A stretch of 62,850 bases of DNA from a virus (taxonomy: Duplodnaviria; Caudoviricetes). How positions within the stretch are numbered: the first letter of the stretch is position 1; each line of letters opens with the position of its first letter. The notes below the pieces were generated by a model, which worked only from the letters and a program-made list of their open reading frames with translations, did not search any database and had not been told where the DNA came from. The stretch is from IMG/VR virus record IMGVR_UViG_3300018080_000184, positions 1-62,850 of that record; one strand, 5' to 3'. The translations under genes and the position numbers were made by a program. This document shows, piece by piece, positions 1 through 62,850 of the stretch.

Positions 1-1
1 C

Positions 2-463
2 ACGGCCGGTCGTCGGCCCGAGACCAGGGAGGGCGTGGTGCTCGAGCGCCTTCATGAAGCGGCTCCGCCCACAAAGGCTGTGCGGCGCCCGCTGCAGGAT
101 GTCTACGTTCGCAAAATCTTCGCCAAGGAGCGTACCAAAGCCAAGGGACAGGCAGCTGGGTTCGCCTACTCCCACACGCCCGACGGACCGGTGGTCGGTC
201 GAGTCGGGACTGGTTTCAGTGCGGCCATGCGGAAGGATATGGCCGTCAATCCAGACCGGTATGTCGGACGCGTAGCGCGTGTCGCCAGCAAGGGCTCCTT
301 TGGCGGCCAAGCTTTGCGGGCGCCGGCGTTCAAAGATTGGCATCCAGACAAGAACGATCCGGAGTTAATGAAAGAGGCCGACGTTCGTCCAGATTCGCAG
401 GAGCTCAAAACCGTCATGGAGCGCTTGAGTACGAGGCGCGCCTTGGCCGCAGGAAAGCTGTGA
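2..463 (+). CDS. ATP-dependent DNA ligase, C-terminal part (5' truncated by window)
   Basis: Frame open from base 2; EGVV (motif IV-like), then OB-fold signature VGRVGTGFS...LRAPAFKDWHPDK. Confidence 0.85.
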   Translation, partial: TAGRRPETREGVVLERLHEAAPPTKAVRRPLQDVYVRKIFAKERTKAKGQAAGFAYSHTPDGPVVGRVGTGFSAAMRKDMAVNPDRYVGRVARVASKGSFGGQALRAPAFKDWHPDKNDPELMKEADVRPDSQELKTVMERLSTRRALAAGKL

Positions 464-684
464 TGTCGTCGATAGAGCGGCGCGCTCTGGCTGCTCAGCG
501 AGGACTACAGAGAGGCAAACGATTGTGTAGTAGTCGGCCACCAATCTTTAGGGCACACCCCGCTGAGTGGATTGACTTCTCGTCGGGTGTGCCCAGAGTC
601 TTTTGCGGGATTTTCAGCCACCGTGACGAGCACAGCAGCGAGTGCTCAGCTGCTATCCTGGTATTGGAGTGTTGCCATGATTGA
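463..684 (+). CDS. hypothetical protein
   Basis: TGATG coupling to the ligase stop; 73 aa; no recognisable motif. Confidence 0.35.
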   Translation: MSSIERRALAAQRGLQRGKRLCSSRPPIFRAHPAEWIDFSSGVPRVFCGIFSHRDEHSSECSAAILVLECCHD

Positions 685-895
685 GCGTGTGAAGCTGGCA
701 GCGTTTGTCTCTGAGCTCACGGACATTGCGGCCAAAGCCCAGCAGGAGTTCGATCCGGAGCGGCTTGCCCAGCGTATTGGGGAGCTTCGGCAGGTACGGG
801 CTTTTCAGCCCGCACTGGACCTACCGTCCGTACGCGAAAAAACTGAGTTGCTGCGGAAAGCGTATCGACAGGCCGTAGAGAAGAGGAACGGATGA
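677..895 (+). CDS. small hypothetical protein (KLAAFxxEL motif)
   Basis: GGAG RBS before ATG 677; ATGA overlap with the sigma gene. Confidence 0.6.
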   Translation: MIERVKLAAFVSELTDIAAKAQQEFDPERLAQRIGELRQVRAFQPALDLPSVREKTELLRKAYRQAVEKRNG

Positions 896-1638
896 CGGAT
901 CCGCTCGAGGAGTTTCTCGGTCACGAAAAGCAGGCTGCGTTGACGCGTGCGCAGAAAGACTTTCGAGCGTGGCAGCAGTGGAAAGAGACGCAGCAGTCAG
1001 ACGATTTGGCGAGCTTGCTTCGTCAGGTGGACCCGCTCATCCGAAAGGCGTCGAACGTCTACGCCGGTAAGGTCAACATTCCGCGATCTGCCATTCGGGC
1101 CGAGTTCCAGATTCAAGCTATCAAGGCATTCAACACTTACGATCCAAAGCGAGGCACGCAGCTCAACACGTACCTGACTGACCAGCTCAAGCGTGGCCGC
1201 CGTTTTGTGACGACGTACCAGAACATCGGGACCATTCCCGAGAACCGCATCCATAAGATCACAACGTTCAACAACGCTCGGCAGCGGCTGGAGGACCAGC
1301 TCGGTAGAGAGCCCTCCGCACACGAGCTCGCGGACAGACTGAAGTGGCCCGTTCGGGAGGTGTCTGCACTGACGGTGGAGTTGAGCAGGAAACCGGTTGC
1401 GACCTCCGCGCTGGCGGCTGATATGAGCAGCTTCAAGCCGTCCGAAGAGGCGGAACGCCTACGGCTGCTCCAATTCGAGCTGGATCCTGAAGAGAAGCTG
1501 GTCTACGAGTATTTGCTGGGCGTGAATGGAAAGCCACAGCTGCGGCCTGGTCAGATCGCAACGAAGCTTCGGATGTCACCATCCAAAGTTTCTCGATTGA
1601 AAAATAATATTGCTGTGAAGGCAAAGCAATACGCATAG
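892..1638 (+). CDS. phage sigma-70 family RNA polymerase sigma factor (FliA/SigF-like architecture, regions 2-4)
   Basis: Region 2 KAFNTYDPKRGTQLNTY, region 3 LEDQLGREPSAHELADRL, region 4 HTH QIATKLRMSPSKVSRLK. Confidence 0.9.
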   Translation: MTDPLEEFLGHEKQAALTRAQKDFRAWQQWKETQQSDDLASLLRQVDPLIRKASNVYAGKVNIPRSAIRAEFQIQAIKAFNTYDPKRGTQLNTYLTDQLKRGRRFVTTYQNIGTIPENRIHKITTFNNARQRLEDQLGREPSAHELADRLKWPVREVSALTVELSRKPVATSALAADMSSFKPSEEAERLRLLQFELDPEEKLVYEYLLGVNGKPQLRPGQIATKLRMSPSKVSRLKNNIAVKAKQYA

Positions 1639-1648
1639 GGGGTAGACT

Positions 1649-1855
1649 ATGGCCACGAGGGAAGAACGCCTCGCCGCGCTGCAGCTGGCGGTTGAGGAGT
1701 GGGCAGATAGGGAGGAGCAGCGGCTTCGCGACGAGGCGTCTTTCCTTCGTTCTGTTTTTAGCGGACGTACGGAGGGTGGTCGACTTTCTGACTTCATTAC
1801 GGCCGAGGCGTCCGCTCTGGTGCTCGATGAGATTAACGCGTACTTGGTGGAGTAG
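1649..1855 (+). CDS. hypothetical helical protein
   Basis: ORF after the sigma gene; ends TAG immediately followed by an in-frame ATG. Confidence 0.55.
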   Translation: MATREERLAALQLAVEEWADREEQRLRDEASFLRSVFSGRTEGGRLSDFITAEASALVLDEINAYLVE

Positions 1856-2302
1856 ATGAAACAGCACTACCGTATGGGGGAGCTTGAGCGCATGCAGTAC
1901 GACCAGCTGCGCAATCGAGAAGACCGCATTGCGATCGAAAGAGAAAAGCTTCGGCTTGCACACGAACGTCTGGCGCGCATGAGCGCGATGATCGGCCGCG
2001 AACAGGATTTGTGGATGTTGACGTTCGCACGACTTCGCGGCCTTCCAGCCGCAAAGATTCCGCAATTCGATTTTAGCTCAGCATCATCTGGCATCATTGC
2101 CGTGGAGGTAGACGATGCATCCTTTGCTCCCGCTGCTTCTGAACAAGTTGGCAGCAGAAGAGCCAACGCTCCTCGAACGTGCGAAGAAATTGCCCCAACG
2201 AGTCACGCGGCGGTTGCGGAGGATTGGCGAGACCGATTTGACCAAACGGCAGCTGCAGCGTCTCCAGCAGGAGCTGCGAGAAGTCAAACCAAAGTCCACT
2301 GA
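1856..2302 (+). CDS. hypothetical coiled-coil protein (possible continuation of upstream ORF)
   Basis: In frame with 1649..1855; 3' end overlaps the next gene by about 190 nt. Confidence 0.45.
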   Translation: MKQHYRMGELERMQYDQLRNREDRIAIEREKLRLAHERLARMSAMIGREQDLWMLTFARLRGLPAAKIPQFDFSSASSGIIAVEVDDASFAPAASEQVGSRRANAPRTCEEIAPTSHAAVAEDWRDRFDQTAAAASPAGAARSQTKVH

Positions 2303-2567
2303 AGAGCGGCGGGTAGAAAGTCTTGCCGGACGCAAGATGACGTCCGGGCAGCTTGTACGTCGATCGGCCATCGGTGCGGGCGTCGGTGCCCTCACGCACG
2401 TTGTCGGTACCGGCATTGAGGGGGCGCCCAAAGGCAAGTTTCTTCGTACCGCCCTCCGTCCTCGTAGCCTAGCACGTTCGGGAAGCATCGGAGCGCTCTA
2501 CGGTGCCGCCATTCCGGTTGCCGTTCGCCTTGCTGATATCGAAGCGGCCAAGTCAGGAAAGTTCTAG
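2115..2567 (+). CDS. basic glycine-zipper protein, putative internal virion protein
   Basis: GGAGG RBS; N-terminal NKLAA; AIGAGVGAL and SIGALYGAA hydrophobic motifs. Confidence 0.6.
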   Translation: MHPLLPLLLNKLAAEEPTLLERAKKLPQRVTRRLRRIGETDLTKRQLQRLQQELREVKPKSTEERRVESLAGRKMTSGQLVRRSAIGAGVGALTHVVGTGIEGAPKGKFLRTALRPRSLARSGSIGALYGAAIPVAVRLADIEAAKSGKF

Positions 2568-2621
2568 CGGAATTCCTAGCGCAAAAGTTTTTATCTAAGA
2601 AACGGATCGAAGAGCAGGAAC

Positions 2622-2674
2622 GCCGGACACCCCCCACTGTGCGTGCACATCGCTACGAGTGGGGGGTGTCCGGC
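2622..2674 (-). terminator. 17-bp GC-rich hairpin downstream of a minus-strand cassette
   Basis: GCCGGACACCCCCCACT / AGTGGGGGGTGTCCGGC inverted repeat between convergent genes. Confidence 0.6.
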
Positions 2675-2696
2675 CGCTGGGTGGTCAAGATCGGAC

Positions 2697-2930
2697 TCAG
2701 TCGAGTCCGATCTTGACCACTTTCACTTGTCCCTTTCGGAGGCGCTCAAGGAGCGCCTCCGAAATGACGGTCTCGTCTGCGGCTGTGGCTGTGGCTGTGG
2801 CTGCCCCCTCTTCGCAGAGGGCGGCCGCCACGTGCAACATTCGGCACGCGCGGCGGAGAATCTCCGCCGCGCTCGCCCTGTCCTGCCGACTCATGTTCGC
2901 GAACATGAGTCGGAGGGCCTGCTCTAGCAT
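2697..2930 (-). CDS. small hypothetical protein (standalone cassette)
   Basis: Strong AAAGGAGG RBS, own upstream promoter motif and downstream hairpin. Confidence 0.7.
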   Translation of the reverse strand: MLEQALRLMFANMSRQDRASAAEILRRACRMLHVAAALCEEGAATATATAADETVISEALLERLRKGQVKVVKIGLD

Positions 2931-2951
2931 AGCTGCCTCCTTTCCAAAATT

Positions 2952-2979
2952 CTTATGCCAGAAAAATCTTTGAATTTTC
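2952..2979 (-). promoter_or_regulatory. phage promoter motif GAAAA-N17-CATAAG
   Basis: Same spacing as five other intergenic copies. Confidence 0.65.
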
Positions 2980-3010
2980 GGTTGGGGAGACAGGCGAATA
3001 GGTTCAGTGG

Positions 3011-3634
3011 TCAGTGGGAGAGCTCACCGGTAGCCAGCTTCATTTGCAAAAAGTTCTGTGCGGTTTCTACAAGGAATTTGTAGAACGCTAGTTTGTCGTC
3101 GTCTAGGTCGTATTCCAAGGCCAGGCTTTCTGCATTCTTTACCCACCAAGTGTAGGGGTTGATTCGGCACCCGATGGCGATGTCATTTGTCCCGGCGGTG
3201 TGCACTCTTTCTGCCGCGCCGTATATTACGAGCGGAGAGCATCGCCAGTGCCCAGAGCGAATTATGAATTTTCCAAAGAGGATAGCATAGCGGGAAACGC
3301 GGGTATGTCCTTCAAGCCGAGTATCAGTGACGATTGCCTGGTCGTACACACGCACCTTTTGAGTAAGCATCGCCGATCCACGAACGCTCGCGTATCCGTA
3401 GACGCGAACGTTGTCGCGAACTATGGCGTCATCCTGAACTTGCGCGTTACCAAAAACTTCCGCGTCATCCAGGACAGCGCACATTCCCGTGTGTGCCAGA
3501 TTGCTCGTCGATTCGAGCCAACCACCTAAGTCACCCTTTTGTATGTAGTGATAGGGAATGTCCTGCAGGTAGCGAATTCGATACAGCGTTCGGCCGTCAA
3601 CAGTCTTTTCCTCGTTGGTAAGCTCATACTTCAT
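3011..3634 (-). CDS. left-handed beta-helix (hexapeptide repeat, LpxA-like) phage protein
   Basis: MKYELT...LYRI...GDLGGW start followed by AEVFGN/AQVQDD/VRVYGY hexapeptide repeats. Confidence 0.8.
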   Translation of the reverse strand: MKYELTNEEKTVDGRTLYRIRYLQDIPYHYIQKGDLGGWLESTSNLAHTGMCAVLDDAEVFGNAQVQDDAIVRDNVRVYGYASVRGSAMLTQKVRVYDQAIVTDTRLEGHTRVSRYAILFGKFIIRSGHWRCSPLVIYGAAERVHTAGTNDIAIGCRINPYTWWVKNAESLALEYDLDDDKLAFYKFLVETAQNFLQMKLATGELSH

Positions 3635-3939
3635 GAATTTTCCTCCATTGTATGGGCGCCAGCTTCTGAACACAGATCACAGAGCAGCTTAAAAGTTGGA
3701 ATGTCATGGATGGATGAGGTATCTGGCAGCTTCCACCATACCTCGTTCAGAAAATGGACAATCCAACCCGTGTTTTTATGTCCGCGCACAGCATTCCGAA
3801 ACTTCTTCCACTCACTCTGCGTTCCATAACGAAAGAAATCGTTCTGGATCTGTTCTCCGAAGTCATTGAGCAACTTCCACCACTCTTCGGCAGTCTTTGG
3901 GTATACGCCATCGTAGTGTTTTTCTTCTGTCGATGTCAT
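3631..3939 (-). CDS. hypothetical protein
   Basis: GGAGAGG RBS before ATG 3939; ATGA coupling to the next gene. Confidence 0.7.
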   Translation of the reverse strand: MTSTEEKHYDGVYPKTAEEWWKLLNDFGEQIQNDFFRYGTQSEWKKFRNAVRGHKNTGWIVHFLNEVWWKLPDTSSIHDIPTFKLLCDLCSEAGAHTMEENS

Positions 3940-3964
3940 GTCCTCTCCTCCCGTATACTGACGT

Positions 3965-4546
3965 ATGCGACTTTTGCGGCATATCTTGATGCTTCTGGTA
4001 GGCTTCGTGGCCTGTCCAGCCTTGTTTGACAAGCCGCCCTGCTACTTTCCCAGGCTGGCTAACGTCACGCGCTACGAAGTACGGCCGAACACTGTAACGC
4101 CGGCCGGTCTCCGTGTTGACATGTCGATGTATCGTTGGAGCGCCGAAACGCTTGCTCAGATAGATACATGGACCGAGGAGCTCGAGGCATGCCTCTCCAT
4201 GTCCATTGCACGCGAATGCTTGACGGTGAAGATTGCTCCCGATTGGTACCTTTCTCCCTGTACCGGCGAGCAGCTCTTCCCGTGTCAGATGCCAGTGCAT
4301 GTCTGCGAGCAAAAGCTGCACGCAGGCGCTATCTCATTGCTGGAGACATCTCCGTGCTCTCTGGACGAGCTTGCGGAGTGCGTGGAGTGTCCCTGTCATT
4401 GTCGGCTGACCGTACAGAGCCAGACGGTGCTGGTCACGGTGCCTGATATTGACGGCAAGCTGTTCAAGGCCGAACTGGCCCGCATTGTGTTGGGAGTCAA
4501 CAACCCGTGGCGAGATGCCCGGGTTCGTCCTTGCCTGCGTCGTTAG
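3965..4546 (+). CDS. Cys-rich exported or lipoprotein-like hypothetical protein
   Basis: Signal-like N-terminus ending VAC; many cysteines. Confidence 0.6.
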   Translation: MRLLRHILMLLVGFVACPALFDKPPCYFPRLANVTRYEVRPNTVTPAGLRVDMSMYRWSAETLAQIDTWTEELEACLSMSIARECLTVKIAPDWYLSPCTGEQLFPCQMPVHVCEQKLHAGAISLLETSPCSLDELAECVECPCHCRLTVQSQTVLVTVPDIDGKLFKAELARIVLGVNNPWRDARVRPCLRR

Positions 4547-4703
4547 CCTGAAGTGCCCGCACCGCCTCCTCCATTCGCAAGAGCAACTCATGCAGTCGGC
4601 TCTGCTTCCATGCGGATGAGCTTGCGCAATAATCCTCGGCCAGGTACAACACCACTTGGCTCATTGATTCAACGGCCGCCAACATCTTTTCGTTTTGATT
4701 CAT
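4497..4703 (-). CDS. small hypothetical protein
   Basis: GGAGAGG RBS and upstream promoter motif. Confidence 0.55.
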   Translation of the reverse strand: MNQNEKMLAAVESMSQVVLYLAEDYCASSSAWKQSRLHELLLRMEEAVRALQANDAGKDEPGHLATGC

Positions 4704-4744
4704 GTGCCTCTCCGGTTTTCTGGTAAAGATTTTTCGTCACCAAT

Positions 4745-4772
4745 CTTATACCAGCTCTTCCATAAACTTTTC
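4745..4772 (-). promoter_or_regulatory. phage promoter motif GAAAA-N17-TATAAG
   Basis: Intergenic, upstream of a minus-strand ORF, conserved spacing. Confidence 0.7.
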
Positions 4773-4863
4773 CAGATGACGCTGGGACGGTCACCTTGCG
4801 TATCGGGAACGAATTCGTCAAAGTGGAGATAGCGGAAGTGCGTGGAACATTTAGGTAATTCAG

Positions 4864-5127
4864 ATGCCAAAATCAGAACATCCGACGGTCCCTTTTTGCG
4901 GCACCAACGGTCAGCTGGCGGAATTGCAGGCCGAGGTGGGGAGCCTTCGTACTGCCGTTATCGAGCTGCAGGATGCGGTAAAGGTGCTGGGCAACAAATT
5001 GGATCGAATGCAGACGGACATGCAGCTGCTGTTCAACGAGGTGCGTGTGCAGGGTAGGGTGCTGGCGAACCTGATGAACCAGTATCAGACGCGGCCGCTT
5101 GGTAAAATGAGCTTGAAGGAACCGTAG
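4864..5127 (+). CDS. coiled-coil hypothetical protein
   Basis: Heptad pattern LAELQAEVGSLRTAVIELQDAV. Confidence 0.55.
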   Translation: MPKSEHPTVPFCGTNGQLAELQAEVGSLRTAVIELQDAVKVLGNKLDRMQTDMQLLFNEVRVQGRVLANLMNQYQTRPLGKMSLKEP

Positions 5128-6006
5128 GTGGGCTCGGATAAGCCAAGAATTTCGACCATCAAGGAGCGTGTGACGGTCACCCCCGATCCTACGCCAATCA
5201 ACGTGCCCGTTTCCGCTGTTCACCCATCGGTCGAAGCTCCTCCTCTCCGGCCGGAGCTGCGGGAGGATGATTTCGCTGGGGCGATCTACACGTTGTCAAA
5301 TCAGGTGCACACGTACACGGCAAAGATCGTCAAGATGGTGCAAGCCATCAACAATATAGCAAAGTACGTTGATCTCATTCCGCAGATTAGAGAGGATTTG
5401 CGTCGCACCAACACGACGGTAGCGCAGATCGAAACTGCGCTGACGGCTACACGTGAGGGACTCCAGGTGGCGCAGAGTCGTTTGGATAGCTACATGGATC
5501 GGGACTACGTGTGTGTCAACGCCGATCGCATCACTCGGCTGGAGAACACGTCGGGAGAGTTCGCCATGGTGGATTCGCGTCTGGACGAGCGACTGAGTCA
5601 TGTGGCCGAGTCGGTGAAAAAAATCGACTCACTGGCTGCGAACTCGGAAAAGAGCAAACGGCACTTTCTTCTTGGGTTCATATCTCTCATTGTTACTTTA
5701 ATTCTCACAGGCATCAGCGCAGCGGTCACGATTTCGTGGCGAGCATCGAAATTGGACTCGCAGGTAGAAACTAACCAACTGCTGCAAGAACAGCAGATGC
5801 GCGCGATTCGAGAAGACGTCGATTCAATAAAAAGTGCGAACTATACGGCGGTCGAAGCCCTCTCCACTATTCGCGACAGCGTCGAGCGGCAGGCGGATTC
5901 TGGGATAAGTTTTCGCGATTGGTACAATGGCCTATCCGAGCGTGAGAAGACCCGGCTGCACCGGGCTGTCGATGCTCGCAAGATTCGGAAGGCGAACGGT
6001 CCATGA
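5128..6006 (+). CDS. coiled-coil protein with a single transmembrane helix
   Basis: Hydrophobic segment FLLGFISLIVTLILTGISAAVTI flanked by heptad repeats. Confidence 0.7.
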   Translation: MGSDKPRISTIKERVTVTPDPTPINVPVSAVHPSVEAPPLRPELREDDFAGAIYTLSNQVHTYTAKIVKMVQAINNIAKYVDLIPQIREDLRRTNTTVAQIETALTATREGLQVAQSRLDSYMDRDYVCVNADRITRLENTSGEFAMVDSRLDERLSHVAESVKKIDSLAANSEKSKRHFLLGFISLIVTLILTGISAAVTISWRASKLDSQVETNQLLQEQQMRAIREDVDSIKSANYTAVEALSTIRDSVERQADSGISFRDWYNGLSEREKTRLHRAVDARKIRKANGP

Positions 6007-6236
6007 GCAGCGTGCCAACTATCACATCCATCACTGAGCTGCGTCCCAGCCAACGCAGCGCCAGCCACTTTCAGCCCGTTTCTCCGTCTGTGGTGCCCGT
6101 AGCTCCTGCGATCATCGAGCTTCGCCCAAGCATGGGGGCCGTGGTAGGTCCAGACACGGTATCGCCAGATGTGCGGCCGACGACGACGGCCATCGAGCAG
6201 ATGAGGCCACGAATTCAAAAGGTCGAGGGGTACTGA
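6003..6236 (+). CDS. small protein with repeated ELRPS-like motif
   Basis: Coupled to both neighbours; ELRPS twice plus DVRPT and QMRPR. Confidence 0.6.
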   Translation: MSSVPTITSITELRPSQRSASHFQPVSPSVVPVAPAIIELRPSMGAVVGPDTVSPDVRPTTTAIEQMRPRIQKVEGY

Positions 6237-7174
6237 TGGGGATCTTCAAGTTGACAATCACCGTTCCGGATCCAGACACGGTCTACGACGTCTTCGACAG
6301 GATTGAGGTACATCGGTCGGAGAACGGTGAGCCGGGACCGTACTTTGCCATCACGGCCGACGTGGCGGCCGCGGCCACACTCCTCAGCGCAAACCCGGCC
6401 CCCTTCACCCTCAACGGGACGACGCTGAAGCTGATAGTCGATGAGGGTGTGGAGCAGACCATTACCTTCTCGACGACCGATCCCACATCCATTGATGATG
6501 CGGTCATTGTCGTCAATGCGCAGGCAGCTGGGTTCGTAGCGTCTGAGGAGTCCGGGCAGATGCGCCTCACGTCACTGACCGACGGAACCTCGTCGGTTGT
6601 CGAAATCACTGGCGGCACAGCGTTGGGCGAGCTCGGCTTCTCGGTGGCGGATCGAGATACTGGAGAGGACACCCACATTCCGCTCAGCCCGCTGCAGGAG
6701 GAGTACGAGTACCTGGACCGCACGGGCGAGACAACGTACGCGTACAAAACTCGCTACTACGCCAGCGCGACAGGGCAATACTCGAGCTTTTCTGAGCCAG
6801 CACTTGCCGAAGTCAGCGCGGTTCTGCCGGCGGCCAGTCTGATTTTGACGACCATCGATCTGGCGGGGTTGGATGGGGCTCCCGTGGCTGAACGTATGGT
6901 CGTCGTCTACAACAAGTATGTGCCCCAGGTCGAGGATGGTTACGTGCTGGCGGGCAAAGAGGTGCGCATGCTCACAGATGCTGTCGGTCACGCTGAGACC
7001 TACCTGGTGCGGGGTTCGCAAGTTTCGGTGGCCATCGCCGGCACGAACATCGTGCGCGATGTGGAGGTACCAACGGTGGGAACCTCCTTCGATTTGGGTG
7101 CGGCCTTGGCCACGGCCGATGACGTCTTCCAGATCCACACACCTGACATTCCCGCAGCGGTGAGGAGGTCCTGA
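6236..7174 (+). CDS. putative virion structural protein
   Basis: Acidic, beta-rich; LTSLTDGTSSVVEITGGTALGELGF resembles sheath-accessory domain motifs. Confidence 0.65.
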   Translation: MGIFKLTITVPDPDTVYDVFDRIEVHRSENGEPGPYFAITADVAAAATLLSANPAPFTLNGTTLKLIVDEGVEQTITFSTTDPTSIDDAVIVVNAQAAGFVASEESGQMRLTSLTDGTSSVVEITGGTALGELGFSVADRDTGEDTHIPLSPLQEEYEYLDRTGETTYAYKTRYYASATGQYSSFSEPALAEVSAVLPAASLILTTIDLAGLDGAPVAERMVVVYNKYVPQVEDGYVLAGKEVRMLTDAVGHAETYLVRGSQVSVAIAGTNIVRDVEVPTVGTSFDLGAALATADDVFQIHTPDIPAAVRRS

Positions 7175-7509
7175 TGCCCACGTCTGAGAAAGCAGTTGCC
7201 GCAGCAACCGGCGGTATCGCCGTCAGTCTTCTGTTCGAGTTGGCCCGCCGTGAGGTCCGCGCGGTCAAGCTTCAGGAGCTCCGCGCAGAGACGCAACGTC
7301 AGGCGACACAGCACAAGATGGTGGCCGAGAACACAGCTCGGCAGCAGAATCTGGCTCGCATGCGGGCGATGACGTCGGGCCAGCTCGGTGTCAGTCTTGC
7401 TCGAAGTGGAGTACCGGCAGCTGCGCTTTACCAACCGACGCACGCACTGATGCAGGAGGCCGCGGCCGGAATGCCGGTCATGGGCCCCACATTGGCTGGA
7501 GGCTTTTGA
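7174..7509 (+). CDS. hypothetical protein
   Basis: TGATG coupling, GAGGAGG RBS, N-terminal hydrophobic stretch. Confidence 0.6.
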   Translation: MPTSEKAVAAATGGIAVSLLFELARREVRAVKLQELRAETQRQATQHKMVAENTARQQNLARMRAMTSGQLGVSLARSGVPAAALYQPTHALMQEAAAGMPVMGPTLAGGF

Positions 7510-8462
7510 TGGCCGTGGAGACTGTGCGGGTGTACGCCGTCGACGAGCTCAATGCCCCGCTTGAGGATGTGTTGGTCCGCTTCTTTGACGCTGTCGACGT
7601 TTTCGTCACGCAACAGTTCACCGCTTTGGTGGGTGGCGAGGCGTACGCCGAGGTGTCATTGGATGGCAACGATCCGCCGATTCAGTACACGATTCGGTTG
7701 AGTAAGACGGGCGTGGCGTTTGACGGTTCGCTCGGCGACCAATCGAAGACGCCTCAGAGCATTGATATCTACTCCCCGCCAGCGGGCGCCCCGACCGGGA
7801 CCAACTACTTCGAGGTGCAGGGGCAGACCTTCACGCTTCCGGCCGCTACCGATCCTCGGCTCTGTCGCTGTTCGGGCTACTTCGTGGACCACACGGGCCG
7901 CCCCCTGCAGGGATTCAATCTCCATTTCTCGCCGCTGTGCCTCAATCTGGAGCAATCTGATCTTTCCCCGCTCATCGTCGATGATCGGCTTGTTGCCGGA
8001 CGCAAAGTCTATGTTCGCACCGACGAAGATGGATTTTGTCAGATCGACTTGTTCCGCACAGGTGAATATTTGGTGCTGGTCGAGGAATTTGAGCATTCAA
8101 GGCGAACAATCAAGGTGCCTGACCAAGCGAGCATTAACCTTATCCACCTTCTCTTCCCGGTCGTGTCCGAAATCACATTTGGCACAGCGCCGGTCACGGT
8201 TGCGGCCGGTAGCTACGTCGACGTGGCGATGACGGTTAAGTCCACGGACGGCCAAACACTCGACATTTCGGACAGAGATGTTACCTTCGCTAGCTCAGAC
8301 TACGCAGTGGCTTCAGCACAAACAATGAGCGGCAATATTTTGCGTGTGGTTGGAGTCGCGCCTGGATCGACGACTATCACCGCCGAACGGGCTGATACGA
8401 CCATCGTGACAATTCCGGCGCAGCCGCTGACGTACACACCATTGAATGTGGTGGTCACATGA
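7509..8462 (+). CDS. virion protein with C-terminal Ig-like (Big_2-like) domain
   Basis: VTFASSDYAVAS...VVGVAPGSTTITA Ig-like pattern. Confidence 0.65.
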   Translation: MAVETVRVYAVDELNAPLEDVLVRFFDAVDVFVTQQFTALVGGEAYAEVSLDGNDPPIQYTIRLSKTGVAFDGSLGDQSKTPQSIDIYSPPAGAPTGTNYFEVQGQTFTLPAATDPRLCRCSGYFVDHTGRPLQGFNLHFSPLCLNLEQSDLSPLIVDDRLVAGRKVYVRTDEDGFCQIDLFRTGEYLVLVEEFEHSRRTIKVPDQASINLIHLLFPVVSEITFGTAPVTVAAGSYVDVAMTVKSTDGQTLDISDRDVTFASSDYAVASAQTMSGNILRVVGVAPGSTTITAERADTTIVTIPAQPLTYTPLNVVVT

Positions 8463-8463
8463 G

Positions 8464-8796
8464 ATGGTACTTCGCTCCGAGGATGCTCACGCGCAAGAGC
8501 TGCAAGACCTGGAAGGCTCAAAGAATCTGTACCGAAGCCTGATTCTGCGCGGTATTCGAGATTTCGTTACCTACAAGCGGCATCCGAAACGGCGTTTTCG
8601 TGACCTACATGAAGAGGCCAAAGTTTGGATCTTTGGTAACTCCCATTCTGACGATGCGCTAGATCGGTTCATGAGCTTCGACTCCGCGTGCGAGGTGATT
8701 GGGTGGGATCCTAACCGTGTTCGGAAAAGAGTACAGGCCATGCGTCGGACGGATTTGAAAAAACTTGGCCCGCAGCCGGATTGGGATGTGGACTAG
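8464..8796 (+). CDS. hypothetical phage protein
   Basis: Follows the previous stop by 1 nt; convergent overlap with the NUDIX gene. Confidence 0.6.
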   Translation: MVLRSEDAHAQELQDLEGSKNLYRSLILRGIRDFVTYKRHPKRRFRDLHEEAKVWIFGNSHSDDALDRFMSFDSACEVIGWDPNRVRKRVQAMRRTDLKKLGPQPDWDVD

Positions 8797-9320
8797 TCTT
8801 CTGTCTGCGGCTGCAAGGCGACAGAGAGCTCTTCTCGGGAAAGTTTGTTTACCAGAGCATGCCAACTTCCGATAAGGGCGGACGCGCTTGCGCTCATATC
8901 ACCGGCAAAGTCGCTCGGTGGTATGAACGCAAGTTTGTCTATGGGCACCCATTTGACCCATTCATGATTTTTGGAGCTGGGCTCTCCATGTTTGTGCAGA
9001 CATAAAAAACGGATGCCTGGGATGATCAGCCCCTTGTGCTGAATGGTATACGGAAGGCATAGTGATCCAACGACGTGAACTTCGATTCCCATTTCTTCCC
9101 GAAAATGATACGCGACGGCATCTTGGAAACTTAACGATGGGGGTACCTGCCCGCCGCAGCTTTCAATTTTTCCCGGAAAGAGCTCTCTGTCCTTTGCGCG
9201 TTTTGCTAGAAGCACTTCCGTCGTTTGGGGTTGCCTTCGGATACACACTCCGGCGGCGTGGACTTCGATGAGGAGCGGTCGCGTCTCGCGCCGCACGTGT
9301 TCTTCTTTCGTCATGCTCAT
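8793..9320 (-). CDS. NUDIX hydrolase
   Basis: Degenerate Nudix box GGQVPPSLSFQDAVAYHFREEMGI; VLLAKR...FPGK upstream; GGAGAGG RBS. Confidence 0.8.
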   Translation of the reverse strand: MSMTKEEHVRRETRPLLIEVHAAGVCIRRQPQTTEVLLAKRAKDRELFPGKIESCGGQVPPSLSFQDAVAYHFREEMGIEVHVVGSLCLPYTIQHKGLIIPGIRFLCLHKHGEPSSKNHEWVKWVPIDKLAFIPPSDFAGDMSASASALIGSWHALVNKLSREELSVALQPQTED

Positions 9321-9383
9321 TGCAATTCCTCTCCTGATGGGATGATAGCAGACCATCATAACCCAGCGGATGTGCGCTCGGTT

Positions 9384-9410
9384 TGTGATATTCTCGCTGT
9401 GATATTCTCG
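9384..9410. repeat. 13-bp tandem direct repeat in a divergent intergenic region
   Basis: TGTGATATTCTCG at 9384-9396 and 9398-9410. Confidence 0.75.
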
Positions 9411-9426
9411 TGTTGGATAAAAAACG

Positions 9427-12381
9427 ATGGCTTATTCGTCAGATGAAAGAGACGCGGCCGCCGCGGACCTTGTGCAGGGAACCCTTTCATTTCCTCGAGA
9501 CCGCTTGGGTACGCGTGATGTTGCGGAACCTTTCGAGGAGGTGAAGGAGCTGACGTACTCAGCCTTCCTGTACGATCCGGATGCGATTTTCTACGCTGTG
9601 TATCTTGCGAAAAATTATCTGCTGCAGCATCTCAACGCAGAGCTCTCAACATGTCGGGAATTGCTGGACGCAATTGACGACTTGCGAATGCCCGAAAAGC
9701 CAGTGGAGGATATTTCTTCGATTGCGGATGCTCGAGCAGCGTTATCAATTATGGAATCCTCGTTGGCTCGCGCTGGCGTGGTGGGGGCGCAGGAGTATGG
9801 TCGGTACCGGGCGGCCATCAGGCGAGCCAAACGCGCATTCGGCGATCCCATCAAGCTGACCTACACGTATCGTGGTGCGTCGTCGGCCGTGCGAGACATC
9901 GTCCGGCCGGCTGCTGAAGCCAAAGAGGCCGTCGCTGCACAATTTTCGACGCTACGAACGCAACATGCGACGTTGCTGGAGCGGGCTGAGCAGTTGTCCA
10001 GCGCATTTCCTGAATATTTGAGCAGTAACCTAACGACCGCCATTGGCGTGCGGCAGGTGCGGCGGGCGGCGGATATCTTGTCGGCGAGACAAGAAGGCCT
10101 CGAGGCATTGAGCCCGGCTCAGAGGACGGCAAGCGCTCGGGAGACGCTGCTGGAAGTTCTTGCCAATACCGGTGTTATCGCAGCCTTGGCTGACCCCGTG
10201 CTCTCCGGTCAGCCGAAGCTCTTGCAGCCCATCAGTGCAGCACCGACATACCGTCTCTCGGCAACCGGTACCGGCACGGCTCCGAGCATTGAGGGGATTT
10301 ACAGCGCGCCGTGGCCACTGGAGGAGGGGGGAACGTACTTGCTGGAGGGCACCATCAACGGCAATCCCGTGTCCGTTGATCTGTTTCCGGCGGGGCCATC
10401 CACCGTACCGGGAATCCAGCCCGCCTCGCTGCGGTCGGCGAACAGGGGACCGTTCGCGCTGCATTCAGATCTCGCAACGCCGTGGCCGCTGCAATCGGAG
10501 TCTCGGCCCGGCGGCTTTGTCATCAATGCGACCAACGGAACCAGATTCTACGTTCTGGTGGATGGCATCATTCATAGCTGCGCGTTGACTACTGGGACAC
10601 GAACGGCGGCGCAGGTCGCCTCAGACATCAGCACGGCAGCCGCCCTATGGACGCCCGCCAATCCCATCAGTGCCTCTGCTGTTGGGGACCGGGTGCAGAT
10701 TGCGTACACCAACGGGTCGAATACTCCGGCCTACAACGACCGGCACATGGAGGTGCTGCAAGGCAACGACTACGCCTCGCAGCTGTGGCCGTGGCAGGTG
10801 GATGTGCCGGGTGGGCCTGTAGCCGGCGTGCGGTCGGATGGCTGGTCGGGCAACAACGAGCTCCGTTTACAACCAAATGCTCAGGACACTGCGAGCATTG
10901 TGTCCCTTCCGGAAGGCACCTGGCCCGATTACCTGGTGAACGCAGACGTGGTCGCACTTGCCATTGCGACGTCCGAGTTCGTTGCGAGTGCCAGTGGACC
11001 TACGGATTTTGTCACGCTCGAGTCGACAGTGCTCGGCGAAGGTTCCATTCTCACAATTCGGTCAGCGGGGGCGGACACGCCCAGTCAGCGCGGCGCCGAG
11101 ACACTCGGCTTTGCCGTCGGGTTTGAAGTGCGGGAGCATGATGTCGACGGCCGCGCGATCGCCAACGTGCTCAATAACGATGCAGCCTTTGCCGCTGAGG
11201 CTACGGCGCATCTGACGTATGAGTCCGTGTTTGAGTCTCGTGGCGCGACGGCCATCAACGATTTCACCCTTTCCGTTCCAGTCGATGAAGATCCTCTTGC
11301 GGGCTGGCCATCTTTGGGCGAGATAAAGCTGTCGGTGACGAGCGGGGAGAATCGGGGCGTCTACGTTCTGCAGGATGCGTCCTACGCGCCTGGGGTACTG
11401 ACGATCGAAGTGGATTTGCTCGAGCGAACTTTTCGTGAGCATGGGACAGCAAAGACGTACCACATCGTTGTCTACACGAGCTTGTTGCAGATCGTCTCAA
11501 ATGATGACTCGACGCTCGGCAGTATTCAGCTCAGCGACCCAGTCGGATCCGCGCGCCCCATTTTTGGTCTTCCACTTACGTTAGAGCGCAGCACGACCGG
11601 GACCGTGCTTGTCGAATGGAGTGATCCGGTTCTCGGCTGGCGAGCTTTTGATCTGCGGCGCCGGAAGCTCAAGCTCGGCGATCGCGTTTTGGATGGTCAG
11701 CGCGCGGATGTGACGACGATCACTGGAGTTGGGACATTGGAGTCTGGGCTTATCGGTGTCGACCCAGAAGTGCCCGCAGACCTGTTCATCGCCAATGCAG
11801 GATTCTCGGTTGAATCGGCGGCCTATCTTGCCTACTCCATCTTTCAAGAAGCCCTCGAGCTTTGGTTGGCGGGTGCGGGAACCTACCCTGCATCATTGGA
11901 CCAGCTTGACCGGCTGCTCAACCCCCTCATTCGAGTCAAACCGGGTCCTGACCGCGTCAACGTTGCGTACGACTACGTGAGCGCGCTGGTGACCTGGTTG
12001 GAGTACCTGCAGACGGCGATGACCACGTTCGTAGTCACTCCCGTTGGGGTCGTCGATCGTGTTCTACAGACGTTGCTCGAACGCGGCTACGACCGCATGC
12101 GAGAGCTGCTCTTGCTGGGCCGCGTGTCCGAGTTCTTCAGTACCACTTTGCGGAGCGCATCGTACTCCCAGTCTTTTGCTGGCGCGGCGACGGAAGTTGC
12201 CGTGGAAGACGTCAACGAGGGGAGCCTTGCGCGTGGCCGCCACACGGCGGACTACATGCGGTACGCCGGGGACTGGCGAGAAGACCGAGACCCGCTGGAC
12301 GAGTATCCTGATTTGGAAGACGAGCTGCCGGATGACCCCCTTGAGGAGTATTTTCCCGGCATCGATGAGGATGTGGGATGA
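9427..12381 (+). CDS. large putative baseplate/tail structural protein
   Basis: 984 aa, helical ends with beta-rich core; first gene of the baseplate cluster. Confidence 0.6.
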   Translation: MAYSSDERDAAAADLVQGTLSFPRDRLGTRDVAEPFEEVKELTYSAFLYDPDAIFYAVYLAKNYLLQHLNAELSTCRELLDAIDDLRMPEKPVEDISSIADARAALSIMESSLARAGVVGAQEYGRYRAAIRRAKRAFGDPIKLTYTYRGASSAVRDIVRPAAEAKEAVAAQFSTLRTQHATLLERAEQLSSAFPEYLSSNLTTAIGVRQVRRAADILSARQEGLEALSPAQRTASARETLLEVLANTGVIAALADPVLSGQPKLLQPISAAPTYRLSATGTGTAPSIEGIYSAPWPLEEGGTYLLEGTINGNPVSVDLFPAGPSTVPGIQPASLRSANRGPFALHSDLATPWPLQSESRPGGFVINATNGTRFYVLVDGIIHSCALTTGTRTAAQVASDISTAAALWTPANPISASAVGDRVQIAYTNGSNTPAYNDRHMEVLQGNDYASQLWPWQVDVPGGPVAGVRSDGWSGNNELRLQPNAQDTASIVSLPEGTWPDYLVNADVVALAIATSEFVASASGPTDFVTLESTVLGEGSILTIRSAGADTPSQRGAETLGFAVGFEVREHDVDGRAIANVLNNDAAFAAEATAHLTYESVFESRGATAINDFTLSVPVDEDPLAGWPSLGEIKLSVTSGENRGVYVLQDASYAPGVLTIEVDLLERTFREHGTAKTYHIVVYTSLLQIVSNDDSTLGSIQLSDPVGSARPIFGLPLTLERSTTGTVLVEWSDPVLGWRAFDLRRRKLKLGDRVLDGQRADVTTITGVGTLESGLIGVDPEVPADLFIANAGFSVESAAYLAYSIFQEALELWLAGAGTYPASLDQLDRLLNPLIRVKPGPDRVNVAYDYVSALVTWLEYLQTAMTTFVVTPVGVVDRVLQTLLERGYDRMRELLLLGRVSEFFSTTLRSASYSQSFAGAATEVAVEDVNEGSLARGRHTADYMRYAGDWREDRDPLDEYPDLEDELPDDPLEEYFPGIDEDVG

Positions 12382-12710
12382 CGGACAGACCGCTGTATGA
12401 CCAGCAGGCGGTGGACCAGATTCGGAAGGAGCTGGCCGCGGGTATGGCCTCCGTGCGAGGAACGGAGGTCACCAACAGCATCGCCGCCATCTCGTTTGAG
12501 GAGCTGCTGGCGAGAGCCATCAGCGATATTGAGGACGACGAGAGCGATATCCGGCCGGGGAAGTTGAGCGCTGTGCTGCGAACTCGCCAGCAGGTCGTCG
12601 ATGCGGTTGAGCGAGCCAAGCAGCTGCCCGCCTCAATGTTCGCACTGGCTACGAGGACCGTGAGCAACACACGTCCGGACGGGTCTGGCCCAGGAGGAGG
12701 CGATGGTTGA
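12378..12710 (+). CDS. hypothetical protein
   Basis: Coupled by overlaps on both sides. Confidence 0.6.
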   Translation: MTDRPLYDQQAVDQIRKELAAGMASVRGTEVTNSIAAISFEELLARAISDIEDDESDIRPGKLSAVLRTRQQVVDAVERAKQLPASMFALATRTVSNTRPDGSGPGGGDG

Positions 12711-13353
12711 TTTGCAGTTCGTGGAAATGCGCGACGTGCTCAAAGTCCTCAATGTTTCGCCAGTGCAGAATTCTGATCCCTACACACTTCATGTCAAAGG
12801 GCAAGATTTCAACAACACCGAGTACGTACTCATCAACGATGTCATGTCTCCCAGCGTCGTTGTCGTGTCATCGACGGAGATGCTCGTACAAGTTCCAACG
12901 GACCCAGCTGATCCAATCCGATCGGTTGTAGCCATCAGCAGTCGATTGACGCGGACAGATCGAAGTCGGATGAGCTTTCGGATCAGCGACACGCCAAAAT
13001 CCATCGACGGCTTTGAGCGGTTGATTCAGGCATTCATGAAGACCATGCTGCAGTCGCCTGGCTCCGACGTCTTCGCCCCGCTCGTTGGTGGTGGACTGCT
13101 TGCCTCGGTCGGGAAGCAGATGCGGGACAAGCACGGGGCCACAGTTGTTTCTGATTTCCACGCGGCCGTCACTCGAACGAAAAGTCAGTTGCTTGCTATT
13201 CAAACCAACGATCCCTCACTGAAAATGACAGAGCGGTTGCTGTACGCGCAGGTTGCAGATGCGCGATTCATTCCGCACGAGCTGACGCTTATCGGAAAAG
13301 TGTTGTTGGGCAATCAAGCTGGGCACAGCTCAGTTGTAGGGTTGGGGTTGTAG
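12703..13353 (+). CDS. baseplate wedge gp25-like protein with N-terminal Ig/IPT-like domain
   Basis: IDGFERLIQAFMKTMLQSPGSDVFAPLVGGGL gp25-like pattern, directly upstream of the baseplate J-like gene. Confidence 0.65.
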   Translation: MVDLQFVEMRDVLKVLNVSPVQNSDPYTLHVKGQDFNNTEYVLINDVMSPSVVVVSSTEMLVQVPTDPADPIRSVVAISSRLTRTDRSRMSFRISDTPKSIDGFERLIQAFMKTMLQSPGSDVFAPLVGGGLLASVGKQMRDKHGATVVSDFHAAVTRTKSQLLAIQTNDPSLKMTERLLYAQVADARFIPHELTLIGKVLLGNQAGHSSVVGLGL

Positions 13354-13355
13354 CC

Positions 13356-16300
13356 ATGTCGATTGAAAATTGGACGCTCTACATTCAGGAACGCCTGCGG
13401 GCATATGACCCAGAAATTGATTTAAACGCTGGGGCGCCGGCCACTGTGCAGATTGTCGACCCCATCGTCAACCGGCTCTCGCCCGATCCCATAGAGACTG
13501 ATCCGCTCAAGTTTATTCTTGCGCGGTTGCAGCAAGAATACCCCGAAGTCTACGCTCGAGAGGGTAGTGCCATTGCGGACTTGTTCGTCAAGACGCACCT
13601 TGTGCTGCTCGAGCCTTATCGGCGAGAAATTCGGAGCATTCGGGATCAACTTTCGTTGCAGTATCCCGATCGTCTGACGGCGGATGAGGCGGACGCGCTC
13701 GTTGCCAATTACTTCCTCTCGAGGCGGGCCGGTGATTACGCACGTGTGCGTGTCCGAATCTACTATCAGAACCCCGTATCGGTGAACATCAGCACCGTCA
13801 ATGTGGCGTACACGGCACGGGGCCTTCGTTTTCTGCCAGTCGAGACGCAGAGCATCACGGCCGAAGCGATGCTCTTCAATGTTGATGGCAATCTCTACTA
13901 CTTTGATGTGAACTACATCGCCGAGCGTCCCGGAACGGCGTACAACGTCGCTTCCGGCGAGATCGCAGGCGTTGTTGGTTTGACGGCGGCGACGCGCGCG
14001 ACAAATCTGGCGAAAGCTTCGCCCGGCACGGCAGAAGAGACCACGCCCGCTTTTATCGCACGTGCCGAGGAATCCATTGGTGAGCGCTCGCTGACGAACG
14101 TGTCTGGTATCGTCAGCCAACTCTTTGAAACCTACTCCGAGCTGCAAACGTTGCAGATCATCGGCTTCAACGATGTGGAGATGCAACGCGATGTGCTCAC
14201 CGGCGGCAACCTTGGAGAGATTCTTTATTTCGGCGCTGACGGGGCGACAGCCGATGATGGTGATGTCGATGGCTACACCACGTACTTTGACGTCGTGAGC
14301 TCCATCGACTTCACGGCAACATTCGGCCCGGTCGGTACGGACATTTCTGGCTATACGCTGACGGCCATTTTTCCAACTGGCCCCGTCGACTATCGGCTCT
14401 CTCGCGTTTTGGGAGCGACGAGGGTGAGCACAAGTGAGACGGGCGCCAACCGTTTTCCGGAGCCACATGCGGCGCTGGATTGGATGATTCGGAAGAGTCA
14501 GATTTTGACGCTGTCCGGAGTACCTGGCGGCATTCTGTTTCCAGATGTTGGCGGCACAACACTCGACGTGCCGGACAATGAGGTCCACGTCGGCAACTGC
14601 ACGGATCTCTACGTTCGCGGCGGAACGCCGGAGGACAAGGCTCTGGCTGTCGAGCTCGTAGCGGACCAATTGGCACTTGCGCGGCGGGAGGATGCGCGGA
14701 CGACCAACGGCAGTCCGTGGATTACGCTGCAGGATCTGACAGATGAGGAGAAGGCGACCGTCGTAGCTGGCGAAACATCATTGGTGCTCGAGGAGGGCAG
14801 TGACGCTGGTAGCTACCGGATTTTGGAAATTTCCGGCGCGGCACCCTACCAGGTGCGCGTTTCCACGAACATGACTGGGCCCGGCGTTGTGACAGACATC
14901 TCTTACGTGCTTGTTGATGACCTCGACGTGGATTTGTTGGAGCCCAAGGAGATCAGGTATGTCGGCGATGATCTGAAAACCATTGCCGGTCAACCGATCC
15001 TCTCAACGGTCAGCGGTCTTCCTGACTTCACCTCCGTTGGTGTCGTGGACACGGATTACGTGGAGATTTTGAATGGCGAGGATGCGGGAACCTACGCGAT
15101 TGCCGTGGGTGGGGTGGCGGCCGCGCAAATCACGCTTCAGACCAACATGACCATTACAGCCTCGCCACTCCAATACCGTATCTACCGACGGCAGACCGGC
15201 ATTGACTTGCCGTTGCTGCGGGTGACGTCCATTGAGCGTCTGGATAGCACGCTGGAACCTACCGGCGAGATGATTCCCTACAGACACCCGATCGAGGCTC
15301 TTTCGCGCAGCTTTCAAAATCCTGGTCGCGGAGCGAAGGCCGGGACCGCTATCGAAGCGACTTCTGATGACTTGACGCGCGATGCGCTCAATTTCGATGT
15401 GGTGGCCAGCTCGGGGCTCATCAACTACTACCAGCTTGGTGTACGGGAAGGAGACATTGTCAACATCCTCACGTCCGACAATCAGGGATACTACACTGTC
15501 GCGGAGGTGGGTGGTCACCCTTCAGCAGTCATCGCAGACAACGAGCTCCGTGTGGATCGGGAACTGGCGTGGCCGGCAAGCGGGATGGAGTATGCGGTTG
15601 GTGATCCATCGTACGGATCGTTCCGTTTGCGTTTTGTCGATCCATGCACATTTTCGGTAACTGCAGATGAGGCGACTTTTTCGGTGACGGACGCAAGCGG
15701 CGCGACACTGTCCTTTCGACCCGATCCTAATCTTCTGGACGAGTTTTTGCCGACGGCTTCGACCGTTCCCACCATCACTTTGGCAAATGGGTCGGGCACT
15801 GTAGTTCCATATTCGACTGATGGTGGAACCAACATTGACGCTCTTCGTTACGGTGTCCAGGTCGGAGATCGCGTCGAGATTACCCGTTATCCGTCGATCG
15901 GGTCAGTTGATCTTGCACCTGGATCAATCAACCTGGATGCCAAAACTTTACGGATCAACGTTGGTTACGGTGTCGAGACTGTCACCTTTTCGGGGACGGC
16001 CCTCAGTGCAGACGAAGTCATTTCACAACTGAACGCGCAGCTGAGCCGATCTGTAGCTGTGAAGTACGAAGATCCGGTGACCTACCCCGGGGAATATTAC
16101 GCTATGTTGCGTGGGGATCATGAGATTGCCATTGAGGACAACAGTGCGGCGGGCGCTGGTGACGCCACGGCCCAGGTTTTTGGAACGGATCGTTCCAAAT
16201 TCCAACCTTGGTTGGCGGGCACATTCGTTGGCGTGCAGACATCCAATGATGCGCCGACAGGACACGGCGGGTACTTCCTTGTTGATTTCCTTGCGAGCTA

Positions 16301-17126
16301 TCCGACCGGCGCGCTCACGCTGACAGAGACTGACGGCAGTGTGTGGGCGTCAAGCTACGATGTGCCAAACACACGTGGTCCCTACATCCACGTCAACCGC
16401 AGCGGCCGCCAGCGGATTAGCTCAACGGCCATGGCCGACCAAATGGATGATCTTGGGTATTACTATTTTGACGTGGAATGCATCAGTGAGGGTCATGGGG
16501 ATTTTTGGAACATTGAGGCTGAGCTCCAGGCCACAATAGCGGGGTATGATTCCGAAGGTTGGGAGATCAATACCGAAGATGAAAACACATCTTACTCTAT
16601 GGCAGAAGCTCCGTGGATTGCTATTTCACCTCGCATCCTTATCGTTGGCAACGAAGACGATCCTGGTAATTACCGGGAGCTGTCTGGAGACAATATCCAA
16701 ATTGCGTATGAAAGGGACCCGCTTGTAGAGCAAATCCACGATTACGTTCGCGACCCGCAGACGAGAGATGTTTGCCAGAATCCGCTGGTGCGCTCGCTCT
16801 TTCCGGTTTTTGTGCGTACCGCCATCACCTATACTGGCGGCAGCACCGAGGCCGACATTCGCGAAGATCTGACTGAACTCATCGAAGCTGTGCGCCCAGA
16901 GGATTCGTTGGCCGTGTCGAGTATGGTCAAGACCATTGAGGATACGGGAGCCAGCAAGGTGAACCTGCCCATCAGCCTGACAGGCATTGCGCACCAGAGC
17001 GATCGCACAATCTCGTTGGAGCGTTCGGAGGATGCGCTGTACGTGAGCCGGCTCGCTGCCCTGATACCAGACGATGCTGGCACCGATGCAGGCGCAAGCT
17101 ATCTCATTCTCACGCGCGTAATTTAG
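13356..17126 (+). CDS. baseplate J-like wedge protein (extended)
   Basis: N-terminal EGSAIADLFV, IAERPGTAYNVASGEI and GTAEETTPAFIAR baseplate-J motifs; 1256 aa. Confidence 0.75.
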   Translation: MSIENWTLYIQERLRAYDPEIDLNAGAPATVQIVDPIVNRLSPDPIETDPLKFILARLQQEYPEVYAREGSAIADLFVKTHLVLLEPYRREIRSIRDQLSLQYPDRLTADEADALVANYFLSRRAGDYARVRVRIYYQNPVSVNISTVNVAYTARGLRFLPVETQSITAEAMLFNVDGNLYYFDVNYIAERPGTAYNVASGEIAGVVGLTAATRATNLAKASPGTAEETTPAFIARAEESIGERSLTNVSGIVSQLFETYSELQTLQIIGFNDVEMQRDVLTGGNLGEILYFGADGATADDGDVDGYTTYFDVVSSIDFTATFGPVGTDISGYTLTAIFPTGPVDYRLSRVLGATRVSTSETGANRFPEPHAALDWMIRKSQILTLSGVPGGILFPDVGGTTLDVPDNEVHVGNCTDLYVRGGTPEDKALAVELVADQLALARREDARTTNGSPWITLQDLTDEEKATVVAGETSLVLEEGSDAGSYRILEISGAAPYQVRVSTNMTGPGVVTDISYVLVDDLDVDLLEPKEIRYVGDDLKTIAGQPILSTVSGLPDFTSVGVVDTDYVEILNGEDAGTYAIAVGGVAAAQITLQTNMTITASPLQYRIYRRQTGIDLPLLRVTSIERLDSTLEPTGEMIPYRHPIEALSRSFQNPGRGAKAGTAIEATSDDLTRDALNFDVVASSGLINYYQLGVREGDIVNILTSDNQGYYTVAEVGGHPSAVIADNELRVDRELAWPASGMEYAVGDPSYGSFRLRFVDPCTFSVTADEATFSVTDASGATLSFRPDPNLLDEFLPTASTVPTITLANGSGTVVPYSTDGGTNIDALRYGVQVGDRVEITRYPSIGSVDLAPGSINLDAKTLRINVGYGVETVTFSGTALSADEVISQLNAQLSRSVAVKYEDPVTYPGEYYAMLRGDHEIAIEDNSAAGAGDATAQVFGTDRSKFQPWLAGTFVGVQTSNDAPTGHGGYFLVDFLASYPTGALTLTETDGSVWASSYDVPNTRGPYIHVNRSGRQRISSTAMADQMDDLGYYYFDVECISEGHGDFWNIEAELQATIAGYDSEGWEINTEDENTSYSMAEAPWIAISPRILIVGNEDDPGNYRELSGDNIQIAYERDPLVEQIHDYVRDPQTRDVCQNPLVRSLFPVFVRTAITYTGGSTEADIREDLTELIEAVRPEDSLAVSSMVKTIEDTGASKVNLPISLTGIAHQSDRTISLERSEDALYVSRLAALIPDDAGTDAGASYLILTRVI

Positions 17127-17434
17127 TCGCCTTCCGGATCGAATATTGGCAACTGCGGCTCCAGGCGAGCAAGGTTTCCCATCTCCAGGACAAGCCGAGT
17201 GAAGGGCTCGAAGAGGCAGCCACAGTCGAGGCAGCGGCAATTTTTTCTTGGTATGGGTCGGTCCGAACGCAAAGCGTGTGCGACATCCAGTTCCGGACTG
17301 CAACTTCCACCGCAACGCGGACAGTACGCGTCATCGTAAATCGCCTGGTCTGCCTCGACGAGCTTGGTGAGTACGTCCTCCGCCCCCGCGAGAATATCGG
17401 CCAACGTGTCCCGTGCCATTTCCTTGAAAGTCAT
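17123..17434 (-). CDS. small zinc-ribbon protein
   Basis: CPRCGG and CLDCGC pairs. Confidence 0.7.
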   Translation of the reverse strand: MTFKEMARDTLADILAGAEDVLTKLVEADQAIYDDAYCPRCGGSCSPELDVAHALRSDRPIPRKNCRCLDCGCLFEPFTRLVLEMGNLARLEPQLPIFDPEGD

Positions 17435-17469
17435 GGACTTATAGTATACTTGGGTGTCGAGGAGACAGA

Positions 17470-20199
17470 ATGCCTTTTCCAACTACTGATTGGCCGACGT
17501 CCTATGACCCCATCGAAGACCGTACGGATGCCGTTGATATTGTGGCGGCTGATGACTTCGATTATCAGGACAATCAAGTACGTCAACTGCAGTCGTGGTT
17601 GGGAACCACCGGCAAGCTCATTGGCGAGGATGTGGCAGGAGCCGGCCCATCGGGACTTGCCAGCCCGGAAGCCGACGGCGGCATTGCTCACACGCTGGCC
17701 GCTCGCAACGCGTTCACAACGGGCAAGCTCCTCAGCGCTGGTGATGCATTCGACGCCGTCTATGTCGAGAAATTATTTCTCTCTGCCGCTGGAAGACTTT
17801 GGGCGAAAGACGGCGTTGACATAAATGATTCTGAATTTCTTCGTATTCCGGTTGGCGGCACGCTTCCGGTGACCTTCGACTCCGGGCGGCTCTTTTACAA
17901 AACCGGGGCAAGCGAGGGACTGAAGGTTGCGGACGGGGCTGCCTGGGGCGATGTCGGTGGGGGTGGAGCGCAGGCGGAGCAGTACATTGTTGGCAACGCT
18001 CCTAATGGAGATACGGCTGCCATCTGCAACTATCTCGACACCGGGAATGGGGCGCAGCTCAAACAAGCGATCGACGATGCCAAGGACACTGGCGGCGAGG
18101 TCTATATTCGCCCGGGCGTCTACGATTTTTCGCAACCAGGCGGTCCCACAACCGTTGTTGAAGTTCGACGCTGCAAGGTTCGCGGCTCCTCGAATGTGTA
18201 CAGTCCCTCGCCTGGCGTGGAAATCCGAACGAGAACAGACACGACTCTGAGCTTGTTCTACGTCAACAACGCGCTGCTCTCCGATCTCAACATAACGGTG
18301 CAGACACCGACAGCTCCGTGCGTTGGAACGTACATTGTTCGGAACACTGGGATTTGCGAACGAGTGGTCGTCGATTTTTCGTCACCCTCATGGTCGCCTG
18401 GACAAATCTCTGATGGCGGCATCGATTCGGTGTTCTATCAGACAACGCCCATCGCTCAGCTCATTGACTGCAGCGTTGGTCGATCCGCATTCGCGCCCGC
18501 TTTCGACCCAACCGCGCCCGGCAACTACCTGGCATGCGTTCGAGCGGCACATACAGATTCCACTGACCCATCGTACGTGTACGGCGGACGCCTGCACGGG
18601 GGTGACTACGGCATTTATGTAGACGGCGCACGCGTCAACGTTCTCGACGTGAAGACGTACCGAGCCTCGCTAAACGCGGTGGCTGTGGTCGGGGCCGCCT
18701 GGGGACGGATTGCCGGCTCCCACTTGGCCACGCGCTTGACCCCACCGAGCAGCCACGGTGTGGTCATCGATGCTGCGTCATCACGATGGGATATTTCTGG
18801 CAACGTCTTTGGCGACATACGTACCGGTACCGACGCGCTCAATGTGGGCGGCAGCTACTGCACCATTCGAGGAAATCGATCGCTTTTCCGCGGCATCAAT
18901 CTCTTGGTGAGCAGTTCCAACAATATTCTGGTGGCCAACCGCATGCCCATTCCATTGGTCGATGCGGGCACGGGCAACCTTGATCTGGACGCAGGCATCG
19001 CTGGAGCAGACCCCAACGCCATTCATGTCAACGCCTCTGGAGAGATTGCTGGAGTTGCGGCGAAGACCACACCAATTGCCGGTGATCTGCTGGTCATTGA
19101 AGACTCGGGAGCCGCGAACGTCAAAAAGAGTCTGCAGATTGGGGATATTTCTCATACGCTGCTCGACGACATTGGATCGAATAGTCATAGCCAAATTGAT
19201 TCGCACCTTTCGAGCATTCTCAATCCGCATTCGGTGACGAAATCCCAAGTCAGTCTCGGGAATGTGACGGATGACGCGCAGCTCAAGCGTGCCGGAAATG
19301 ACTGGTCTGGCTTTGGAGAGATCACCTCTCCAGCGAGCGACGACATCCTGCTCATGGAGGATACGGACGACTCAGGGAACAAAAAGCGTGTGCAGATCAC
19401 CAATCTGCCGAGCACCGACTCGGACGCTATTCACGATAACGTCTCGGGAGAAATCTCGATCGTGACGGAGAAGACGGTTCCCGTCACGACTGATGTCCTG
19501 CTCATGGAAGACTCCGCCGCCACCTATGCCAAGAAGCGGGTGCAGATTGGAAACCTTCCGGGGTACGGAAGCGTGTCATATGGAGGACACGAAGAAGATA
19601 TTCCTCCTGGAGCACCTTCAGCGAAGGACGACGAGTTCGCGGGCGCCAGCCTCGATCCGAAATGGGTGTGGCTGAATTCCGGAGCTCCCGCCGGCGGCGG
19701 TGAGAGTTACGGGGTTGCGAATGGCCGTTTCTACGCAGTTCTTGATCCGGATACGCCGGCTTTCGGTGACCAGCACACAATGGCCCAAACCGTCCCGGCA
19801 CAGAATTTCGAGTTCTATGCGAAGGTGTCGTGTCAACGCTTCGTCAATTTTCATTCAGTCGGCATCGGTCTGTTCGCCACCTCGAAATACGCAAATATGT
19901 GGTTGGGGCACAGGGCTGCTTACGGCGAATTCACCGGCTTGGTTCAAGAGTACGACACCGGCTTCATCGACCACTACACCTGGCCCGTACCGAATGACTA
20001 CGGGATATTCAAGATCTTCCACAACATCACGACCAAGCTGACCAACTTTTCCTTTACGGTAGACGGCTTTACATACACGCAGCTGTTTTCAAAAACGCTC
20101 ACGTGGACACCGACACACTTCGGGATAGATATGCTTGCCTACAATGCGTCAGTGGGTATGGTCTGTAATGCATATTGGTTTCGCGTGAATTTGTTGTAG
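17470..20199 (+). CDS. tail fibre/tailspike with right-handed beta-helix, internal repeats and C-terminal lectin-like domain
   Basis: LKQAIDDAKDTGGEVYIRPGVY beta-helix start; HLSSILNPHSVTKSQVSLGNV fibre motif; DDEFAGASLDPKW ConA-like start. Confidence 0.8.
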   Translation: MPFPTTDWPTSYDPIEDRTDAVDIVAADDFDYQDNQVRQLQSWLGTTGKLIGEDVAGAGPSGLASPEADGGIAHTLAARNAFTTGKLLSAGDAFDAVYVEKLFLSAAGRLWAKDGVDINDSEFLRIPVGGTLPVTFDSGRLFYKTGASEGLKVADGAAWGDVGGGGAQAEQYIVGNAPNGDTAAICNYLDTGNGAQLKQAIDDAKDTGGEVYIRPGVYDFSQPGGPTTVVEVRRCKVRGSSNVYSPSPGVEIRTRTDTTLSLFYVNNALLSDLNITVQTPTAPCVGTYIVRNTGICERVVVDFSSPSWSPGQISDGGIDSVFYQTTPIAQLIDCSVGRSAFAPAFDPTAPGNYLACVRAAHTDSTDPSYVYGGRLHGGDYGIYVDGARVNVLDVKTYRASLNAVAVVGAAWGRIAGSHLATRLTPPSSHGVVIDAASSRWDISGNVFGDIRTGTDALNVGGSYCTIRGNRSLFRGINLLVSSSNNILVANRMPIPLVDAGTGNLDLDAGIAGADPNAIHVNASGEIAGVAAKTTPIAGDLLVIEDSGAANVKKSLQIGDISHTLLDDIGSNSHSQIDSHLSSILNPHSVTKSQVSLGNVTDDAQLKRAGNDWSGFGEITSPASDDILLMEDTDDSGNKKRVQITNLPSTDSDAIHDNVSGEISIVTEKTVPVTTDVLLMEDSAATYAKKRVQIGNLPGYGSVSYGGHEEDIPPGAPSAKDDEFAGASLDPKWVWLNSGAPAGGGESYGVANGRFYAVLDPDTPAFGDQHTMAQTVPAQNFEFYAKVSCQRFVNFHSVGIGLFATSKYANMWLGHRAAYGEFTGLVQEYDTGFIDHYTWPVPNDYGIFKIFHNITTKLTNFSFTVDGFTYTQLFSKTLTWTPTHFGIDMLAYNASVGMVCNAYWFRVNLL

Positions 20200-20214
20200 G
20201 AAGGTTGTGCGTCG

Positions 20215-23200
20215 ATGGCCACTTACGGATCGCTGCCTTACGGAATAATGACGTATGGAGTCGGAACGCTCCCGGTCTCGCCGTCGTTTGACCTTCTCGA
20301 TCTGTGCCACCCAACTGACGCAATGATGTTGACGCTGTTGTCCTACGCGGAGGTTACGCCGCAGCGCGCTGGGATTCCGTGGTCCTGGTTCAACGGCAGC
20401 AATGATTATTGCATGTTCAGTAATGACGAGGCCGATTCTGGCTTTCGTATCGACCGTGCAATTCCCAACGACACATTCACGATCCAGTTCAGCATTCTGC
20501 CGACGGACCTTCCCTACGATTTTTCTGACACCACGAAATCAAGATTTTTCGTGGCTGCCTTCAATCGTTTGGGAAAGATGATCGGTCTTCTCCTGTCGGA
20601 AATGGGCGGCATCGCGTTGGCTCAGCAGGGAGATGGAAGCTACTCGCCGCTTGTCGATTCCGCCGACGTTTTTGATGAGGGCCTCGACTACTACGTTTTT
20701 CGGATCACGGCCAGTCACACTACGGGTCGGGCGAATCTGTACGTCACGCGCAGGGAGGTCATCGCAGCTGGAGGTGAGCACGAGCTGCGGTACACGTTCA
20801 ACCTTCTCGATTGCCCTACGCATGAAACAGACAACCTGCGTGTGGAGGTTGTTGGCAGCGCCACCGACCCGGTAACAGTCTGTCTCGATTGCCTGCGGCT
20901 GAGCAGCAGCGAGCTCGTGCCGAACCGCCGGCCGGTTGCCGTCATCTCCTCCGACCAGGTGCAGTTGTCGGGTAGCTACGCCAGCTTCGATGGGCGGCCG
21001 AGCTACGATCCCGAAGCACAGCCTTTGGTGTACATGTGGTCAGTTACCGACGCGCCGCTCACGTCGACGAGCTGGCAGACGATTGAGGCCACGTCGCCAG
21101 CTGATGCAACTGGCTACACCAATGTGGTCGTGGGGAACCCAAACGACTTTGCCTACGTGGAGGTGGGTGACCTTGCGGTCACGGACGTGGGCCACTCGTT
21201 TGTGCTCTACGTGGCGGGTGACGGCAGCTACATCGTCACCATCAAGGACCTCTTTGCGGCGGGAATCACTGCCGAATACCGGTTCCTTTCGCAGAATGGC
21301 TGGGGCGGCGTCCGCAATCCATCGACCATCATTGAGGTGCTCGGCCGTCGCGCTACGCCACCGGCTCTTCCAAATGACGGGGACACGTATCTGGTCATTC
21401 CGGTAGCGGGCGGTTTGTGGACCGGCCAAGAGGGGGATCTGGCGACGTGGGACAGTGGTGGCGGTGTTTGGGTCTTCACTTCTCCGGCCGTCAACACCAT
21501 CATTTACGTGCTGGATGAGTACGAGACCTATCGGACGCAGGGTCTTGGCCTATGGTACCCAGATGAGCCTTCACCATGGGAGCTCGAGCACTACGAGGGG
21601 CGAATCAGCAGTGTGGGCGCCTTTCTTGGTGATGAGCTTGGGCTCTACACCATTGAGCTGCTCGTCAATGACGGGGAGATTACCAGCCTGCCAACCGAAG
21701 CTCTGCTCAACGTTCAGGAGACGAGCACGGCCTACGGCTACACGCCGGATCTGAGCTTCATTTGGAACTACCTGTCGGACTTTTGGGCAATCGTGGCCGG
21801 TACGGAAATGGTAGAGACCTTCTGGTCGTCCATTGCTCAGTTGTCCGCCAACGAGCTGCTGAAGTTGTGGCAGCACGATTATAGCAAGGCCGTCCCGGAC
21901 ATTCAGCGGACGTTCCAACGTCGTTGGTTGGACTACGATGTGTTCTATGGGGAGCCGAACTACGATGAGCTGCCCGCCACAGTCGAGAACACGTTGGATG
22001 CGGCGGGATACTCGGCTGCTCCCAACGTCACGGCACAGCGTGCGGATGGCAGCACTTTCGAGACGGAATACGCGTACGACCTTGGCGTCATCGTCTCTGG
22101 AGTAACGGACCAGCACTATCTGGTCATCGACGGAATCTGCCATAAAATTGTGCGAGTAGAGACAAATGCGGCCACGACGGTCTACACCAACACGGCCATC
22201 GCCGCTGGTGTCGGCCGGTCGAAGTATTGGATGATTCGACCGACCGTCACCTCGAGGGCGAGCAACTTTTCTGACCTTGCCGTTACAGCTGGCGACAGCG
22301 CCATCTTTGAGGTGCAGACGGCGGAGGGTGATACTTCAGAGCTGACTGCCTATGTGTGGGGCGCGCGGGGCGCAGTCCTGGCCTTCGACGACAGCCTCAT
22401 CAGTGGGTACCTCACCAGCTCTACGTATGTAGTTCTCTTTAAAGGCGTTGTCCGCCGCAGCGCCATGCTGGTCGATGATCTGGTCATGCGCATTCCTCGA
22501 TTGCAGGAGGTCATTGCACCGAGTCGTGTGGAGGGGGCGCCCGACCCGCTTCATGGAAACCTCGATTTTCTTGTAGAGACCGCGACGACTGTTCAGGGGC
22601 AGGAGCGGAACACGATTCAGTTCCTGAATTCCTGGTTCCCACGCGAGCTACGGGGATTGTCGGGGTACACGAATGCGGTAGACCGAGGGTACTTCTTTGA
22701 CAGCACCGCTGACTTTGTGACCACGTTTGGCGCCGATGCTGATCTTCGAGGATATGTTCTTGATGTTGGTGGCAACCGATACCGGCTGTTTCAGGTGATC
22801 GCTGCGGATCAGGTCGAGCTGTTCGATGAAGCTCTTGAGCTCAACCTGACGGGGCAGAGTTGGGAAATTCGGTCGCTGTCAGATGTTCCCGACACCCTTT
22901 GGGCCGAAGTGACGTTTCTTGATAATCGTCCCACTATCGAGGCCAATTTTGGTCGTCTGGTCGGGTTTACCCTCGACGCACTTGAGGAACGGACCGACAA
23001 TCTGGATTACCTCTCAGCGGTCCGGGGTCTCTGGTACTTCGCTTGGCATGGCCGGACACCGTACAACATTCGTGTCGCGTGTCAGATCGTGTTGGGGCTG
23101 CCATTTGCTGAAGTAGCGGGAACAATTACTGATATTCGTGATCCGTTTGATGCCACGCGATCCAGAATACTCGTGCAAGACGCGAACATCACGACGACAA

Positions 23201-24444
23201 CTCGCTCCTACTTTTTTCCAACCTCACTTGGAGTTGCCATCAATCCCGCAACTGACGCTCCGTACACCATTGGAGATGGCGTGGAACAGTTTGCTCCGCT
23301 GTCTCGAGGAGTTGACGTCGTTGACTACATCAGCGATCCGGACTGGTGGGCGGTCTACGCCGGCTCAGGAGATTTTTGGGAGCCGCAGAAAGTCAGCACA
23401 TTTGGCGTGCTCATTGACGCCGATGCTTTTGATCTGGTGAACCTCATTTTTTTGGTGGACTACATTAAAAAGTACAAGCCACCCTACCTCTTTCCGTTCT
23501 TCTCTGTGGTGAAGACCCTTGATGACACAGTCGACATCGACGATGCGCTGGTGTTGGGCCCGGCTGTGCCTGCCGTCGGCTACGCGTACCCATCAGCCTG
23601 GCCGGCCTACGACATTCCGCCCGGTTGGGCTGACTCGCCTCACGAGGTTGCTCGCAGTGGGACACCGACGATACCGCCTGACCACGACACGCGGTGGGGT
23701 GGGCTGCATCTCTACGATGTGCCCGGCAAGCTTCCAGACGGTTGGTCCGGCGCATGGCCGTCTGGAGCTCCGGGCACCCATGCGCCAACCAGGTCAGAGG
23801 GCAGTTTCCGGGTTGACGACACCGATGAGAGCGGCCACTGCATACACAAAGTCGACGCGCAGTTGGACGCCGTGAACGTGCTGCTCGATGCCGACTGTGA
23901 GGATGGCATCAACCCGGGTGGTCCCGGTAGTCCGTGGGGACTCGTCACTCCTGGTGGTCTGCCGCTGACTGCTGTCAAGAGCGCGCTGCAATTTGTCAGC
24001 CCAACAAACAGCATCCACATCATCTCGGCGGGCGCCGGATATGGTGTCTACCAGGACTACCCGGCGCTTGTGGCCGAAGGCTGGCAGGTAGCGGTTCGTG
24101 GAAAGGTCTACGTGCTCAACGGCGCGGCGCACTTTCGCATCATTGACCAAGACGGCGCGACAGTGTTGGCCGAGCTCAAGAAGTCGTATCCAGCAGGGGC
24201 TTGGCTGGATTTCACCATTCACGCCTGGGAGGTCAGTGGCACGGCAGCGCCATTGCAATTCCAAATCCTTACCGGCCCAGGTGGCGGTAATTTTTTTGTC
24301 GATGATTTGGAAGCCTATTCTGTGTTGATGCCGTGGGATCAATGGGGCGTCGACCGTGTGTATTATGGGCGCACCGGAGGCTATACTGTCGGGGGACTCC
24401 CGGACGAATATTGGAATTTCTGGCTACACGCATCGTTGCCGTAG
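20215..24444 (+). CDS. large baseplate/tail structural protein with PKD-like and carbohydrate-binding-like domains
   Basis: FDGRPSYDPEAQPLVYMW PKD-like motif; DFSW-type wedge segment DLSFIWNYLSDFW; 1409 aa. Confidence 0.65.
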   Translation: MATYGSLPYGIMTYGVGTLPVSPSFDLLDLCHPTDAMMLTLLSYAEVTPQRAGIPWSWFNGSNDYCMFSNDEADSGFRIDRAIPNDTFTIQFSILPTDLPYDFSDTTKSRFFVAAFNRLGKMIGLLLSEMGGIALAQQGDGSYSPLVDSADVFDEGLDYYVFRITASHTTGRANLYVTRREVIAAGGEHELRYTFNLLDCPTHETDNLRVEVVGSATDPVTVCLDCLRLSSSELVPNRRPVAVISSDQVQLSGSYASFDGRPSYDPEAQPLVYMWSVTDAPLTSTSWQTIEATSPADATGYTNVVVGNPNDFAYVEVGDLAVTDVGHSFVLYVAGDGSYIVTIKDLFAAGITAEYRFLSQNGWGGVRNPSTIIEVLGRRATPPALPNDGDTYLVIPVAGGLWTGQEGDLATWDSGGGVWVFTSPAVNTIIYVLDEYETYRTQGLGLWYPDEPSPWELEHYEGRISSVGAFLGDELGLYTIELLVNDGEITSLPTEALLNVQETSTAYGYTPDLSFIWNYLSDFWAIVAGTEMVETFWSSIAQLSANELLKLWQHDYSKAVPDIQRTFQRRWLDYDVFYGEPNYDELPATVENTLDAAGYSAAPNVTAQRADGSTFETEYAYDLGVIVSGVTDQHYLVIDGICHKIVRVETNAATTVYTNTAIAAGVGRSKYWMIRPTVTSRASNFSDLAVTAGDSAIFEVQTAEGDTSELTAYVWGARGAVLAFDDSLISGYLTSSTYVVLFKGVVRRSAMLVDDLVMRIPRLQEVIAPSRVEGAPDPLHGNLDFLVETATTVQGQERNTIQFLNSWFPRELRGLSGYTNAVDRGYFFDSTADFVTTFGADADLRGYVLDVGGNRYRLFQVIAADQVELFDEALELNLTGQSWEIRSLSDVPDTLWAEVTFLDNRPTIEANFGRLVGFTLDALEERTDNLDYLSAVRGLWYFAWHGRTPYNIRVACQIVLGLPFAEVAGTITDIRDPFDATRSRILVQDANITTTTRSYFFPTSLGVAINPATDAPYTIGDGVEQFAPLSRGVDVVDYISDPDWWAVYAGSGDFWEPQKVSTFGVLIDADAFDLVNLIFLVDYIKKYKPPYLFPFFSVVKTLDDTVDIDDALVLGPAVPAVGYAYPSAWPAYDIPPGWADSPHEVARSGTPTIPPDHDTRWGGLHLYDVPGKLPDGWSGAWPSGAPGTHAPTRSEGSFRVDDTDESGHCIHKVDAQLDAVNVLLDADCEDGINPGGPGSPWGLVTPGGLPLTAVKSALQFVSPTNSIHIISAGAGYGVYQDYPALVAEGWQVAVRGKVYVLNGAAHFRIIDQDGATVLAELKKSYPAGAWLDFTIHAWEVSGTAAPLQFQILTGPGGGNFFVDDLEAYSVLMPWDQWGVDRVYYGRTGGYTVGGLPDEYWNFWLHASLP

Positions 24445-24452
24445 GAGCGTTG

Positions 24453-24767
24453 ATGCCGTTCATACCAAAAGTCGATGACCACGCGTATCTTTTTCCAGTC
24501 GACGCATCGAGTGTCGAGGATGACACCATCATCCTTTCGGGACCCGCGACTGGAACTCCACCGGCGTCGTGGTCCAACCCCACGACAAACGATGCGTGGC
24601 ATCCAGCCATCGCTGACTTAGGGACGCCAGTGAACGAGTGGAAGAACGGCACGGGCCACACTGGTTATGGAACGGGCGCCGCACCAAATGGCAGTTGGAA
24701 AGTCGACATTCCGCTCCCGGATGGGTGGTACACGCGTGTTACGCGAAGGGATAAGCTCAAGCCATGA
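24453..24767 (+). CDS. hypothetical structural protein
   Basis: AGGAG RBS before ATG 24453; ATGA coupling to the next gene. Confidence 0.6.
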   Translation: MPFIPKVDDHAYLFPVDASSVEDDTIILSGPATGTPPASWSNPTTNDAWHPAIADLGTPVNEWKNGTGHTGYGTGAAPNGSWKVDIPLPDGWYTRVTRRDKLKP

Positions 24768-25537
24768 AAAAACCTCCTGGACCCAAGACAGTCGGTTTTC
24801 GCGATGACATTCGTGTCAGTGAGAGTCTCGGCCTCACGCTTCGAGATCCTGGCGGGAATATTGTCGGTGCTCGAGGGAAGGGAGGAGGGGGAGGGGGTGC
24901 ACCTCCGGTAAAAATCTTCTCCAACGTCCGTTTGCGGCTGAAGGATGAGAAGGGGCGCGTTGTCGAAGAACGGGAGAGCCACAACATCTTCTTGGATTAT
25001 GGCCGCGACTGGCTGGCGCAACTATGCTCCTTGGACGCCGGCTACCTTCCCTTTCGTAGTGATCGCGTCCGTTACATGGCTTTTGGAATTGGTGGCACAA
25101 GTCAGCTGGTACCCTCCAACACCATTCGGGTCACATACCCAGGCTACCCGGATCAGTGGGTTGCGGGCTCGGGAGGTGCGGGTGATCCCGTCCAAACCGA
25201 TACGGACCCAACCATCACGGCGCTTGAGTGGCCAGTTGAGGTGACGTCGGGAATCTACTACGACGACGTTTCGGCCCCAGCCACATTTCCGGGAACGGGC
25301 ATTGTCCGTTTTACTGGGGTGCTTGGCATCAATGAAGTCAGCTTCGGCACGTACACGAGCGTGCCGCTGTCTGAGATCGGGCTTTTCACCGAAGGTGTTC
25401 CAGATCTGGCGCAGCCACCTATCGTGGCGGGAACATTGCCCGCCGAAAAGTTCATGGTGGCGTACAACACATTCGATACCCTCTCCAAAACGACCGCGTT
25501 TGTGCTGCAAGCTGATTGGGAGCTGCGCTACGCGTAA
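24764..25537 (+). CDS. tail-collar/baseplate fibre-attachment-like protein
   Basis: ESHNIFLDYGRDWLA, YMAFGIGG, LSEIGLF and C-terminal WELRY pattern. Confidence 0.65.
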   Translation: MKKPPGPKTVGFRDDIRVSESLGLTLRDPGGNIVGARGKGGGGGGAPPVKIFSNVRLRLKDEKGRVVEERESHNIFLDYGRDWLAQLCSLDAGYLPFRSDRVRYMAFGIGGTSQLVPSNTIRVTYPGYPDQWVAGSGGAGDPVQTDTDPTITALEWPVEVTSGIYYDDVSAPATFPGTGIVRFTGVLGINEVSFGTYTSVPLSEIGLFTEGVPDLAQPPIVAGTLPAEKFMVAYNTFDTLSKTTAFVLQADWELRYA

Positions 25538-25548
25538 GGAGTGATCTG

Positions 25549-28185
25549 ATGGCTCTTCCACATCCTTTGTACATCACGGGACTAGGCTTCGACTCTGGGG
25601 AGCTTTTCTACGGCTGCACCACCCCGCTGGACGTGGACGGGCCTCCTGGATCCGGCTCACGCGGGGTTGCTCCCGGTGAAGACTCGTTGTCGACGACATT
25701 CAACCGTATTTCCTATGCTTTGGCAAAGAATGTCGAGTACCTTTACGACATCTTTGAGGCCGAGCTTGCCTACACCGAAGTTGGCGCGCTCACCACGTTT
25801 ACCGGAAATTCGATCGATGTCGATATGACGGGTGGGTGGGGTGGCGACGTCAACTACACCGGCTTTCTGTATCTGGGCGAGGCAGGATGGACCACGCAAG
25901 AGTTCATCGACACGCTCTTCCAGATCCTTGACGAGAACTACAACGAGGTCATGGTCGGGGATGTCGAAGCACGAGTCACGAGTATCACTGGCGCGGCTCT
26001 CGGGACCGGGTTTTTCAACTCAAACCTCGTGACGCTCAATCTCAACGTCACGTTGCCGAGCGGAAACTACCGTCTGGTGTACCCGCGTGGCGCATCCTTT
26101 GAGGACCTGCCGGCGTACAGCCTCATTCGCGCTGATATCCGCGGCCTTCAGGAAGATGCAGCCGAGACGGTTCGGCGAAGCGTTCATGTCATCGGCCCCG
26201 CCAATGATCCGGAAGGCGTGGACTACGCCGGCCCGACAGCTATTCAGGATGCGCTGGCGGCGTTGGGAGATGGGTGCGTTCTTTTCGTGAAGGCGGGGAC
26301 GTACACGCTCTACCAGGCCGGGACCCCCAACCCGCTCACCATTTCACAGCGCGATGTGACCATCATTGGGGAAGGGGAGGGGCAAGTCACGCTTCAGGTC
26401 GCGGACGGGCACCTGCTGACGGTGACGGGCCAACGGCTGACGCTCATGGGAGTTACAGTGGCTGGTGGCACGAACACTGCCATGTTCACGACCACAGGCA
26501 GTATTCGGATCGAGGATTGCACCTTCGATGCGCTATGCTTTGCCTGCGTACCGGGGAATCTTTCCTCCATTCGTAATGTGCAGGTGACAAATACACTCCC
26601 GTTCATTTCCAGCTTGACGTTCTCGAATAGCCAAAATGTCTCCGTGGAAAATGTGACGATAGCAGCGCCGACAGGATCGGGCAGCCCATTTATCCACGCC
26701 GTATCGCTTGTGCAATGCAGCTCATGTTCTTTGACCAACGTACGTTTTGCAAACGCCGCGTTTGGGTATCACGGCTTACAGATCAACAGTGCGTCAGAGT
26801 GCACGTTTGATAGTTGCGTATTTGATACGATCGATTTATCTGCGCTTGAATACAGCGCCATTGCTCAGAACAGACGCAATACCCTTCGATCATGTGTTTT
26901 TAGGAGCAATGTGCAGGTTGTTGAGGCGGGTGGCGGCGGCGTGCTTCAGAAAGTGCAGTATTCGTTCCATGACTGCCTGTTTGAGAATACGGCCATTGCC
27001 GAGTACCAGGTACCGTTTGTCGCGTTCAGCGCCGGAGAAACGGGCGGTGAGGAATATGGAATTGTTTTGGACAATTGCATTTTCCGCGACGCGTGGTGTC
27101 GGGGGCGGGACGGGGGCGGAACGAATCATCCGGTGATAGAGCTCGTTGGTGTGCACGCGCGTAACATGACGGTGGACCGTACGGGTGCCTCGAAGATGTA
27201 CCAGTACGGCGCGCACGTCGAGATGACCCGCTCTCGCGTCGATGGCTTGTACGTGAAGCTGGACTGTACGGTGATCGACCCGGGTCTCCCGGGCGCTCCA
27301 AATGCTGGGCCAGCCATGCTCGATGTGCTTGATAACAGTGTGCTGCGCAATGTGCACATCTCTGGTGTCGAAGGCTATTGGATCTTCTCAGCCTTTCATC
27401 TTCAAGGGTCGCGAGTTGACTTCGGATTGGATGTACCGCATTACGCGATGGTCGAGGGAGTAACAATCCTTCCGGCAAATCCGGGGACAAGCACTTGGGG
27501 GTGCTACCGACCCCAACCGGGAGGGGTCCTAGCGCATCTAGAAGAGGTATCCATCTTTCGGCGTGCTTTTATCGGAGATACGTGCCGATTTCAGGAAGAC
27601 TCCGCAAATGGAGCGTCTTCTCTAATCGAGATCGGTGGTGATGACGTTGAAGTGTCTGATTGCAATTTTGTTATTCCGGATGGTTGGTTCGACTACTTGA
27701 TTTATGGCGGATCGGTTCAGCGTGCACGGATCGAGAGAAACTCAATCACGTTGGTGAAAGGGCACTTTGCCGTAGATTTATTGAATACGTGCCACCAACC
27801 AATCTGGCTAAACGGTGGCGGGAACCATCACATCCACGCCAATTATATTCGCTGGTTTGGCGAATTTCCTGAAGAAAACTCGGCAGCTCCTCCTGTCGTC
27901 ACATGGGCACTTATTGGCTTAGCGGCGACGGTTCGAGACACAGTCATTTCTGGAAATGTATTGGAATCGACGACAACGGATAATGGAGGACCGCCAAACA
28001 ACCGTGCCTGGCTCATGAAAATCTATGGTGTCGACAGCGCGGGTGGGGCGCCGAGCCAAAACAACAACACTTACGGAAACACGTTGACGGTACAGCTCAG
28101 CCCGAACTCCATTCCTGGCTCGGCCTACTATGCCGGAACGACGCCGCCCGGAGATGTTATCAACAACGGGTCGTATTGGGCGTGA
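25549..28185 (+). CDS. tailspike-like right-handed beta-helix protein
   Basis: AIQDALAALGDGCVLFVKAGTY...VTIIGEG start and many xNxxF / DCxF ladders. Confidence 0.75.
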   Translation: MALPHPLYITGLGFDSGELFYGCTTPLDVDGPPGSGSRGVAPGEDSLSTTFNRISYALAKNVEYLYDIFEAELAYTEVGALTTFTGNSIDVDMTGGWGGDVNYTGFLYLGEAGWTTQEFIDTLFQILDENYNEVMVGDVEARVTSITGAALGTGFFNSNLVTLNLNVTLPSGNYRLVYPRGASFEDLPAYSLIRADIRGLQEDAAETVRRSVHVIGPANDPEGVDYAGPTAIQDALAALGDGCVLFVKAGTYTLYQAGTPNPLTISQRDVTIIGEGEGQVTLQVADGHLLTVTGQRLTLMGVTVAGGTNTAMFTTTGSIRIEDCTFDALCFACVPGNLSSIRNVQVTNTLPFISSLTFSNSQNVSVENVTIAAPTGSGSPFIHAVSLVQCSSCSLTNVRFANAAFGYHGLQINSASECTFDSCVFDTIDLSALEYSAIAQNRRNTLRSCVFRSNVQVVEAGGGGVLQKVQYSFHDCLFENTAIAEYQVPFVAFSAGETGGEEYGIVLDNCIFRDAWCRGRDGGGTNHPVIELVGVHARNMTVDRTGASKMYQYGAHVEMTRSRVDGLYVKLDCTVIDPGLPGAPNAGPAMLDVLDNSVLRNVHISGVEGYWIFSAFHLQGSRVDFGLDVPHYAMVEGVTILPANPGTSTWGCYRPQPGGVLAHLEEVSIFRRAFIGDTCRFQEDSANGASSLIEIGGDDVEVSDCNFVIPDGWFDYLIYGGSVQRARIERNSITLVKGHFAVDLLNTCHQPIWLNGGGNHHIHANYIRWFGEFPEENSAAPPVVTWALIGLAATVRDTVISGNVLESTTTDNGGPPNNRAWLMKIYGVDSAGGAPSQNNNTYGNTLTVQLSPNSIPGSAYYAGTTPPGDVINNGSYWA

Positions 28186-28203
28186 GTCTTCTATAATGGA
28201 GAT

Positions 28204-28596
28204 ATGAATGACATAACCACGATCTTTATTTCCTTCCCAACCATTCTTGCCGCCTGCATCACATTTTCTGTATTTTATTATCTCAACATGCGAGTCGGCC
28301 CCGTGTTGTGGGAAACGAAAAATCGTTTCATACGCCGTGTTTTGAAAGTGTTGGAGGCAACAAAGCTGGTGTACCCACCACTTTTCGCTGCTTCGCTCGC
28401 TTGCATACCTGTCATGCCGCGCCCAGCGCTGGTGGAGGGCAGCTTGTTCGTCAGCGCGTTTGTCTTTTTCGTTGCGGGAATTTTCTGCACATGGATTGTG
28501 AAGGGTGTGCGGAAGGCGCTCGAAGCGCGCGGAATCAATATTGACATTGATGATCCACCCAAGACGCAGATTCGCAGGAACCGTGCCGGCTTCTAG
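28204..28596 (+). CDS. small three-TM membrane protein (holin-like)
   Basis: Three hydrophobic segments, charged C-terminal tail. Confidence 0.55.
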   Translation: MNDITTIFISFPTILAACITFSVFYYLNMRVGPVLWETKNRFIRRVLKVLEATKLVYPPLFAASLACIPVMPRPALVEGSLFVSAFVFFVAGIFCTWIVKGVRKALEARGINIDIDDPPKTQIRRNRAGF

Positions 28597-28651
28597 CTCA
28601 CGCCTTGTCGGGATACAATCTCCCAATAGATAGCAATTATTGGGGAATGTC

Positions 28652-30409
28652 ATGACAAGTCGGTCTTTCGGGTCACAACGTCCTAAGCGCCCACACCTCA
28701 TTCGGCCCAGCGGCGGCCTCGCCGAAGAGATTTTTGACCTGCGTGAGGACATTGATGATGCCTTCGAGTCGCTGGAAGATGATGTCTCGTCCGGCGGGCA
28801 GGGGTTCATCTACATCACCGAAGTTACGACGCCCACTCCGGGCGGGCAGGTCACCGGAAGGGTGTACGCGGATCCTCCAAACAACACCTCATTGATTTCC
28901 TGCACGACGTCATCGGTCGATGTCGACGTGGCCGTGCGGGGCTCGTATCCTACCGGGAAGGTGACGACGTCGTTGGGGGAGTACACGGCGACGTTGACCC
29001 AAACAGCGGCAGGCATTTACGAGGGCACCGTCTCGGCGAGTATTCCCCCAACGACCACCACCGAGGAGATTACGGCAGCGACTGTCACGCCGAACGGCGC
29101 TGAGGCAGCGGCGCAGACATTGGAGCTGACGCTCGATCTTCCGCCCGAGCTGACAGCGTTGGCCTTCTCCGGCGGCTACCCAACGCTCGACCCCACGTGG
29201 CCGCCCGGAGCCATTCCCCAAACAGCGCTGAAGCAGGGCGACCAGTTCGATGTGACGTTCACAACCGACAAGGAGTGTGTGGCTGTCCGCATCTTGGACC
29301 AGGATGCGGGCGAGCTCGCGGTCATCGTCTTTCCAGCCACGACCAGTGGCACGGTCCAGGTGACGATTGCCGACCGTGGGGATACACCGCAAGCGCTGCC
29401 GGCGTGGGTACAGGCGCGCAATGCAGCCGATGCCTACGGTCCGGTGCGAGCCACGAATCACGGAGGGGGCTCTACGGATGGCGTGCACGTGGTGACGTTG
29501 AACGACAAGCAGGCGACCGGCTCCGTGAGCTCCATCGACTATCCGCCGACACAAGGCGGGCTCAAGGATACGGAGTCGGCCACCGTGAATCTGGTGGCGG
29601 CCGACTACGACTCTCTTGTCCACGACAGCCCCGTCGGCGACCTGGACATTGCCAATCCCACGACCTTCGAGGCTGCCAAGACGGTCACGCGCCTGGGCGG
29701 TACCGCGGGCGTTCGCTACACGGGCACCAACTTCCGAATGCGGCTTCGCCGCCATGACAATGGTGCGGAGACGGTCGTCACGGACCTGGTCTACATTGCC
29801 CACGACTCCATCACCCCGCCGTCCATCTCGATGGACGCCAAGCTTGATTCAGGCGGTAATGACGGAACGGCCGCGCAGGATCACGAAGTCCGTATCATCC
29901 TTGACCAACCAGCGCTCAGCGCACCGAGCCTGACCGAAGCTGCCAACGGCGGGACCTGGACGGGCTCATGGTCGGGAGAGTCGTTGGATACGGAGTGGGT
30001 GCGGGATCTGCGAGTGCATGACAACGATCTCCACCAAGTTCACAATTGGGGTGCCTTTTCCGTCACCAATCTTGCCGGTCGTGTGACGGCGGCATTGGAT
30101 GGGGGCTCGACCCAATACGAGATCGCTGGCTTTGTCGACCGTGCCGTGACGTGGCCTGCTTTTGCGCAGACGGTGAATATCAACGTGCCCGTCACGTACT
30201 ACGCCAACCTCGAGGTCGGCATCCTATCACTCAACAACCACCAAGCCTTGGTCAATCCGGTGCAAGGTGATCACAGCGACATCGTCGATACCGTCACGGT
30301 CGATACCATTGGTACCAATCCAACGGCGGTCTGGCTCAACGACGTGACTTTGGCAAGCCAGAACACACTTGGAACGCTGACGCTTTCGTACATTCGCGAA
30401 GTCCCATAG
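28652..30409 (+). CDS. Thr-rich multi-Ig-like virion decoration/fibre protein
   Basis: Beta-rich composition; N-terminal module shared with 52852..53601. Confidence 0.6.
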   Translation: MTSRSFGSQRPKRPHLIRPSGGLAEEIFDLREDIDDAFESLEDDVSSGGQGFIYITEVTTPTPGGQVTGRVYADPPNNTSLISCTTSSVDVDVAVRGSYPTGKVTTSLGEYTATLTQTAAGIYEGTVSASIPPTTTTEEITAATVTPNGAEAAAQTLELTLDLPPELTALAFSGGYPTLDPTWPPGAIPQTALKQGDQFDVTFTTDKECVAVRILDQDAGELAVIVFPATTSGTVQVTIADRGDTPQALPAWVQARNAADAYGPVRATNHGGGSTDGVHVVTLNDKQATGSVSSIDYPPTQGGLKDTESATVNLVAADYDSLVHDSPVGDLDIANPTTFEAAKTVTRLGGTAGVRYTGTNFRMRLRRHDNGAETVVTDLVYIAHDSITPPSISMDAKLDSGGNDGTAAQDHEVRIILDQPALSAPSLTEAANGGTWTGSWSGESLDTEWVRDLRVHDNDLHQVHNWGAFSVTNLAGRVTAALDGGSTQYEIAGFVDRAVTWPAFAQTVNINVPVTYYANLEVGILSLNNHQALVNPVQGDHSDIVDTVTVDTIGTNPTAVWLNDVTLASQNTLGTLTLSYIREVP

Positions 30410-30418
30410 GAGACGCTG

Positions 30419-32392
30419 ATGGGCGTGCAAGACTCGTTGGACCAGGTTCTCGCAGAGCTGGGCAATCGATTGACGATGCTCAAAGATACGGGCCACCCCA
30501 ACACGCATCCGGAGTACAACGGAGCGCCGGTCGGAACGTCGTATCGGCAAACGGATGTTGCCCCCACGACAATTTACGACAAGGAGGTGGCGGGCTGGGT
30601 TGAGAGGGCTCTGCCGATCATTGGGGCCTCCGGCCGCTCTCGGTACGTTGATCCGAATTTTGTCGGCACGTCCTACGGATCAATAGTCAGCCCTTGGAAA
30701 ACAATTTCGGATGCCATCACCGATGTTCAGGACAACCTGACGCCGACGCAAGATAATCCAGCGGCAGTCGTTTGTGCGCACGCGACGTATCTCAATCCCG
30801 ATGTGGTGATGCGGCAGTCGGGCGTATATTTGTACGGAATCGGTTTTCCAACGCTGGCTACGACGACCTCCGTCTCACCACCACTGACGCTGACCAACGC
30901 CACCAACGCCGCCAGCTTCTACACATCAGGAGATTACGGAACGCTTGTCAATCAGGGAGATCGCGGAGCTTCGTCGAATATCGTGCACGGCTTCAATCTC
31001 TATGCAGGAGCCAGCTGCAATTATCGGATCTTGGGGTTGCTGGGCGTCAAGGGTGACAATGGGCCAGACAGCACATATTTTGGCTGGAAGGGTGAGTCGC
31101 TCGGCGTTCCCAGCATTGTGCTCTCGAGCATGTACTGGACGCGTTCGGGTCCTGCAACACAAGTCCATGCCTATCTGCGCAACTGCAACTACGTTGAATG
31201 GGTCCTCGGGCAGTTGGGTGGGATCGAGGGGTACAACTGCGGGCACTTCTACCTGTATGGTGCCTTCGCCTCCAAGCTCATTTGGGACTTGGACTTCACC
31301 AGCCCATATGGTTGGAAGACTCTTGGCAGCTACTTCAAAGCCCTCGCTTGTGATCTTGGTCAGTACAATGACCTCGTGAGCGTGCAGGGCGAAGCCACGA
31401 CGATCTTCGACAATTGCACGCTCTATGACGCTGAGGGATTGGAGACGGCACTTTTCGATATTCGCAACTCGGTCGTCATTCACGATACGACCATTGCGCC
31501 GACAGCAGAGATCAACACGTACCGAACCCTCCATCAGCGAAATCTGGATGTGCAGGGAGGTAGCGGCGGGCCGCTCTGTTCTGGCTACGACATCACTGTT
31601 GGCGGTACCTTTTCGGATCCTGATGAGCGCGTAGCCGGTGTTGCTCACATGCGGCGGCAATTTTGGGTGAAGGAGACAGAGCCGCATACGGGCAATGGGT
31701 CAGAAGGTCGACCGTACGACCGTCTTTCGCAGGCACTGAATCAGATTGACGAGGATGGCTTCATTCTCCATCTGCAGTCCGACGTCGCGCTCACCTCGGC
31801 TTTGACCATCCCCACGTACGCTTTCACGCTCGATGCTGAGGATTGGCGGCGCCACGTCATCGACCGCGGAACGAGCGCCATCTTTTCGATCACCGGTGCC
31901 GGCGACTGCACATTCAAAAACGTGCATTTCAAAGGAGAGCTGCGCCTCAACACAGCAAGCGTCGTCAAGCTACGGTTGGTGAACTGCTGGGTGGAAGGGC
32001 GTGTTCGGATTTCCGGCTGTGCTGCCGGTTCGCAGGTTTTGCTCGAGAACTCGGTGCTTACTGGTGTTGTCGGGCTCCGGGTTCCTCTCGTCATTGGCGA
32101 CTTCAACGCTGATGTCATTGCCAAGGACTGTTGGTTCGTTGGCTCGGCGACCAATGCGGCAGTGCAATGGACGTCCGCAGCTGCCACATTCGATTGTGGG
32201 CATTTCTACAACTGCACGTTCGTGACCGAAACCGGAACCTACACATTTGTCCGCGGTGGGAGTGTGACGTCGGGCTCAACGTACAGCCAAATGAATACCT
32301 CCAACAAGCCGTGGCAAAGTAACATCACCAACAAGCTGGCAACCAGCGGTGATGTGACCGACGCCAACGTTGCTGCCAAACTCTTCGTCTGA
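30419..32392 (+). CDS. beta-helix fibre/spike protein with two beta-helix modules
   Basis: YVDP...GSIVSPWKTISDAI and GNGSEGRPYDRLSQAL caps. Confidence 0.7.
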   Translation: MGVQDSLDQVLAELGNRLTMLKDTGHPNTHPEYNGAPVGTSYRQTDVAPTTIYDKEVAGWVERALPIIGASGRSRYVDPNFVGTSYGSIVSPWKTISDAITDVQDNLTPTQDNPAAVVCAHATYLNPDVVMRQSGVYLYGIGFPTLATTTSVSPPLTLTNATNAASFYTSGDYGTLVNQGDRGASSNIVHGFNLYAGASCNYRILGLLGVKGDNGPDSTYFGWKGESLGVPSIVLSSMYWTRSGPATQVHAYLRNCNYVEWVLGQLGGIEGYNCGHFYLYGAFASKLIWDLDFTSPYGWKTLGSYFKALACDLGQYNDLVSVQGEATTIFDNCTLYDAEGLETALFDIRNSVVIHDTTIAPTAEINTYRTLHQRNLDVQGGSGGPLCSGYDITVGGTFSDPDERVAGVAHMRRQFWVKETEPHTGNGSEGRPYDRLSQALNQIDEDGFILHLQSDVALTSALTIPTYAFTLDAEDWRRHVIDRGTSAIFSITGAGDCTFKNVHFKGELRLNTASVVKLRLVNCWVEGRVRISGCAAGSQVLLENSVLTGVVGLRVPLVIGDFNADVIAKDCWFVGSATNAAVQWTSAAATFDCGHFYNCTFVTETGTYTFVRGGSVTSGSTYSQMNTSNKPWQSNITNKLATSGDVTDANVAAKLFV

Positions 32393-32400
32393 GGTGTCGC

Positions 32401-33795
32401 ATGGGCGTGCAAGACTCGTTGGACCAGGTTCTTGCGGAGATGTCGAATCGCCGTGTCATGCTGCGTGGTGCGGGAGACCCGAACGGGGACTCCGGTCTCG
32501 ATGGTGCTCCCGCCGGCTCGCTATACTGGCAGGATTCGGGCGTCGAATGGATTCATCTTGCTGTGGGGCCGAGCAATTGGACACCAGTCGGCAGCGCTAC
32601 CACGCCACCGGAGACCGTTCGCTACGTTGGGCCGAATTCGACGGGATATGAGAACGGTTCGCAGTTGTTTCCGTACACGACTGCTCAGGACGGCATCAAT
32701 GACATCATCGCAATTGAAACGGCCGATCCTACTGCACGCTGCGAGCTGATCGTCGCGCCCGGATCCTACATTGGGCAGACCATCAGTCTGGAAAACGAAA
32801 ATCTCACCAACATTTCCATCGTGTGCGCTCCCCATTCTCAGACAGCACGGGACGGTTTGGACTACGGCGCCACGTTTTCAACCCTGAGCGCTGCCGTCGA
32901 CACCGAAAATCTTGTGTATCTTCACCTTGTCGGTCTGCGCTTCATCAACGGCTCGATTCAATGTGATGTCACCGACGGGGATTTGTGCTCGGTGAAGGGC
33001 TCGGTGATGAAATCGTGTCAGTTCACGAACCTGACGCTTGGTCAGATGACGCTCTTCAACATTGAAGAATGCAAGGTCCTCATCGGCTTTACGGTCACCA
33101 ACTGCACCGAGGTTTGGGCATATCGATCGCAGCTCGCAAGCATTGGTCCGGCCAACGCGATTATCGAGTGGGATGAGGACGCTCCGAAACCGCTTTTTGG
33201 CGTATCCACTTTTCTCTATGTTGAGGGCGACGTGCTGTGCAAAAAGATGACGACACGTCGCGTGGGGTCGCCGGGCGGAGATGTTTTTGTGAGCTTCAAG
33301 GATGGCTCACGAGTCAGCTCAGATCTGACCGTGGGGGCGGATTGCGCCGTAACCTGCGATCGCGACGGAATTCTCCCTGCCGACACCACAGTCGATGCTG
33401 GTGGGGCGGTCACAATCGAAAAGGGCGGTGAGTGGAATGTGTCGACGGCAACGACCATCAACTCCGCAGCCGTAGTTTCGTGGCCGAAAGATGCCGAGAA
33501 CGCGGACGTTGATACGGGTACGGAGACGGTCGACGAGTTTCCGGACACGGCAGGCGCCAGCGTCATGTGGTTCGTGCATGTGCAAAAGGGCGCCAACGTT
33601 GCGCGCCTCATTCTCGCCGCTTGTTGGGACGCTGCTACGAATGCGTTCTTCGTGGGAATGCCAATGACCTTGGCATTTATTGGAACAATCGACGTCACAG
33701 TATCGGCCGATCTCGTTGGCGATAACGTGCGACTGCGTGCGACCGCCACTTCCGATGACTGGACTGTGCGTGTGATCGAACGCGTCATATCTTAG
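32401..33795 (+). CDS. beta-helix fibre/spike protein, N-terminally paralogous to the upstream gene
   Basis: Same MGVQDSLDQVLAE start; YVGP...NGSQLFPYTTAQDGI cap. Confidence 0.7.
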   Translation: MGVQDSLDQVLAEMSNRRVMLRGAGDPNGDSGLDGAPAGSLYWQDSGVEWIHLAVGPSNWTPVGSATTPPETVRYVGPNSTGYENGSQLFPYTTAQDGINDIIAIETADPTARCELIVAPGSYIGQTISLENENLTNISIVCAPHSQTARDGLDYGATFSTLSAAVDTENLVYLHLVGLRFINGSIQCDVTDGDLCSVKGSVMKSCQFTNLTLGQMTLFNIEECKVLIGFTVTNCTEVWAYRSQLASIGPANAIIEWDEDAPKPLFGVSTFLYVEGDVLCKKMTTRRVGSPGGDVFVSFKDGSRVSSDLTVGADCAVTCDRDGILPADTTVDAGGAVTIEKGGEWNVSTATTINSAAVVSWPKDAENADVDTGTETVDEFPDTAGASVMWFVHVQKGANVARLILAACWDAATNAFFVGMPMTLAFIGTIDVTVSADLVGDNVRLRATATSDDWTVRVIERVIS

Positions 33796-33811
33796 CTGTG
33801 GGAGGTCGATC

Positions 33812-34177
33812 GTGTATTACCGAGCAAACAATTCTCGTATGGTCAATGGGACCGCTGCCGACACGTTTTGTCTCAACAAGGTGACACTTGTCTTTCAGGC
33901 CGATCGAAATACGGAAATTCTGCAGGTTCTGTACAAGGAAGGCAGCATCGTTGGCGGTATCTTTGTGCCCCTGTGTCGCCACAATCGAGAGCTCGTGGGG
34001 GTCGAGTTGACGCGGCCAAAAAGGGAAAGCAAGGAGAATGCCCCCCGCGATGCGAATAAGGAGAGCAGCCTTTTTGACCAATCGCTTGGAAGCAGCGCGC
34101 GAGAAGTGAATCATCGTCTCGTTTGGACCGCTTTGAAAGAAGCGGGATTTCTGCCAGAAGGTGAGATAATGACTTGA
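33812..34177 (+). CDS. hypothetical protein
   Basis: GGGAGG RBS before GTG; TGATG coupling to the next gene. Confidence 0.55.
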   Translation: MYYRANNSRMVNGTAADTFCLNKVTLVFQADRNTEILQVLYKEGSIVGGIFVPLCRHNRELVGVELTRPKRESKENAPRDANKESSLFDQSLGSSAREVNHRLVWTALKEAGFLPEGEIMT

Positions 34178-34506
34178 TGATTGGGAAAGTCTGGGCTTGG
34201 TGGAAAGCGCACTGGCAGTGGGTGCTCTTTCCGGTTGGTCTTGGAAGTTTGCTCATCGCTTATCTTGTCGGCCGATCGTCCCATGGCCGGATTTCACAAG
34301 GACTTCTTGATCTGTCACCCAACGGTTTGCCCGAAGTTGACCGAGTTCTCCATGCGCTTAAGCGACGAGATCAAAAACTGGCGGAGCTTTCAGAAGAGCA
34401 CAAGGAAAAGCTGGCCGACTTGAGTGAAGAACAGCAGGACGAGCTTCGGCAGCTTCGGGAACAGCCGCTTACGGAGGTTGTGGCATGGTTCGACAAGTTG
34501 CGCTGA
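34177..34506 (+). CDS. N-terminally anchored coiled-coil protein (i-spanin-like)
   Basis: Single TM followed by a charged helix; overlaps the next gene. Confidence 0.5.
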   Translation: MIGKVWAWWKAHWQWVLFPVGLGSLLIAYLVGRSSHGRISQGLLDLSPNGLPEVDRVLHALKRRDQKLAELSEEHKEKLADLSEEQQDELRQLREQPLTEVVAWFDKLR

Positions 34507-35024
34507 TTCTTCTGATTCTTCTGATCCCATCCACAGCACACCCACAAGGTGTGGATAACTGCTCAACGCAAAATTACAACAGCGAGGCGCCGCCCAACTT
34601 TGGCTGCCCCGGTCCTGACGAGGACTTGTTTGTGCCGGTGCTCTCCCCTCCTGCGTCAGTACCCGTTGCACGAGGCACGAACGTGGTGGCCGAGTGGGAT
34701 GGTGCCCTCGTCCACCGCGACAGTCTTCTTCTCGTAGGCTCCCGTCTCAAAGCGGCCCGCCGGCTAAGATGGCTCGATCGCCTCACTTTCTCTGAGCGTT
34801 ACGCTATCGAGGTCGAGCTCGTTCGCCGGGCCGCCGAAATTCAGCATGACCATCTCGAGCAGCGCAACACTCTCATGCGCGAGCGGGTGGAGTTGCTCGA
34901 GCAGGACCGGGCGCGTCAGGGGGCGTGGTACAGGTCCTGGTGGTTCGGTGTGGTAGTAGGAGTCGTTGGGTCCGTGGTGTTCTTTGGAGCGTCGCTTCTT
35001 GCGTACCTCCAGCTTGCCTCATAA
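34485..35024 (+). CDS. exported protein with C-terminal TM (spanin-like partner)
   Basis: Signal-like N-terminus, coiled coil, C-terminal WWFGVVVGVVG helix. Confidence 0.5.
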   Translation: MVRQVALILLILLIPSTAHPQGVDNCSTQNYNSEAPPNFGCPGPDEDLFVPVLSPPASVPVARGTNVVAEWDGALVHRDSLLLVGSRLKAARRLRWLDRLTFSERYAIEVELVRRAAEIQHDHLEQRNTLMRERVELLEQDRARQGAWYRSWWFGVVVGVVGSVVFFGASLLAYLQLAS

Positions 35025-35029
35025 GCAGG

Positions 35030-35220
35030 TAAAAGAACTGCCCCGAGAGGACCGCGCCGACAATGGGCGCATTTTCGATGTCCTCTCGGGGCGGGAACCA
35101 ACAGAAAGGACTATCCTTTCTGTTGTTGCAGAGCCGCCATAATGGGCGGCTCTGCCGGAGTCGTCGCCGGAGCCGTGCCGCGCGGTACCGCGCAGTTCAC
35201 CGCTCGCGCTAACGCTCTCC
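35030..35220 (-). ncRNA. candidate structured RNA / multi-hairpin element
   Basis: Stems at 35040-35092, 35099-35125 and 35128-35155, palindrome at 35180-35193; T-tract at the 3' end; no credible ORF. Confidence 0.45.
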
Positions 35221-35231
35221 TTTCTAAAATT

Positions 35232-35259
35232 CTTCTGCCAGAAAAATCTTTGAATTTTC
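35232..35259 (-). promoter_or_regulatory. variant phage promoter motif GAAAA-N17-CAGAAG
   Basis: Near-identical to the copy at 2952-2979. Confidence 0.5.
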
Positions 35260-35269
35260 ACTACTTAGC

Positions 35270-35390
35270 TAAAAAAGGAGAGTTTTGAAGAAACGCCCAG
35301 GGCGGCCGTGTCAGCGGCCGCCCTGGGCGAGTTTCTGGAAAGGAGGAAGCGGGCACCGGCTGGGGGTAATAACCGATACCCGCTCCACTA
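35270..35390 (-). ncRNA. candidate small RNA of about 120 nt
   Basis: Promoter motif directly upstream; 13-bp stem needing G-U pairs on the minus strand; 15-bp perfect stem at 35294-35329; T-rich tail. Confidence 0.5.
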
Positions 35391-35392
35391 CT

Positions 35393-35420
35393 CTTATACC
35401 GTTTCCCGTTTAGAATTTTC
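35393..35420 (-). promoter_or_regulatory. phage promoter motif GAAAA-N17-TATAAG
   Basis: Full consensus match. Confidence 0.7.
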
Positions 35421-35583
35421 CGGCTTCTTGCGAGGCACGCTTGATAGCCAGGATCATCTGTTCCCGTGTTGCAGGTGCGGCAATGCCGATCTTGTCACAA
35501 AGTTTCCTGAGCGCGTTCAGGGGAAAGTCATCAATGCGGTCATCGAGCTGGAGGACTGTGTCCTGTGGCCCGAGTCTTCGCAC
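35410..35583 (-). CDS. 57-aa protein, helix-extended-helix/Rho-N-like (not in ORF track)
   Basis: Hand translation: MRRLGPQDTVLQLDDRIDDFPLNALRKLCDKIGIAAPATREQMILAIKRASQEAGKF; TAGTG overlap with the upstream gene. Confidence 0.55.
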   Translation of the reverse strand: MRRLGPQDTVLQLDDRIDDFPLNALRKLCDKIGIAAPATREQMILAIKRASQEAGKF

Positions 35584-36269
35584 TATTCGCTGATGTGCTT
35601 CTCAGCACGTTCCTTGGCCATCTTGATGATGGCCCCGAAGTTCTTGATCGGGTTGGCAAGTCCGACTTGAAAGGCGCGGGCGAAGGAGAGCTTGACCGTC
35701 TCACTCAGATCGACCACCTCCGAGCGCGTGGTGATGACCGTCGTGTGGATGGCTTCCACGAGCTGAGATATGGAGTCGGCGAGGCTGATGAGTGTGTCCA
35801 GCTTCTGCTCGATGTCCCCGTTTGCTCGCGAGACCGGCGCCTTGCCGATGCTCTCCTCTGCTGGCGCCTCATCGTCAAACGGGTTGGTGCTGGCACCGTT
35901 CCCGCCTTCCTCGTCACCAAAAAGGTTGCTGTAGGGGTCGCTGTCGATCTGGGGCTCTTCTTTCTTCTTGGGAGGACGACCGCGCCTCTTCGGGGTTTGC
36001 TGCGTTTGTGTCATTGCTTCTTCCTTCTCCTTCTCCTTCTCAACGGATGGGCTTGTGTACCCCTGCAACATCTCCATTTGGAGACGACCTGCATCGTAGG
36101 CATCGAGGATAAGCTCGATGAGCGCAGAGGGTCCTTCTTCGTCTGCTGTTTGAATGGCTTCTTCACCCTCACCGGCCAGCACAAGAAGCCGCCGCATTCG
36201 GTAGCGGGACATGTGCGTCAGCTTTGTTTCTACGGCGCGGCGAGCCGTATCAGCTTTCGCTTTCGTCAT
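35583..36269 (-). CDS. hypothetical protein with AT-hook-like motif
   Basis: PKRRGRPPKK, acidic linker, C-terminal coiled coil. Confidence 0.7.
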   Translation of the reverse strand: MTKAKADTARRAVETKLTHMSRYRMRRLLVLAGEGEEAIQTADEEGPSALIELILDAYDAGRLQMEMLQGYTSPSVEKEKEKEEAMTQTQQTPKRRGRPPKKKEEPQIDSDPYSNLFGDEEGGNGASTNPFDDEAPAEESIGKAPVSRANGDIEQKLDTLISLADSISQLVEAIHTTVITTRSEVVDLSETVKLSFARAFQVGLANPIKNFGAIIKMAKERAEKHISE

Positions 36270-36654
36270 AGCTTGTCTCCTCGGCTGAAATAGTGTCTGC
36301 ACTTGCTAGATAACAAACAAGCACCTCCATGTCACTGTGCTGGTAACAGTTGCCGTTGCACTGCAGAAGCATCTGATCTTTGATCCTATCGTAGTGGATT
36401 CGGATGAAACGAGCTATGCGATCGCGTAACGCATCAATCGGATTCTCAATCTTTTTGCTCTCTCCCTGCTGCAGCAGCTCAATGAGCTCCTCATGAGGAA
36501 TTCCTCGATGCGCGCGAATTCCCAATAGCCGCAAGATTTCGACCATTTCGGTCTTGTTCATAAACGGTAGATCGTTTGAATTGATGCGGATACCGTTCGT
36601 CTGGATTTCCACGTCCCAATCAATCTTTGGGAACACCCATCTGCGCTTTGCCAT
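36250..36654 (-). CDS. hypothetical protein
   Basis: In operon; CNGNCYQH metal-ligand-like motif. Confidence 0.7.
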   Translation of the reverse strand: MAKRRWVFPKIDWDVEIQTNGIRINSNDLPFMNKTEMVEILRLLGIRAHRGIPHEELIELLQQGESKKIENPIDALRDRIARFIRIHYDRIKDQMLLQCNGNCYQHSDMEVLVCYLASADTISAEETSYDESES

Positions 36655-36663
36655 TTTTGGTCT

Positions 36664-37137
36664 CTATTGCCCAAACGCACGGGCCCAATCCTCATCCAGC
36701 TCGACAAGAGTGATTTCTACGCGGGGGTCATTTGGATCAACGAATTTGAGCTTGCGGATGTGAAAAAGGTGGCTGTCGTCCACTCCGATCGCGGTCATGA
36801 GGCCGTCGACAAGCAACTTCTGTCGGTTCTGCGTATCAACCTTCCGGTAGCGGGAGCGCGTTATACCCTTTGACCAGTTGACATTTTCGATGACCGGAAA
36901 GTAAGCACTGATGCTGATTGCGTAGGGGACATCGGTGCGCAATTGGATTGAGGAGTGGGCAGCGAGGTCGGCCACCCTGCTGGCTACCAAGGTTTTGTAC
37001 GACTTGGCTTCGGCCGTTAGGATGCGGCCTCGTCGACCGCGCAGCGTCGTGTAGATGTGATTATCGGTTGGTGGGAGCGGTAAAGTCAGGTGCAGCCGCG
37101 GCTTGCTGTGGTGGAGATCTAGGCCATCCTCAATCAT
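36664..37137 (-). CDS. rusA: RusA family Holliday junction resolvase
   Basis: LPLPPTDN start; DTQNRQKLLVDGL...DDS catalytic pattern; PRVEITL end. Confidence 0.85.
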   Translation of the reverse strand: MIEDGLDLHHSKPRLHLTLPLPPTDNHIYTTLRGRRGRILTAEAKSYKTLVASRVADLAAHSSIQLRTDVPYAISISAYFPVIENVNWSKGITRSRYRKVDTQNRQKLLVDGLMTAIGVDDSHLFHIRKLKFVDPNDPRVEITLVELDEDWARAFGQ

Positions 37138-37717
37138 GTTTGCCCCTCGGTACGTGCGTCCCTCGGCCCAACGCGACGTTGTGGGCGCGTTGATGCTGGT
37201 CCATCTCTCGCTTTCGGTATTCGACGTCGCGAGAAAGGACGCCTCGAGCGCGCTCTAGGCCCTCGCAGATGGCACGTAGGTCTTTGGCGATGCCCACCCA
37301 TTTGATCCACGCCTCCTCGAGATCCAAGCAGCGGTTATCCGTTGCGGCCTTGGCCTTTCGCTCTTCGCCGGTGCCCGTCGCCGACAAGTAGACTCGGTGA
37401 CGCATGCGACGGTACTTGCGCTCCGCTTTGATTTCTTTGATCTCGGCTCGAGAAAGCATTCGTGTGGCGTAAGCGTAGACTGACACATAGGCGCCTTGCA
37501 GATCCGAGTTTTCTCGATTTGTGAGTTCCGAGATACGTTCGGGCAGCTCCTGGATGCGTCCGTTGAACATTTTGATTGCTGGTGCCGGGTCGAACCCGAG
37601 TTGTTTTATCGCGGCATCGATCTCTGCTTCGATGCCGTCGAACAGTTTGGTGAACCGCTCATAGTCATCGACCATGCTGGCCACAGCCAGCCGCTCTGTT
37701 CTCCGTCCTTGCGGCAT
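37130..37717 (-). CDS. helical protein, possible UvsY-like recombination mediator
   Basis: Long amphipathic helices; sits in the recombination cluster near RecA. Confidence 0.45.
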   Translation of the reverse strand: MPQGRRTERLAVASMVDDYERFTKLFDGIEAEIDAAIKQLGFDPAPAIKMFNGRIQELPERISELTNRENSDLQGAYVSVYAYATRMLSRAEIKEIKAERKYRRMRHRVYLSATGTGEERKAKAATDNRCLDLEEAWIKWVGIAKDLRAICEGLERARGVLSRDVEYRKREMDQHQRAHNVALGRGTHVPRGKHD

Positions 37718-37720
37718 TTC

Positions 37721-38557
37721 TCACACCCGACTTGGCTTGGCTCCTCGTACACGGGATATGTTGGGCCGACACTCGGTGAAGAATTTGCACCGAAAGCATC
37801 CACGATTTGTGGCACGTTCGGGCTCGTCGCTATTGTGTAGCTCGTACTCGAGTATCCTGCGCAGTCGGTGCTCAATCTCTGTCCAAAGTTTCTTGTCGAA
37901 GTAGATGAAGTAGGCGCGCATGCTCGAGTCGTTTTTGCAGTAGTAGAGAAGAACAGTCAGCGGCCGCCCACTGGTCTTCATGTACCCGTGCACCTGCTTG
38001 ACGTACCGCTTGTCTGGGGTGCTGCCGAGGCGCTCGAAGCCGGACTGATTGATCGTTTTATACTCCCAGATGAACGGGATAGAGTAGCGTGCGCCGTTGT
38101 GCACGAACTCTCTGGTCTGTGCTCCGTCAGCGCTCCCGCACAAACGAAGTGAGCGGGTGTCTCGATTCGTTTCCCAGAAAGCGACTTCCTCGTGGTACTC
38201 GTAGTCGTGAACGAGTGCCCGGGTGTGTTGGTAATATTGCATCTGCAAATGGATGGCAGTTCCGGTATCAAATATCAATTGAGTGCTGCTGTCGGTGCGA
38301 GATCTTTCCTTGGCGCCAACCAACTCCAAGAACAGGTACATGTCGCAAGGATTGCCGAGGCTTGACGGGTGGAACATGGCCTTCGTGCGTGGTTGGTTCC
38401 AGTCATGCAGGGATCGCCAAGGAATCTGTCTGACTCGCACCTCTTTGGCCCAGTCTTTCAGCTCCTGGGCAGGATCCCATGAAGCGATTGCCTCGCGCGC
38501 TCCTGGATGGGCAGCGAAGTCGTCAATCGTCTGTATCGTGATTGGTGTTGCGGTCAT
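37721..38557 (-). CDS. Cas4-like PD-(D/E)XK exonuclease with Fe-S cluster ligands
   Basis: HPSSLGNPC, GTAIH, GSADG, EYKT, QVHGYM and C-terminal CFRCKFFTEC. Confidence 0.85.
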   Translation of the reverse strand: MTATPITIQTIDDFAAHPGAREAIASWDPAQELKDWAKEVRVRQIPWRSLHDWNQPRTKAMFHPSSLGNPCDMYLFLELVGAKERSRTDSSTQLIFDTGTAIHLQMQYYQHTRALVHDYEYHEEVAFWETNRDTRSLRLCGSADGAQTREFVHNGARYSIPFIWEYKTINQSGFERLGSTPDKRYVKQVHGYMKTSGRPLTVLLYYCKNDSSMRAYFIYFDKKLWTEIEHRLRRILEYELHNSDEPERATNRGCFRCKFFTECRPNISRVRGAKPSRV

Positions 38558-39095
38558 CCTGAATCAGCTCCACGAAGTCTTCCCATAGCAGCACGGCGGC
38601 ATTAAGCCCATCGATTCCAATTCGCAGGGCGCCTCCGCGGCCGCTGCTTGCCGCATCACGCACGATCTTGTAGATCAGCGCCTTCGTAATGCGGAAGCTG
38701 CTGGCCTTTGTGAACTTGTCTTCGATGGCCCATCCGGCGTTGCGGAAGTCTCCTTTGGCTACGAGAGCGCCGGAGGCTGGAGTAGTCCGGCCCCCAATAG
38801 CCTCGGCACCCTCGAGCTCGCGCCGCATTGATTGCTTCTTGATTGCACGGCGCTGGCTTTTATCGCGAGTGGTGAACGTATCCTCCGCTGTAATCGTTTC
38901 GGAAATAGTGATCTCCCGACCGCCGCTGGCGAACGTCTTGAGGCAGCTCGGACAGATGGACTCCTCGGATAGACGAGTGGCTCCATCATGGGTACGGACG
39001 AGCACCTCGAGTTGCAGAAGTCCCTCGGGGTCCCAGCAATCCATGCACATGCCCGCATCGGCACGTCTGAGTCGGACTACAACTTGTGCAGGCAT
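38523..39095 (-). CDS. PD-(D/E)XK resolvase-like nuclease with N-terminal zinc finger
   Basis: CMDC...CPSC; SGALVAKGD...IEDK. Confidence 0.7.
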   Translation of the reverse strand: MPAQVVVRLRRADAGMCMDCWDPEGLLQLEVLVRTHDGATRLSEESICPSCLKTFASGGREITISETITAEDTFTTRDKSQRRAIKKQSMRRELEGAEAIGGRTTPASGALVAKGDFRNAGWAIEDKFTKASSFRITKALIYKIVRDAASSGRGGALRIGIDGLNAAVLLWEDFVELIQDDRNTNHDTDD

Positions 39096-40348
39096 GACAC
39101 TTCCGCCGCTTCCAGGCACGCAAGGTACGTCTTCTGGAACAGGTCAGGGTCTTTGCGGAAGGTCCTCGCCAGCTCCACGCCGCCCGTGCCGTACGTGAGG
39201 CCCTCCGCGAGAACCTCTTTGTCTGCAGTGATGAGATCATAGGTGCGCCCGCTCTTCACGACCATACCGTTACGACGAGCCGTCGAGACGAGGTCGGAAT
39301 ACCGATCGAAGCCGTGCGCAAAGTAGTACGCCAGCTCGCCCCTTCCGCCTTCATGGCAGCCGGCCTTGCCTTTCGTCACTTCCCATCCCACGTGCTTCCC
39401 GATTCGTCGGCCATCTACGTCGATGCGGTCCCCATTGGTGAGCATCAGGTCAAGCAGCTTGCCGTGGCGGAATGCGTGAGCTCCACTGATTTCCCAGTCC
39501 CGCTCTTTTATGCTGTTGGTCCGTTTCTTTTTGGCGCGTGCTTGGTTGAGCACGATCAGCGTTGTCCAGTTGAGCTCATCGGTGTCTGGGTTGGCGTAGT
39601 AGTGCCAACACAGCTGCTGGAATTGAGACACGAGCCAGGCCGTGGCCATTTGTCGTGGATCGTGATCCATATCGGTGTCGATACGATATTTGGTTGTAAT
39701 GGCCGCCATGCTGTCAACGACGATGAGCTGACAAACGTTGGCGGCCAAGATGCGCACGATGGAGTCGAGCCGAGCTTCAGCCGTGTCCGAATCGGCAACG
39801 ATGAACTCGCCAATCTGTTTCTTGCGTTCGGCTATTTCTGTCTTCGTGAGAGGTGGAAGATCTCGACAGGCGCGCTCCAGCTGCTCGTGTTCGATGTCCG
39901 TTTCTGAAGAGGAGACGAGGACACCGTTGATTCGTCCGTGCGGTTTGTCGTAGGGCAGCTCGAAGCACACCCACAAAATTCGTGAGTTCTTTCCGTAGAT
40001 TCGTTGATTCATGGCCGCAGCGCAGTTGGCGAGCGCGCTTTTGCCGACGCTGTCCTTGGCTCCGATCTGAACAGCGCCTCCGGCGGGCATGCCCCCACCG
40101 ATGGCGATGTCCAAGGATGGGAGGCCAAAGGGACGCCGCAGCATGAAGGGGTTGGCCGCTTCACTTGCACGCTTGAGCAGCGGCCTTTCTCTGCCCCGGT
40201 TGACGATCGCCATCACTTCGTCCAAGGAAGCGCCTTCAGGAATTTCTGGAGGTGCGGCGTCGGCTTTCTTTTTCGGCCTTTTCGGCTTGGCTTTGGTTGC
40301 AGCGGTCTTTTCAGTTTTTTCAGTCTTTTCAGCTTTGCTCTTTGGCAT
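39077..40348 (-). CDS. recA: RecA-family recombinase (UvsX analogue)
   Basis: SLDIAIGGGMPAG, Walker A SVGKS, Walker B IVVDS, LNQAR. Confidence 0.9.
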   Translation of the reverse strand: MPKSKAEKTEKTEKTAATKAKPKRPKKKADAAPPEIPEGASLDEVMAIVNRGRERPLLKRASEAANPFMLRRPFGLPSLDIAIGGGMPAGGAVQIGAKDSVGKSALANCAAAMNQRIYGKNSRILWVCFELPYDKPHGRINGVLVSSSETDIEHEQLERACRDLPPLTKTEIAERKKQIGEFIVADSDTAEARLDSIVRILAANVCQLIVVDSMAAITTKYRIDTDMDHDPRQMATAWLVSQFQQLCWHYYANPDTDELNWTTLIVLNQARAKKKRTNSIKERDWEISGAHAFRHGKLLDLMLTNGDRIDVDGRRIGKHVGWEVTKGKAGCHEGGRGELAYYFAHGFDRYSDLVSTARRNGMVVKSGRTYDLITADKEVLAEGLTYGTGGVELARTFRKDPDLFQKTYLACLEAAEVSCLHKL

Positions 40349-40494
40349 CACTTTTTCTCGAATGGTGTAGAACCGTGTGTTGGACAGACGGGAGGGTTTC
40401 CTTGAGTGGGAGTTCCGCAGATAGGACAGACGCCTTCCTGCGCAGCCTGCTTTACGTGTTCTTTTTTGTCTGGCTCATACCCGTATTTTTCCAT
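40348..40494 (-). CDS. 48-aa zinc-finger microprotein (not in ORF track)
   Basis: Hand translation: MEKYGYEPDKKEHVKQAAQEGVCPICGTPTQGNPPVCPTHGSTPFEKK; AAAGGAG RBS; TGATG coupling to recA. Confidence 0.75.
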   Translation of the reverse strand: MEKYGYEPDKKEHVKQAAQEGVCPICGTPTQGNPPVCPTHGSTPFEKK

Positions 40495-40747
40495 CGATCT
40501 CCTTTCCGCTGGCCCGTAGCACTTTTTTCAAAGCAGGGGCTGCTGTAAAGCGAATGCGTCCGTGTTCGACTTCCAATGAAAGCGCGCCCAGGCCGAAGAG
40601 ACTCGTGTGGGCATGGAGCGCCAATTCCACGCCAAGGAAGCACAGGTAGTGGCGGATGATGAGGGAAATATCAGCAGGCCCGAGAAAATACTGCAGGTCA
40701 GATGGGAGCCGCCGATGAATGAGCTGTGCGCGATCGTTGTGAGTCAT
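40475..40747 (-). CDS. HU/IHF-like small DNA-binding protein (short arm)
   Basis: SLFGLGALSL...IRFTAAPALKKVL pattern; ATGA overlap with the polA stop. Confidence 0.5.
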   Translation of the reverse strand: MTHNDRAQLIHRRLPSDLQYFLGPADISLIIRHYLCFLGVELALHAHTSLFGLGALSLEVEHGRIRFTAAPALKKVLRASGKEIDGKIRV

Positions 40748-42777
40748 TTTGCTTCTAGCCACGTGTTGCCGATGCCTGGATCTGCACGCAGTGGCACGCG
40801 TAGATCCAACCCCGGGTGCTCCATGATAAACTGCTTACGCTTAGCCGCCTCCTCAACGTACTCATACGGAGCCTCGCCGACGAGCTCGTCGTGTATCTGA
40901 AGCAGCATGCGGTACTGCAACTGCCGCATGTACGGGTCAGTATGGCAAAGAATCATGGCCGTTTGAATGATATCTGCTGCCGATCCCTGAATGATGGAGT
41001 TTACTGTTTTTCGTTCGGCGTCGCGGGAGAGGCGGCAGGCGTTGCACCAACACAGGTCCCGCCCCCGCATCAGCTCCATATGCCGGTGCGACTCCTGCTC
41101 GCTCCAATCCATGATGTCTGGCAGCAGCCGTCTTCGTCCGAGATAGGTTTCCACATACTTCGTGTCCGCCGCACGGCGGATAGTGCCCTTGATGAACTGT
41201 GCGGCGCCGGGGACGCGGGCGAAGTACAGGTTGATGAGCTCTTGCGCTTCCACCTTGGCGGCGAAATCGATTTGCTTGTCAGACCAATCAGGATGCTCGT
41301 CACGGAGTTTTTCTGGGAACTCTAGCTCGATTGACAGCTTGCGAGCGGCCTTCCCGTAATTCAAGCCAAACCCGATGGTTTTTATTCGGCGCCGCAGCTT
41401 TCTTAGATATTCAGCACGTGACGAGGTGTCGTGCTTGTTTTTCTTGGCTGCTGCCACATCGTCATACGGCTCATTCCACACCAGCTCGACATTGCTTGTA
41501 TGGATGTCACGTCCCATCCAGATGTTGCGGAGCATACCCTCATCATTGCTGAAGTGCGCGAGGAGAAACATTTCAACTTGGTCGTAGTCGTTGACGATCA
41601 GTTTGTGCCCCGGCGAGGCAATGAATGCGTTGCGGATCTCAAAGCCGAAGCTGCTTGTGACCGGAACATTTTGCAAGTTTGGGTCAGAAGAGGAGAGTCG
41701 GCCGGTGTCGGCTATATGCTGATTGAGCGTGGTGTGGACACGTCCATCCGCGTCCATCCGCGTGAGCAGGCCCCGAACGTAAGTCCCCAGCAGTTTTCCG
41801 AGCTTTCGGTGCTCAAGCACAAGCTCGGCTACTTCGACGCCTTGGGCTGCGTAGTGGGTGAGTACGGACTCATCGACTGAGGGGGCGCCGCCGGCGGTTT
41901 TCTTGAGGGGTTTCAGCCCCAGCTTCTCGAACAAGTAGGCACCGACCTGGGGCGGCGACGCTGGGTTGAAGAAGTCGCCGATCTTATGGTTGAGTTTCTT
42001 TTCGATGTCTGCTTGTCGCTGGCTGATAGTCTCCTCGGCCTCAGTCAGGTACTCAACGTTGACGCGAATGCCTATTTGCTCCATGTCGTAGAGCACGCGT
42101 GTGAATGGCACCTCAAGGAACAAGAAGAGATCGTAGAGGGAGTAGCCTCGCCAAGTTTGGATAGCCTTAAGCTGTGAACGTTGCCGGTCGAATAACCGGA
42201 AGACGCCCCAAGCATCCAAGGATGCGTAGTCGATGACCCTATCGGGATTCTGCTGAAACATCTTGGTGAGGATGTGGTACAGCTCGATGGGCGGCTGACC
42301 TTTTCGTGCTCGTGGCTTTTGCGGGCGGCCGCTTTTGTTACGCGGGTAGAACGTTTCGCCGAACGTCATCATACGCTCGTTGAACTCTCGCTCGTACGCG
42401 TCCTTCAACCCGTGCGGGCGGCCGGGATCGAGAAGACGATCGGCGCTAAGTGTGCAGAATAGATCTCCAGCCAGGTGGTGGCCGGAGTTGGCGAGCATGT
42501 GGGCGTCGTATTTTATCTGCGATCCGAGCCAACTGATGCGCTTGTCTTGGAATACTTGGTCGAACTCCTCGAGCATTGGGCGCTCGAGGAAGTATCGATC
42601 GTCGCCAGTCGAGAGCGACCAGTAGACGACGACGCATCGGGAAATGTCCAGTCCGGTCGTCTCCGTGTCAATTGCTACCAGATCCGTGTGAGATATCTTC
42701 TCCTTGAGTCGCCGCACGTCTTCGGGAGTTTGCACGTGAATCGGCCTGGGGCGTGCGAGCGTCCATCCGGAGCGCAT
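40744..42777 (-). CDS. polA: family A DNA polymerase with 3'-5' exonuclease
   Basis: ExoI DTETTG; TGRLSSSDPNLQN; motif A DYDQVE; motif B KTIGFGLNYG; motif C QIHDEL. Confidence 0.95.
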   Translation of the reverse strand: MRSGWTLARPRPIHVQTPEDVRRLKEKISHTDLVAIDTETTGLDISRCVVVYWSLSTGDDRYFLERPMLEEFDQVFQDKRISWLGSQIKYDAHMLANSGHHLAGDLFCTLSADRLLDPGRPHGLKDAYEREFNERMMTFGETFYPRNKSGRPQKPRARKGQPPIELYHILTKMFQQNPDRVIDYASLDAWGVFRLFDRQRSQLKAIQTWRGYSLYDLFLFLEVPFTRVLYDMEQIGIRVNVEYLTEAEETISQRQADIEKKLNHKIGDFFNPASPPQVGAYLFEKLGLKPLKKTAGGAPSVDESVLTHYAAQGVEVAELVLEHRKLGKLLGTYVRGLLTRMDADGRVHTTLNQHIADTGRLSSSDPNLQNVPVTSSFGFEIRNAFIASPGHKLIVNDYDQVEMFLLAHFSNDEGMLRNIWMGRDIHTSNVELVWNEPYDDVAAAKKNKHDTSSRAEYLRKLRRRIKTIGFGLNYGKAARKLSIELEFPEKLRDEHPDWSDKQIDFAAKVEAQELINLYFARVPGAAQFIKGTIRRAADTKYVETYLGRRRLLPDIMDWSEQESHRHMELMRGRDLCWCNACRLSRDAERKTVNSIIQGSAADIIQTAMILCHTDPYMRQLQYRMLLQIHDELVGEAPYEYVEEAAKRKQFIMEHPGLDLRVPLRADPGIGNTWLEAK

Positions 42778-42797
42778 GAGGACCTCCTGTGAGGAAC

Positions 42798-42823
42798 GCC
42801 CGCGACCCCGAAGGGTCGCGGGC
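42798..42823 (-). terminator. 11-bp stem with cUUCGg tetraloop upstream of polA
   Basis: GCCCGCGACCC-TTCG-GGGTCGCGGGC on the minus strand; weak U tail. Confidence 0.6.
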
Positions 42824-42833
42824 CAGTGAACTG

Positions 42834-43904
42834 CTAGTCGCCCCAAACGTCAGAGCCAGCCACAGCCGGAATGTCTTTTTCGGCTGTCTTGCTGCCTCCC
42901 GAGTCCTCTGGTGAATTTCGGAGGCTGTAGGTGTTGCCTGCTGTGAGCTGGGCGAAGTCCAGCGGGCTCATTTTTTCCTTGATGCGAGCGTGGATGTCCC
43001 GGCGCAAGAGCTTGTAGCGGCCAACCGACAGCACTTTCCTGGTTGACTGGTCGCTGGTTGTCTCGTCCGTGGTGTACAGCTCCATGATTGTGGTCCAAAG
43101 ACCGAGCGGAGTCGGGTTCGTGCATTCGGGATTCTCACACCGCGCTTGCTCTTCGAGGTAGTCCGTCTCTTGGCAGTGTGGGCAGCGGTGGGGCTCACCG
43201 TTCAGCTCCGCGAGCTCCCGAACGCTTGCGGGATTCTCCTCCAGATCACGGATGATGCTCTGGCAGTTGTGGCAGGTGAAGGCCACAGGCTGGAGATGGT
43301 CGCCGCACGTACATGTTCGCGCGAGCGTGTTCAGCGCAAATGCCGACAGCTGGTCAGCCATCGGACCTCCAAGTGGGAGGTAAACCGCTCGACCAAATTC
43401 CTTGGGGTTGTTTTGCGCGCAGTGTGGGCACCGCTTTCCGGTGCAAGCAACATCCTTTTGGTAGGTGTGTCCTCTCTTGCTCGTTTCCTCCACCTTGTGG
43501 AAATCTTGGAGGAGCACGGCGTTGAACAGCTCGCACAGATACGCAAAGGATACGCCGGTGTGCCTGCCCTGTGCGGCTTGATCGCATAGCTCACAGGGCT
43601 CACTCCCGGTTACCAGCAGCCCATCTTTCGTTTCGGCGATACCGGCTTCGCATGTGTAGTATCGCCGATCGCTGTTGTGCCAGTGACGAAAGTACACAAA
43701 GAACGGGTACTCCACCCGTCCTGGACTACCATCATGGCCGGCGACGGGCAGGACGTACTTGCCCGGGTACAGCAACGCTGGCACTTTCGGTTCGTCGCTT
43801 TTTGGCAGTATCCAAAGTGGTCCCAGACCACCTCCGCTGCGGGGTGGTCTACGGTTAACACGTTTCAGAAGCCGACCCATCACCCGGGCCTCGTTGACAC
43901 CCAT
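42834..43904 (-). CDS. multi-zinc-ribbon protein, probable ssDNA-binding protein
   Basis: Several CxxC pairs, acidic flexible tail, located between primase and polymerase. Confidence 0.5.
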   Translation of the reverse strand: MGVNEARVMGRLLKRVNRRPPRSGGGLGPLWILPKSDEPKVPALLYPGKYVLPVAGHDGSPGRVEYPFFVYFRHWHNSDRRYYTCEAGIAETKDGLLVTGSEPCELCDQAAQGRHTGVSFAYLCELFNAVLLQDFHKVEETSKRGHTYQKDVACTGKRCPHCAQNNPKEFGRAVYLPLGGPMADQLSAFALNTLARTCTCGDHLQPVAFTCHNCQSIIRDLEENPASVRELAELNGEPHRCPHCQETDYLEEQARCENPECTNPTPLGLWTTIMELYTTDETTSDQSTRKVLSVGRYKLLRRDIHARIKEKMSPLDFAQLTAGNTYSLRNSPEDSGGSKTAEKDIPAVAGSDVWGD

Positions 43905-44911
43905 TTCCAAAAACCCTTTCTGTTGTCGAGTGCGTGCTGCAACCCTGCTTTGTTGAAGTCGTCCGGCTGCTTTGCCCAGGGTTGATACTCCGCGATCGTG
44001 ACTTTTGCGGAGCGTTTGAGCGATTTGCCGATACGCTCAGTTGCAGCTATACCTGCCGCATCGTTGTCCAAAAACAGAACCAGTTCGTTCCCTCCCATGC
44101 GATCCAGGATGCTTCGCTGAATTTGAGTAAGGAATGATCCCATCAGCGCTACAGTTTGTGTCCAGCCCGCCTGAATGATCCAGAGGCAGGCTTTGTATCC
44201 TTCAGTGATAATGACGGGTTCGTCGGAGCCGTTGAGCACTTTTGGATAAACATTGTGGGCGTTCCATAAAAACTGTTTCTTGTTGAGTGTGTACTCTGGG
44301 TACACTTGATCGAACGCTTCACCATAATCGCCCGGTACCCAGCTACCATCTTCCTTTCTTCGTCCACCGGTGTACACCTTATAGCGTATTTGCTCTCCCT
44401 CTTTCACGGCCCGGCCGGAGTAGCCGGCAAGATTCCCGTACAGGTCGCGTATGGGAAACATGATGCGATCGGCGCTGCGATCATAGCCGATGCCGTAGCT
44501 CTTCAGTAGTCCGGAATCGAAATCACGCTCGAGCGCGCGCGGTTGGAAGTAGAAGATGCCAGTCAGCGCCTCATCAAGTACGGGATCGGCCAGAAAGGGA
44601 TCTCGGTTCTGAAAGCGTCTGGCCTCCTGTCGCTTTCTTGTTTGTCGGTACTGCTGCAGCTCTGCGCGGAGGGGACCGAGCTCCTGCTCGATTCTGCTCT
44701 TCGAATAATGCTGGAGCTCGAGAAAGCGCTCGATGCCTCCACGCAGGCCGCAGCCGAAGCAGATCCAATAACCAGTTTCGGAATGTATGGAGAAGCTGGG
44801 CCGCCGGTCATCGTGGAATGGGCAGCATGCGATGATGTTTCCTCCACTACTGAGCCGTGCCCGCTGGAGCATCGGCATGACCAGCGTGCCGATGGGTCCT
44901 AGCTCATGCAT
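43880..44911 (-). CDS. dnaG: DnaG-type DNA primase
   Basis: CPFHDDRRPS...CFGC zinc finger; FPIRD...GYSGR; TOPRIM TEGY and DNDAAG. Confidence 0.93.
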   Translation of the reverse strand: MHELGPIGTLVMPMLQRARLSSGGNIIACCPFHDDRRPSFSIHSETGYWICFGCGLRGGIERFLELQHYSKSRIEQELGPLRAELQQYRQTRKRQEARRFQNRDPFLADPVLDEALTGIFYFQPRALERDFDSGLLKSYGIGYDRSADRIMFPIRDLYGNLAGYSGRAVKEGEQIRYKVYTGGRRKEDGSWVPGDYGEAFDQVYPEYTLNKKQFLWNAHNVYPKVLNGSDEPVIITEGYKACLWIIQAGWTQTVALMGSFLTQIQRSILDRMGGNELVLFLDNDAAGIAATERIGKSLKRSAKVTIAEYQPWAKQPDDFNKAGLQHALDNRKGFWKWVSTRPG

Positions 44912-46329
44912 CAGTAGTCCAACTTCAGCTTTTTGGTGAAATCGTTGGCGGTTTTCGCTTGGCGAGTTATGCCGCACATCGTTTCAACTGACGGACCGCG
45001 TGGTTGCGCTCCGTTTTGTGGCACATGTGATTTGTCGTGTGTCAACCAGCCGTCCCAGCGCCAGTGGGTGCACGGAATGACGCTTAGGGCAAAGCCTTGC
45101 GCCAGTATTTCGCGAGCGCCGGCAATTTGGACCGTCAGCGGAACGGTCCCATCTTGATTGAGCTTCCTTCCCTTCACGATACGGAAGACGAGATCCGCCT
45201 CCATGCCGACTGCGTCGGCGTAGGCGATGTCTTCTAGGTCTTCGAGAACATCTGTGTCGCCGTCTTTGTTGCCTCGCTTCTTTTGTGTAACGGCAATGAT
45301 GGGGACGCGCAGCTGCTGTGTTGCGTGCTTCAGGTCCTGAATGATTCCCGTTTGCGCGTCCCATTTTGGCGATCGTTTTCGGCTGCGGTCATCTTTCATG
45401 CGGTAGTACGAATCGACCCAGATGATGTCGGGCTCAAAGGTTTCTGCTTTGGCGATAAGGTGAGAAACGCCACCGCCTTGCGGATCGTCTTTGTCTGATG
45501 TGAAAAGGAACGAGCGGTGACGGCCGTTGCGCATGTCTTCTGACTCAAGCTCTGCAATGGCGGACAGCTCATGCTTGAGCAGCTCCTCTTCGTGCGGCTC
45601 GAGCTTCCCCTTTTTGAGTCGATTGTAATCCAGATCGCAGATGCAGCATGCAACGCGTCGGCGATACTGCTTGGGGGGCATCTCGCAGCTGTAGACCATG
45701 ACGCGAGCGTTGGCGTGCAAGTAGGTATGCGTCACGCCTTTTGTTGTGAGCCAGGATTTCATGCTCTTGGGTCGGCCGAAGATAACGACAAGATCCTCCT
45801 CCTGTATACCTTGCGTCTCCATGTTGAGCTGGTACCAGGGGAATGGTAGGCCCGTCATCAGACCGTTCTCTTTTACGAGCCTGTATTCCTCAAGCACTTC
45901 GATTGCTGAGTCGGCGAGAATCAAATCGCGGGAGGCTGGGGTCATTGTTTGGAGTGTTGCGTAGCCGGATCGGAGGCTGCTCATTGACTGGTAGGCGCTC
46001 TCGCCTTGTTCGAGATTGAGAACGATGCCTTCGCAGATTTGGACGATCTTGTTCTGCAGCGCAATTTCACGAATCTCTTCACAGAGCTCCTGTATACTTG
46101 ATTGTCCGGTAACGGGAGTGAATCCCTTGAAGCTCTTTCGCATAATGCGTTGCGAAGGGACGGATCCGTAGTGGCGCTGATCGTAGAAGTAATCCCGAAT
46201 AAATCGGAACATTTCGCGGGCCTCAGCGACCATGAACATGTCGTCGCTGATATTGGCCCGAACGACGGTGCGGAAGTCTTTCTGCCGTATCACCTCCGTG
46301 ATTAGCCGCAACTCAGCGTGGCCTGACAT
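44911..46329 (-). CDS. dnaB: DnaB-like replicative helicase
   Basis: TGLPFPW...L, variant Walker A GRPKSMKS, SCEM, IWVDS, AVTQ, ADLV. Confidence 0.88.
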   Translation of the reverse strand: MSGHAELRLITEVIRQKDFRTVVRANISDDMFMVAEAREMFRFIRDYFYDQRHYGSVPSQRIMRKSFKGFTPVTGQSSIQELCEEIREIALQNKIVQICEGIVLNLEQGESAYQSMSSLRSGYATLQTMTPASRDLILADSAIEVLEEYRLVKENGLMTGLPFPWYQLNMETQGIQEEDLVVIFGRPKSMKSWLTTKGVTHTYLHANARVMVYSCEMPPKQYRRRVACCICDLDYNRLKKGKLEPHEEELLKHELSAIAELESEDMRNGRHRSFLFTSDKDDPQGGGVSHLIAKAETFEPDIIWVDSYYRMKDDRSRKRSPKWDAQTGIIQDLKHATQQLRVPIIAVTQKKRGNKDGDTDVLEDLEDIAYADAVGMEADLVFRIVKGRKLNQDGTVPLTVQIAGAREILAQGFALSVIPCTHWRWDGWLTHDKSHVPQNGAQPRGPSVETMCGITRQAKTANDFTKKLKLDY

Positions 46330-46356
46330 TTGTCCCCTATTTTCCGGAAGTCTTTA

Positions 46357-46384
46357 AGCCTATCCGGAACAATCGAGTGGTCAA
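46357..46384 (-). promoter_or_regulatory. host sigma70-like promoter candidate upstream of helicase
   Basis: TTGACC-N16-TAGGCT in an intergenic gap with small inverted repeats. Confidence 0.35.
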
Positions 46385-46442
46385 TACACAAGATGTTGTG
46401 GTCGACTCAAGCCGCCACAACTATTCCTGACGAAATGCCTTA

Positions 46443-47585
46443 TCAAACGAGCGGTTTCAGGTACTTCTCGAGGAGCTTACCGCAGAGGCGCTCGAGCTCC
46501 AGCCGCTTGTCCAAGTCTTTCCGAAGGGCAACGCCCACCCGTGCAATCGCCTGAAGGATGCCGTAGAGGCCCCAGAGTTTCTCAAGCCCGTACGCTTTCT
46601 TTACGGCCTCGACGATGTACTTAGGCTGGCGTGCAAGCAGAGTTTCAATATATGCGCCGGGATCGTCGGGGATCTTGACGGCGAGGAGCGTGCCAATGAT
46701 TTTCGGCGAAAGTTTCAGCATTTTCTGGAGTTCTTCGCCGGCGTTTTTCAGCGACTTCATCAGCCGCTCTTTCGTGACATGAACATGACGTTGTACGAAG
46801 AGCGCTCCTGTCTTGTCTCCCAGTATCATGCCGTTTGAGCAGACACTGCGGACAAGCCAGCTGTACAGGGACAAGGCACGCGAGCCCACCTCGGAATTGC
46901 GAATGCGCACGCCGAAACGGTGTCTCCCGGCTCCAGAACCGCGGATCGTGTTGTGGAAAACGAGCATGTAGTGTGACGAGTTGAACTGGTGCGAAAACGC
47001 GTAGCCTTCGATGTCGTTTACGGCGGGTCCTAGTTGGGATCGGAGGGCGTCAAAGACAACCTCGTCCCCAATCGGGCGGTAGTGTGGGCCAACGAGTCCG
47101 GCGAGAACGCCGTCGACGTGCGGCTCGACCTTCTCGCCCGGTGCCGCACGACGCACAATGAGGCGGCGGACGTAGCTTGGGTCATTTTTCCGAGGCTTGA
47201 GGTTGTCTTGCATCGTGCGCTGCACGATTGGTTCGGTCGAAAGCTCGCAGAATTTCCTGAGATGCACACCCGTCAGTGCGCGGATCTGCTGGTGAGACCA
47301 CGACGTCAACTGCAGCGTGCCGAATTGGGGAACGTGGATGGTGTTGGCGCTCGGAAATGTGCATGCCGACAAATGGATCATGTCTGGCGTGATCGTGGAT
47401 ACATCGTCGGGAGACAGCCCCCGTATACGCACGCCTAGCGACCTCGGCTCCAGGCGAAGGTCCGCTCGCCGCTGAGCATGCTCCTGCACATCGTCAAAGC
47501 TGAGCTGGTCCCTCTCCGGAGTCGTCCAGTCCAATCGGAATGATCCCCGGGGGGATGTCGTCTCTTCTGCTGCTTGGGCCATCAT
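46443..47585 (-). CDS. DUF932-like protein
   Basis: IRNSEVGSRALSL...RSVCSNGM and RH motif; start uncertain. Confidence 0.7.
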   Translation of the reverse strand: MMAQAAEETTSPRGSFRLDWTTPERDQLSFDDVQEHAQRRADLRLEPRSLGVRIRGLSPDDVSTITPDMIHLSACTFPSANTIHVPQFGTLQLTSWSHQQIRALTGVHLRKFCELSTEPIVQRTMQDNLKPRKNDPSYVRRLIVRRAAPGEKVEPHVDGVLAGLVGPHYRPIGDEVVFDALRSQLGPAVNDIEGYAFSHQFNSSHYMLVFHNTIRGSGAGRHRFGVRIRNSEVGSRALSLYSWLVRSVCSNGMILGDKTGALFVQRHVHVTKERLMKSLKNAGEELQKMLKLSPKIIGTLLAVKIPDDPGAYIETLLARQPKYIVEAVKKAYGLEKLWGLYGILQAIARVGVALRKDLDKRLELERLCGKLLEKYLKPLV

Positions 47586-47835
47586 TCGCTCCTTCCAGAA
47601 AATGCCTAGCGGTTGCGTGCTCCACCGCTTCGATGAGGATTTTGGCTGCCTGCCGCACCTCCTCTGGCCATTCGACGGGGGCCTCTTCCCACGTGGCCTT
47701 GGCCGAGGAGAATGTTGGCGAATCGAGCAGAACGCCTCGAGCCTTCATGCCGAAGGCGTCAGAGCCGCCGGTTTGTATTTGAATGTCGGTCACAAGAAGC
47801 GTTTGCATACGGCCAGCGGTGCCCTTAATCATCAC
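47494..47835 (-). CDS. hypothetical protein
   Basis: In operon, GAGG RBS. Confidence 0.6.
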   Translation of the reverse strand: MMIKGTAGRMQTLLVTDIQIQTGGSDAFGMKARGVLLDSPTFSSAKATWEEAPVEWPEEVRQAAKILIEAVEHATARHFLEGANDGPSSRRDDIPPGIIPIGLDDSGEGPAQL

Positions 47836-48151
47836 CTACCTCTGTGGCTACTGCCTCAACGATTTTGACCAGCTTTGGGTGGTAACGGTTGGCCTCCTCC
47901 TCAGCAAGCCCGCAAGCCGTAGCCAAAGCTCGCCGAATGGTGTCCGCATCCTGATTGCACGTCAGCTCGACATTGATATACGAGCCAACGACGTATCGGT
48001 TGAAGCGTATGCCCAAACGCTCAGTAAGGCCCCGAGAGATTTTGGCCTTACCGTCACCGAGCAAAACGTCGACGTCGACGGTCCTTCTTTTGGTCTCTGG
48101 CACGTCGTCGTTCCTCCAAATGGTTGTGGTGATAGTGGCTTCTGCGTTCAT
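47825..48151 (-). CDS. hypothetical protein
   Basis: ATGA coupling in operon. Confidence 0.65.
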   Translation of the reverse strand: MNAEATITTTIWRNDDVPETKRRTVDVDVLLGDGKAKISRGLTERLGIRFNRYVVGSYINVELTCNQDADTIRRALATACGLAEEEANRYHPKLVKIVEAVATEVGDD

Positions 48152-48579
48152 GACAAGTCGTATGGTCCGATTTTGTGTCTGATCTGCACCGATTCCTTGA
48201 TCTCAGTTGTGACAGTATCGCGCAACTCTGCACTGATTTCGCCGGTAGAGACTGCTGCATTGAACGCTTTTGTTTGAATTTTGAATTCGCGGGCGACAAC
48301 GCGGTCGCGCAGCTTGGGGTGCTTTTTGAGAGCTTCGTGTAGCATCGCGGCATCATAGGTTCGTCTCTGCATGACGACGACCTTCATGCCACCAGCCTCG
48401 ATTCGCGTTTCGCCGACAGTGATTTCGAGAAGACGTCTCGCATTTTCGCGTTGCCGAACGAGCTCGTGCAGCTCGTCCATGATTTCTGCATGCTCGCTCT
48501 CGAACGCGAGCAGCTCCCGCTGTGCGTCGGCGTACTCCTGGTACACGCGCGCAACACGGGCTCTAGGACTCTCGGTCAT
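48148..48579 (-). CDS. hypothetical protein (coiled-coil N-terminus)
   Basis: GGAG RBS; in operon. Confidence 0.65.
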   Translation of the reverse strand: MTESPRARVARVYQEYADAQRELLAFESEHAEIMDELHELVRQRENARRLLEITVGETRIEAGGMKVVVMQRRTYDAAMLHEALKKHPKLRDRVVAREFKIQTKAFNAAVSTGEISAELRDTVTTEIKESVQIRHKIGPYDLS

Positions 48580-49249
48580 TTCGCAACTCCTCCATTTTCT
48601 GCTGGGCTTCCTGATAGATTCGATCCAGCGTGTTTACCAGCTTCTTGGCCTCATGCAGGTCATGTTGAAAGAACCATCGTGGCGATCTCTTACGTTTTGA
48701 CGGCTCACGCAGCAGGTGTGCTGGATGAAACATGGGGAACACGGGGTAGCTGACGTTCTTGTAGAATCCGGGGATTGATACGGTGTACAGGTCCTTGCGT
48801 GCCTGCGTGATGGTCTCCGGGATGCCGGTCAACGCTTTGAAGGCAGTGGCGCCAAACGCGATGATGGCGATCGGGTCGATCGTGTAGATTACCTCCTCAA
48901 TGTACGAGCTGCAGGCGGTGAGCTCCGCTGCAGTTGGTTTTCGGATGACGCGTTTGCGCCCGTCGCTTCGGACGAAGGGAACGCATTTAACGACGTTGTC
49001 GATGAACAGATCCGTTCGATCAATTTCGGCGTCGAGCAAAAATTCATTGAGAATCTCTCCCGATTCGCCCACGAACGGAATGCCCTCGTCGTCTTCGGTG
49101 AACCCTGGGCCTTCGCCGAAGACAACGATATTCGCGTGATGATTCCCGACTCCCAAGACGACGTTCGTGCGAGTTTCGTGCAGCTTGCACCTTGTGCAGT
49201 TTCGCCACCTCTCCGTGAACGGGAGGGGGCGTGGAAGCTCGTTATTCAT
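48563..49249 (-). CDS. uracil-DNA glycosylase family 4 (Fe-S)
   Basis: CTRCKL, GEGPG, GIPFVGESG, NVVKC, FHPAHLLR. Confidence 0.93.
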   Translation of the reverse strand: MNNELPRPLPFTERWRNCTRCKLHETRTNVVLGVGNHHANIVVFGEGPGFTEDDEGIPFVGESGEILNEFLLDAEIDRTDLFIDNVVKCVPFVRSDGRKRVIRKPTAAELTACSSYIEEVIYTIDPIAIIAFGATAFKALTGIPETITQARKDLYTVSIPGFYKNVSYPVFPMFHPAHLLREPSKRKRSPRWFFQHDLHEAKKLVNTLDRIYQEAQQKMEELRNDRES

Positions 49250-49727
49250 GCCCTCCACCACGAATCTTGGAGGCGAACTCGGCAGGGTTCAGGTTGTGTT
49301 TCGTGGCCACGTTGTCGATGTCGTGCAGGACTCCGGGCCGCGCAATGGAGATTCCGGCCGCTTGTGCGAGCATCTCTTGGCGCTTTTGCCGCATCTCCTC
49401 GAGGGTGCTGCTGTAGACTTCGCAGTTGATCTCTTGGCTCTCTGGGCTCAACCACGATACGTAGTAGCCCCCACTTGGAGTGACGATGAGCTGCGGCAGA
49501 GGCTCCAGCATCGTCCAATGCAGGTTGGCGAGAGCCAGCGCCTCGACGGGCAGACCATTTGGTCCAGTTCGTAGGGTGGGGCGTACCTCCAAAACATCGC
49601 GGAGGATTATTTCCCGGCCGGCGGCGAATGGTGGTTGACCTACTTCGCTTGCCTTCCCCATGTATGTGTTCGGTCCGCAGAGGACCACAGCAAGTCCTTG
49701 TATGTCTTTCGGCATTTTCTTAGGCAT
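49242..49727 (-). CDS. hypothetical protein
   Basis: GGAGAGG RBS; in operon. Confidence 0.65.
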   Translation of the reverse strand: MPKKMPKDIQGLAVVLCGPNTYMGKASEVGQPPFAAGREIILRDVLEVRPTLRTGPNGLPVEALALANLHWTMLEPLPQLIVTPSGGYYVSWLSPESQEINCEVYSSTLEEMRQKRQEMLAQAAGISIARPGVLHDIDNVATKHNLNPAEFASKIRGGGHE

Positions 49728-51087
49728 CTTCCTCTCCTACGATTTTTAGCGGAATATTCCACGACTTGAGAATGCGCATGAGCTTACGCCCGGCTGCGGC
49801 CAGGGGTCCCACTTTGTGATGCCAAATGAAAATTACTTTCGGCATCTTTTTTCCTGGTAGACGGCGCTGGGTCCTGCCCATGCACTGTTGCAGTAGATTG
49901 TCACTCGAGAATTCTGTCAAGCTGATGAGCGCATCTAACGATTTTTTGCTTAGCGACTCGCGCAGCATTTGGGTTGTTCCGAAAACAAGTCGGTTATTCA
50001 GAAGAATTGATAGGCGCTCTTTTTGCGGTACGGTGCGATTGATGAATCCAGAGTTCGGATAAAGCTCGTGCATGACTCGCAATCTTTCTGTTGAAAGCGC
50101 GATCACCATCAGCGTACGATCTCTGGCTAAGCCTTCGTCAATAATCATTTTTGCGAGTCGAATTTCTTTTTCCCGTGTGCTGAGATAGGCACACGTTTTG
50201 GCGAAATGGAATTCACCGGTTACGTCACAACACCCTCGACGAGTTTCCCTGTCGCGCAAATCCAATTGTGTGGGTGATGCGACAAAAGTAACTGTGGGAA
50301 TCATGTCTTGTTCGAGGTTGCTGTGGAATACGGGACCAAGATGCCACAGATACAAAAGATGCCGCCCATCAGGTCGGTCAACGGTCGCCGTCAGACCGTA
50401 ACGCCGTCCCAAGAAGAGCGGGGCTGTGCGGGATAGAACTGCCCCGCCAAGATGATGAACCTCGTCGAAGACGACGACTCCTGGAAATGCGGCCATCTCT
50501 AGCGGAATGGAATTGGCGTGTCGAGCAAGAGAGTTGATGCTGGCGAGAGTGATTGGCGCACGCCAGGTCCATTTTTTGGGATTGCCCTGTACCCACCCGA
50601 GATCGCCATCGATTTCCAGGAACCGATTGATTTCCTGCTTCCATTGCTCGAGGTGCGTTGGGTATCCAATGATGAGGGCCGGTACCTTGAGGTGAGCGAT
50701 GAGGTGCAACGCAATGACTGTTTTGCCGAGCCCGCAGGCTAGATTCAAAATACCGCCGTTCGCACAACACATGTCGCGGAACGCATCAGATTGGTCGGAA
50801 CGCTCGGGGCGTTGTTTGTCGAGCACGATTCGGCTTTCGATGCGTGTTTGGGCGTAAGAGCGCGGGCGAAGGTCCACAACCTCGTATCCGAGCTTTTCTG
50901 GATCGATCTTCGCTCGAGGAATTCCAATATGCCGTGGCGCCTCACGGAAAGCTCGAATGGGCTCCTGCCCGTCGGCATCGAGTGTCAGGCTGGTCTTGAG
51001 GATGCTTGGATTGACTTTCGTCTTTGGTAGCCAAAGCCATCCATCGTAATATCCGTATTCAGAATCCCTGACCGGAACAGTGTACAT
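49720..51087 (-). CDS. superfamily 2 helicase (UvsW/Rad25-like)
   Basis: ACGLGKT, DEVHH, GLTATVDRPDG, QQCMGRTQR. Confidence 0.9.
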   Translation of the reverse strand: MYTVPVRDSEYGYYDGWLWLPKTKVNPSILKTSLTLDADGQEPIRAFREAPRHIGIPRAKIDPEKLGYEVVDLRPRSYAQTRIESRIVLDKQRPERSDQSDAFRDMCCANGGILNLACGLGKTVIALHLIAHLKVPALIIGYPTHLEQWKQEINRFLEIDGDLGWVQGNPKKWTWRAPITLASINSLARHANSIPLEMAAFPGVVVFDEVHHLGGAVLSRTAPLFLGRRYGLTATVDRPDGRHLLYLWHLGPVFHSNLEQDMIPTVTFVASPTQLDLRDRETRRGCCDVTGEFHFAKTCAYLSTREKEIRLAKMIIDEGLARDRTLMVIALSTERLRVMHELYPNSGFINRTVPQKERLSILLNNRLVFGTTQMLRESLSKKSLDALISLTEFSSDNLLQQCMGRTQRRLPGKKMPKVIFIWHHKVGPLAAAGRKLMRILKSWNIPLKIVGEEDA

Positions 51088-51096
51088 GCGACTCCC

Positions 51097-51486
51097 TTAG
51101 AATTTATTCCAACGAAAGTATGCCGCCATTTCCTCACCGGCTGCAGAGAGACCGCCGGCGAGCATGTTTTTCATAAGTCGTTGAAAAAGTGTTTCACCCT
51201 CCTTTGGCAAGACTGCCACCCGCCGGAACTCTACGGGTGGCGCGACGGCGTAGCCAAGCTTCTCGTAGGCTCGCTGTTCTACTGATTGGTCGTGCTGGCG
51301 CTGACTGGGCATCGGCCGTGTCGTCGTAAATGGAGCGCGGCCAATGGTTGTTGCCGGTCGGTGTGGCGGGATCCCATGAATCTTCCGCGTCTGCAACCGA
51401 CACTGCACGCGTTCGTTGCAGACACTGCATTCGTAATCATCCTCGGAGTAATGCCCGAGGCACTCCTGTTCATCGAAAACGCCCAC
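51097..51486 (-). CDS. hypothetical protein with N-terminal Cys cluster; first gene of the replication operon
   Basis: AAGGAGG RBS; CLG...ECSVC...C. Confidence 0.7.
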   Translation of the reverse strand: MGVFDEQECLGHYSEDDYECSVCNERVQCRLQTRKIHGIPPHRPATTIGRAPFTTTRPMPSQRQHDQSVEQRAYEKLGYAVAPPVEFRRVAVLPKEGETLFQRLMKNMLAGGLSAAGEEMAAYFRWNKF

Positions 51487-51527
51487 ATACCCTCCTTTGT
51501 CATGTAAACTGCCCGGTCAGGGAATCT

Positions 51528-51555
51528 CTTATACCGTAATTTTTCGTATCTTTGC
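51528..51555 (-). promoter_or_regulatory. phage promoter motif GCAAA-N17-TATAAG heading the replication operon
   Basis: Conserved spacing; lies at the strand switch. Confidence 0.7.
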
Positions 51556-51636
51556 TCAAGGGTTCCGCGATGGTAGACTTGATTCCGAGAACAGAATAAC
51601 TGTAACATTTTGCGTTTTACGGAGCGGAGAGGCGCG

Positions 51637-52842
51637 ATGCAGATTCCGGCTGGTTCGGTAATCGATCCTTATGACGATGATTTCGAGTCGCTCAAAGCGA
51701 TGTTCGCAAATCAGAGCGCACCAGACTTCATCAAGACAGCGAGCATCATGGATGATGCCGTGCTGGCGGCCCTTCCGGACCACGCCTTTGCGGTCGTTCT
51801 GTTGGGGGACGGTGCACCGCTGCGGAAGTATGCGTGCGTGGACAAAGCGCACACAGCCGTAAATACGTTGTATTTTATCGAGAAGGGCGCTGCGCTGCTT
51901 CCGGAAGAGGCCAAGCACGTGGCTGCAGAAAACTTGCTCCGTGCTTGTGTGCATTTTCAAATCACACCGCCAGCCCCGCTCGCCAAAGAGGCAAAAGCAA
52001 AAAAGGTCCTTATCAAATCTGATGGGCCGATCCTGACGACACCAGCAAAAAAGAAAGAATCCGAGCTTGTTGGGACGTCAGTCATGCCGGTATCAGCGCC
52101 CGCACAGACGGGGAAGCTCGCGTCCGTTATGGGCGACCCTTACGTGACTTTCAAGTTGGCGGAAGAGGACTTCTTCACGAAATTGGCTTACGACCCGGGA
52201 GCGCATGTGCTGGACCCAGAGGCAAAGCTCAGCTCCTACGATCACGTGGCATCAGCTGCCCGGCATTTCACGGAGACAGGACGCGAATTGCATCCGCGCG
52301 CACGTCATGAAGCGTGCGTCAAGATCGCATCTCAGGCAGCCACGCTTGGGGTGACGGTCAGCGATACGATTCAGAAATACGGGTCGCGCACCTATGCCGA
52401 TGACGAGGAGCTGGCCACGTCGGTAGAAACTCGACGGCAAGTTTGGGCTGATCTGGAGAACGGAGAAGCTCCCGATATGCTGAAGCTGCTGATGGAAAAG
52501 AGAGCTTCAATGTCGCCCGACGTTTTCGCAGAAACATTGGCGGAGCTGGACATCGTTACGGGGATTGACCGGTATTGGGATAGTGGAATTCCCGATCCAT
52601 GGTTTACCACTTTCGGCAAAGTCGCGCAGGAAAGTTGGCGATGGGTGCAGGGAACGGAAGCGTTATCAGAGGGGGAGTTGCGAACCTTCGCGTCGGAAGG
52701 TCAGGATGTCCTCAAAGACAAGTTCGGCGAGGACCTTGCGAGGGCTTTGGCGCGGGACCCGATTCCAATATTCGAGTCCCTGCCGCTCAACTCGAAACGT
52801 GCCATCGCACGAATGGCTCAACAACACGCATCAGGTCTCTAG
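51637..52842 (+). CDS. putative head assembly/internal protein rich in K-x-A motifs
   Basis: GGAGAGG RBS; first gene of the portal cluster. Confidence 0.65.
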   Translation: MQIPAGSVIDPYDDDFESLKAMFANQSAPDFIKTASIMDDAVLAALPDHAFAVVLLGDGAPLRKYACVDKAHTAVNTLYFIEKGAALLPEEAKHVAAENLLRACVHFQITPPAPLAKEAKAKKVLIKSDGPILTTPAKKKESELVGTSVMPVSAPAQTGKLASVMGDPYVTFKLAEEDFFTKLAYDPGAHVLDPEAKLSSYDHVASAARHFTETGRELHPRARHEACVKIASQAATLGVTVSDTIQKYGSRTYADDEELATSVETRRQVWADLENGEAPDMLKLLMEKRASMSPDVFAETLAELDIVTGIDRYWDSGIPDPWFTTFGKVAQESWRWVQGTEALSEGELRTFASEGQDVLKDKFGEDLARALARDPIPIFESLPLNSKRAIARMAQQHASGL

Positions 52843-52851
52843 GAGGAGAAC

Positions 52852-53601
52852 ATGGTAAGCAAGGCTTTTGGCGGTGAGACTGCCCGCCGTCCGCACCTGG
52901 CACACGACGGGAAGGGCGGACTTCCTGGTGAGGTTGGTGACCTCCGTTCGGATGTGGAGGTGGCCTTCCGGAAGAACGAAGGGCGGACGGCAGCGGATGA
53001 GTATCCGGAGCTCGAGTGGGTTTCTGGCGGTGCACCGGCCGCGGCCGGTGGCGACGCGACGCTGCGTGGCCAGTACCTGCTGCAGGGGCAGGCGTTCGCC
53101 AGCCTCACGCTCGGCGCAAGCTTGGACATCATCGCCTGCGTGCCTGGCTTGGCGGGCAACGACTACAGTGTCGAGGTGGTGGACACCGGCGGTGGCGGTC
53201 TGACCATCGCGATGCCGGCCAGCAAGCTCACCATCGACCTGGGTGGGGCCACGCCCAATGAGGACACCATCGCCACGGCGCTGAACAACGCCGCTGCGGC
53301 CAACTACCAAACCTTGCGCGCCGACTCAGGTGGTGGCGCCGCCTTCGGAACGGTCACCGAAGCCAATCTGACCGGCGGCACCGGCGAGGGTTGGAGTTGT
53401 GTGGTCGCAGGCGTGGCTGCTCCTATCAAACACGACACGGGTGCCGCCACATCGAACGCCAATCTGTCCGAGACGTCTGCCATCGTCACCATTCCGAATT
53501 TGACCGCTGGCGGTGATCCACGAGCGGTCGGAGATCCCTCGGCCATCACCGTCGCGACCGACGGTGTCCGCACACAGACAGTCGCCGTCGTGCTCGCGTA
53601 G
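52852..53601 (+). CDS. Gly/Ala/Thr-rich virion decoration-like protein
   Basis: AGGAGG RBS; ANLTGG sheath-accessory-like motif; N-terminal module shared with 28652..30409. Confidence 0.65.
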   Translation: MVSKAFGGETARRPHLAHDGKGGLPGEVGDLRSDVEVAFRKNEGRTAADEYPELEWVSGGAPAAAGGDATLRGQYLLQGQAFASLTLGASLDIIACVPGLAGNDYSVEVVDTGGGGLTIAMPASKLTIDLGGATPNEDTIATALNNAAAANYQTLRADSGGGAAFGTVTEANLTGGTGEGWSCVVAGVAAPIKHDTGAATSNANLSETSAIVTIPNLTAGGDPRAVGDPSAITVATDGVRTQTVAVVLA

Positions 53602-53608
53602 GGGCCAA

Positions 53609-54487
53609 ATGCTCACCGCCCAGGAGGAGACGTTCTATCGGAACTTGAAGAGTGGTGCTCCTCCGGTGCCCGCGGAAGACGATGAAACCTCTCCCGTCGT
53701 CGAGGCGGAGCCTCCGGAGGAGCCCAGCCAATCTCAGGGCGCTCGGCCGGTGCCTTTCACTGCAAAGAACATCTTCGGCCATCCCGACACTCACCCGCTG
53801 CTTTTGGATATCGTTCTCCTTAACAAGTACGGAGCGGCATGGCTTGGGTGGGAGCCCGAGACTGTCTGGGCTGAGATCGAGGATGATTTCAAACAATCCA
53901 TCAGTGTACACGCGCGCAATAAAATCCAGGCGCTCCGCACCTGTCACGCCGTGACCACGCCGTGGGAAGCGTGGGGCGTATTCAATGTTGTCTGTCAGGC
54001 GTTCAACAACAATGTGCCGAATTTTCGCATTTTGCAAAAACCCTCAATCGCACAGCTTGTTGTGGCCGTCGACATCATGAAACGCATTCGCGATGCCGTC
54101 TTCAGCGACGAAGTCGAAATATTCATCGCCACCTGCTTTTTGGACGAGGGGGTCAGCTACTTGCCCCCGCCCGTCGATTTTGCGCAGGAACGGGCCGCCC
54201 GTCCCATGTATCGATGCACGGCATGTGGGAAAATCGACATTGATACGGAAAACGATATGTGTGATCTGTGTGGTGCCCCGGCCAGCAAGCTTGTGCGTTC
54301 GTACACTCATGATCCGGCGCCGATTGCCAAACGTTACGCGCAACGCTTAGCGAACTCGGATATTCTCCTGGAAGAAAATCCGGTGGATGTGCCAGTGGCG
54401 CGACTCATTTTGGCACACGAGTACCATTTGTATCGTCGACGTCAGCTCGAAGAGCAGCTGAAGGTTGTGAAGCATGCCCAACTATGA
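53609..54487 (+). CDS. hypothetical protein with zinc ribbon
   Basis: WLGWEPETVW motif; CTACG...CDLCG. Confidence 0.7.
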   Translation: MLTAQEETFYRNLKSGAPPVPAEDDETSPVVEAEPPEEPSQSQGARPVPFTAKNIFGHPDTHPLLLDIVLLNKYGAAWLGWEPETVWAEIEDDFKQSISVHARNKIQALRTCHAVTTPWEAWGVFNVVCQAFNNNVPNFRILQKPSIAQLVVAVDIMKRIRDAVFSDEVEIFIATCFLDEGVSYLPPPVDFAQERAARPMYRCTACGKIDIDTENDMCDLCGAPASKLVRSYTHDPAPIAKRYAQRLANSDILLEENPVDVPVARLILAHEYHLYRRRQLEEQLKVVKHAQL

Positions 54488-55391
54488 CTACACGCTCAAT
54501 CTTGCAAACGCCCAAGCCGACGAGTTTGAGAAGATCGCGGTCAGTCTAAGCTCGCCATGGGCCGGTCGTATCGCGGGCGCCCTGCTTGGTGGGGCCGGTG
54601 GGGGCGCGCTGGGAGCGGCGACCGCCCCTCCCGAGCAGAGGACCCTCGGTACCGTGCGCGGAGCTCTATTCGGAGCTGGCGCCGGATTGTTGGGTGGACA
54701 GTTCGCAACGCGTGCTGGTCGACAGCAGGCGCAGCGCTTTGGTCAGCGACAGCTGCACGGCGTGACCGGCTACCTTCCCGGCCGCGGTCTCGTTGGCCGA
54801 GGCACAGAGGGGACCAAATGGTGGCAGCTGGGCGCCCGGGCGCAGCAGCCTCTTACCAAAGCCGAACGGGTGGCCAAACTGAAGGCGATGAAGATGGATG
54901 TGCCCGAACGGCTGACGCAGCAAGAAGCGCGCAAGCGGGTTCGGGAGGGCACCGTCGGTCGTCTACTTGGGATTGGCGAGACGCAAACGGGCGCACGCGT
55001 ACAGGACTGGATGGCCAGACGGATGCTCGCGACGCGGGAAGCGCGGCGCCGTCTGGCTGAATCTGGCATGACCTCGCTTCCGGGTCTGGCGCGCGGCTAC
55101 GCGGGGCGGGCTGGGATGAGCCCACTCGAGGCGGCAAAGCTCAATATCACAGCGCCCGGAATGGCGATGGGGGCCGTGTTGCCGGCTGCCATGGCGGCAC
55201 AGTCTGGAGCCGAGCTCGCGCAGACGGGGGATGTTCGTCAGTTTGCGCAGGGTCTTGGTGAGACGGCCGGCTGGACGTTGGCGGGCGGTATGCCAATCGG
55301 TGCCTCCATGGCTCTTGGAACTCTGGCAGGTAAGGGTGGCGAGGCGCTTGGATACGGAGTCGAGCGCCTTCGGAACCGCCCACAGCGGTGA
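54474..55391 (+). CDS. basic glycine-zipper protein, putative internal virion/ejection protein
   Basis: DEFEKIA near the N-terminus; GALLGGAGGGALG and GALFGAGAGLLGG. Confidence 0.6.
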   Translation: MPNYDYTLNLANAQADEFEKIAVSLSSPWAGRIAGALLGGAGGGALGAATAPPEQRTLGTVRGALFGAGAGLLGGQFATRAGRQQAQRFGQRQLHGVTGYLPGRGLVGRGTEGTKWWQLGARAQQPLTKAERVAKLKAMKMDVPERLTQQEARKRVREGTVGRLLGIGETQTGARVQDWMARRMLATREARRRLAESGMTSLPGLARGYAGRAGMSPLEAAKLNITAPGMAMGAVLPAAMAAQSGAELAQTGDVRQFAQGLGETAGWTLAGGMPIGASMALGTLAGKGGEALGYGVERLRNRPQR

Positions 55392-55395
55392 AATA

Positions 55396-57246
55396 ATGCT
55401 CACTCAACCTGGACGTGGCTCAACTCCAGCGCTGACCCCTGGCCGAATTGGACAGACGGCGTCGCAGACGGTCAGCTATCCGTCGCCCTTTTTCGACATT
55501 GCTCAGACCTACCTGCCACCCACCGTCAAGAGTATGTTTCGTTGGGTCAGGTATTACTATCTGACCAGCCCTCTTCACTCCGCCATCATCAACAAGATGG
55601 CTCTCTATCCGCTGACGGACATGGTGTACGACACGGACAGCAAGGGACTGAAGGATCTGTGGCAAGCATGCCTTGAGGATGATCTGCAGATTCGTTCCAT
55701 TTTGACCGACATCGGCATTCATTATTTTTGCTACGGCAACGCGCCCATCTCTATGTACACGCCAACCGTGAAATGGTTGGGTTGTTCCGAGTGCCACCAT
55801 TGGGAACCGGCCAAGACGGCGAACTATCGATTTTACGATTACAGGTTTCGTCTGACATGTCGGAAGTGCGGCGCATTGAGCACGGCGGAGGTTCGGGAGC
55901 AGACACTGCGTACGACCAGCGGCATGAAGGTCATTCTGTGGAATCCAGAAGATCTTGATATTCACTACAATGCGCTCACGCACGTGTCGACACACTATTT
56001 CAACCTGCCGACGTCATCGAAAAACGAAATCACGTTGGGGCGGCGAGAAACAGTAGAGGATGCTCCGCAGATATTTCTGGATGCGGCCAAGCAGAACAAG
56101 TCCATCGTTATCAACAGGGAGAACATCTACCACCTCAAGCGCGCGGCCATCATGACAGGCCCCCGAGATCGTGGTTGGGGTATTCCGTTGGCGATGCCGG
56201 TATTGAAGGACACGTTCTACCTCCAGATCATGAAGAAGTCCCAAGAGTCTGTGCTTCTGGAGAGACTCCTTCCGCTCGTCACGATCTACCCGCAGCAGTC
56301 TTCCGAGGGAGCCAGCCCCTACAGTATGGTCAACTTGACTGACTGGCGGAAGGCGGTTCGGAACGAGCTGTTTCTTTGGAGACAAGACCGTCAATATATC
56401 CCAATTCTCCCACTGCCTATCGGTCACCAAGTGATTGGTGGAGACGGTAGAGCATTATTGCTGACACAAGAAATGCGCGCGCTGTCCGAGCAGATCATTT
56501 CGGGCATGGGCGTACCTCAGGAGTTTTTCTTCGGCGGCCTCAGCTATTCGGGATCGTCCGTCTCACTGCGCATGCTGGAAAATCAGTTTCTCCGTTATCT
56601 GAGTGGACTGCAGCAGCTTCTCAACACTTTCATCATTCGCCGCATTGCGGCCCACATGGACTGGCCAGCCGTGAAGGTGCGGTTCAAGCCGTTCAAGATG
56701 GCGGATGACTTGCAGCGTAAAGCGTACCTGTTTCAGCTCAACCAGGCGGGCAAGATCAGTGACACGACGTTGTTGCAAGACAGTGATCTCAGTCCCGAAG
56801 AGGAGGACGCGCTGCTCAAGAGTGAGACCAAGCGGCGCCTGGAGGCGGTCAAGCAACAGCAGCTGGCCGAGGCAGAGATTGCTGGCGAGGCGCAGGTGGT
56901 CAACGCGCGTTATCAAGCGAAGGCCCAAACGGTCATCGCTCAGGAGCAGCAGCAGGCCATGGCAGGTATGCACGGTGCCGCTCCTGGAGAGCCGGGCGAG
57001 GGGGTGGGTTCTCCGCCGGTCACGCCGCAGCAACCGGCCGAGGGGTTCGAGCAAGTTGTGCAGCGCATGCGTGCTCTGGATCCGCAAGCACAGCAGCGGA
57101 TTCTGCAGCGGATTGGTCAGAGCAATCCACAGCTCGCCGGCCAAATCGGAAAGGGATTGGGGCTCACCTTCAATAGCCCTGCAGCCGCTCGCGAGCTCCC
57201 CGTCCAACTTCCACCTAGACGTGGCGCCGCGAACGCACAGATCTAA
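55396..57246 (+). CDS. portal protein with zinc-ribbon insertion
   Basis: IYHLKR...GWGIPL, IISGMGVPQEFFFGG...SVSLRML, KISDTTLL portal-like motifs; Gln-rich tail. Confidence 0.75.
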   Translation: MLTQPGRGSTPALTPGRIGQTASQTVSYPSPFFDIAQTYLPPTVKSMFRWVRYYYLTSPLHSAIINKMALYPLTDMVYDTDSKGLKDLWQACLEDDLQIRSILTDIGIHYFCYGNAPISMYTPTVKWLGCSECHHWEPAKTANYRFYDYRFRLTCRKCGALSTAEVREQTLRTTSGMKVILWNPEDLDIHYNALTHVSTHYFNLPTSSKNEITLGRRETVEDAPQIFLDAAKQNKSIVINRENIYHLKRAAIMTGPRDRGWGIPLAMPVLKDTFYLQIMKKSQESVLLERLLPLVTIYPQQSSEGASPYSMVNLTDWRKAVRNELFLWRQDRQYIPILPLPIGHQVIGGDGRALLLTQEMRALSEQIISGMGVPQEFFFGGLSYSGSSVSLRMLENQFLRYLSGLQQLLNTFIIRRIAAHMDWPAVKVRFKPFKMADDLQRKAYLFQLNQAGKISDTTLLQDSDLSPEEEDALLKSETKRRLEAVKQQQLAEAEIAGEAQVVNARYQAKAQTVIAQEQQQAMAGMHGAAPGEPGEGVGSPPVTPQQPAEGFEQVVQRMRALDPQAQQRILQRIGQSNPQLAGQIGKGLGLTFNSPAAARELPVQLPPRRGAANAQI

Positions 57247-57263
57247 GAAAAGAGTTGGGGATA

Positions 57264-57288
57264 GGGCGCCCCCGAGTTGGGGGCGCCC
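57264..57288. terminator. 10-bp GC hairpin between convergent genes
   Basis: GGGCGCCCCC-GAGTT-GGGGGCGCCC. Confidence 0.6.
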
Positions 57289-57304
57289 CTGGTTGGTGGA
57301 GAGG

Positions 57305-57370
57305 TTACCGCATCAATGAGGCTACCGTGATCGCCGCAGTTGCCGCTGCGACGAGGACGAACAGCCTCAC
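57305..57370 (-). CDS. 21-aa hydrophobic peptide (not in ORF track)
   Basis: MRLFVLVAAATAAITVASLMR; GTGA overlap with the upstream ORF. Confidence 0.3.
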   Translation of the reverse strand: MRLFVLVAAATAAITVASLMR

Positions 57371-57549
57371 TCCTCGTCCTCCCCTTCCGTGTCCTCGCAG
57401 TCGTACTCGAGGTCCTCGAGGATCTCATCCTCGAGGTCCAACGAGTCAAAGGCGCCCGTGTCATCGGCACCTTTGCCCCTCAACTGCGAGGACCTTTCAA
57501 CTGCCTCCACACCAACCATCCTCACTCCTTTCCAAAGGCGGGCTAACAC
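57367..57549 (-). CDS. small protein with highly acidic C-terminus
   Basis: Own promoter motif and GGAGG/GAGG RBS; DLEDEILEDLEYDCEDTEGEDEE. Confidence 0.55.
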   Translation of the reverse strand: MLARLWKGVRMVGVEAVERSSQLRGKGADDTGAFDSLDLEDEILEDLEYDCEDTEGEDEE

Positions 57550-57566
57550 GATACCGCCTCATCCTC

Positions 57567-57594
57567 CTTATAACCGCGTCCTTGCTGGGTTTTT
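57567..57594 (-). promoter_or_regulatory. phage promoter motif AAAAA-N17-TATAAG
   Basis: Conserved spacing; divergent from the RNAP gene. Confidence 0.6.
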
Positions 57595-57638
57595 TGCGCA
57601 CTGATAAAGTCGAGCAAAAAGAAAGATGAGGACCTGTC

Positions 57639-60600
57639 ATGGCTCGATTCGACCCCGCAGAGAGTTTTCAAGCTCTCAAAGACCGGGTACAGACGGCGAT
57701 TCAGGAGAGCTTTCCCCAGGAGGGCACCAAGCACATTCTCGAAGTTGACAGCGTTGACGTGAAAGAGGACCTGCACGTCAACGATGTCCCCGCGCAGAAG
57801 AAGGCGAAGATGGGCGGAAGGACGTGGGGGATCCCCATCCACGCCAATCTTGTTCTGAAGGACAAGAAAACGGGAAAGGTTGTCGACCGCAGCCGCCAAA
57901 AAGTGGCGACGCTGCCAATGATAACTAATCGTTACTCCTACATCGTTGACGGGTCAGAGTACCAGGTCGACAACCAATGGCGGCTCAAGCCCGGCGTCTA
58001 CACGAAGGTGAAGCAGAACGGCGAGCTCGAAAGCTTCTTCAACATCAAAGGACGCCCCTTCCATGTGAACTTTGATCCGCAGGAGAAGAAATTCAAGGTC
58101 GCGCTCGGTGGCTCGAATCCTCCTCTCTACCCCATCATGCGAGCTCTTGGCTATGACGATGCGGCGCTCAAAAAGCAGTGGGGCGAAGACATCTTTCAGG
58201 CCAACCGTATGGACACACGCGGCCGCCCCATCAATGTGTCGAAAATCGTAACGAAGTTCGCCGAGCGTTTGGATCCAACGGCGACGGTGGAGAGCTACGA
58301 TCAGGCCGTTGAAGTGATCCGAGACAACTTCGCTGAGACCAAGCTCGACCCGACGGCAACAAAGCGGACGTTGGGTAAGGCCATCGACCGTATTACGCCC
58401 GAGGCCGTGCTGCGGTCGTCGCAGAGGTTGCTGGGCGTCTCGCGAGGCGAAGAGAAGCCGGACGTCCGCGACTCACTCATGTTCAAGACCTTTCACGGCA
58501 TCGAGGACATTCTTGGGGAGCGGATTACCGAGAATCGAAAGATCATTTCTCGTCGAATCAAAAACAATTTGGATCGGCGCGGAAAGATTCGTGACATTGT
58601 CGGCCCAGATGTCTTTAATCGGCCGCTCAAGGATTTCTTCGGCCAGTCGACATTGGCCAGCACAACGTCTCAGACAAATCCGCTCCACATCATGTCGGGG
58701 CAGATTCGGACCACCATCACTGGCGAAGGCGGAGTGAAGGATGCGAATCGCATCACCGAGGACGCGAAGCTTGTGGATCCATCGCACTTCGGTGTGCTCG
58801 ACAGCCTCCACACTCCAGAGTCCGGAAAGACTGGTGTCACACTGCATCTAAGCATTGGGGCGCGGAAGCAGGGGAATGACGTGACCATTCCTCTCTACAA
58901 CGCCAAGACCGGCAAGCTGGAGCACCTGCGGCCCGAACAGGTACACGACTCCATCGTGGCTCTTCCCGATTCGGTCAAACGCGTAGGCGGTAAATTCGTG
59001 CCGAAAAAGGGCAAGACGGTCACTGCCAGCACCGTTGGCAACGAGATGCGGGAAATGTCGATGGACAAGGTTCAGTACATCGTTCCTCGCTCGAGTCAGA
59101 TGTTTTCGATGGCGACGAACCTGGTGCCCTTCATCTCCTCCGACTCCCCCAACCGTGCCACGATGGCCGGCCGGCAAATGGAGCAAGCGATCGCACTCAA
59201 AGAACGAGAGGCGCCGCTTGTTCAATCCGCTCTTGGCAAAAACACGTTCGACGATCTTGTTGGCCGCTTTTCAAGTCAGCGTGCGCATGTAGACGGAAAG
59301 GTCGTCGATGTTTCAAAGGACTACATCACCATTTTAGGCAGTGATCGGAAAAAGCATCGCGTGCCGCTGTACGACAACTATCCGACCAACGACAAGAAGG
59401 GCTTTCTTCACAGCGAGCCGGCGGTCAAGGTCGGCGACGTGGTCAAAAAGGATCAGCTCGTCGCCGATACCAACTTCTCGCGCGGTGGAGTCTACGCTCC
59501 CGGGACCAACCTGACGACGGCCTACATGCCGTACCGAGGCTACAACTTCGAGGATGGAGTGGTGCTGTCCGAAGCAGCGGCAAAAAAGCTTTCCTCCGAG
59601 CACATGTACAAGAAGGGCATCACAACGACCGACGCCGAGGTTTCGGGCAAAAAGAAGTATCAAGCGTACTTTCCGACCAAGGTCGATAAGGAGCAGCTCG
59701 AAAAGCTGGACGACGGGGGCGTGGCCAAGCCCGGCCAGGTGCTCAAGCCCGGTGACACGATCATCGCTGCCATGGCCAAACGCGAGCTGACGACTGAGGA
59801 GCAGAGGTTTCGGCAGCTACACAAGTCCATTGTCAATCCCATGAAGGACAAGGCCATCACCTGGGAGGAGGATGTTCCTGGCGAGGTGGTCGAGGTCAAA
59901 AAGCGTGGCCGGCGAGTGGATGTCCACATCCGCACCACCGAGGCGGCAAAGCTCGGCGACAAGGTGTCCAACCGTCACGGCGGCAAGGGGATCTGTACCG
60001 CCATCCTGCCCGACGAAGAGATGCCGCGAACCGAAGATGGCAAGCCGGTCGACATCCTGTTCAACCCCATCGGCCTCGCCGGCCGCATGAATGCGGGGCA
60101 GGTGTTGGAGGTGGCTGCGGCGAAGATTGCGAAGAAAACCGGGAAGCCGTTCAAGGTCGCCAACTTTGAGCTCGAGGACAATATCGGTCACGTCCAAGCA
60201 GCGCTCAAGGAGAATGGGATTGCCGACAAGGAGACCGTTCTCGATCCGACAACCGGCAAGAAGATCCCCGGCGTGCTCGTTGGTCCTCAATATTTCCTCA
60301 AGCTTGAGCACCAGGTCGACAAGAAGATGGCGGCGCGTAGTCGGGATTCCTACGACCAGAACCTCGTACCCAAAGGCGGCGGCCCAAAGGGTGGCCAGGC
60401 GCTTGGTGCTCTTGGTGTCTACGCTCTGCTCGCACGAGGTGCCAAGGCCAACGTGCGTGAGATGAGCACATACAAGAGTGACCGTGCCAATGCTGGCGAC
60501 AACGACGAGCTATGGATGGCGCTCCAGTCCGGAGAGATGTTGCCGCCACCCAAGCCCACCTTCTCGTACAAGAAGTTCGAGTCCATGTTGCGGGCGGCGG

Positions 60601-62850
60601 GGGTCAATGTGGAGCAGGACGGCAACTCCCTCAACCTCATGCCCCTCACGGACAAGCAAGTCCTGGAGATGTCGAACGGCGAGCTCAAGGACGCGGGCAA
60701 GTTAATCAAGATGCGCACCCTCAAGCCCGAAAAGGGCGGTCTCTTCGATCCCGAAGCAACGGGTGGTCATTCAGGATCAAAGTGGTCGCACATTCCCCTC
60801 TCGACGCCGATGCCCAACCCTCTATTCGAGAAGGCCATCATGAGTGTGGCTGGGATTCGGGGGCCGCAGTATGAACGGCTCATCAAGGGTGAGGCTGGCG
60901 TGCTCACCGACGGAACCATCATCGAGGAGCAAGGGGCAAAAGGGGCGGTGTACGGTCCCAAGTCTGTCGGCCGCCTTTTGGGCAACGTCAACGTCGAGAC
61001 GACGCTCAAGCACGAGGAGGAGAGGATCCCCAAGCTCAAAGGCCAGCTCCAAAATGAAGCCCGCCGACGCATTAAGTATCTTCGAGCACTCAAAAAGACG
61101 GGAATGTTGCCCACTGAAGCGTACATGATGAACAACCTCCCGGTTTTGCCGCCGAATATGAGACCCGTCGCCGTGCTGGATGACGGCCGGCTGCAGACGG
61201 ATGACGTGAATGAGCTGTACAAGCAGTTCGCCATCGTCAACAAGAAGCTCAAGGAGTTCCCAGCCGGCACGCCAGCAACAATCAAGGCGCCTCTCGAGGC
61301 CGATATTTATGATCACCTCAAAGCGGTCACCGGACTAGGAGGCACGCTCAATCGCAAATTCCCGGGCCTCGTGCAACAGATTGCCGGCGTTGAAAGTCCG
61401 AAAAGCGGCTATTTTCAGAACGTCATCATCAAACGCAAGCAAGACCTGACCGCCCGCTCTACCATCGTCCCTGAGCCCAAGCTCAGCCTCGATGAAGCGG
61501 AAATCCCTCGCAAGGCGGCGAAGGAAATGTACAAGCCCTTCCTCATCCGTGAGCTGCGGCGAACAGTGGGTGCCACGCCCCTTCGGGCCAAACAGATGAT
61601 TGACCAAGGCGATCCGCTGGCTGAGAGAGCGCTGGAAAGAGTCGTTCAAGAGAGGCCAGTATTGTTGAAGCGCGACCCCGTTCTTCACAAGTACGGCATC
61701 CAAGCTTTCCAACCCAAGCTCACCGAAGGGAAGGCGATCAAGATACACCCGCTCGTGTGTTCAGGGTACAACGCCGACTTTGACGGCGATCAGCAATGCG
61801 CAAGCGTACTTATAGCCGTCGAAAGATCTGTGTACAACCGCGGTATAAGCTTCTATGAACCACGGAGAATTTACATGACCGCGAGATTCATGGAAGCTGT
61901 AGGCTATACGACCGACGAAGGTGAACTTGTTGTCTGCAACCTCGAGGATTTTCCTCATCTGCCCGAAAAAACTACTAAAGGCCACATCGACTACCATCCC
62001 GTGCCGGAGGGAATACGCGTTGTTTGTCTCGATGAGGCAACGGGAGAGCCCCGCCTTGCGCCCGTAACTGGATGGTCACTTCATCGACAGAGACAGATCG
62101 AGATCGTGACAACGGGCAGTGGTCGCCAGATCATTACAGACGATGATGAGAGGGCCGTGTATGGCGTGGACGCATCCTCTCTTGAATGGTGTCGTCGTCG
62201 GCCGTCAGAATCTGAAAATCAATTTGTTCCGATCATCGACGAAGCGCCTAGCCACGCTGGGTGGATAAAAACATTGCCGCTTCCCGAAGATTCCCGTTGT
62301 CGTCTACGCAACGAGGTGACCGTCGATTTCGACTTCGGATATTTTCTCGGCGCCTTGATTGGTGATGACTGGGTCATGTATGCGGATGGTCGGCCAGCGG
62401 GTGTGGTTTTGGCATCAAGTTATCCTGAGGTGGCGCAAAGGTGGGTTGAAGCCAGCCGGTCGGTATTTAAAGAAGCACCGCATACGTCGCGGGCGGTCAT
62501 TACGGAAGGCAAGTTCGAGAACAGCTGCGGCTGTACAAACCACACCATCTATTCCGCTGCATTGGCCAGGTTCATCGAACCGCTCATTGGCCGCGGTGCG
62601 GAAAATAAGCACCTGCCACCATTTTTCTACGGGGCTTCGGATAGCTTCCGTGAGGGATTGTTGAGTGGTCTATTTGATACCGACGGCTCCATGAGTTGGT
62701 CCAACGCGAAAGAGAAGCCGCAGTTTTTGTGCGCGTACCACTCCACAAGTCTCCGTCTGCTTCAAGAGCTTCAGCATCTGTTGCGAACATGTCGGGTGGC
62801 GTCAACGATAACGCCCTACCAGACACCGCAAGGCGCGCCCTGTTGGATTC
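57639..62850 (+). CDS. rpoBC: fused DNA-directed RNA polymerase beta/beta-prime subunit, intein-containing (3' truncated; not in ORF track)
   Basis: Hand translation in one frame: beta motifs DPSHFG..HTPE, GYNFEDG, GDKVSNRHGGKG, YFLKLEHQVDKK; beta-prime motifs RTLKPEKGGLF, LPVLPPNMRP, HPLVCSGYNADFDGD. Confidence 0.95.
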   Translation, partial: MARFDPAESFQALKDRVQTAIQESFPQEGTKHILEVDSVDVKEDLHVNDVPAQKKAKMGGRTWGIPIHANLVLKDKKTGKVVDRSRQKVATLPMITNRYSYIVDGSEYQVDNQWRLKPGVYTKVKQNGELESFFNIKGRPFHVNFDPQEKKFKVALGGSNPPLYPIMRALGYDDAALKKQWGEDIFQANRMDTRGRPINVSKIVTKFAERLDPTATVESYDQAVEVIRDNFAETKLDPTATKRTLGKAIDRITPEAVLRSSQRLLGVSRGEEKPDVRDSLMFKTFHGIEDILGERITENRKIISRRIKNNLDRRGKIRDIVGPDVFNRPLKDFFGQSTLASTTSQTNPLHIMSGQIRTTITGEGGVKDANRITEDAKLVDPSHFGVLDSLHTPESGKTGVTLHLSIGARKQGNDVTIPLYNAKTGKLEHLRPEQVHDSIVALPDSVKRVGGKFVPKKGKTVTASTVGNEMREMSMDKVQYIVPRSSQMFSMATNLVPFISSDSPNRATMAGRQMEQAIALKEREAPLVQSALGKNTFDDLVGRFSSQRAHVDGKVVDVSKDYITILGSDRKKHRVPLYDNYPTNDKKGFLHSEPAVKVGDVVKKDQLVADTNFSRGGVYAPGTNLTTAYMPYRGYNFEDGVVLSEAAAKKLSSEHMYKKGITTTDAEVSGKKKYQAYFPTKVDKEQLEKLDDGGVAKPGQVLKPGDTIIAAMAKRELTTEEQRFRQLHKSIVNPMKDKAITWEEDVPGEVVEVKKRGRRVDVHIRTTEAAKLGDKVSNRHGGKGICTAILPDEEMPRTEDGKPVDILFNPIGLAGRMNAGQVLEVAAAKIAKKTGKPFKVANFELEDNIGHVQAALKENGIADKETVLDPTTGKKIPGVLVGPQYFLKLEHQVDKKMAARSRDSYDQNLVPKGGGPKGGQALGALGVYALLARGAKANVREMSTYKSDRANAGDNDELWMALQSGEMLPPPKPTFSYKKFESMLRAAGVNVEQDGNSLNLMPLTDKQVLEMSNGELKDAGKLIKMRTLKPEKGGLFDPEATGGHSGSKWSHIPLSTPMPNPLFEKAIMSVAGIRGPQYERLIKGEAGVLTDGTIIEEQGAKGAVYGPKSVGRLLGNVNVETTLKHEEERIPKLKGQLQNEARRRIKYLRALKKTGMLPTEAYMMNNLPVLPPNMRPVAVLDDGRLQTDDVNELYKQFAIVNKKLKEFPAGTPATIKAPLEADIYDHLKAVTGLGGTLNRKFPGLVQQIAGVESPKSGYFQNVIIKRKQDLTARSTIVPEPKLSLDEAEIPRKAAKEMYKPFLIRELRRTVGATPLRAKQMIDQGDPLAERALERVVQERPVLLKRDPVLHKYGIQAFQPKLTEGKAIKIHPLVCSGYNADFDGDQQCASVLIAVERSVYNRGISFYEPRRIYMTARFMEAVGYTTDEGELVVCNLEDFPHLPEKTTKGHIDYHPVPEGIRVVCLDEATGEPRLAPVTGWSLHRQRQIEIVTTGSGRQIITDDDERAVYGVDASSLEWCRRRPSESENQFVPIIDEAPSHAGWIKTLPLPEDSRCRLRNEVTVDFDFGYFLGALIGDDWVMYADGRPAGVVLASSYPEVAQRWVEASRSVFKEAPHTSRAVITEGKFENSCGCTNHTIYSAALARFIEPLIGRGAENKHLPPFFYGASDSFREGLLSGLFDTDGSMSWSNAKEKPQFLCAYHSTSLRLLQELQHLLRTCRVASTITPYQTPQGAPCWI
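61791..62850 (+). mobile_element. intein with LAGLIDADG homing endonuclease inserted after NADFDGD (3' end outside window)
   Basis: Beta-prime similarity stops after DFDGD(Q); GYFLGALIGDD (about 62337) and LLSGLFDTDGS (about 62658); NKHLP and STSLRLLQELQHLL intein-endonuclease motifs. Confidence 0.88.

Follow-up and report, generated by a model that had tools for sequence, protein, structure and literature searches.

The 62,850-nucleotide stretch of phage DNA analyzed here, referred to as the window, was taken from the IMG/VR virus record IMGVR_UViG_3300018080_000184 (completeness approximately 36%). It carries a genuine phage gene for the catalytic core of a bacterial-type RNA polymerase (RNAP), in which β and β′ form one polypeptide that is joined head to tail without a linker and would have a spliced length of 2053 amino acids. 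The gene lies in a plus-strand open reading frame (ORF) at 57639..62849, which is open for 1737 amino acids and runs off the end of the window. Its parts are as follows.

57639..60614, plus strand: β-like part of the fused RNA polymerase, residues 1–992 (Pfam Rpb2_3 and Rpb2_6; NCBIfam rpoB)
60615..61790, plus strand: N-terminal part of β′, residues 993–1384, with a linker-free join to β (Salmonella alignment; Pfam Rpb1_1 and Rpb1_2)
61791..62850, plus strand: LAGLIDADG intein, first 353 of 510 residues, the remainder being cut off by the contig end (in-frame insert; LAGLIDADG_3)

The fused β/β′ frame described in a first-pass annotation of this DNA, that is, a single frame running from the ATG at 57639 with RpoB motifs followed collinearly by RpoC motifs, was confirmed by Pfam and NCBIfam profile scans. 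In the β part, Pfam Rpb2_3 (PF04565) matches residues 344–408 (E = 5e-7) and Rpb2_6 (PF00562) matches residues 574–906 (E = 1e-61), both above cut-off; with these two Rpb2 domains, 3 and 6, and the second double-psi barrel that they include, this part is identified as a bacterial-type β (RpoB/Rpb2). The GxHGNKG-type motif reads NRHGGKG (residues 778–784). NCBIfam rpoB aligns with residues 247–992 of the window protein, and because no equivalog cut-off is reached (354 vs 896 bits), the β part is a homologue and not an orthologue by NCBI's rule. It terminates at residue 992 (nt 60614, ...AGVNVE), four residues before the C terminus of Salmonella β, in keeping with the approximately 990 amino acids estimated earlier.

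The β′ part begins at residue 993 (nt 60615), where the alignment starts at Salmonella β′ residue 15, so that the junction had correctly been placed near nt 60620. The N-terminal β′ alignment to Salmonella is weak when taken alone (E = 0.019), yet collinear. Pfam Rpb1_1 (PF04997) is found at residues 1131–1206, with 38.9 bits under a cut-off of 39.7, and Rpb1_2 (PF00623) at residues 1331–1388 (E = 1e-21), while NCBIfam rpoC aligns with residues 1103–1396. The Mg-binding NADFDGD loop comprises residues 1378–1384 (nt 61770–61790). Of the gene span given previously, 57639..61793, the start stands and the end does not, since NADFDGD stops one codon earlier, at 61790, and the frame continues.

The full product, P0009, was retrieved from a protein collection; it has 2563 amino acids, is 100% identical to the window protein over the latter's 1737 residues, and is the sole source for the C-extein of the window's own protein. 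P0009 consists of a 1384-residue N-extein, a 510-residue intein, and a 669-residue C-extein. An intein-free relative, L004, has 2053 amino acids and shares 68% identity with the window protein. The extein of 2053 residues, compared with 1342 + 1407 in Salmonella, bears out the compactness that had been proposed. The NADFDGD motif, Rpb1 domains 1 and 2, and a C-terminal half, in which Rpb1_5 was found for the intein-free relative (E = 3.5e-23), mark the second part as a bacterial-type β′ (RpoC/Rpb1). Four invariant cysteines (1697, 1758, 1765, and 1768), constituting the second Zn site, are found in relatives. The four-Cys zinc-binding domain at the N terminus of β′ is missing: residues 68–99 of Salmonella β′, which hold the four cysteines, and the matching Staphylococcus stretch are without counterpart in L004, and no cysteine occurs in residues 1034–1063 of the window protein, between the GLF and PNPLF motifs. 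Besides this zinc-binding domain, the fused enzyme has lost the lineage-specific insertions that cellular subunits carry. The earlier interpretation was partly borne out: it was right about a compact, single-chain phage gene and overlooked the intein, the incompleteness of the gene, and the loss of this domain.

The single-chain gene was found at 68 IMG/VR loci and is near full-length in 61 of these. The frame is continuous across the β/β′ junction in all 64 related loci that reach it, which substantiates the view that β and β′ are one chain. Each of the five complete relatives (178–196 kb) has one copy of the β-β′ gene, with an open frame of 2067–2217 amino acids.

The assignment to a phage is supported both by the origin of the window from a virus record and by the phage-type genes that flank the polymerase gene. 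Two ORFs lie immediately upstream of it.

55231..57246, plus strand: portal protein homologue, 671 amino acids (27% identity, E = 4e-74, to Arash gp204)
57255..57629, plus strand: small ORF, 124 amino acids, separating the portal and RNAP genes (ORF list)

Gp204 of Salmonella phage Arash carries a portal annotation and was among the proteins found in its virions (PMC10585845). PHROGs and Pfam gave no portal match for the 671-residue ORF, the identity of which rests on its similarity to gp204; on this basis, the portal gene reported beside the polymerase gene was recovered. Arash gp205 and gene 0260 of Vibrio phage D69 are small ORFs at the position equivalent to 57255..57629, and a tblastn search of the window with gp205 found nothing, that is, no sequence similarity for the small ORF. 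The gene order portal/small ORF/RNAP is common to the window, Arash, and D69, and the RNAP gene adjoins the portal gene in every relative examined. The other ORFs of the window that can be named are phage genes as well (tail sheath, DNA polymerase, DnaB, RusA, Cas4-like nuclease, and sigma factor).

Contigs from independent assemblies (four runs from four studies, a possible source run having been excluded) showed 0 differences from the window and no joints. The β/β′ junction is bridged by contigs of three of the four independent runs and the extein/intein junction by contigs of two. Among the sequencing runs listed as holders of the sequence, none was of RNA. In a quick tree, which left out phiKZ-type enzymes, Helicobacter, and Wolbachia, a branch with an SH-aLRT value of 100 sets apart 25 bacteria, drawn from at least 12 phyla, and another such branch (100) sets apart 25 phage rows. 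With the phage clade placed outside every one of the 25 bacteria sampled, the gene does not stem from a recent capture from a host. Bacterial rpoBC reaches no more than 35% identity in the best 80 of 599 genome hits, and these best 80 of 599 include no close copy in a bacterial genome, which is weak evidence against prophage copies.

These data bear on the possibility of a host origin, in which rpoB-rpoC DNA either entered the contig through chimeric assembly or was captured recently and had its frames fused by a deletion. That the top Pfam and NCBIfam matches are bacterial rpoB and rpoC is what such an origin would lead one to expect; it is already contradicted by the low identity to bacterial rpoBC, by the separation of bacteria and phages in the tree, by the occurrence of the gene at 68 viral loci, and by phage genes in its flanks and an identical junction in independent contigs, and we give it almost no credence. 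Nor did the gene nest among ordinary host rpoBC with a chimeric join, an outcome against which the first-pass annotation had advised checking.

The closest cultured counterparts of this phage polymerase are Arash gp206 and gp216 and the enzymes of Vibrio phages D69, D181, and D148, which belong to the same clade as the window protein (SH-aLRT 100). They share the β-β′N fusion, with 34% identity, and the position after the portal gene. Their enzyme comprises two chains of approximately 1525 and approximately 606 amino acids, split near residue 1470 of the fused form, whereas the window and 61 IMG/VR loci have a one-chain enzyme. The text of the Arash paper considered here names the proteins “beta” and “beta'” and makes no mention of a fusion (PMC10585845); the D69, D181, and D148 genes are annotated as hypothetical. 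By record annotation alone, the Arash and Vibrio records show no NADFDGD intein, and the interruption present in the D181 and D148 genes lies further upstream, where the intervening stretch contains an annotated homing endonuclease gene.

Profiles for α and ω (PF01000, PF01193, and PF01192) matched none of the five complete relatives, whereas the controls were positive in 14 of 14 genomes; an α2-β-β′-ω core with encoded α and ω is thus not present in any of the five. The proposed α-independence is in line with this result, with which use of the host α would be compatible too. We envisage that the mature single chain would work without an α2 platform and without ω. One ORF of the window encodes a potential partner.

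892..1638, plus strand: sigma-70 family factor, candidate promoter-specificity subunit (PHROG 351, E = 4e-10; Pfam Sigma70_r3, E = 4e-10)

This ORF has 33% identity to a sigma-like ORF of a complete relative. Sigma70_r2 was matched in three of the five complete relatives, in two of them above the Pfam cut-off, and Arash likewise encodes sigma factors (PMC10585845). Phage sigma-70-family factors of this kind would guide the polymerase to promoters.

Mass spectrometry of Arash virions, as reported in the part of PMC10585845 considered here, ranked gp206 as the top protein with 3516 spectra, above the major capsid protein (1333 spectra), and gp216 as fifth highest among virion proteins with 1210 spectra; the sigma factor gp10 was likewise found in virions. 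Together with the shared portal/small ORF/RNAP order, these data suggest that the fused polymerase is probably packed in the virion, as had been put forward, with the qualification that the Arash enzyme is only 34% identical and has two chains. The polymerase would then be injected and would transcribe early genes. Alternatively, it may be a nonvirion polymerase that is made after infection for middle or late transcription, early genes being read by host RNAP with a phage sigma factor. Phage sigma-70-family factors could equally serve the host core enzyme, there is one RNAP gene per genome vs the virion and nonvirion pairs of phiKZ-type phages (PMC7598289), and the Arash authors concede that their purified particles may contain carried-over proteins that are abundant during infection (PMC10585845). 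The rank of the Arash chains, one of which exceeds the major capsid protein, and the adjoining portal gene in all relatives examined argue against this scenario, which we consider unlikely, and we favor a packaged polymerase.

The LAGLIDADG insert interrupts the motif that is most conserved in the enzyme: it follows directly on the third catalytic Asp of NADFDGD and precedes Thr+1. Pfam LAGLIDADG_3 matches residues 1672–1727 of the window protein; in P0009, the intein spans residues 1385–1894 and terminates in LSN, followed by the +1 Thr. The insert is missing from the relatives L004 and L002. An AF2 model of the orthologous insert of L003 (pLDDT 78.6) has an intein homing endonuclease fold, with the TliVMA intein as its best PDB match (E = 3e-19); because pLDDT is below 50 at model residues 1–9 and 497–514, that is, at both splice junctions, the model gives no geometric support to the attack proposed below. 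The TIGR01443 intein C-terminal motif was passed in one orthologue (17.7 bits vs a cut-off of 15.6). The in-frame insertion, the HINT fold, the C-terminal Asn, and the +1 Thr identify the insert as an intein, irrespective of class.

A homologue scan with the window part of the intein led to one viral locus when a single sequence was used and to 16 when it was alignment-based. The family has at least 103 members, and the following residue counts refer to 103 complete members. The −1 residue is Asp, the last three intein residues are LSN, and F:4 is Asp in all 103, and the +1 residue is Thr in 102 and Ser in one. Position 1 is occupied by 15 different residues, including Gln in 53 members, as in the window, and Cys or Ser in six. 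The block B stretch aligning to TxxH reads T-D-D-D-E/P-R (T-D-D-D-E-R in the window) and has no His.

The window intein thus lacks the class 1 features, Cys/Ser at position 1 and a block B Thr-x-x-His; L009, L010, and L025 have the same insertion site, but with S1 and SEDH present. Class 2 features that are found include a nonnucleophilic residue 1, the absence of a WCT triplet, a penultimate Ser, and Asp at F:4; Cys+1, the block B His, and KlbA as host protein are not found, the host protein being RNAP. Class 2 (KlbA) inteins share with the NADFDGD family the nonnucleophilic residue 1, the penultimate Ser, the F:4 Asp, and the C-terminal Asn; their flanking positions are Ala1 and Cys+1, they depend on Thr B:7 and His B:10, and all those known in 2014 were KlbA orthologues (PMC4031507). 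The NADFDGD family differs in its variable residue 1, its Thr+1, its T-D-D-D-x-R replacing TxxH, and its host protein. Class 3 (WCT) inteins, found in phage and helicase genes, likewise combine the lack of an N-terminal nucleophile with Thr/Ser at +1 and a phage link (PMC2807308), but all 103 NADFDGD inteins have Asp in place of the block F Cys that defines the class, with Arg at B:12 and Ser as the penultimate residue, and the family has no conserved Cys at any position. Two further candidates were rejected. Internal cysteines that could act as a class-3-like nucleophile, in VVCNL and EWCRRRP (window, L003, and L015), are not conserved over the 103 members, and a shifted splice site (G|D...W|D) would restore the motif in L046 yet destroys it in the window type.

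From this residue pattern, we infer that the NADFDGD intein self-splices. It would remove itself by a class-2-like route, in which Thr+1 directly attacks the Asp(−1)–Gln1 bond and the C-terminal Asn of the intein then cyclizes. Given the insertion inside the NADFDGD loop, the Mg-binding loop and the following strand would be joined only after intein removal. If normal splicing did not occur, Asn cyclization alone could cut the chain into β-β′N-intein and β′C, yielding an Arash/D69-like two-chain enzyme, or the insert could be retained. Such an outcome would accord with the fact that 97 of 103 members have no nucleophile at position 1 and that a block B His is lacking, with the invariant C-terminal LSN|T, and with the fact that cultured relatives function with a natural split approximately 85 residues downstream of the insert site. 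A 510-residue domain retained on the active-site Mg-binding loop would, however, be hard to square with catalysis; the intein family is large and conserved, and it resides in the sole RNAP gene of these phages; and a variable position 1, a penultimate Ser, and an F:4 Asp match the pattern of inteins in which splicing does proceed although the N-terminal nucleophile is missing (PMC4031507). We regard the absence of normal splicing as improbable and retain self-splicing as the preferred reading.

More speculatively, the NADFDGD inteins may form a second, independent lineage capable of splicing when no N-terminal nucleophile is present; in relying on Thr+1 and lacking a block B His, they would be the first of this kind. 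The scissile bond might be activated by the invariant D-D-D-x-R cluster or even, by way of a cyclic anhydride, by the catalytic Asp(−1), and splicing might act as a switch; we offer this tentatively, as an idea that may well prove wrong. As the Mg-binding loop that houses the intein belongs to a polymerase that is probably virion-packed, such a switch could time the activation of the enzyme. A literature search directed at sources other than subscription journals revealed no description of an intein of the NADFDGD kind. Arsp-FB24, an intein without an N-terminal nucleophile, has been reported as a pseudogene.

Taken as a whole, the observations are best explained by a single-chain phage RNAP core with class-2-like splicing, no need of α2 or ω, a phage sigma factor, and delivery in the virion, and we think it likely that this account is correct.

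Several known systems resemble this polymerase in part. Helicobacter/Wolinella and Wolbachia retain α and ω. Their rpoBC fusions (NF007172 and NF011417) are likewise one polypeptide with the same subunit order, but the window protein stays below both equivalog cut-offs (396.5 vs 5372 and 342.8 vs 4632 bits), and the models have 2839–2890 positions vs 2053 amino acids for the phage enzyme. The window clade lies outside the sampled bacteria, in a tree without Helicobacter or Wolbachia rows. RNAPs of the phiKZ/AR9 type are likewise phage-encoded, with a two-barrel core and without α and ω, and one set is virion-packed; as described in the part of PMC7598289 considered here, they consist of four to five polypeptides, with each genome encoding two sets, and they are highly diverged and lack a recognizable sigma factor. 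The window-type enzyme, in contrast, is one chain in one copy, with clear bacterial similarity and accompanying sigma-70-family genes.

The mReC phages (Weinheimer and Aylward 2020) are tailed and mostly <200 kb, and their β and β′ are recognizable by cellular profiles while lying apart from those of cells (PMC7481178). In 48 of 48 rows of supplementary file 2, part 10 of 15, β and β′ are two different genes (PMC7481178). Cultured phages with separate β and β′ genes are Cobetia phage Carin-5, in which a sigma gene adjoins the RNAP genes, Rhizobium phage RHph_TM30, and Vibrio phage 1.031.O; all three form long branches in our tree, which does not resolve their placement relative to the fused clade. 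The same literature search, again directed at sources other than subscription journals, returned no description of a fully fused phage β-β′ enzyme and no follow-up on Arash; in cultured relatives, the proteins have gone under the annotations “beta”, “beta'”, or hypothetical.

Among known RNA polymerase cores of the cellular type, a single chain of approximately 2050 residues would be the simplest, with both catalytic barrels kept, α, ω, and the zinc-binding domain absent, and sigma-70-type factors probably still in use. The fused enzyme would provide a natural test of what α and ω are for, and it would be a compact structural subject and a candidate orthogonal transcription module. Very few inteins are known to lack an N-terminal nucleophile, and the NADFDGD family would enlarge this group by more than 100 members; their location in the motif that is most conserved in the polymerase makes the variant splicing chemistry directly testable.

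The polymerase gene of the window, a linear 62,850-bp IMG/VR virus record with an estimated completeness of ~36%, opens at ATG 57639 and runs for 1737 codons with no stop before the 3′ end of the window. The profile scan proposed in the first-pass annotation matched both Rpb2 and Rpb1 domains in this single frame:

aa 344–408, Rpb2 domain 3 (Pfam)
aa 574–906, Rpb2 domain 6 (Pfam, E = 1e-61)
aa 1131–1206, Rpb1 domain 1 (Pfam)
aa 1331–1388, Rpb1 domain 2 (Pfam, E = 1e-21)
nt 61770–61790, NADFDGD motif of the β′ part
aa 1672–1727, LAGLIDADG domain (Pfam)

NCBIfam rpoB and rpoC models matched over aa 247–992 and 1103–1396, respectively, and all equivalog cut-offs lay above the scores of the window protein. 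The β part extends to aa 992 (nt 60614), a point four residues from the Salmonella β C-terminus, and the residue directly after it pairs with Salmonella β′ residue 15. The β′ N-terminal alignment is short and weak when taken alone (E = 0.019), is collinear, and contains the KPE..GLF motif. Because the β end and the β′ start fall on adjacent residues of a collinear alignment, the two subunits are joined head to tail with no intervening linker, which agrees with the first-pass observation.

Independent contigs were compared from four public runs of four studies (sediment and seawater), excluding the possible source run. Contigs of all four runs were letter-identical to the window, with no joints and no indels; the β/β′ junction was bridged in three of the four runs and the extein/intein junction in two. 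Scanning IMG/VR revealed the same gene at 68 loci, near full length in 61, with the matching pieces sharing one frame in all 68 and the β/β′ junction crossed in one frame in 64 of the 64 loci that reach it. The fused gene is not an artefact.

The protein-collection entry P0009 (2563 aa) matches all 1737 residues of the window's frame at 100% identity and, on this basis, is the full product of the window, with the following parts:

P0009 aa 1–1384, N-extein
P0009 aa 1385–1894, insert
P0009 aa 1895–2563, C-extein (first residues TMSAYVPI)

The description of the enzyme as streamlined held up in L004, the closest intein-free relative (68% identity; a single 2053-aa ORF in a 178.5-kb record rated complete), whose C-terminal half contains Rpb1 domain 5. 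Alignment in Salmonella numbering showed that L004 lacks β segments 239–294, 321–354, 938–1049, and 1125–1178, and β′ segments 1–16, 68–99, 943–1125, and 1371–1407. The β′ 68–99 stretch carries the four Cys of the zinc-binding domain, and this gap is also present relative to the smaller Staphylococcus enzyme; the second zinc site is retained, its four Cys being invariant among 10 diverse members. Several of the absent segments correspond to lineage-specific insertions of the proteobacterial subunits.

Phylogeny was assessed with 53 rows and 1916 columns in a quick IQ-TREE search (LG+G4, SH-aLRT support only, no outgroup). The 25 bacteria, which represent at least 12 phyla, all lay on one side of a branch (SH-aLRT 100), and 23 fused rows and two split phage rows grouped together (SH-aLRT 100), the fused rows forming their own group inside (SH-aLRT 100). 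Three phages with separate β and β′ genes sat on long, unresolved branches. The phage clade stands apart from all sampled bacteria. The best 80 of 599 bacterial genome matches are ordinary rpoB–rpoC loci with 27–35% identity. Tree separation and this identity range together indicate, at the sequence level, that the gene is not a recent host capture. These best-scoring 80 loci (L093–L172), found with the phage profile, are mostly from Bacteroidota; no grouping of the phage clade with Bacteroidota was seen in the 53-row tree, and the excess may be a bias of the [FY]NADFDGD search pattern.

The insert at NADFDGD is in frame, is missing from close relatives, and separates the third catalytic Asp from the residue that follows it; 6 of the 63 related loci covering the site have an insert there. 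An AlphaFold model of the insert in the L003 orthologue (pLDDT 78.6) gave as best structural matches the intein homing endonucleases TliVMA (E = 3e-19), PI-PfuI, PI-PkoII, and PI-SceI, and one orthologue passes a C-terminal splicing motif model. Sequence and structural model together identify the insert as an intein. In the window copy, the first LAGLIDADG motif reads GDDW versus GDGW in 97% of 103 family members (differing residue at intein aa 193, nt 62367–62369), and the homing endonuclease of this copy may be impaired.

These 103 complete inteins, from the best 120 of 211 proteins in a region search, show the following residues:

Position 1: Gln, 53/103; one of 14 other residues, 50/103; Cys or Ser, 6/103
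Position 2: Gln, 79/103
Block F position 4: Asp, 103/103
Last three residues: Leu-Ser-Asn, 103/103
Position −1: Asp, 103/103
Position +1: Thr, 102/103; Ser in 1

No Cys is conserved anywhere across the 103 members. The block B counterpart, T-D-D-D-E/P-R, aligned to TxxH of PI-PkoII and SEDH of Ser1-type relatives, has two Asp and an Arg that are invariant or nearly so, and no His. By the class definitions in excerpts of PMC2807308 and PMC4031507, the family is not class 1, because it lacks an N-terminal nucleophile, and not class 3, because it lacks the block F Cys. According to the same excerpts, it shares with class 2 a non-nucleophilic residue 1, the penultimate Ser, and Asp at F:4, but its +1 residue is Thr where class 2 has Cys, and the block B His on which class 2 depends is missing. 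All class 2 inteins as of the 2014 review were KlbA orthologues (PMC4031507, excerpt). At three related loci (L009, L010, and L025), the intein in the NADFDGD position has Ser1 and SEDH, which suggests that the NADFDGD family arose in place from a class 1 ancestor. In another locus, the intein at this site (L046:14246–15523) starts with Cys, follows NADFDGN, and ends in VWD before TMS; canonical boundaries would leave Asn for the third catalytic Asp in the spliced product, and NADFDGD is restored only by shifting both junctions by one residue.

Another intein occurs at the β GRHGNKG motif in 8 of 65 loci covering that site, inside GDK|xGRHGNKG (L003:12326–13393; also L009, L049–L053, and L065). 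The L003 copy starts with Cys, ends in SGN, and is followed by Ser, and looks like canonical class 1. Locus L015 (protein P0014, 3368 aa) has four in-frame inserts, after reference aa 634, 1395, and 1806 and at the NADFDGD site; with still longer proteins (P0007, 3966 aa; P0013, 3990 aa), the total can reach nearly twice the 2053-aa extein.

Splicing of the window's precursor would involve direct attack of Thr+1 on the Asp–Gln bond, followed by Asn cyclisation; the main alternative is that the intein cleaves or is retained without ligation. The spliced single chain would form a catalytic core without alpha or omega. A search for alpha and omega found neither alpha domain and no omega in the five complete relatives (178–196 kb, four with terminal repeats), with 14 of 14 control genomes positive. 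Each of the five has exactly one β–β′ gene, and three matched Sigma70 region 2. Other genes in the window are:

892–1638, sigma-70-family protein
671-aa ORF upstream of the polymerase gene, portal homologue (similar to the Salmonella phage Arash portal, E = 4e-74)
further ORFs, tail sheath, DNA polymerase, DnaB, UvsX-like recombinase, RusA, and Cas4-like nuclease

Consecutive very large ORFs (984, 1256, 909, 1409, and 889 aa) at 9427–28185 (+), upstream of the tail sheath gene, have hardly any family matches (only DUF2793 and PKD in one, β-helix in another) and probably encode components of the tail fibres or baseplate. DNA polymerase I-like matches in 40744–42846 (−) and 48563–49261 (−), ~6 kb apart, the latter matching just the N-terminal (exonuclease-side) portion of a PHROG profile, suggest a DNA polymerase split over two ORFs.

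In the literature searched, we found no description of a fully fused bacterial-type β–β′ in phages, nor of an intein at NADFDGD with these traits. Some of the proteins carry automatic JGI names ('beta subunit/beta' subunit/intein/homing...'), so that the sequences are public and machine-labelled, yet apparently unanalysed. In one part of 15 of the mReC list (Weinheimer and Aylward, PMC7481178), β and β′ genes are separate in 48 of 48 rows, unlike the single chain of the window. Cultured relatives (Salmonella phage Arash; Vibrio phages D69, D181, and D148) have the same gene (34% identity) but, unlike the window, an enzyme in two chains (~1525 and ~606 aa), the first comprising β and β′ to ~85 residues beyond NADFDGD. 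In D181 (L072, 5477–6425) and D148, the β–β′N gene is interrupted: its two annotated ORFs are separated by small ORFs and a free-standing homing endonuclease gene. The D69 form is intact, and the interruption resembles an intron or the insertion of a mobile endonuclease more than an intein.

Virion mass spectrometry of Arash, in the portion of PMC10585845 consulted, lists gp206 as the most detected protein (3516 spectra), together with gp216 (1210 spectra) and sigma gp10; the authors named the two polymerase proteins β and β′ and noted possible carry-over. The main competing view of the biology is a polymerase with a non-virion role. In the reading we favor, the fused enzyme would take its promoter specificity from phage sigma factors and would be packaged in the virion for early transcription.

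What the first reader, a model, noticed from the sequence alone, without database searches (positions are those of the whole stretch)
61791..62850. Non-canonical intein sitting on the RNAP catalytic motif
Seen: immediately after NADFDGD the protein reads QQCASVLIAV..., then a Hint-like segment whose block-B position reads ITDDDERAVY rather than TxxH, then two LAGLIDADG helices. Known: standard inteins begin with Cys/Ser and use a block-B His, and known exceptions (class 2/3) use other routes. Inference: if the insertion point is directly after the last Asp, this is a Gln-initiated, block-B-His-less intein. It must still splice for the polymerase to work, which implies unusual splicing chemistry or a conditional switch on phage transcription.
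Basis: partly seen in the sequence, partly recalled or inferred. Interest (0 to 1): 0.8.

Follow-up and report, generated by a model that had tools for sequence, protein, structure and literature searches.

The report
Nucleophile-less intein in phage RNA polymerase
A self-removing protein insert (an intein) sits in the catalytic loop of a phage RNA polymerase and belongs to a large, undescribed group that lacks two residues nearly all inteins use, so it probably splices by a rare or new chemical route.

Summary
The window ends inside the element. A 100% identical full-length protein (P0002, 2563 aa) shows a 510-residue insert lying exactly between NADFDGD and TMSAYVP. Removing it leaves 2053 aa, the same length as intein-free homologues. 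Residue 1 is Gln. Cys3 is not conserved. The insert ends Ser-Asn and is followed by Thr. Profile and fold searches identify a genuine Hint plus LAGLIDADG intein.

It belongs to a clade of at least 131 non-redundant members, all at this site. Only 8 of the 131 start with Cys or Ser. Block B reads D-D-D-x-R, with Arg where the usual His sits. Position F:4 is Asp and G:6 is Ser. The class 3 WCT triplet is absent.

The constellation is closest to class 2 (KlbA) inteins, but it has Thr+1, no block B His and no detected KlbA kinship. My best reading is direct attack by Thr+1 on the N-terminal junction. Splicing itself is inferred, not shown.

Literature searches found no description. The scan had not noted this intein before; it had noted group I introns at the same motif in other phages.

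The parts
57639..61790 (+). N-extein: a fused beta/beta-prime multisubunit RNA polymerase ORF, up to and including the catalytic NADFDGD
   Evidence: ORF list. Pfam Rpb2_6 (E 1e-61), Rpb2_3, Rpb1_1 and Rpb1_2 all fall in one frame.
61770..61790 (+). Codons of NADFDGD. [quoted passage not shown]
   Evidence: Sequence. Intein-free homologues continue straight into T/S/A/K/H-M-S-A.
61791..62850 (+). First 353 of the intein's 510 residues; the window ends inside it
   Evidence: P0002 is identical over the window ORF and carries the whole 510-aa insert. Profile hits to solved inteins. Fold match to full-length inteins.
61791..61814 (+). Block A equivalent, QQCASVLI. Gln1 is non-nucleophilic; Cys3 (61797-61799) is a non-conserved residue.
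   Evidence: In 79 clade members position 1 is Q38 E9 A8 D5 C5 N3 R3 S3 plus 5 others. Position 3 is L32 I26 F7 V5 Y5 C2 H2.
61974..61985 (+). TKGH: a chance TxxH, not block B
   Evidence: T in 29 of 79 and H in 40 of 79 relatives. It lies upstream of the stretch that aligns to block B of PI-PkoII.
62076..62084 (+). Ser96-Leu97-His98: an invariant S-x-H about 20 residues before block B
   Evidence: S96 and H98 are present in 79 of 79. S-x-H is found in 127 of 131 in the larger set. It is also present in 12 of 15 members of the sister clade that keeps a Ser/Cys1.
62121..62165 (+). Block B, GRQIITDDDERAVYG. Asp117 takes position B:7, Arg121 takes the place of His B:10, and there is one extra residue (E120).
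   Evidence: D117 78/79, D118 76/79, D119 79/79, R121 79/79. HMM alignment to PI-PkoII puts 'ddDpr' on 'TSG-H'.
62334..62375 (+). First LAGLIDADG motif (FGYFLGALIGDDWV), with acidic Asp192
   Evidence: G183 and G187 are invariant; position 192 is D56/N21; W194 78/79.
62655..62690 (+). Second LAGLIDADG motif (GLLSGLFDTDGS)
   Evidence: Pfam LAGLIDADG_3, E 5.4e-08, 33.4 bits against a 22.5 cut-off. G293 79/79, D296 76/79, D298 76/79.

Best explanation
SHOWN: this is a mobile, LAGLIDADG-bearing intein of 510 residues. It is inserted exactly between the last Asp of NADFDGD and the following Thr of a phage's only multisubunit RNA polymerase, a single fused beta/beta-prime chain. It belongs to a large, deeply diverged clade, called 'SN' here after its Ser-Asn end. 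In this clade residue 1 varies freely and is rarely a nucleophile. Block B His is replaced by Arg within a D-D-D-x-R motif. F:4 is Asp, the F:13 position is Glu, G:6 is Ser, G:7 is Asn and +1 is Thr. INFERRED: the intein must splice, because the insert sits in the buried Mg-binding loop and the genomes checked hold no second copy. MOST LIKELY ROUTE (inferred): a class-2-like pathway. The hydroxyl of Thr+1, activated by Asp491 (F:4), perhaps with His98, attacks the Asp(-1) carbonyl directly and forms the usual branched ester. The scissile amide is polarised by Arg121 and the Asp117-119 cluster instead of the block B His. Asn510 then cyclises and releases the intein. An O-to-N acyl shift gives NADFDGD-TMSAYVP. 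The endonuclease domain accounts for the element's patchy spread among related phages.
For: Exact junctions: P0002 minus the 510 residues is 2053 aa, the same length as intein-free P0120, and matches it position by position at 55.5% without gaps. 56 distinct intein-free contexts read NADFDGD-x-M.

Genuine intein: a profile of the family hits PI-PkoII (E 1.5e-19), PI-PfuI (2.5e-12) and the Ssp DnaB mini-intein (2e-07). The AlphaFold model (pLDDT 77.9, pTM 0.74) matches full-length inteins: Tli VMA 7qss E 2e-20 with TM 0.73 on the target, then 2cw7 and 1dq3.

No N-terminal nucleophile: 71 of 79 and 123 of 131 clade members start with a residue other than C, S or T. The 8 that start with C or S are scattered inside the clade.

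Strict conservation of D117-D119, R121, S96, H98, R135, D491, E498, S509 and N510 across end branches with a median of 0.55 changes per site.

+1 residue: it is T, S or C in 161 of 161 intein-bearing alleles, against 37 of 56 intein-free contexts (Fisher p = 5e-13, not corrected for relatedness).

One catalytic beta-prime domain per record in 5 of 5 intein-bearing phage records, one of them 94% complete.

Shared with class 2 as described by Mills et al. 2014 (PMC4031507, passages read): no residue-1 nucleophile, Ser at G:6, Asp at F:4, Asn at G:7.

No conserved Cys anywhere in the intein, and no WCT triplet.
Against: Splicing has not been observed for any member; everything about chemistry is inference from sequence.

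The only characterised class 2 inteins use Cys+1 and require Thr B:7 and His B:10. Here +1 is the weaker nucleophile Thr, and both block B residues are replaced.

The model's junction residues (1-20 and 528-547 of the construct) have pLDDT under 50, and no coordinates were available to me. I could not check that Thr+1, Asp491, His98 or Arg121 lie near the scissile bond.

The invariant Ser96/His98 pair could instead be an internal nucleophile and base.

Pfam's Intein_splicing model scores only 18.3 bits (cut-off 35.8), and only on the C-terminal blocks.

The +1 statistic may partly reflect the target preference of the homing endonuclease and shared ancestry.
Confidence: 0.5

Rival explanations
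1. Class-3-like route with an internal oxygen nucleophile. The invariant Ser96 (with His98 as base), or another conserved Ser/Thr (T483, T493, T499), attacks the N-terminal junction first. The N-extein is then passed to Thr+1.
For: S96 and H98 are invariant in 79 of 79, and S-x-H is present in 127 of 131. Class 3 inteins show that an internal nucleophile can replace residue 1, and they prefer Ser/Thr at +1 (Tori et al. 2010, PMC2807308, passages read). Beyer et al. 2020 describe class 3 cleavage as protease-like (PMC7664689, abstract and introduction).
Against: S96/H98 are also present in 12 of 15 members of the sister clade that keeps a Ser/Cys/Thr at position 1 and a normal S-x-x-H block B. 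They therefore predate the loss of the nucleophile. A His aligns at this place in the class 1 intein PI-PkoII. The class 3 position F:4 is Asp here, in 79 of 79. T493 and T499 sit at positions that class 1 inteins also fill with polar residues (Ssp DnaB alignment).
Confidence: 0.2
2. A chemistry of its own that uses the acidic surroundings. The Asp(-1) side chain could attack its own carbonyl and form an anhydride. Alternatively, a divalent metal held between the intein's D117-D119/E498/D491 and the extein's DFDGD loop could activate the scissile bond. Maturation of the polymerase could then depend on metal supply.
For: All 131 clade members sit after D[FY]DGD. The three usual assisting His positions are all non-His: B:10 Arg, F:13 Glu, G:6 Ser. 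Five invariant or nearly invariant acidic residues take positions that line the active site in other inteins. The motif next door is a known Mg-binding loop (established knowledge of RNA polymerases).
Against: There is no direct evidence. The -1 Asp is fixed by the insertion site, so its constancy says nothing about a role. A sister group reads NADFDGN|C, with Asn at -1. No geometry could be measured.
Confidence: 0.1
3. A decayed intein that no longer splices, leaving a dead polymerase gene or one rescued by some other factor.
For: It lacks the two most conserved catalytic residues of inteins. Mills et al. 2014 note that one of the only two inteins then known without His B:10 is a pseudogene. 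Pfam scores it below threshold.
Against: ORFs of about 2000-3400 aa are intact in the records examined. 131 non-redundant members keep the same 10-12 polar residues, both LAGLIDADG motifs and a nucleophilic +1. The profile finds 809 representatives at E <= 1e-30 in 1.84 billion proteins. There is no second beta-prime catalytic domain in 5 of 5 records.
Confidence: 0.07
4. An ordinary class 1 intein that starts at Cys 61797, leaving Gln-Gln in the mature polymerase.
For: The window's copy has Cys at position 3.
Against: Position 3 is Cys in 2 of 79 relatives and otherwise hydrophobic. Extein length matches intein-free homologues exactly only if Gln-Gln is removed. No intein-free allele has two extra residues after NADFDGD.
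Confidence: 0.02
5. A group I intron with an in-frame LAGLIDADG ORF, removed at the RNA level, as at the same motif in jumbo phages.
For: Earlier notes of this scan list group I introns in or beside NADFDGD in several jumbo phages.
Against: The frame is open through both junctions. Hint blocks lie at both ends. No Rfam family matches at E <= 1 in the complete relative L003 (7680 bases) or in window 60291-62850.
Confidence: 0.01

Closest known systems
Class 2 inteins (Methanocaldococcus jannaschii KlbA intein and its orthologues)
   Same: No nucleophile at residue 1, Ser at G:6, Asn at G:7, Asp at F:4 (Mills et al. 2014; family data). Both therefore call for attack on an amide bond rather than on a (thio)ester.
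   Different: KlbA inteins have Ala1, Cys+1, Thr B:7 and His B:10, and both block B residues are required. Here residue 1 is variable (Gln in 61 of 131), +1 is Thr (130 of 131), B:7 is Asp and B:10 is Arg. No chain named KlbA appears among the 18 solved chains that the clade's profile reaches (that a KlbA structure is in the bank is recalled, not checked). The nearest relatives are class-1-type inteins at the same site, so the origin looks independent.
Class 3 inteins (mycobacteriophage Bethlehem DnaB intein and relatives)
   Same: Non-nucleophilic residue 1, Thr/Ser at +1, phage setting, and a few members that still carry Ser/Cys1 (Tori et al. 2010).
   Different: The defining Trp(B:12)-Cys(F:4)-Thr(G:5) triplet is absent; here those positions are Val123, Asp491 and Leu508. 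Class 3 inteins keep the block B His. They sit in helicase and terminase P-loops.
Tko CDC21-1 intein orthologues (the natural inteins without block B His)
   Same: Block B His is missing and a basic residue is thought to compensate (Lys58 there, Arg121 here).
   Different: Those are class 1 inteins with a residue-1 nucleophile, and the compensating Lys lies outside the motifs. Here the Arg sits at the His position itself, and residue 1 is not a nucleophile.
PI-PkoII (2cw7), PI-PfuI (1dq3), Tli VMA intein (7qss): solved endonuclease-bearing inteins
   Same: Best sequence-profile and fold matches, with the same Hint plus LAGLIDADG architecture.
   Different: All are class 1 inteins. Sequence identity is 14% or less in the structural alignments, and a single-sequence search of the PDB finds nothing.
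Group I introns in the NADFDGD codons of jumbo-phage RNA polymerase genes
   Same: Same target (the catalytic-loop codons of a phage beta-prime gene) and the same homing logic.
   Different: Those are RNA-level elements, some with HNH genes. This one is a protein-level element with no Rfam match.

Membership tests
Intein (Hint-domain protein-splicing element) | In-frame insert in a conserved host-protein motif, absent from homologues, with the host sequence resuming in frame | tested here: met
   A 510-aa insert lies between NADFDGD and TMSAYVP. Extein length (2053 aa) equals that of intein-free homologues. 56 intein-free contexts were found.
Intein (Hint-domain protein-splicing element) | Hint fold with blocks A, B, F and G | tested here: met
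   Profile hits to solved inteins cover the block B region and blocks F/G. Fold matches to full-length inteins. Pfam Intein_splicing scores only 18.3 bits against a 35.8 cut-off.
Intein (Hint-domain protein-splicing element) | C-terminal Asn (or Asp/Gln) followed by Cys/Ser/Thr | tested here: met
   The insert ends ...VLSN|T in P0002. Asn510 is present in 79 of 79; +1 is T130/S1 in 131.
Intein (Hint-domain protein-splicing element) | Protein splicing demonstrated | not testable with these tools
   Inferred only, from conservation and from the single gene copy.
Class 1 intein | Cys or Ser at residue 1 | tested here: not met
   Residue 1 is Gln. Only 8 of 131 clade members have Cys or Ser.
Class 1 intein | Block B Thr(B:7)-x-x-His(B:10) | tested here: not met
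   Asp117 and Arg121 take these places. No conserved TxxH lies elsewhere.
Class 2 intein (KlbA type) | No residue-1 nucleophile, Ser G:6, Asn G:7, Asp F:4 | tested here: met
   Gln1; S509, N510 and D491 are each present in 79 of 79. Definition taken from PMC4031507.
Class 2 intein (KlbA type) | Cys at +1; Thr B:7 and His B:10 required | tested here: not met
   The residues are Thr+1, Asp B:7 and Arg B:10.
Class 2 intein (KlbA type) | Orthology to the KlbA intein (all known members) | tested here: inconclusive
   The host gene and insertion site differ. No KlbA-named chain appears among 18 profile hits. The sister clade is class-1-like and sits at the same site. No KlbA sequence was compared directly.
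Class 3 intein | Trp B:12, Cys F:4, Thr G:5 (WCT) | tested here: not met
   Val123 (76/79), Asp491 (79/79) and Leu508 (72/79) occupy these positions. No Cys column reaches 60% in the Hint parts.
LAGLIDADG homing endonuclease (two-motif, intein-borne) | Two LAGLIDADG motifs with acidic residues, inserted between blocks B and F | tested here: met
   Pfam LAGLIDADG_3 scores 33.4 bits against a 22.5 cut-off. Both motifs are conserved. Fold matches to I-DmoI and PI-SceI. Cleavage activity is not testable here.
Bacterial intein-like (BIL) domain | No nucleophile at +1; cleavage rather than splicing | tested here: not met
   +1 is T, S or C in 161 of 161.

The most novel reading that the evidence does not exclude
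The SN clade is a fourth mechanistic class of inteins. Its active site has no assisting His at positions B:10, F:13 or G:6. It is built instead from an Asp-Asp-Asp-x-Arg block B, Glu at F:13, Asp at F:4 and a Ser-x-His pair, and it cleaves an Asp-X amide without any residue-1 or Cys nucleophile. Because this acidic cluster abuts the polymerase's own Mg-binding DFDGD loop, splicing, and so the start of phage transcription, could depend on a divalent metal or on the Asp(-1) side chain.
Probability: 0.15. Interest if true: 0.9.

Novelty: new variant of a known kind. Interest (0 to 1): 0.72.

Why it matters
Inteins are sorted into three mechanistic classes. The two that lack an N-terminal nucleophile are each thought to have arisen once: KlbA orthologues, and the WCT helicase/terminase inteins (PMC4031507). 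Block B His is described as the most conserved intein residue, with only two exceptions known in 2014.

This find is a third lineage without a residue-1 nucleophile. It is very large: 131 members characterised here, and 809 representatives at E <= 1e-30. It also lacks that His, uses Thr at +1, and has class-1-like sisters at the same site.

That makes three questions directly testable:
- how an amide bond at a splice junction is opened without Cys;
- whether Arg and an acidic cluster can replace His;
- how one intein lineage changes mechanism.

On the practical side, inteins that need no Cys or Ser at position 1 and tolerate Asp at -1 would interest protein engineers.

For phage biology, the only multisubunit RNA polymerase of these phages cannot work until this step has happened. 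For annotation, Pfam misses the N-terminal half of the element.

Tried and rejected
- A single-sequence search of solved structures with the 510-aa intein found nothing at E <= 10. Only the family profile reached known inteins.
- Aligning the intein segment against about 70-84 full-length proteins failed, once on the size limit and once on an internal error. I switched to locus references.
- The structure model gave a confident Hint core and endonuclease, but both junctions have pLDDT under 50. No coordinates reach the script box, so no distances to the scissile bond could be measured. The model supports the fold only, not the mechanism.
- My first loosened junction pattern mis-cut the C-terminus at 'D|G'. 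Its counts are discarded in favour. In one search, 79 of 241 proteins did not yield both junctions (intein-free, truncated or variant) and are not counted.
[quoted passage not shown] The search found nothing and the two papers I opened did not say. It is not used as evidence.
- I could not establish where the archaeal Mja rPol A' intein (mentioned in PMC1635734) is inserted. I do not claim that no intein is known at this motif, only that searches found none described.
- Rejected readings: start at Cys3, group I intron, class 3, BIL (see rivals and membership rows).
- Supplements of the papers were not opened; InBase-type tables in them could list related inteins.
Full report
**What is in the window.** The ORF 57639-62849 (+) runs off the 3' end of the window. 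It encodes beta-type domains (Pfam Rpb2_6, E 1e-61) followed by beta-prime-type domains (Rpb1_1, Rpb1_2) in one chain. NADFDGD is encoded at 61770-61790. Pfam LAGLIDADG_3 passes its cut-off (33.4 against 22.5 bits). The window is the whole 62,850-base viral record, which is 36% complete, so the end of the element is not in it. Other genes mark a tailed phage: tail sheath, DNA polymerase, primase, DnaB-like helicase and a UvsX-like recombinase.

**Fixing the junctions.** A protein search returned P0002 (2563 aa), seen on a 110.7-kb contig. Its first 1737 residues are identical to the window ORF. It reads NADFDGD | QQCASV...(510 residues)...TDGIVLSN | TMSAYVPIT and then continues as beta-prime, with Pfam Rpb1_3 and Rpb1_5 hits at 1918-2463. 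Intein-free homologues of 2053 aa (P0114-P0121) read NADFDGDTMSAYVPIT. Taking the 510 residues out of P0002 leaves exactly 2053 aa. This matches P0120 position by position at 55.5% identity without a gap. The insert therefore begins at Gln 61791 and ends with Ser-Asn, and +1 is Thr.

**Is it an intein?** A single-sequence search of solved structures found nothing. Pfam's Intein_splicing model reaches only 18.3 bits (cut-off 35.8), and only on the C-terminal blocks. A profile of 17 family members (A2) does hit PI-PkoII (E 1.5e-19), PI-PfuI (2.5e-12), the Ssp DnaB mini-intein (2e-07), and TFIIB and V-ATPase inteins.

The AlphaFold model of the precursor segment has mean pLDDT 77.9 and pTM 0.74. 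It matches full-length endonuclease-bearing inteins: Tli VMA 7qss at E 2e-20 with TM 0.73 on the target, then 2cw7, 1dq3 and PI-SceI.

No Rfam family, and so no group I or II intron model, matches the complete relative L003 or the window's end at E <= 1. I made that check because earlier notes of this scan report group I introns at this very motif in jumbo phages.

**The family.** Of the 120 best proteins, 95 gave both junctions, 94 of them distinct. Of those, 79 end in Ser-Asn ('SN' clade, including the window's copy) and 15 end in Trp-Asp ('WD' clade).

A search of 1.84 billion representative proteins with the profile found 809 at E <= 1e-30, and the best 150 were listed. All of these for which could read both junctions carry the insert after D[FY]DG[DN].

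Pooling both sets, 162 of 241 proteins gave both junctions, 161 of them distinct: 131 SN, 27 WD, 2 ending Tyr-Asp and 1 ending His-Asn. The other 79 were intein-free, truncated or did not fit my pattern.

In the 131 SN inteins:
- Residue 1 is Q61 E15 A13 D12 C5 L5 N4 R3 S3 Y2 H2 G2 F2 M1 K1, so only 8 carry a possible nucleophile.
- +1 is T130 S1.
- A D-x-D-x-R-[AG]-[VI] block B is present in 129.
- S-x-H upstream of block B is present in 127.
- All sit after D[FY]DGD.

By contrast, 29 of the 30 non-SN inteins start with Ser, Cys or Thr.

On a tree built without the junction residues, SN and WD are separated by a branch with 96% SH-aLRT support. The C/S-initiated SN members are scattered inside the clade, with 6 changes on the tree in all.

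**The catalytic positions.** Numbering follows the intein residues of P0002. Within the 79 SN members, the invariant or nearly invariant polar residues of the Hint parts are:
- S96 and H98 (79/79 each);
- D117 (78), D118 (76), D119 (79), R121 (79), R135 (79);
- T483 (76), E487 (72), D491 (79), T493 (78), E498 (77), T499 (76);
- S509 (79) and N510 (79).

No Cys column reaches 60%.

The HMM alignment to PI-PkoII lays 'ddDpr' on 'TSG-H'. Asp117 therefore takes B:7, Arg121 takes the place of the block B His, and there is one extra residue. The alignment to Ssp DnaB lays 'aeTF' on 'PHNF', so Glu498 takes the place of the block F His. That this His is position F:13 is my recollection of the block numbering.

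The WD sisters have S-x-x-H at block B, Trp at G:6 and Asp at G:7.

The one TxxH in the window's copy (TKGH, 61974-61985) is neither in register nor conserved.

**Does it have to splice?** The insert lies in the Mg-binding loop of the active centre; this is established knowledge of multisubunit RNA polymerases. In 5 of 5 intein-bearing phage records, one of them 94% complete, the Rpb1_2 domain occurs in one ORF only.

Intein-bearing alleles have T, S or C at +1 in 161 of 161 cases. The 56 distinct intein-free contexts have T36 A12 K6 H1 S1 at the same place. Fisher p is 5e-13, but relatedness and endonuclease target preference are not controlled.

The element's patchy distribution fits homing. 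In the IMG/VR scan of 80 loci, 16 distinct places carried a full intein that my pattern recognised. Another 40 were recognised as intein-free. Of the 10 loci I then read by eye, 7 were intein-free with Lys or Ala after the motif, 2 carried Tyr-Asp-ended inteins and 1 carried a truncated SN intein.

The intein part of the window also has a somewhat lower G+C (0.51-0.55 against 0.55-0.64) and a shifted AT skew.

All of this argues for a working splicing element, but no splicing has been observed.

**Which mechanism?**
- Class 1 is excluded by residue 1.
- Class 3 is excluded by its own definition: the WCT positions are Val123, Asp491 and Leu508.
- Class 2, as summarised by Mills, Johnson and Perler 2014 (PMC4031507, passages read), consists only of KlbA orthologues with Ala1, Ser G:6 and Cys+1, and needs Thr B:7, His B:10 and Asp F:4.

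The SN clade shares the missing residue-1 nucleophile, Ser G:6, Asn G:7 and Asp F:4. It differs in having Thr+1 and the Asp/Arg block B. Its profile reaches no chain named KlbA, and its nearest kin are class-1-like inteins at the same site.

I therefore take a class-2-like direct attack by Thr+1 as the most likely route (about 0.5). An internal Ser96/His98 route comes second (about 0.2). It is weakened because that pair also exists in the WD sisters and because a His aligns there in PI-PkoII. An acid-cluster, metal or Asp(-1) chemistry comes third (about 0.1).

The model could not discriminate among these. Both junctions are modelled at pLDDT under 50 and no coordinates were available.

**Novelty.**
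- Tori et al. 2010 (PMC2807308, passages read) found that every intein then known without an N-terminal nucleophile was a WCT intein, one of five KlbA orthologues, or one pseudogene.
- Mills et al. 2014 state that only two inteins lacked His B:10.
- Friedel et al. 2018 call that His the single most conserved intein residue (PMC6333167, passages).
- Full-text searches found no paper holding 'intein' with 'NADFDGD'.
- No paper since 2014 held 'class 4 intein', 'fourth class of inteins', 'new class of inteins' or 'novel class of inteins'.
- Nothing relevant appeared among phage RNA polymerase and intein papers.
- The paper on a phage lineage with multisubunit RNA polymerase (PMC7481178) does not mention inteins, homing or LAGLIDADG.
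- Subscription-only literature, InBase itself and paper supplements were not searched. I could not place the archaeal rPol A' intein.

**Verdict.** It is a new variant of a known kind: a very large phage intein clade whose catalytic set fits none of the three defined classes. Class 2 is the nearest working analogue.

Noticed in passing
window 57639-62849 (+); P0002, P0114-P0121: Beta and beta-prime are fused in a single chain of about 2053 aa (without the intein) in this tailed-phage lineage. The protein search scored 6882 proteins at E <= 0.001 among 7999 candidates. I did not work out how this lineage relates to the phage RNA polymerase clade of PMC7481178.
   Followed up: partly
P0105, P0108, P0112: A small sister group reads NADFDGN|C...VWD|T. 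Here -1 is Asn instead of the third catalytic Asp, the intein starts with Cys and ends with Asp, and block B has no His (T-N-E-S). If it splices normally, the product would carry NADFDGN. I have no explanation.
   Followed up: no
P0070, P0082, P0086, P0087, P0096-P0110; L012-L020, L052: The 'WD' sister clade sits at the same site. It has Ser/Cys/Thr at residue 1, an S-x-x-H block B, Trp at the penultimate position, a C-terminal Asp instead of Asn, and Thr, Ser or Cys at +1. Two further loci (L017, L049) end in Tyr-Asp.
   Followed up: partly
L002 598-10704 (3368-aa ORF, P0123); P0124, P0132, P0224: Some relatives' polymerase ORFs are 2900-4700 aa long and match the intein profile in 3 to 5 separate stretches. 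They probably carry several inteins in one polymerase gene. Precomputed Pfam lists also show Hom_end and Peptidase_M23 in some.
   Followed up: no
intein-free loci L014, L025, L030, L033, L036, L042, L075: The residue after NADFDGD varies in intein-free alleles (T36 A12 K6 H1 S1 in 56 contexts). Alleles with Lys, Ala or His there could not serve as +1 for splicing, and may be refractory to productive invasion.
   Followed up: partly
window 61818-61940 (intein residues about 10-50): The SN clade has an extra segment between block A and the 'LEDFPH' strand, with a conserved M-x-A-R-F motif (R32 in 80%). It is shorter or absent in the WD clade and is modelled with low confidence (pLDDT under 50 at construct residues 37-59).
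   Followed up: no
window 9427-28185 (+): A run of very large ORFs (984, 1256, 909, 1409 and 889 aa) has almost no PHROG match. Only the 1409-aa ORF hits three families of unknown function, over about 60 residues.
   Followed up: no
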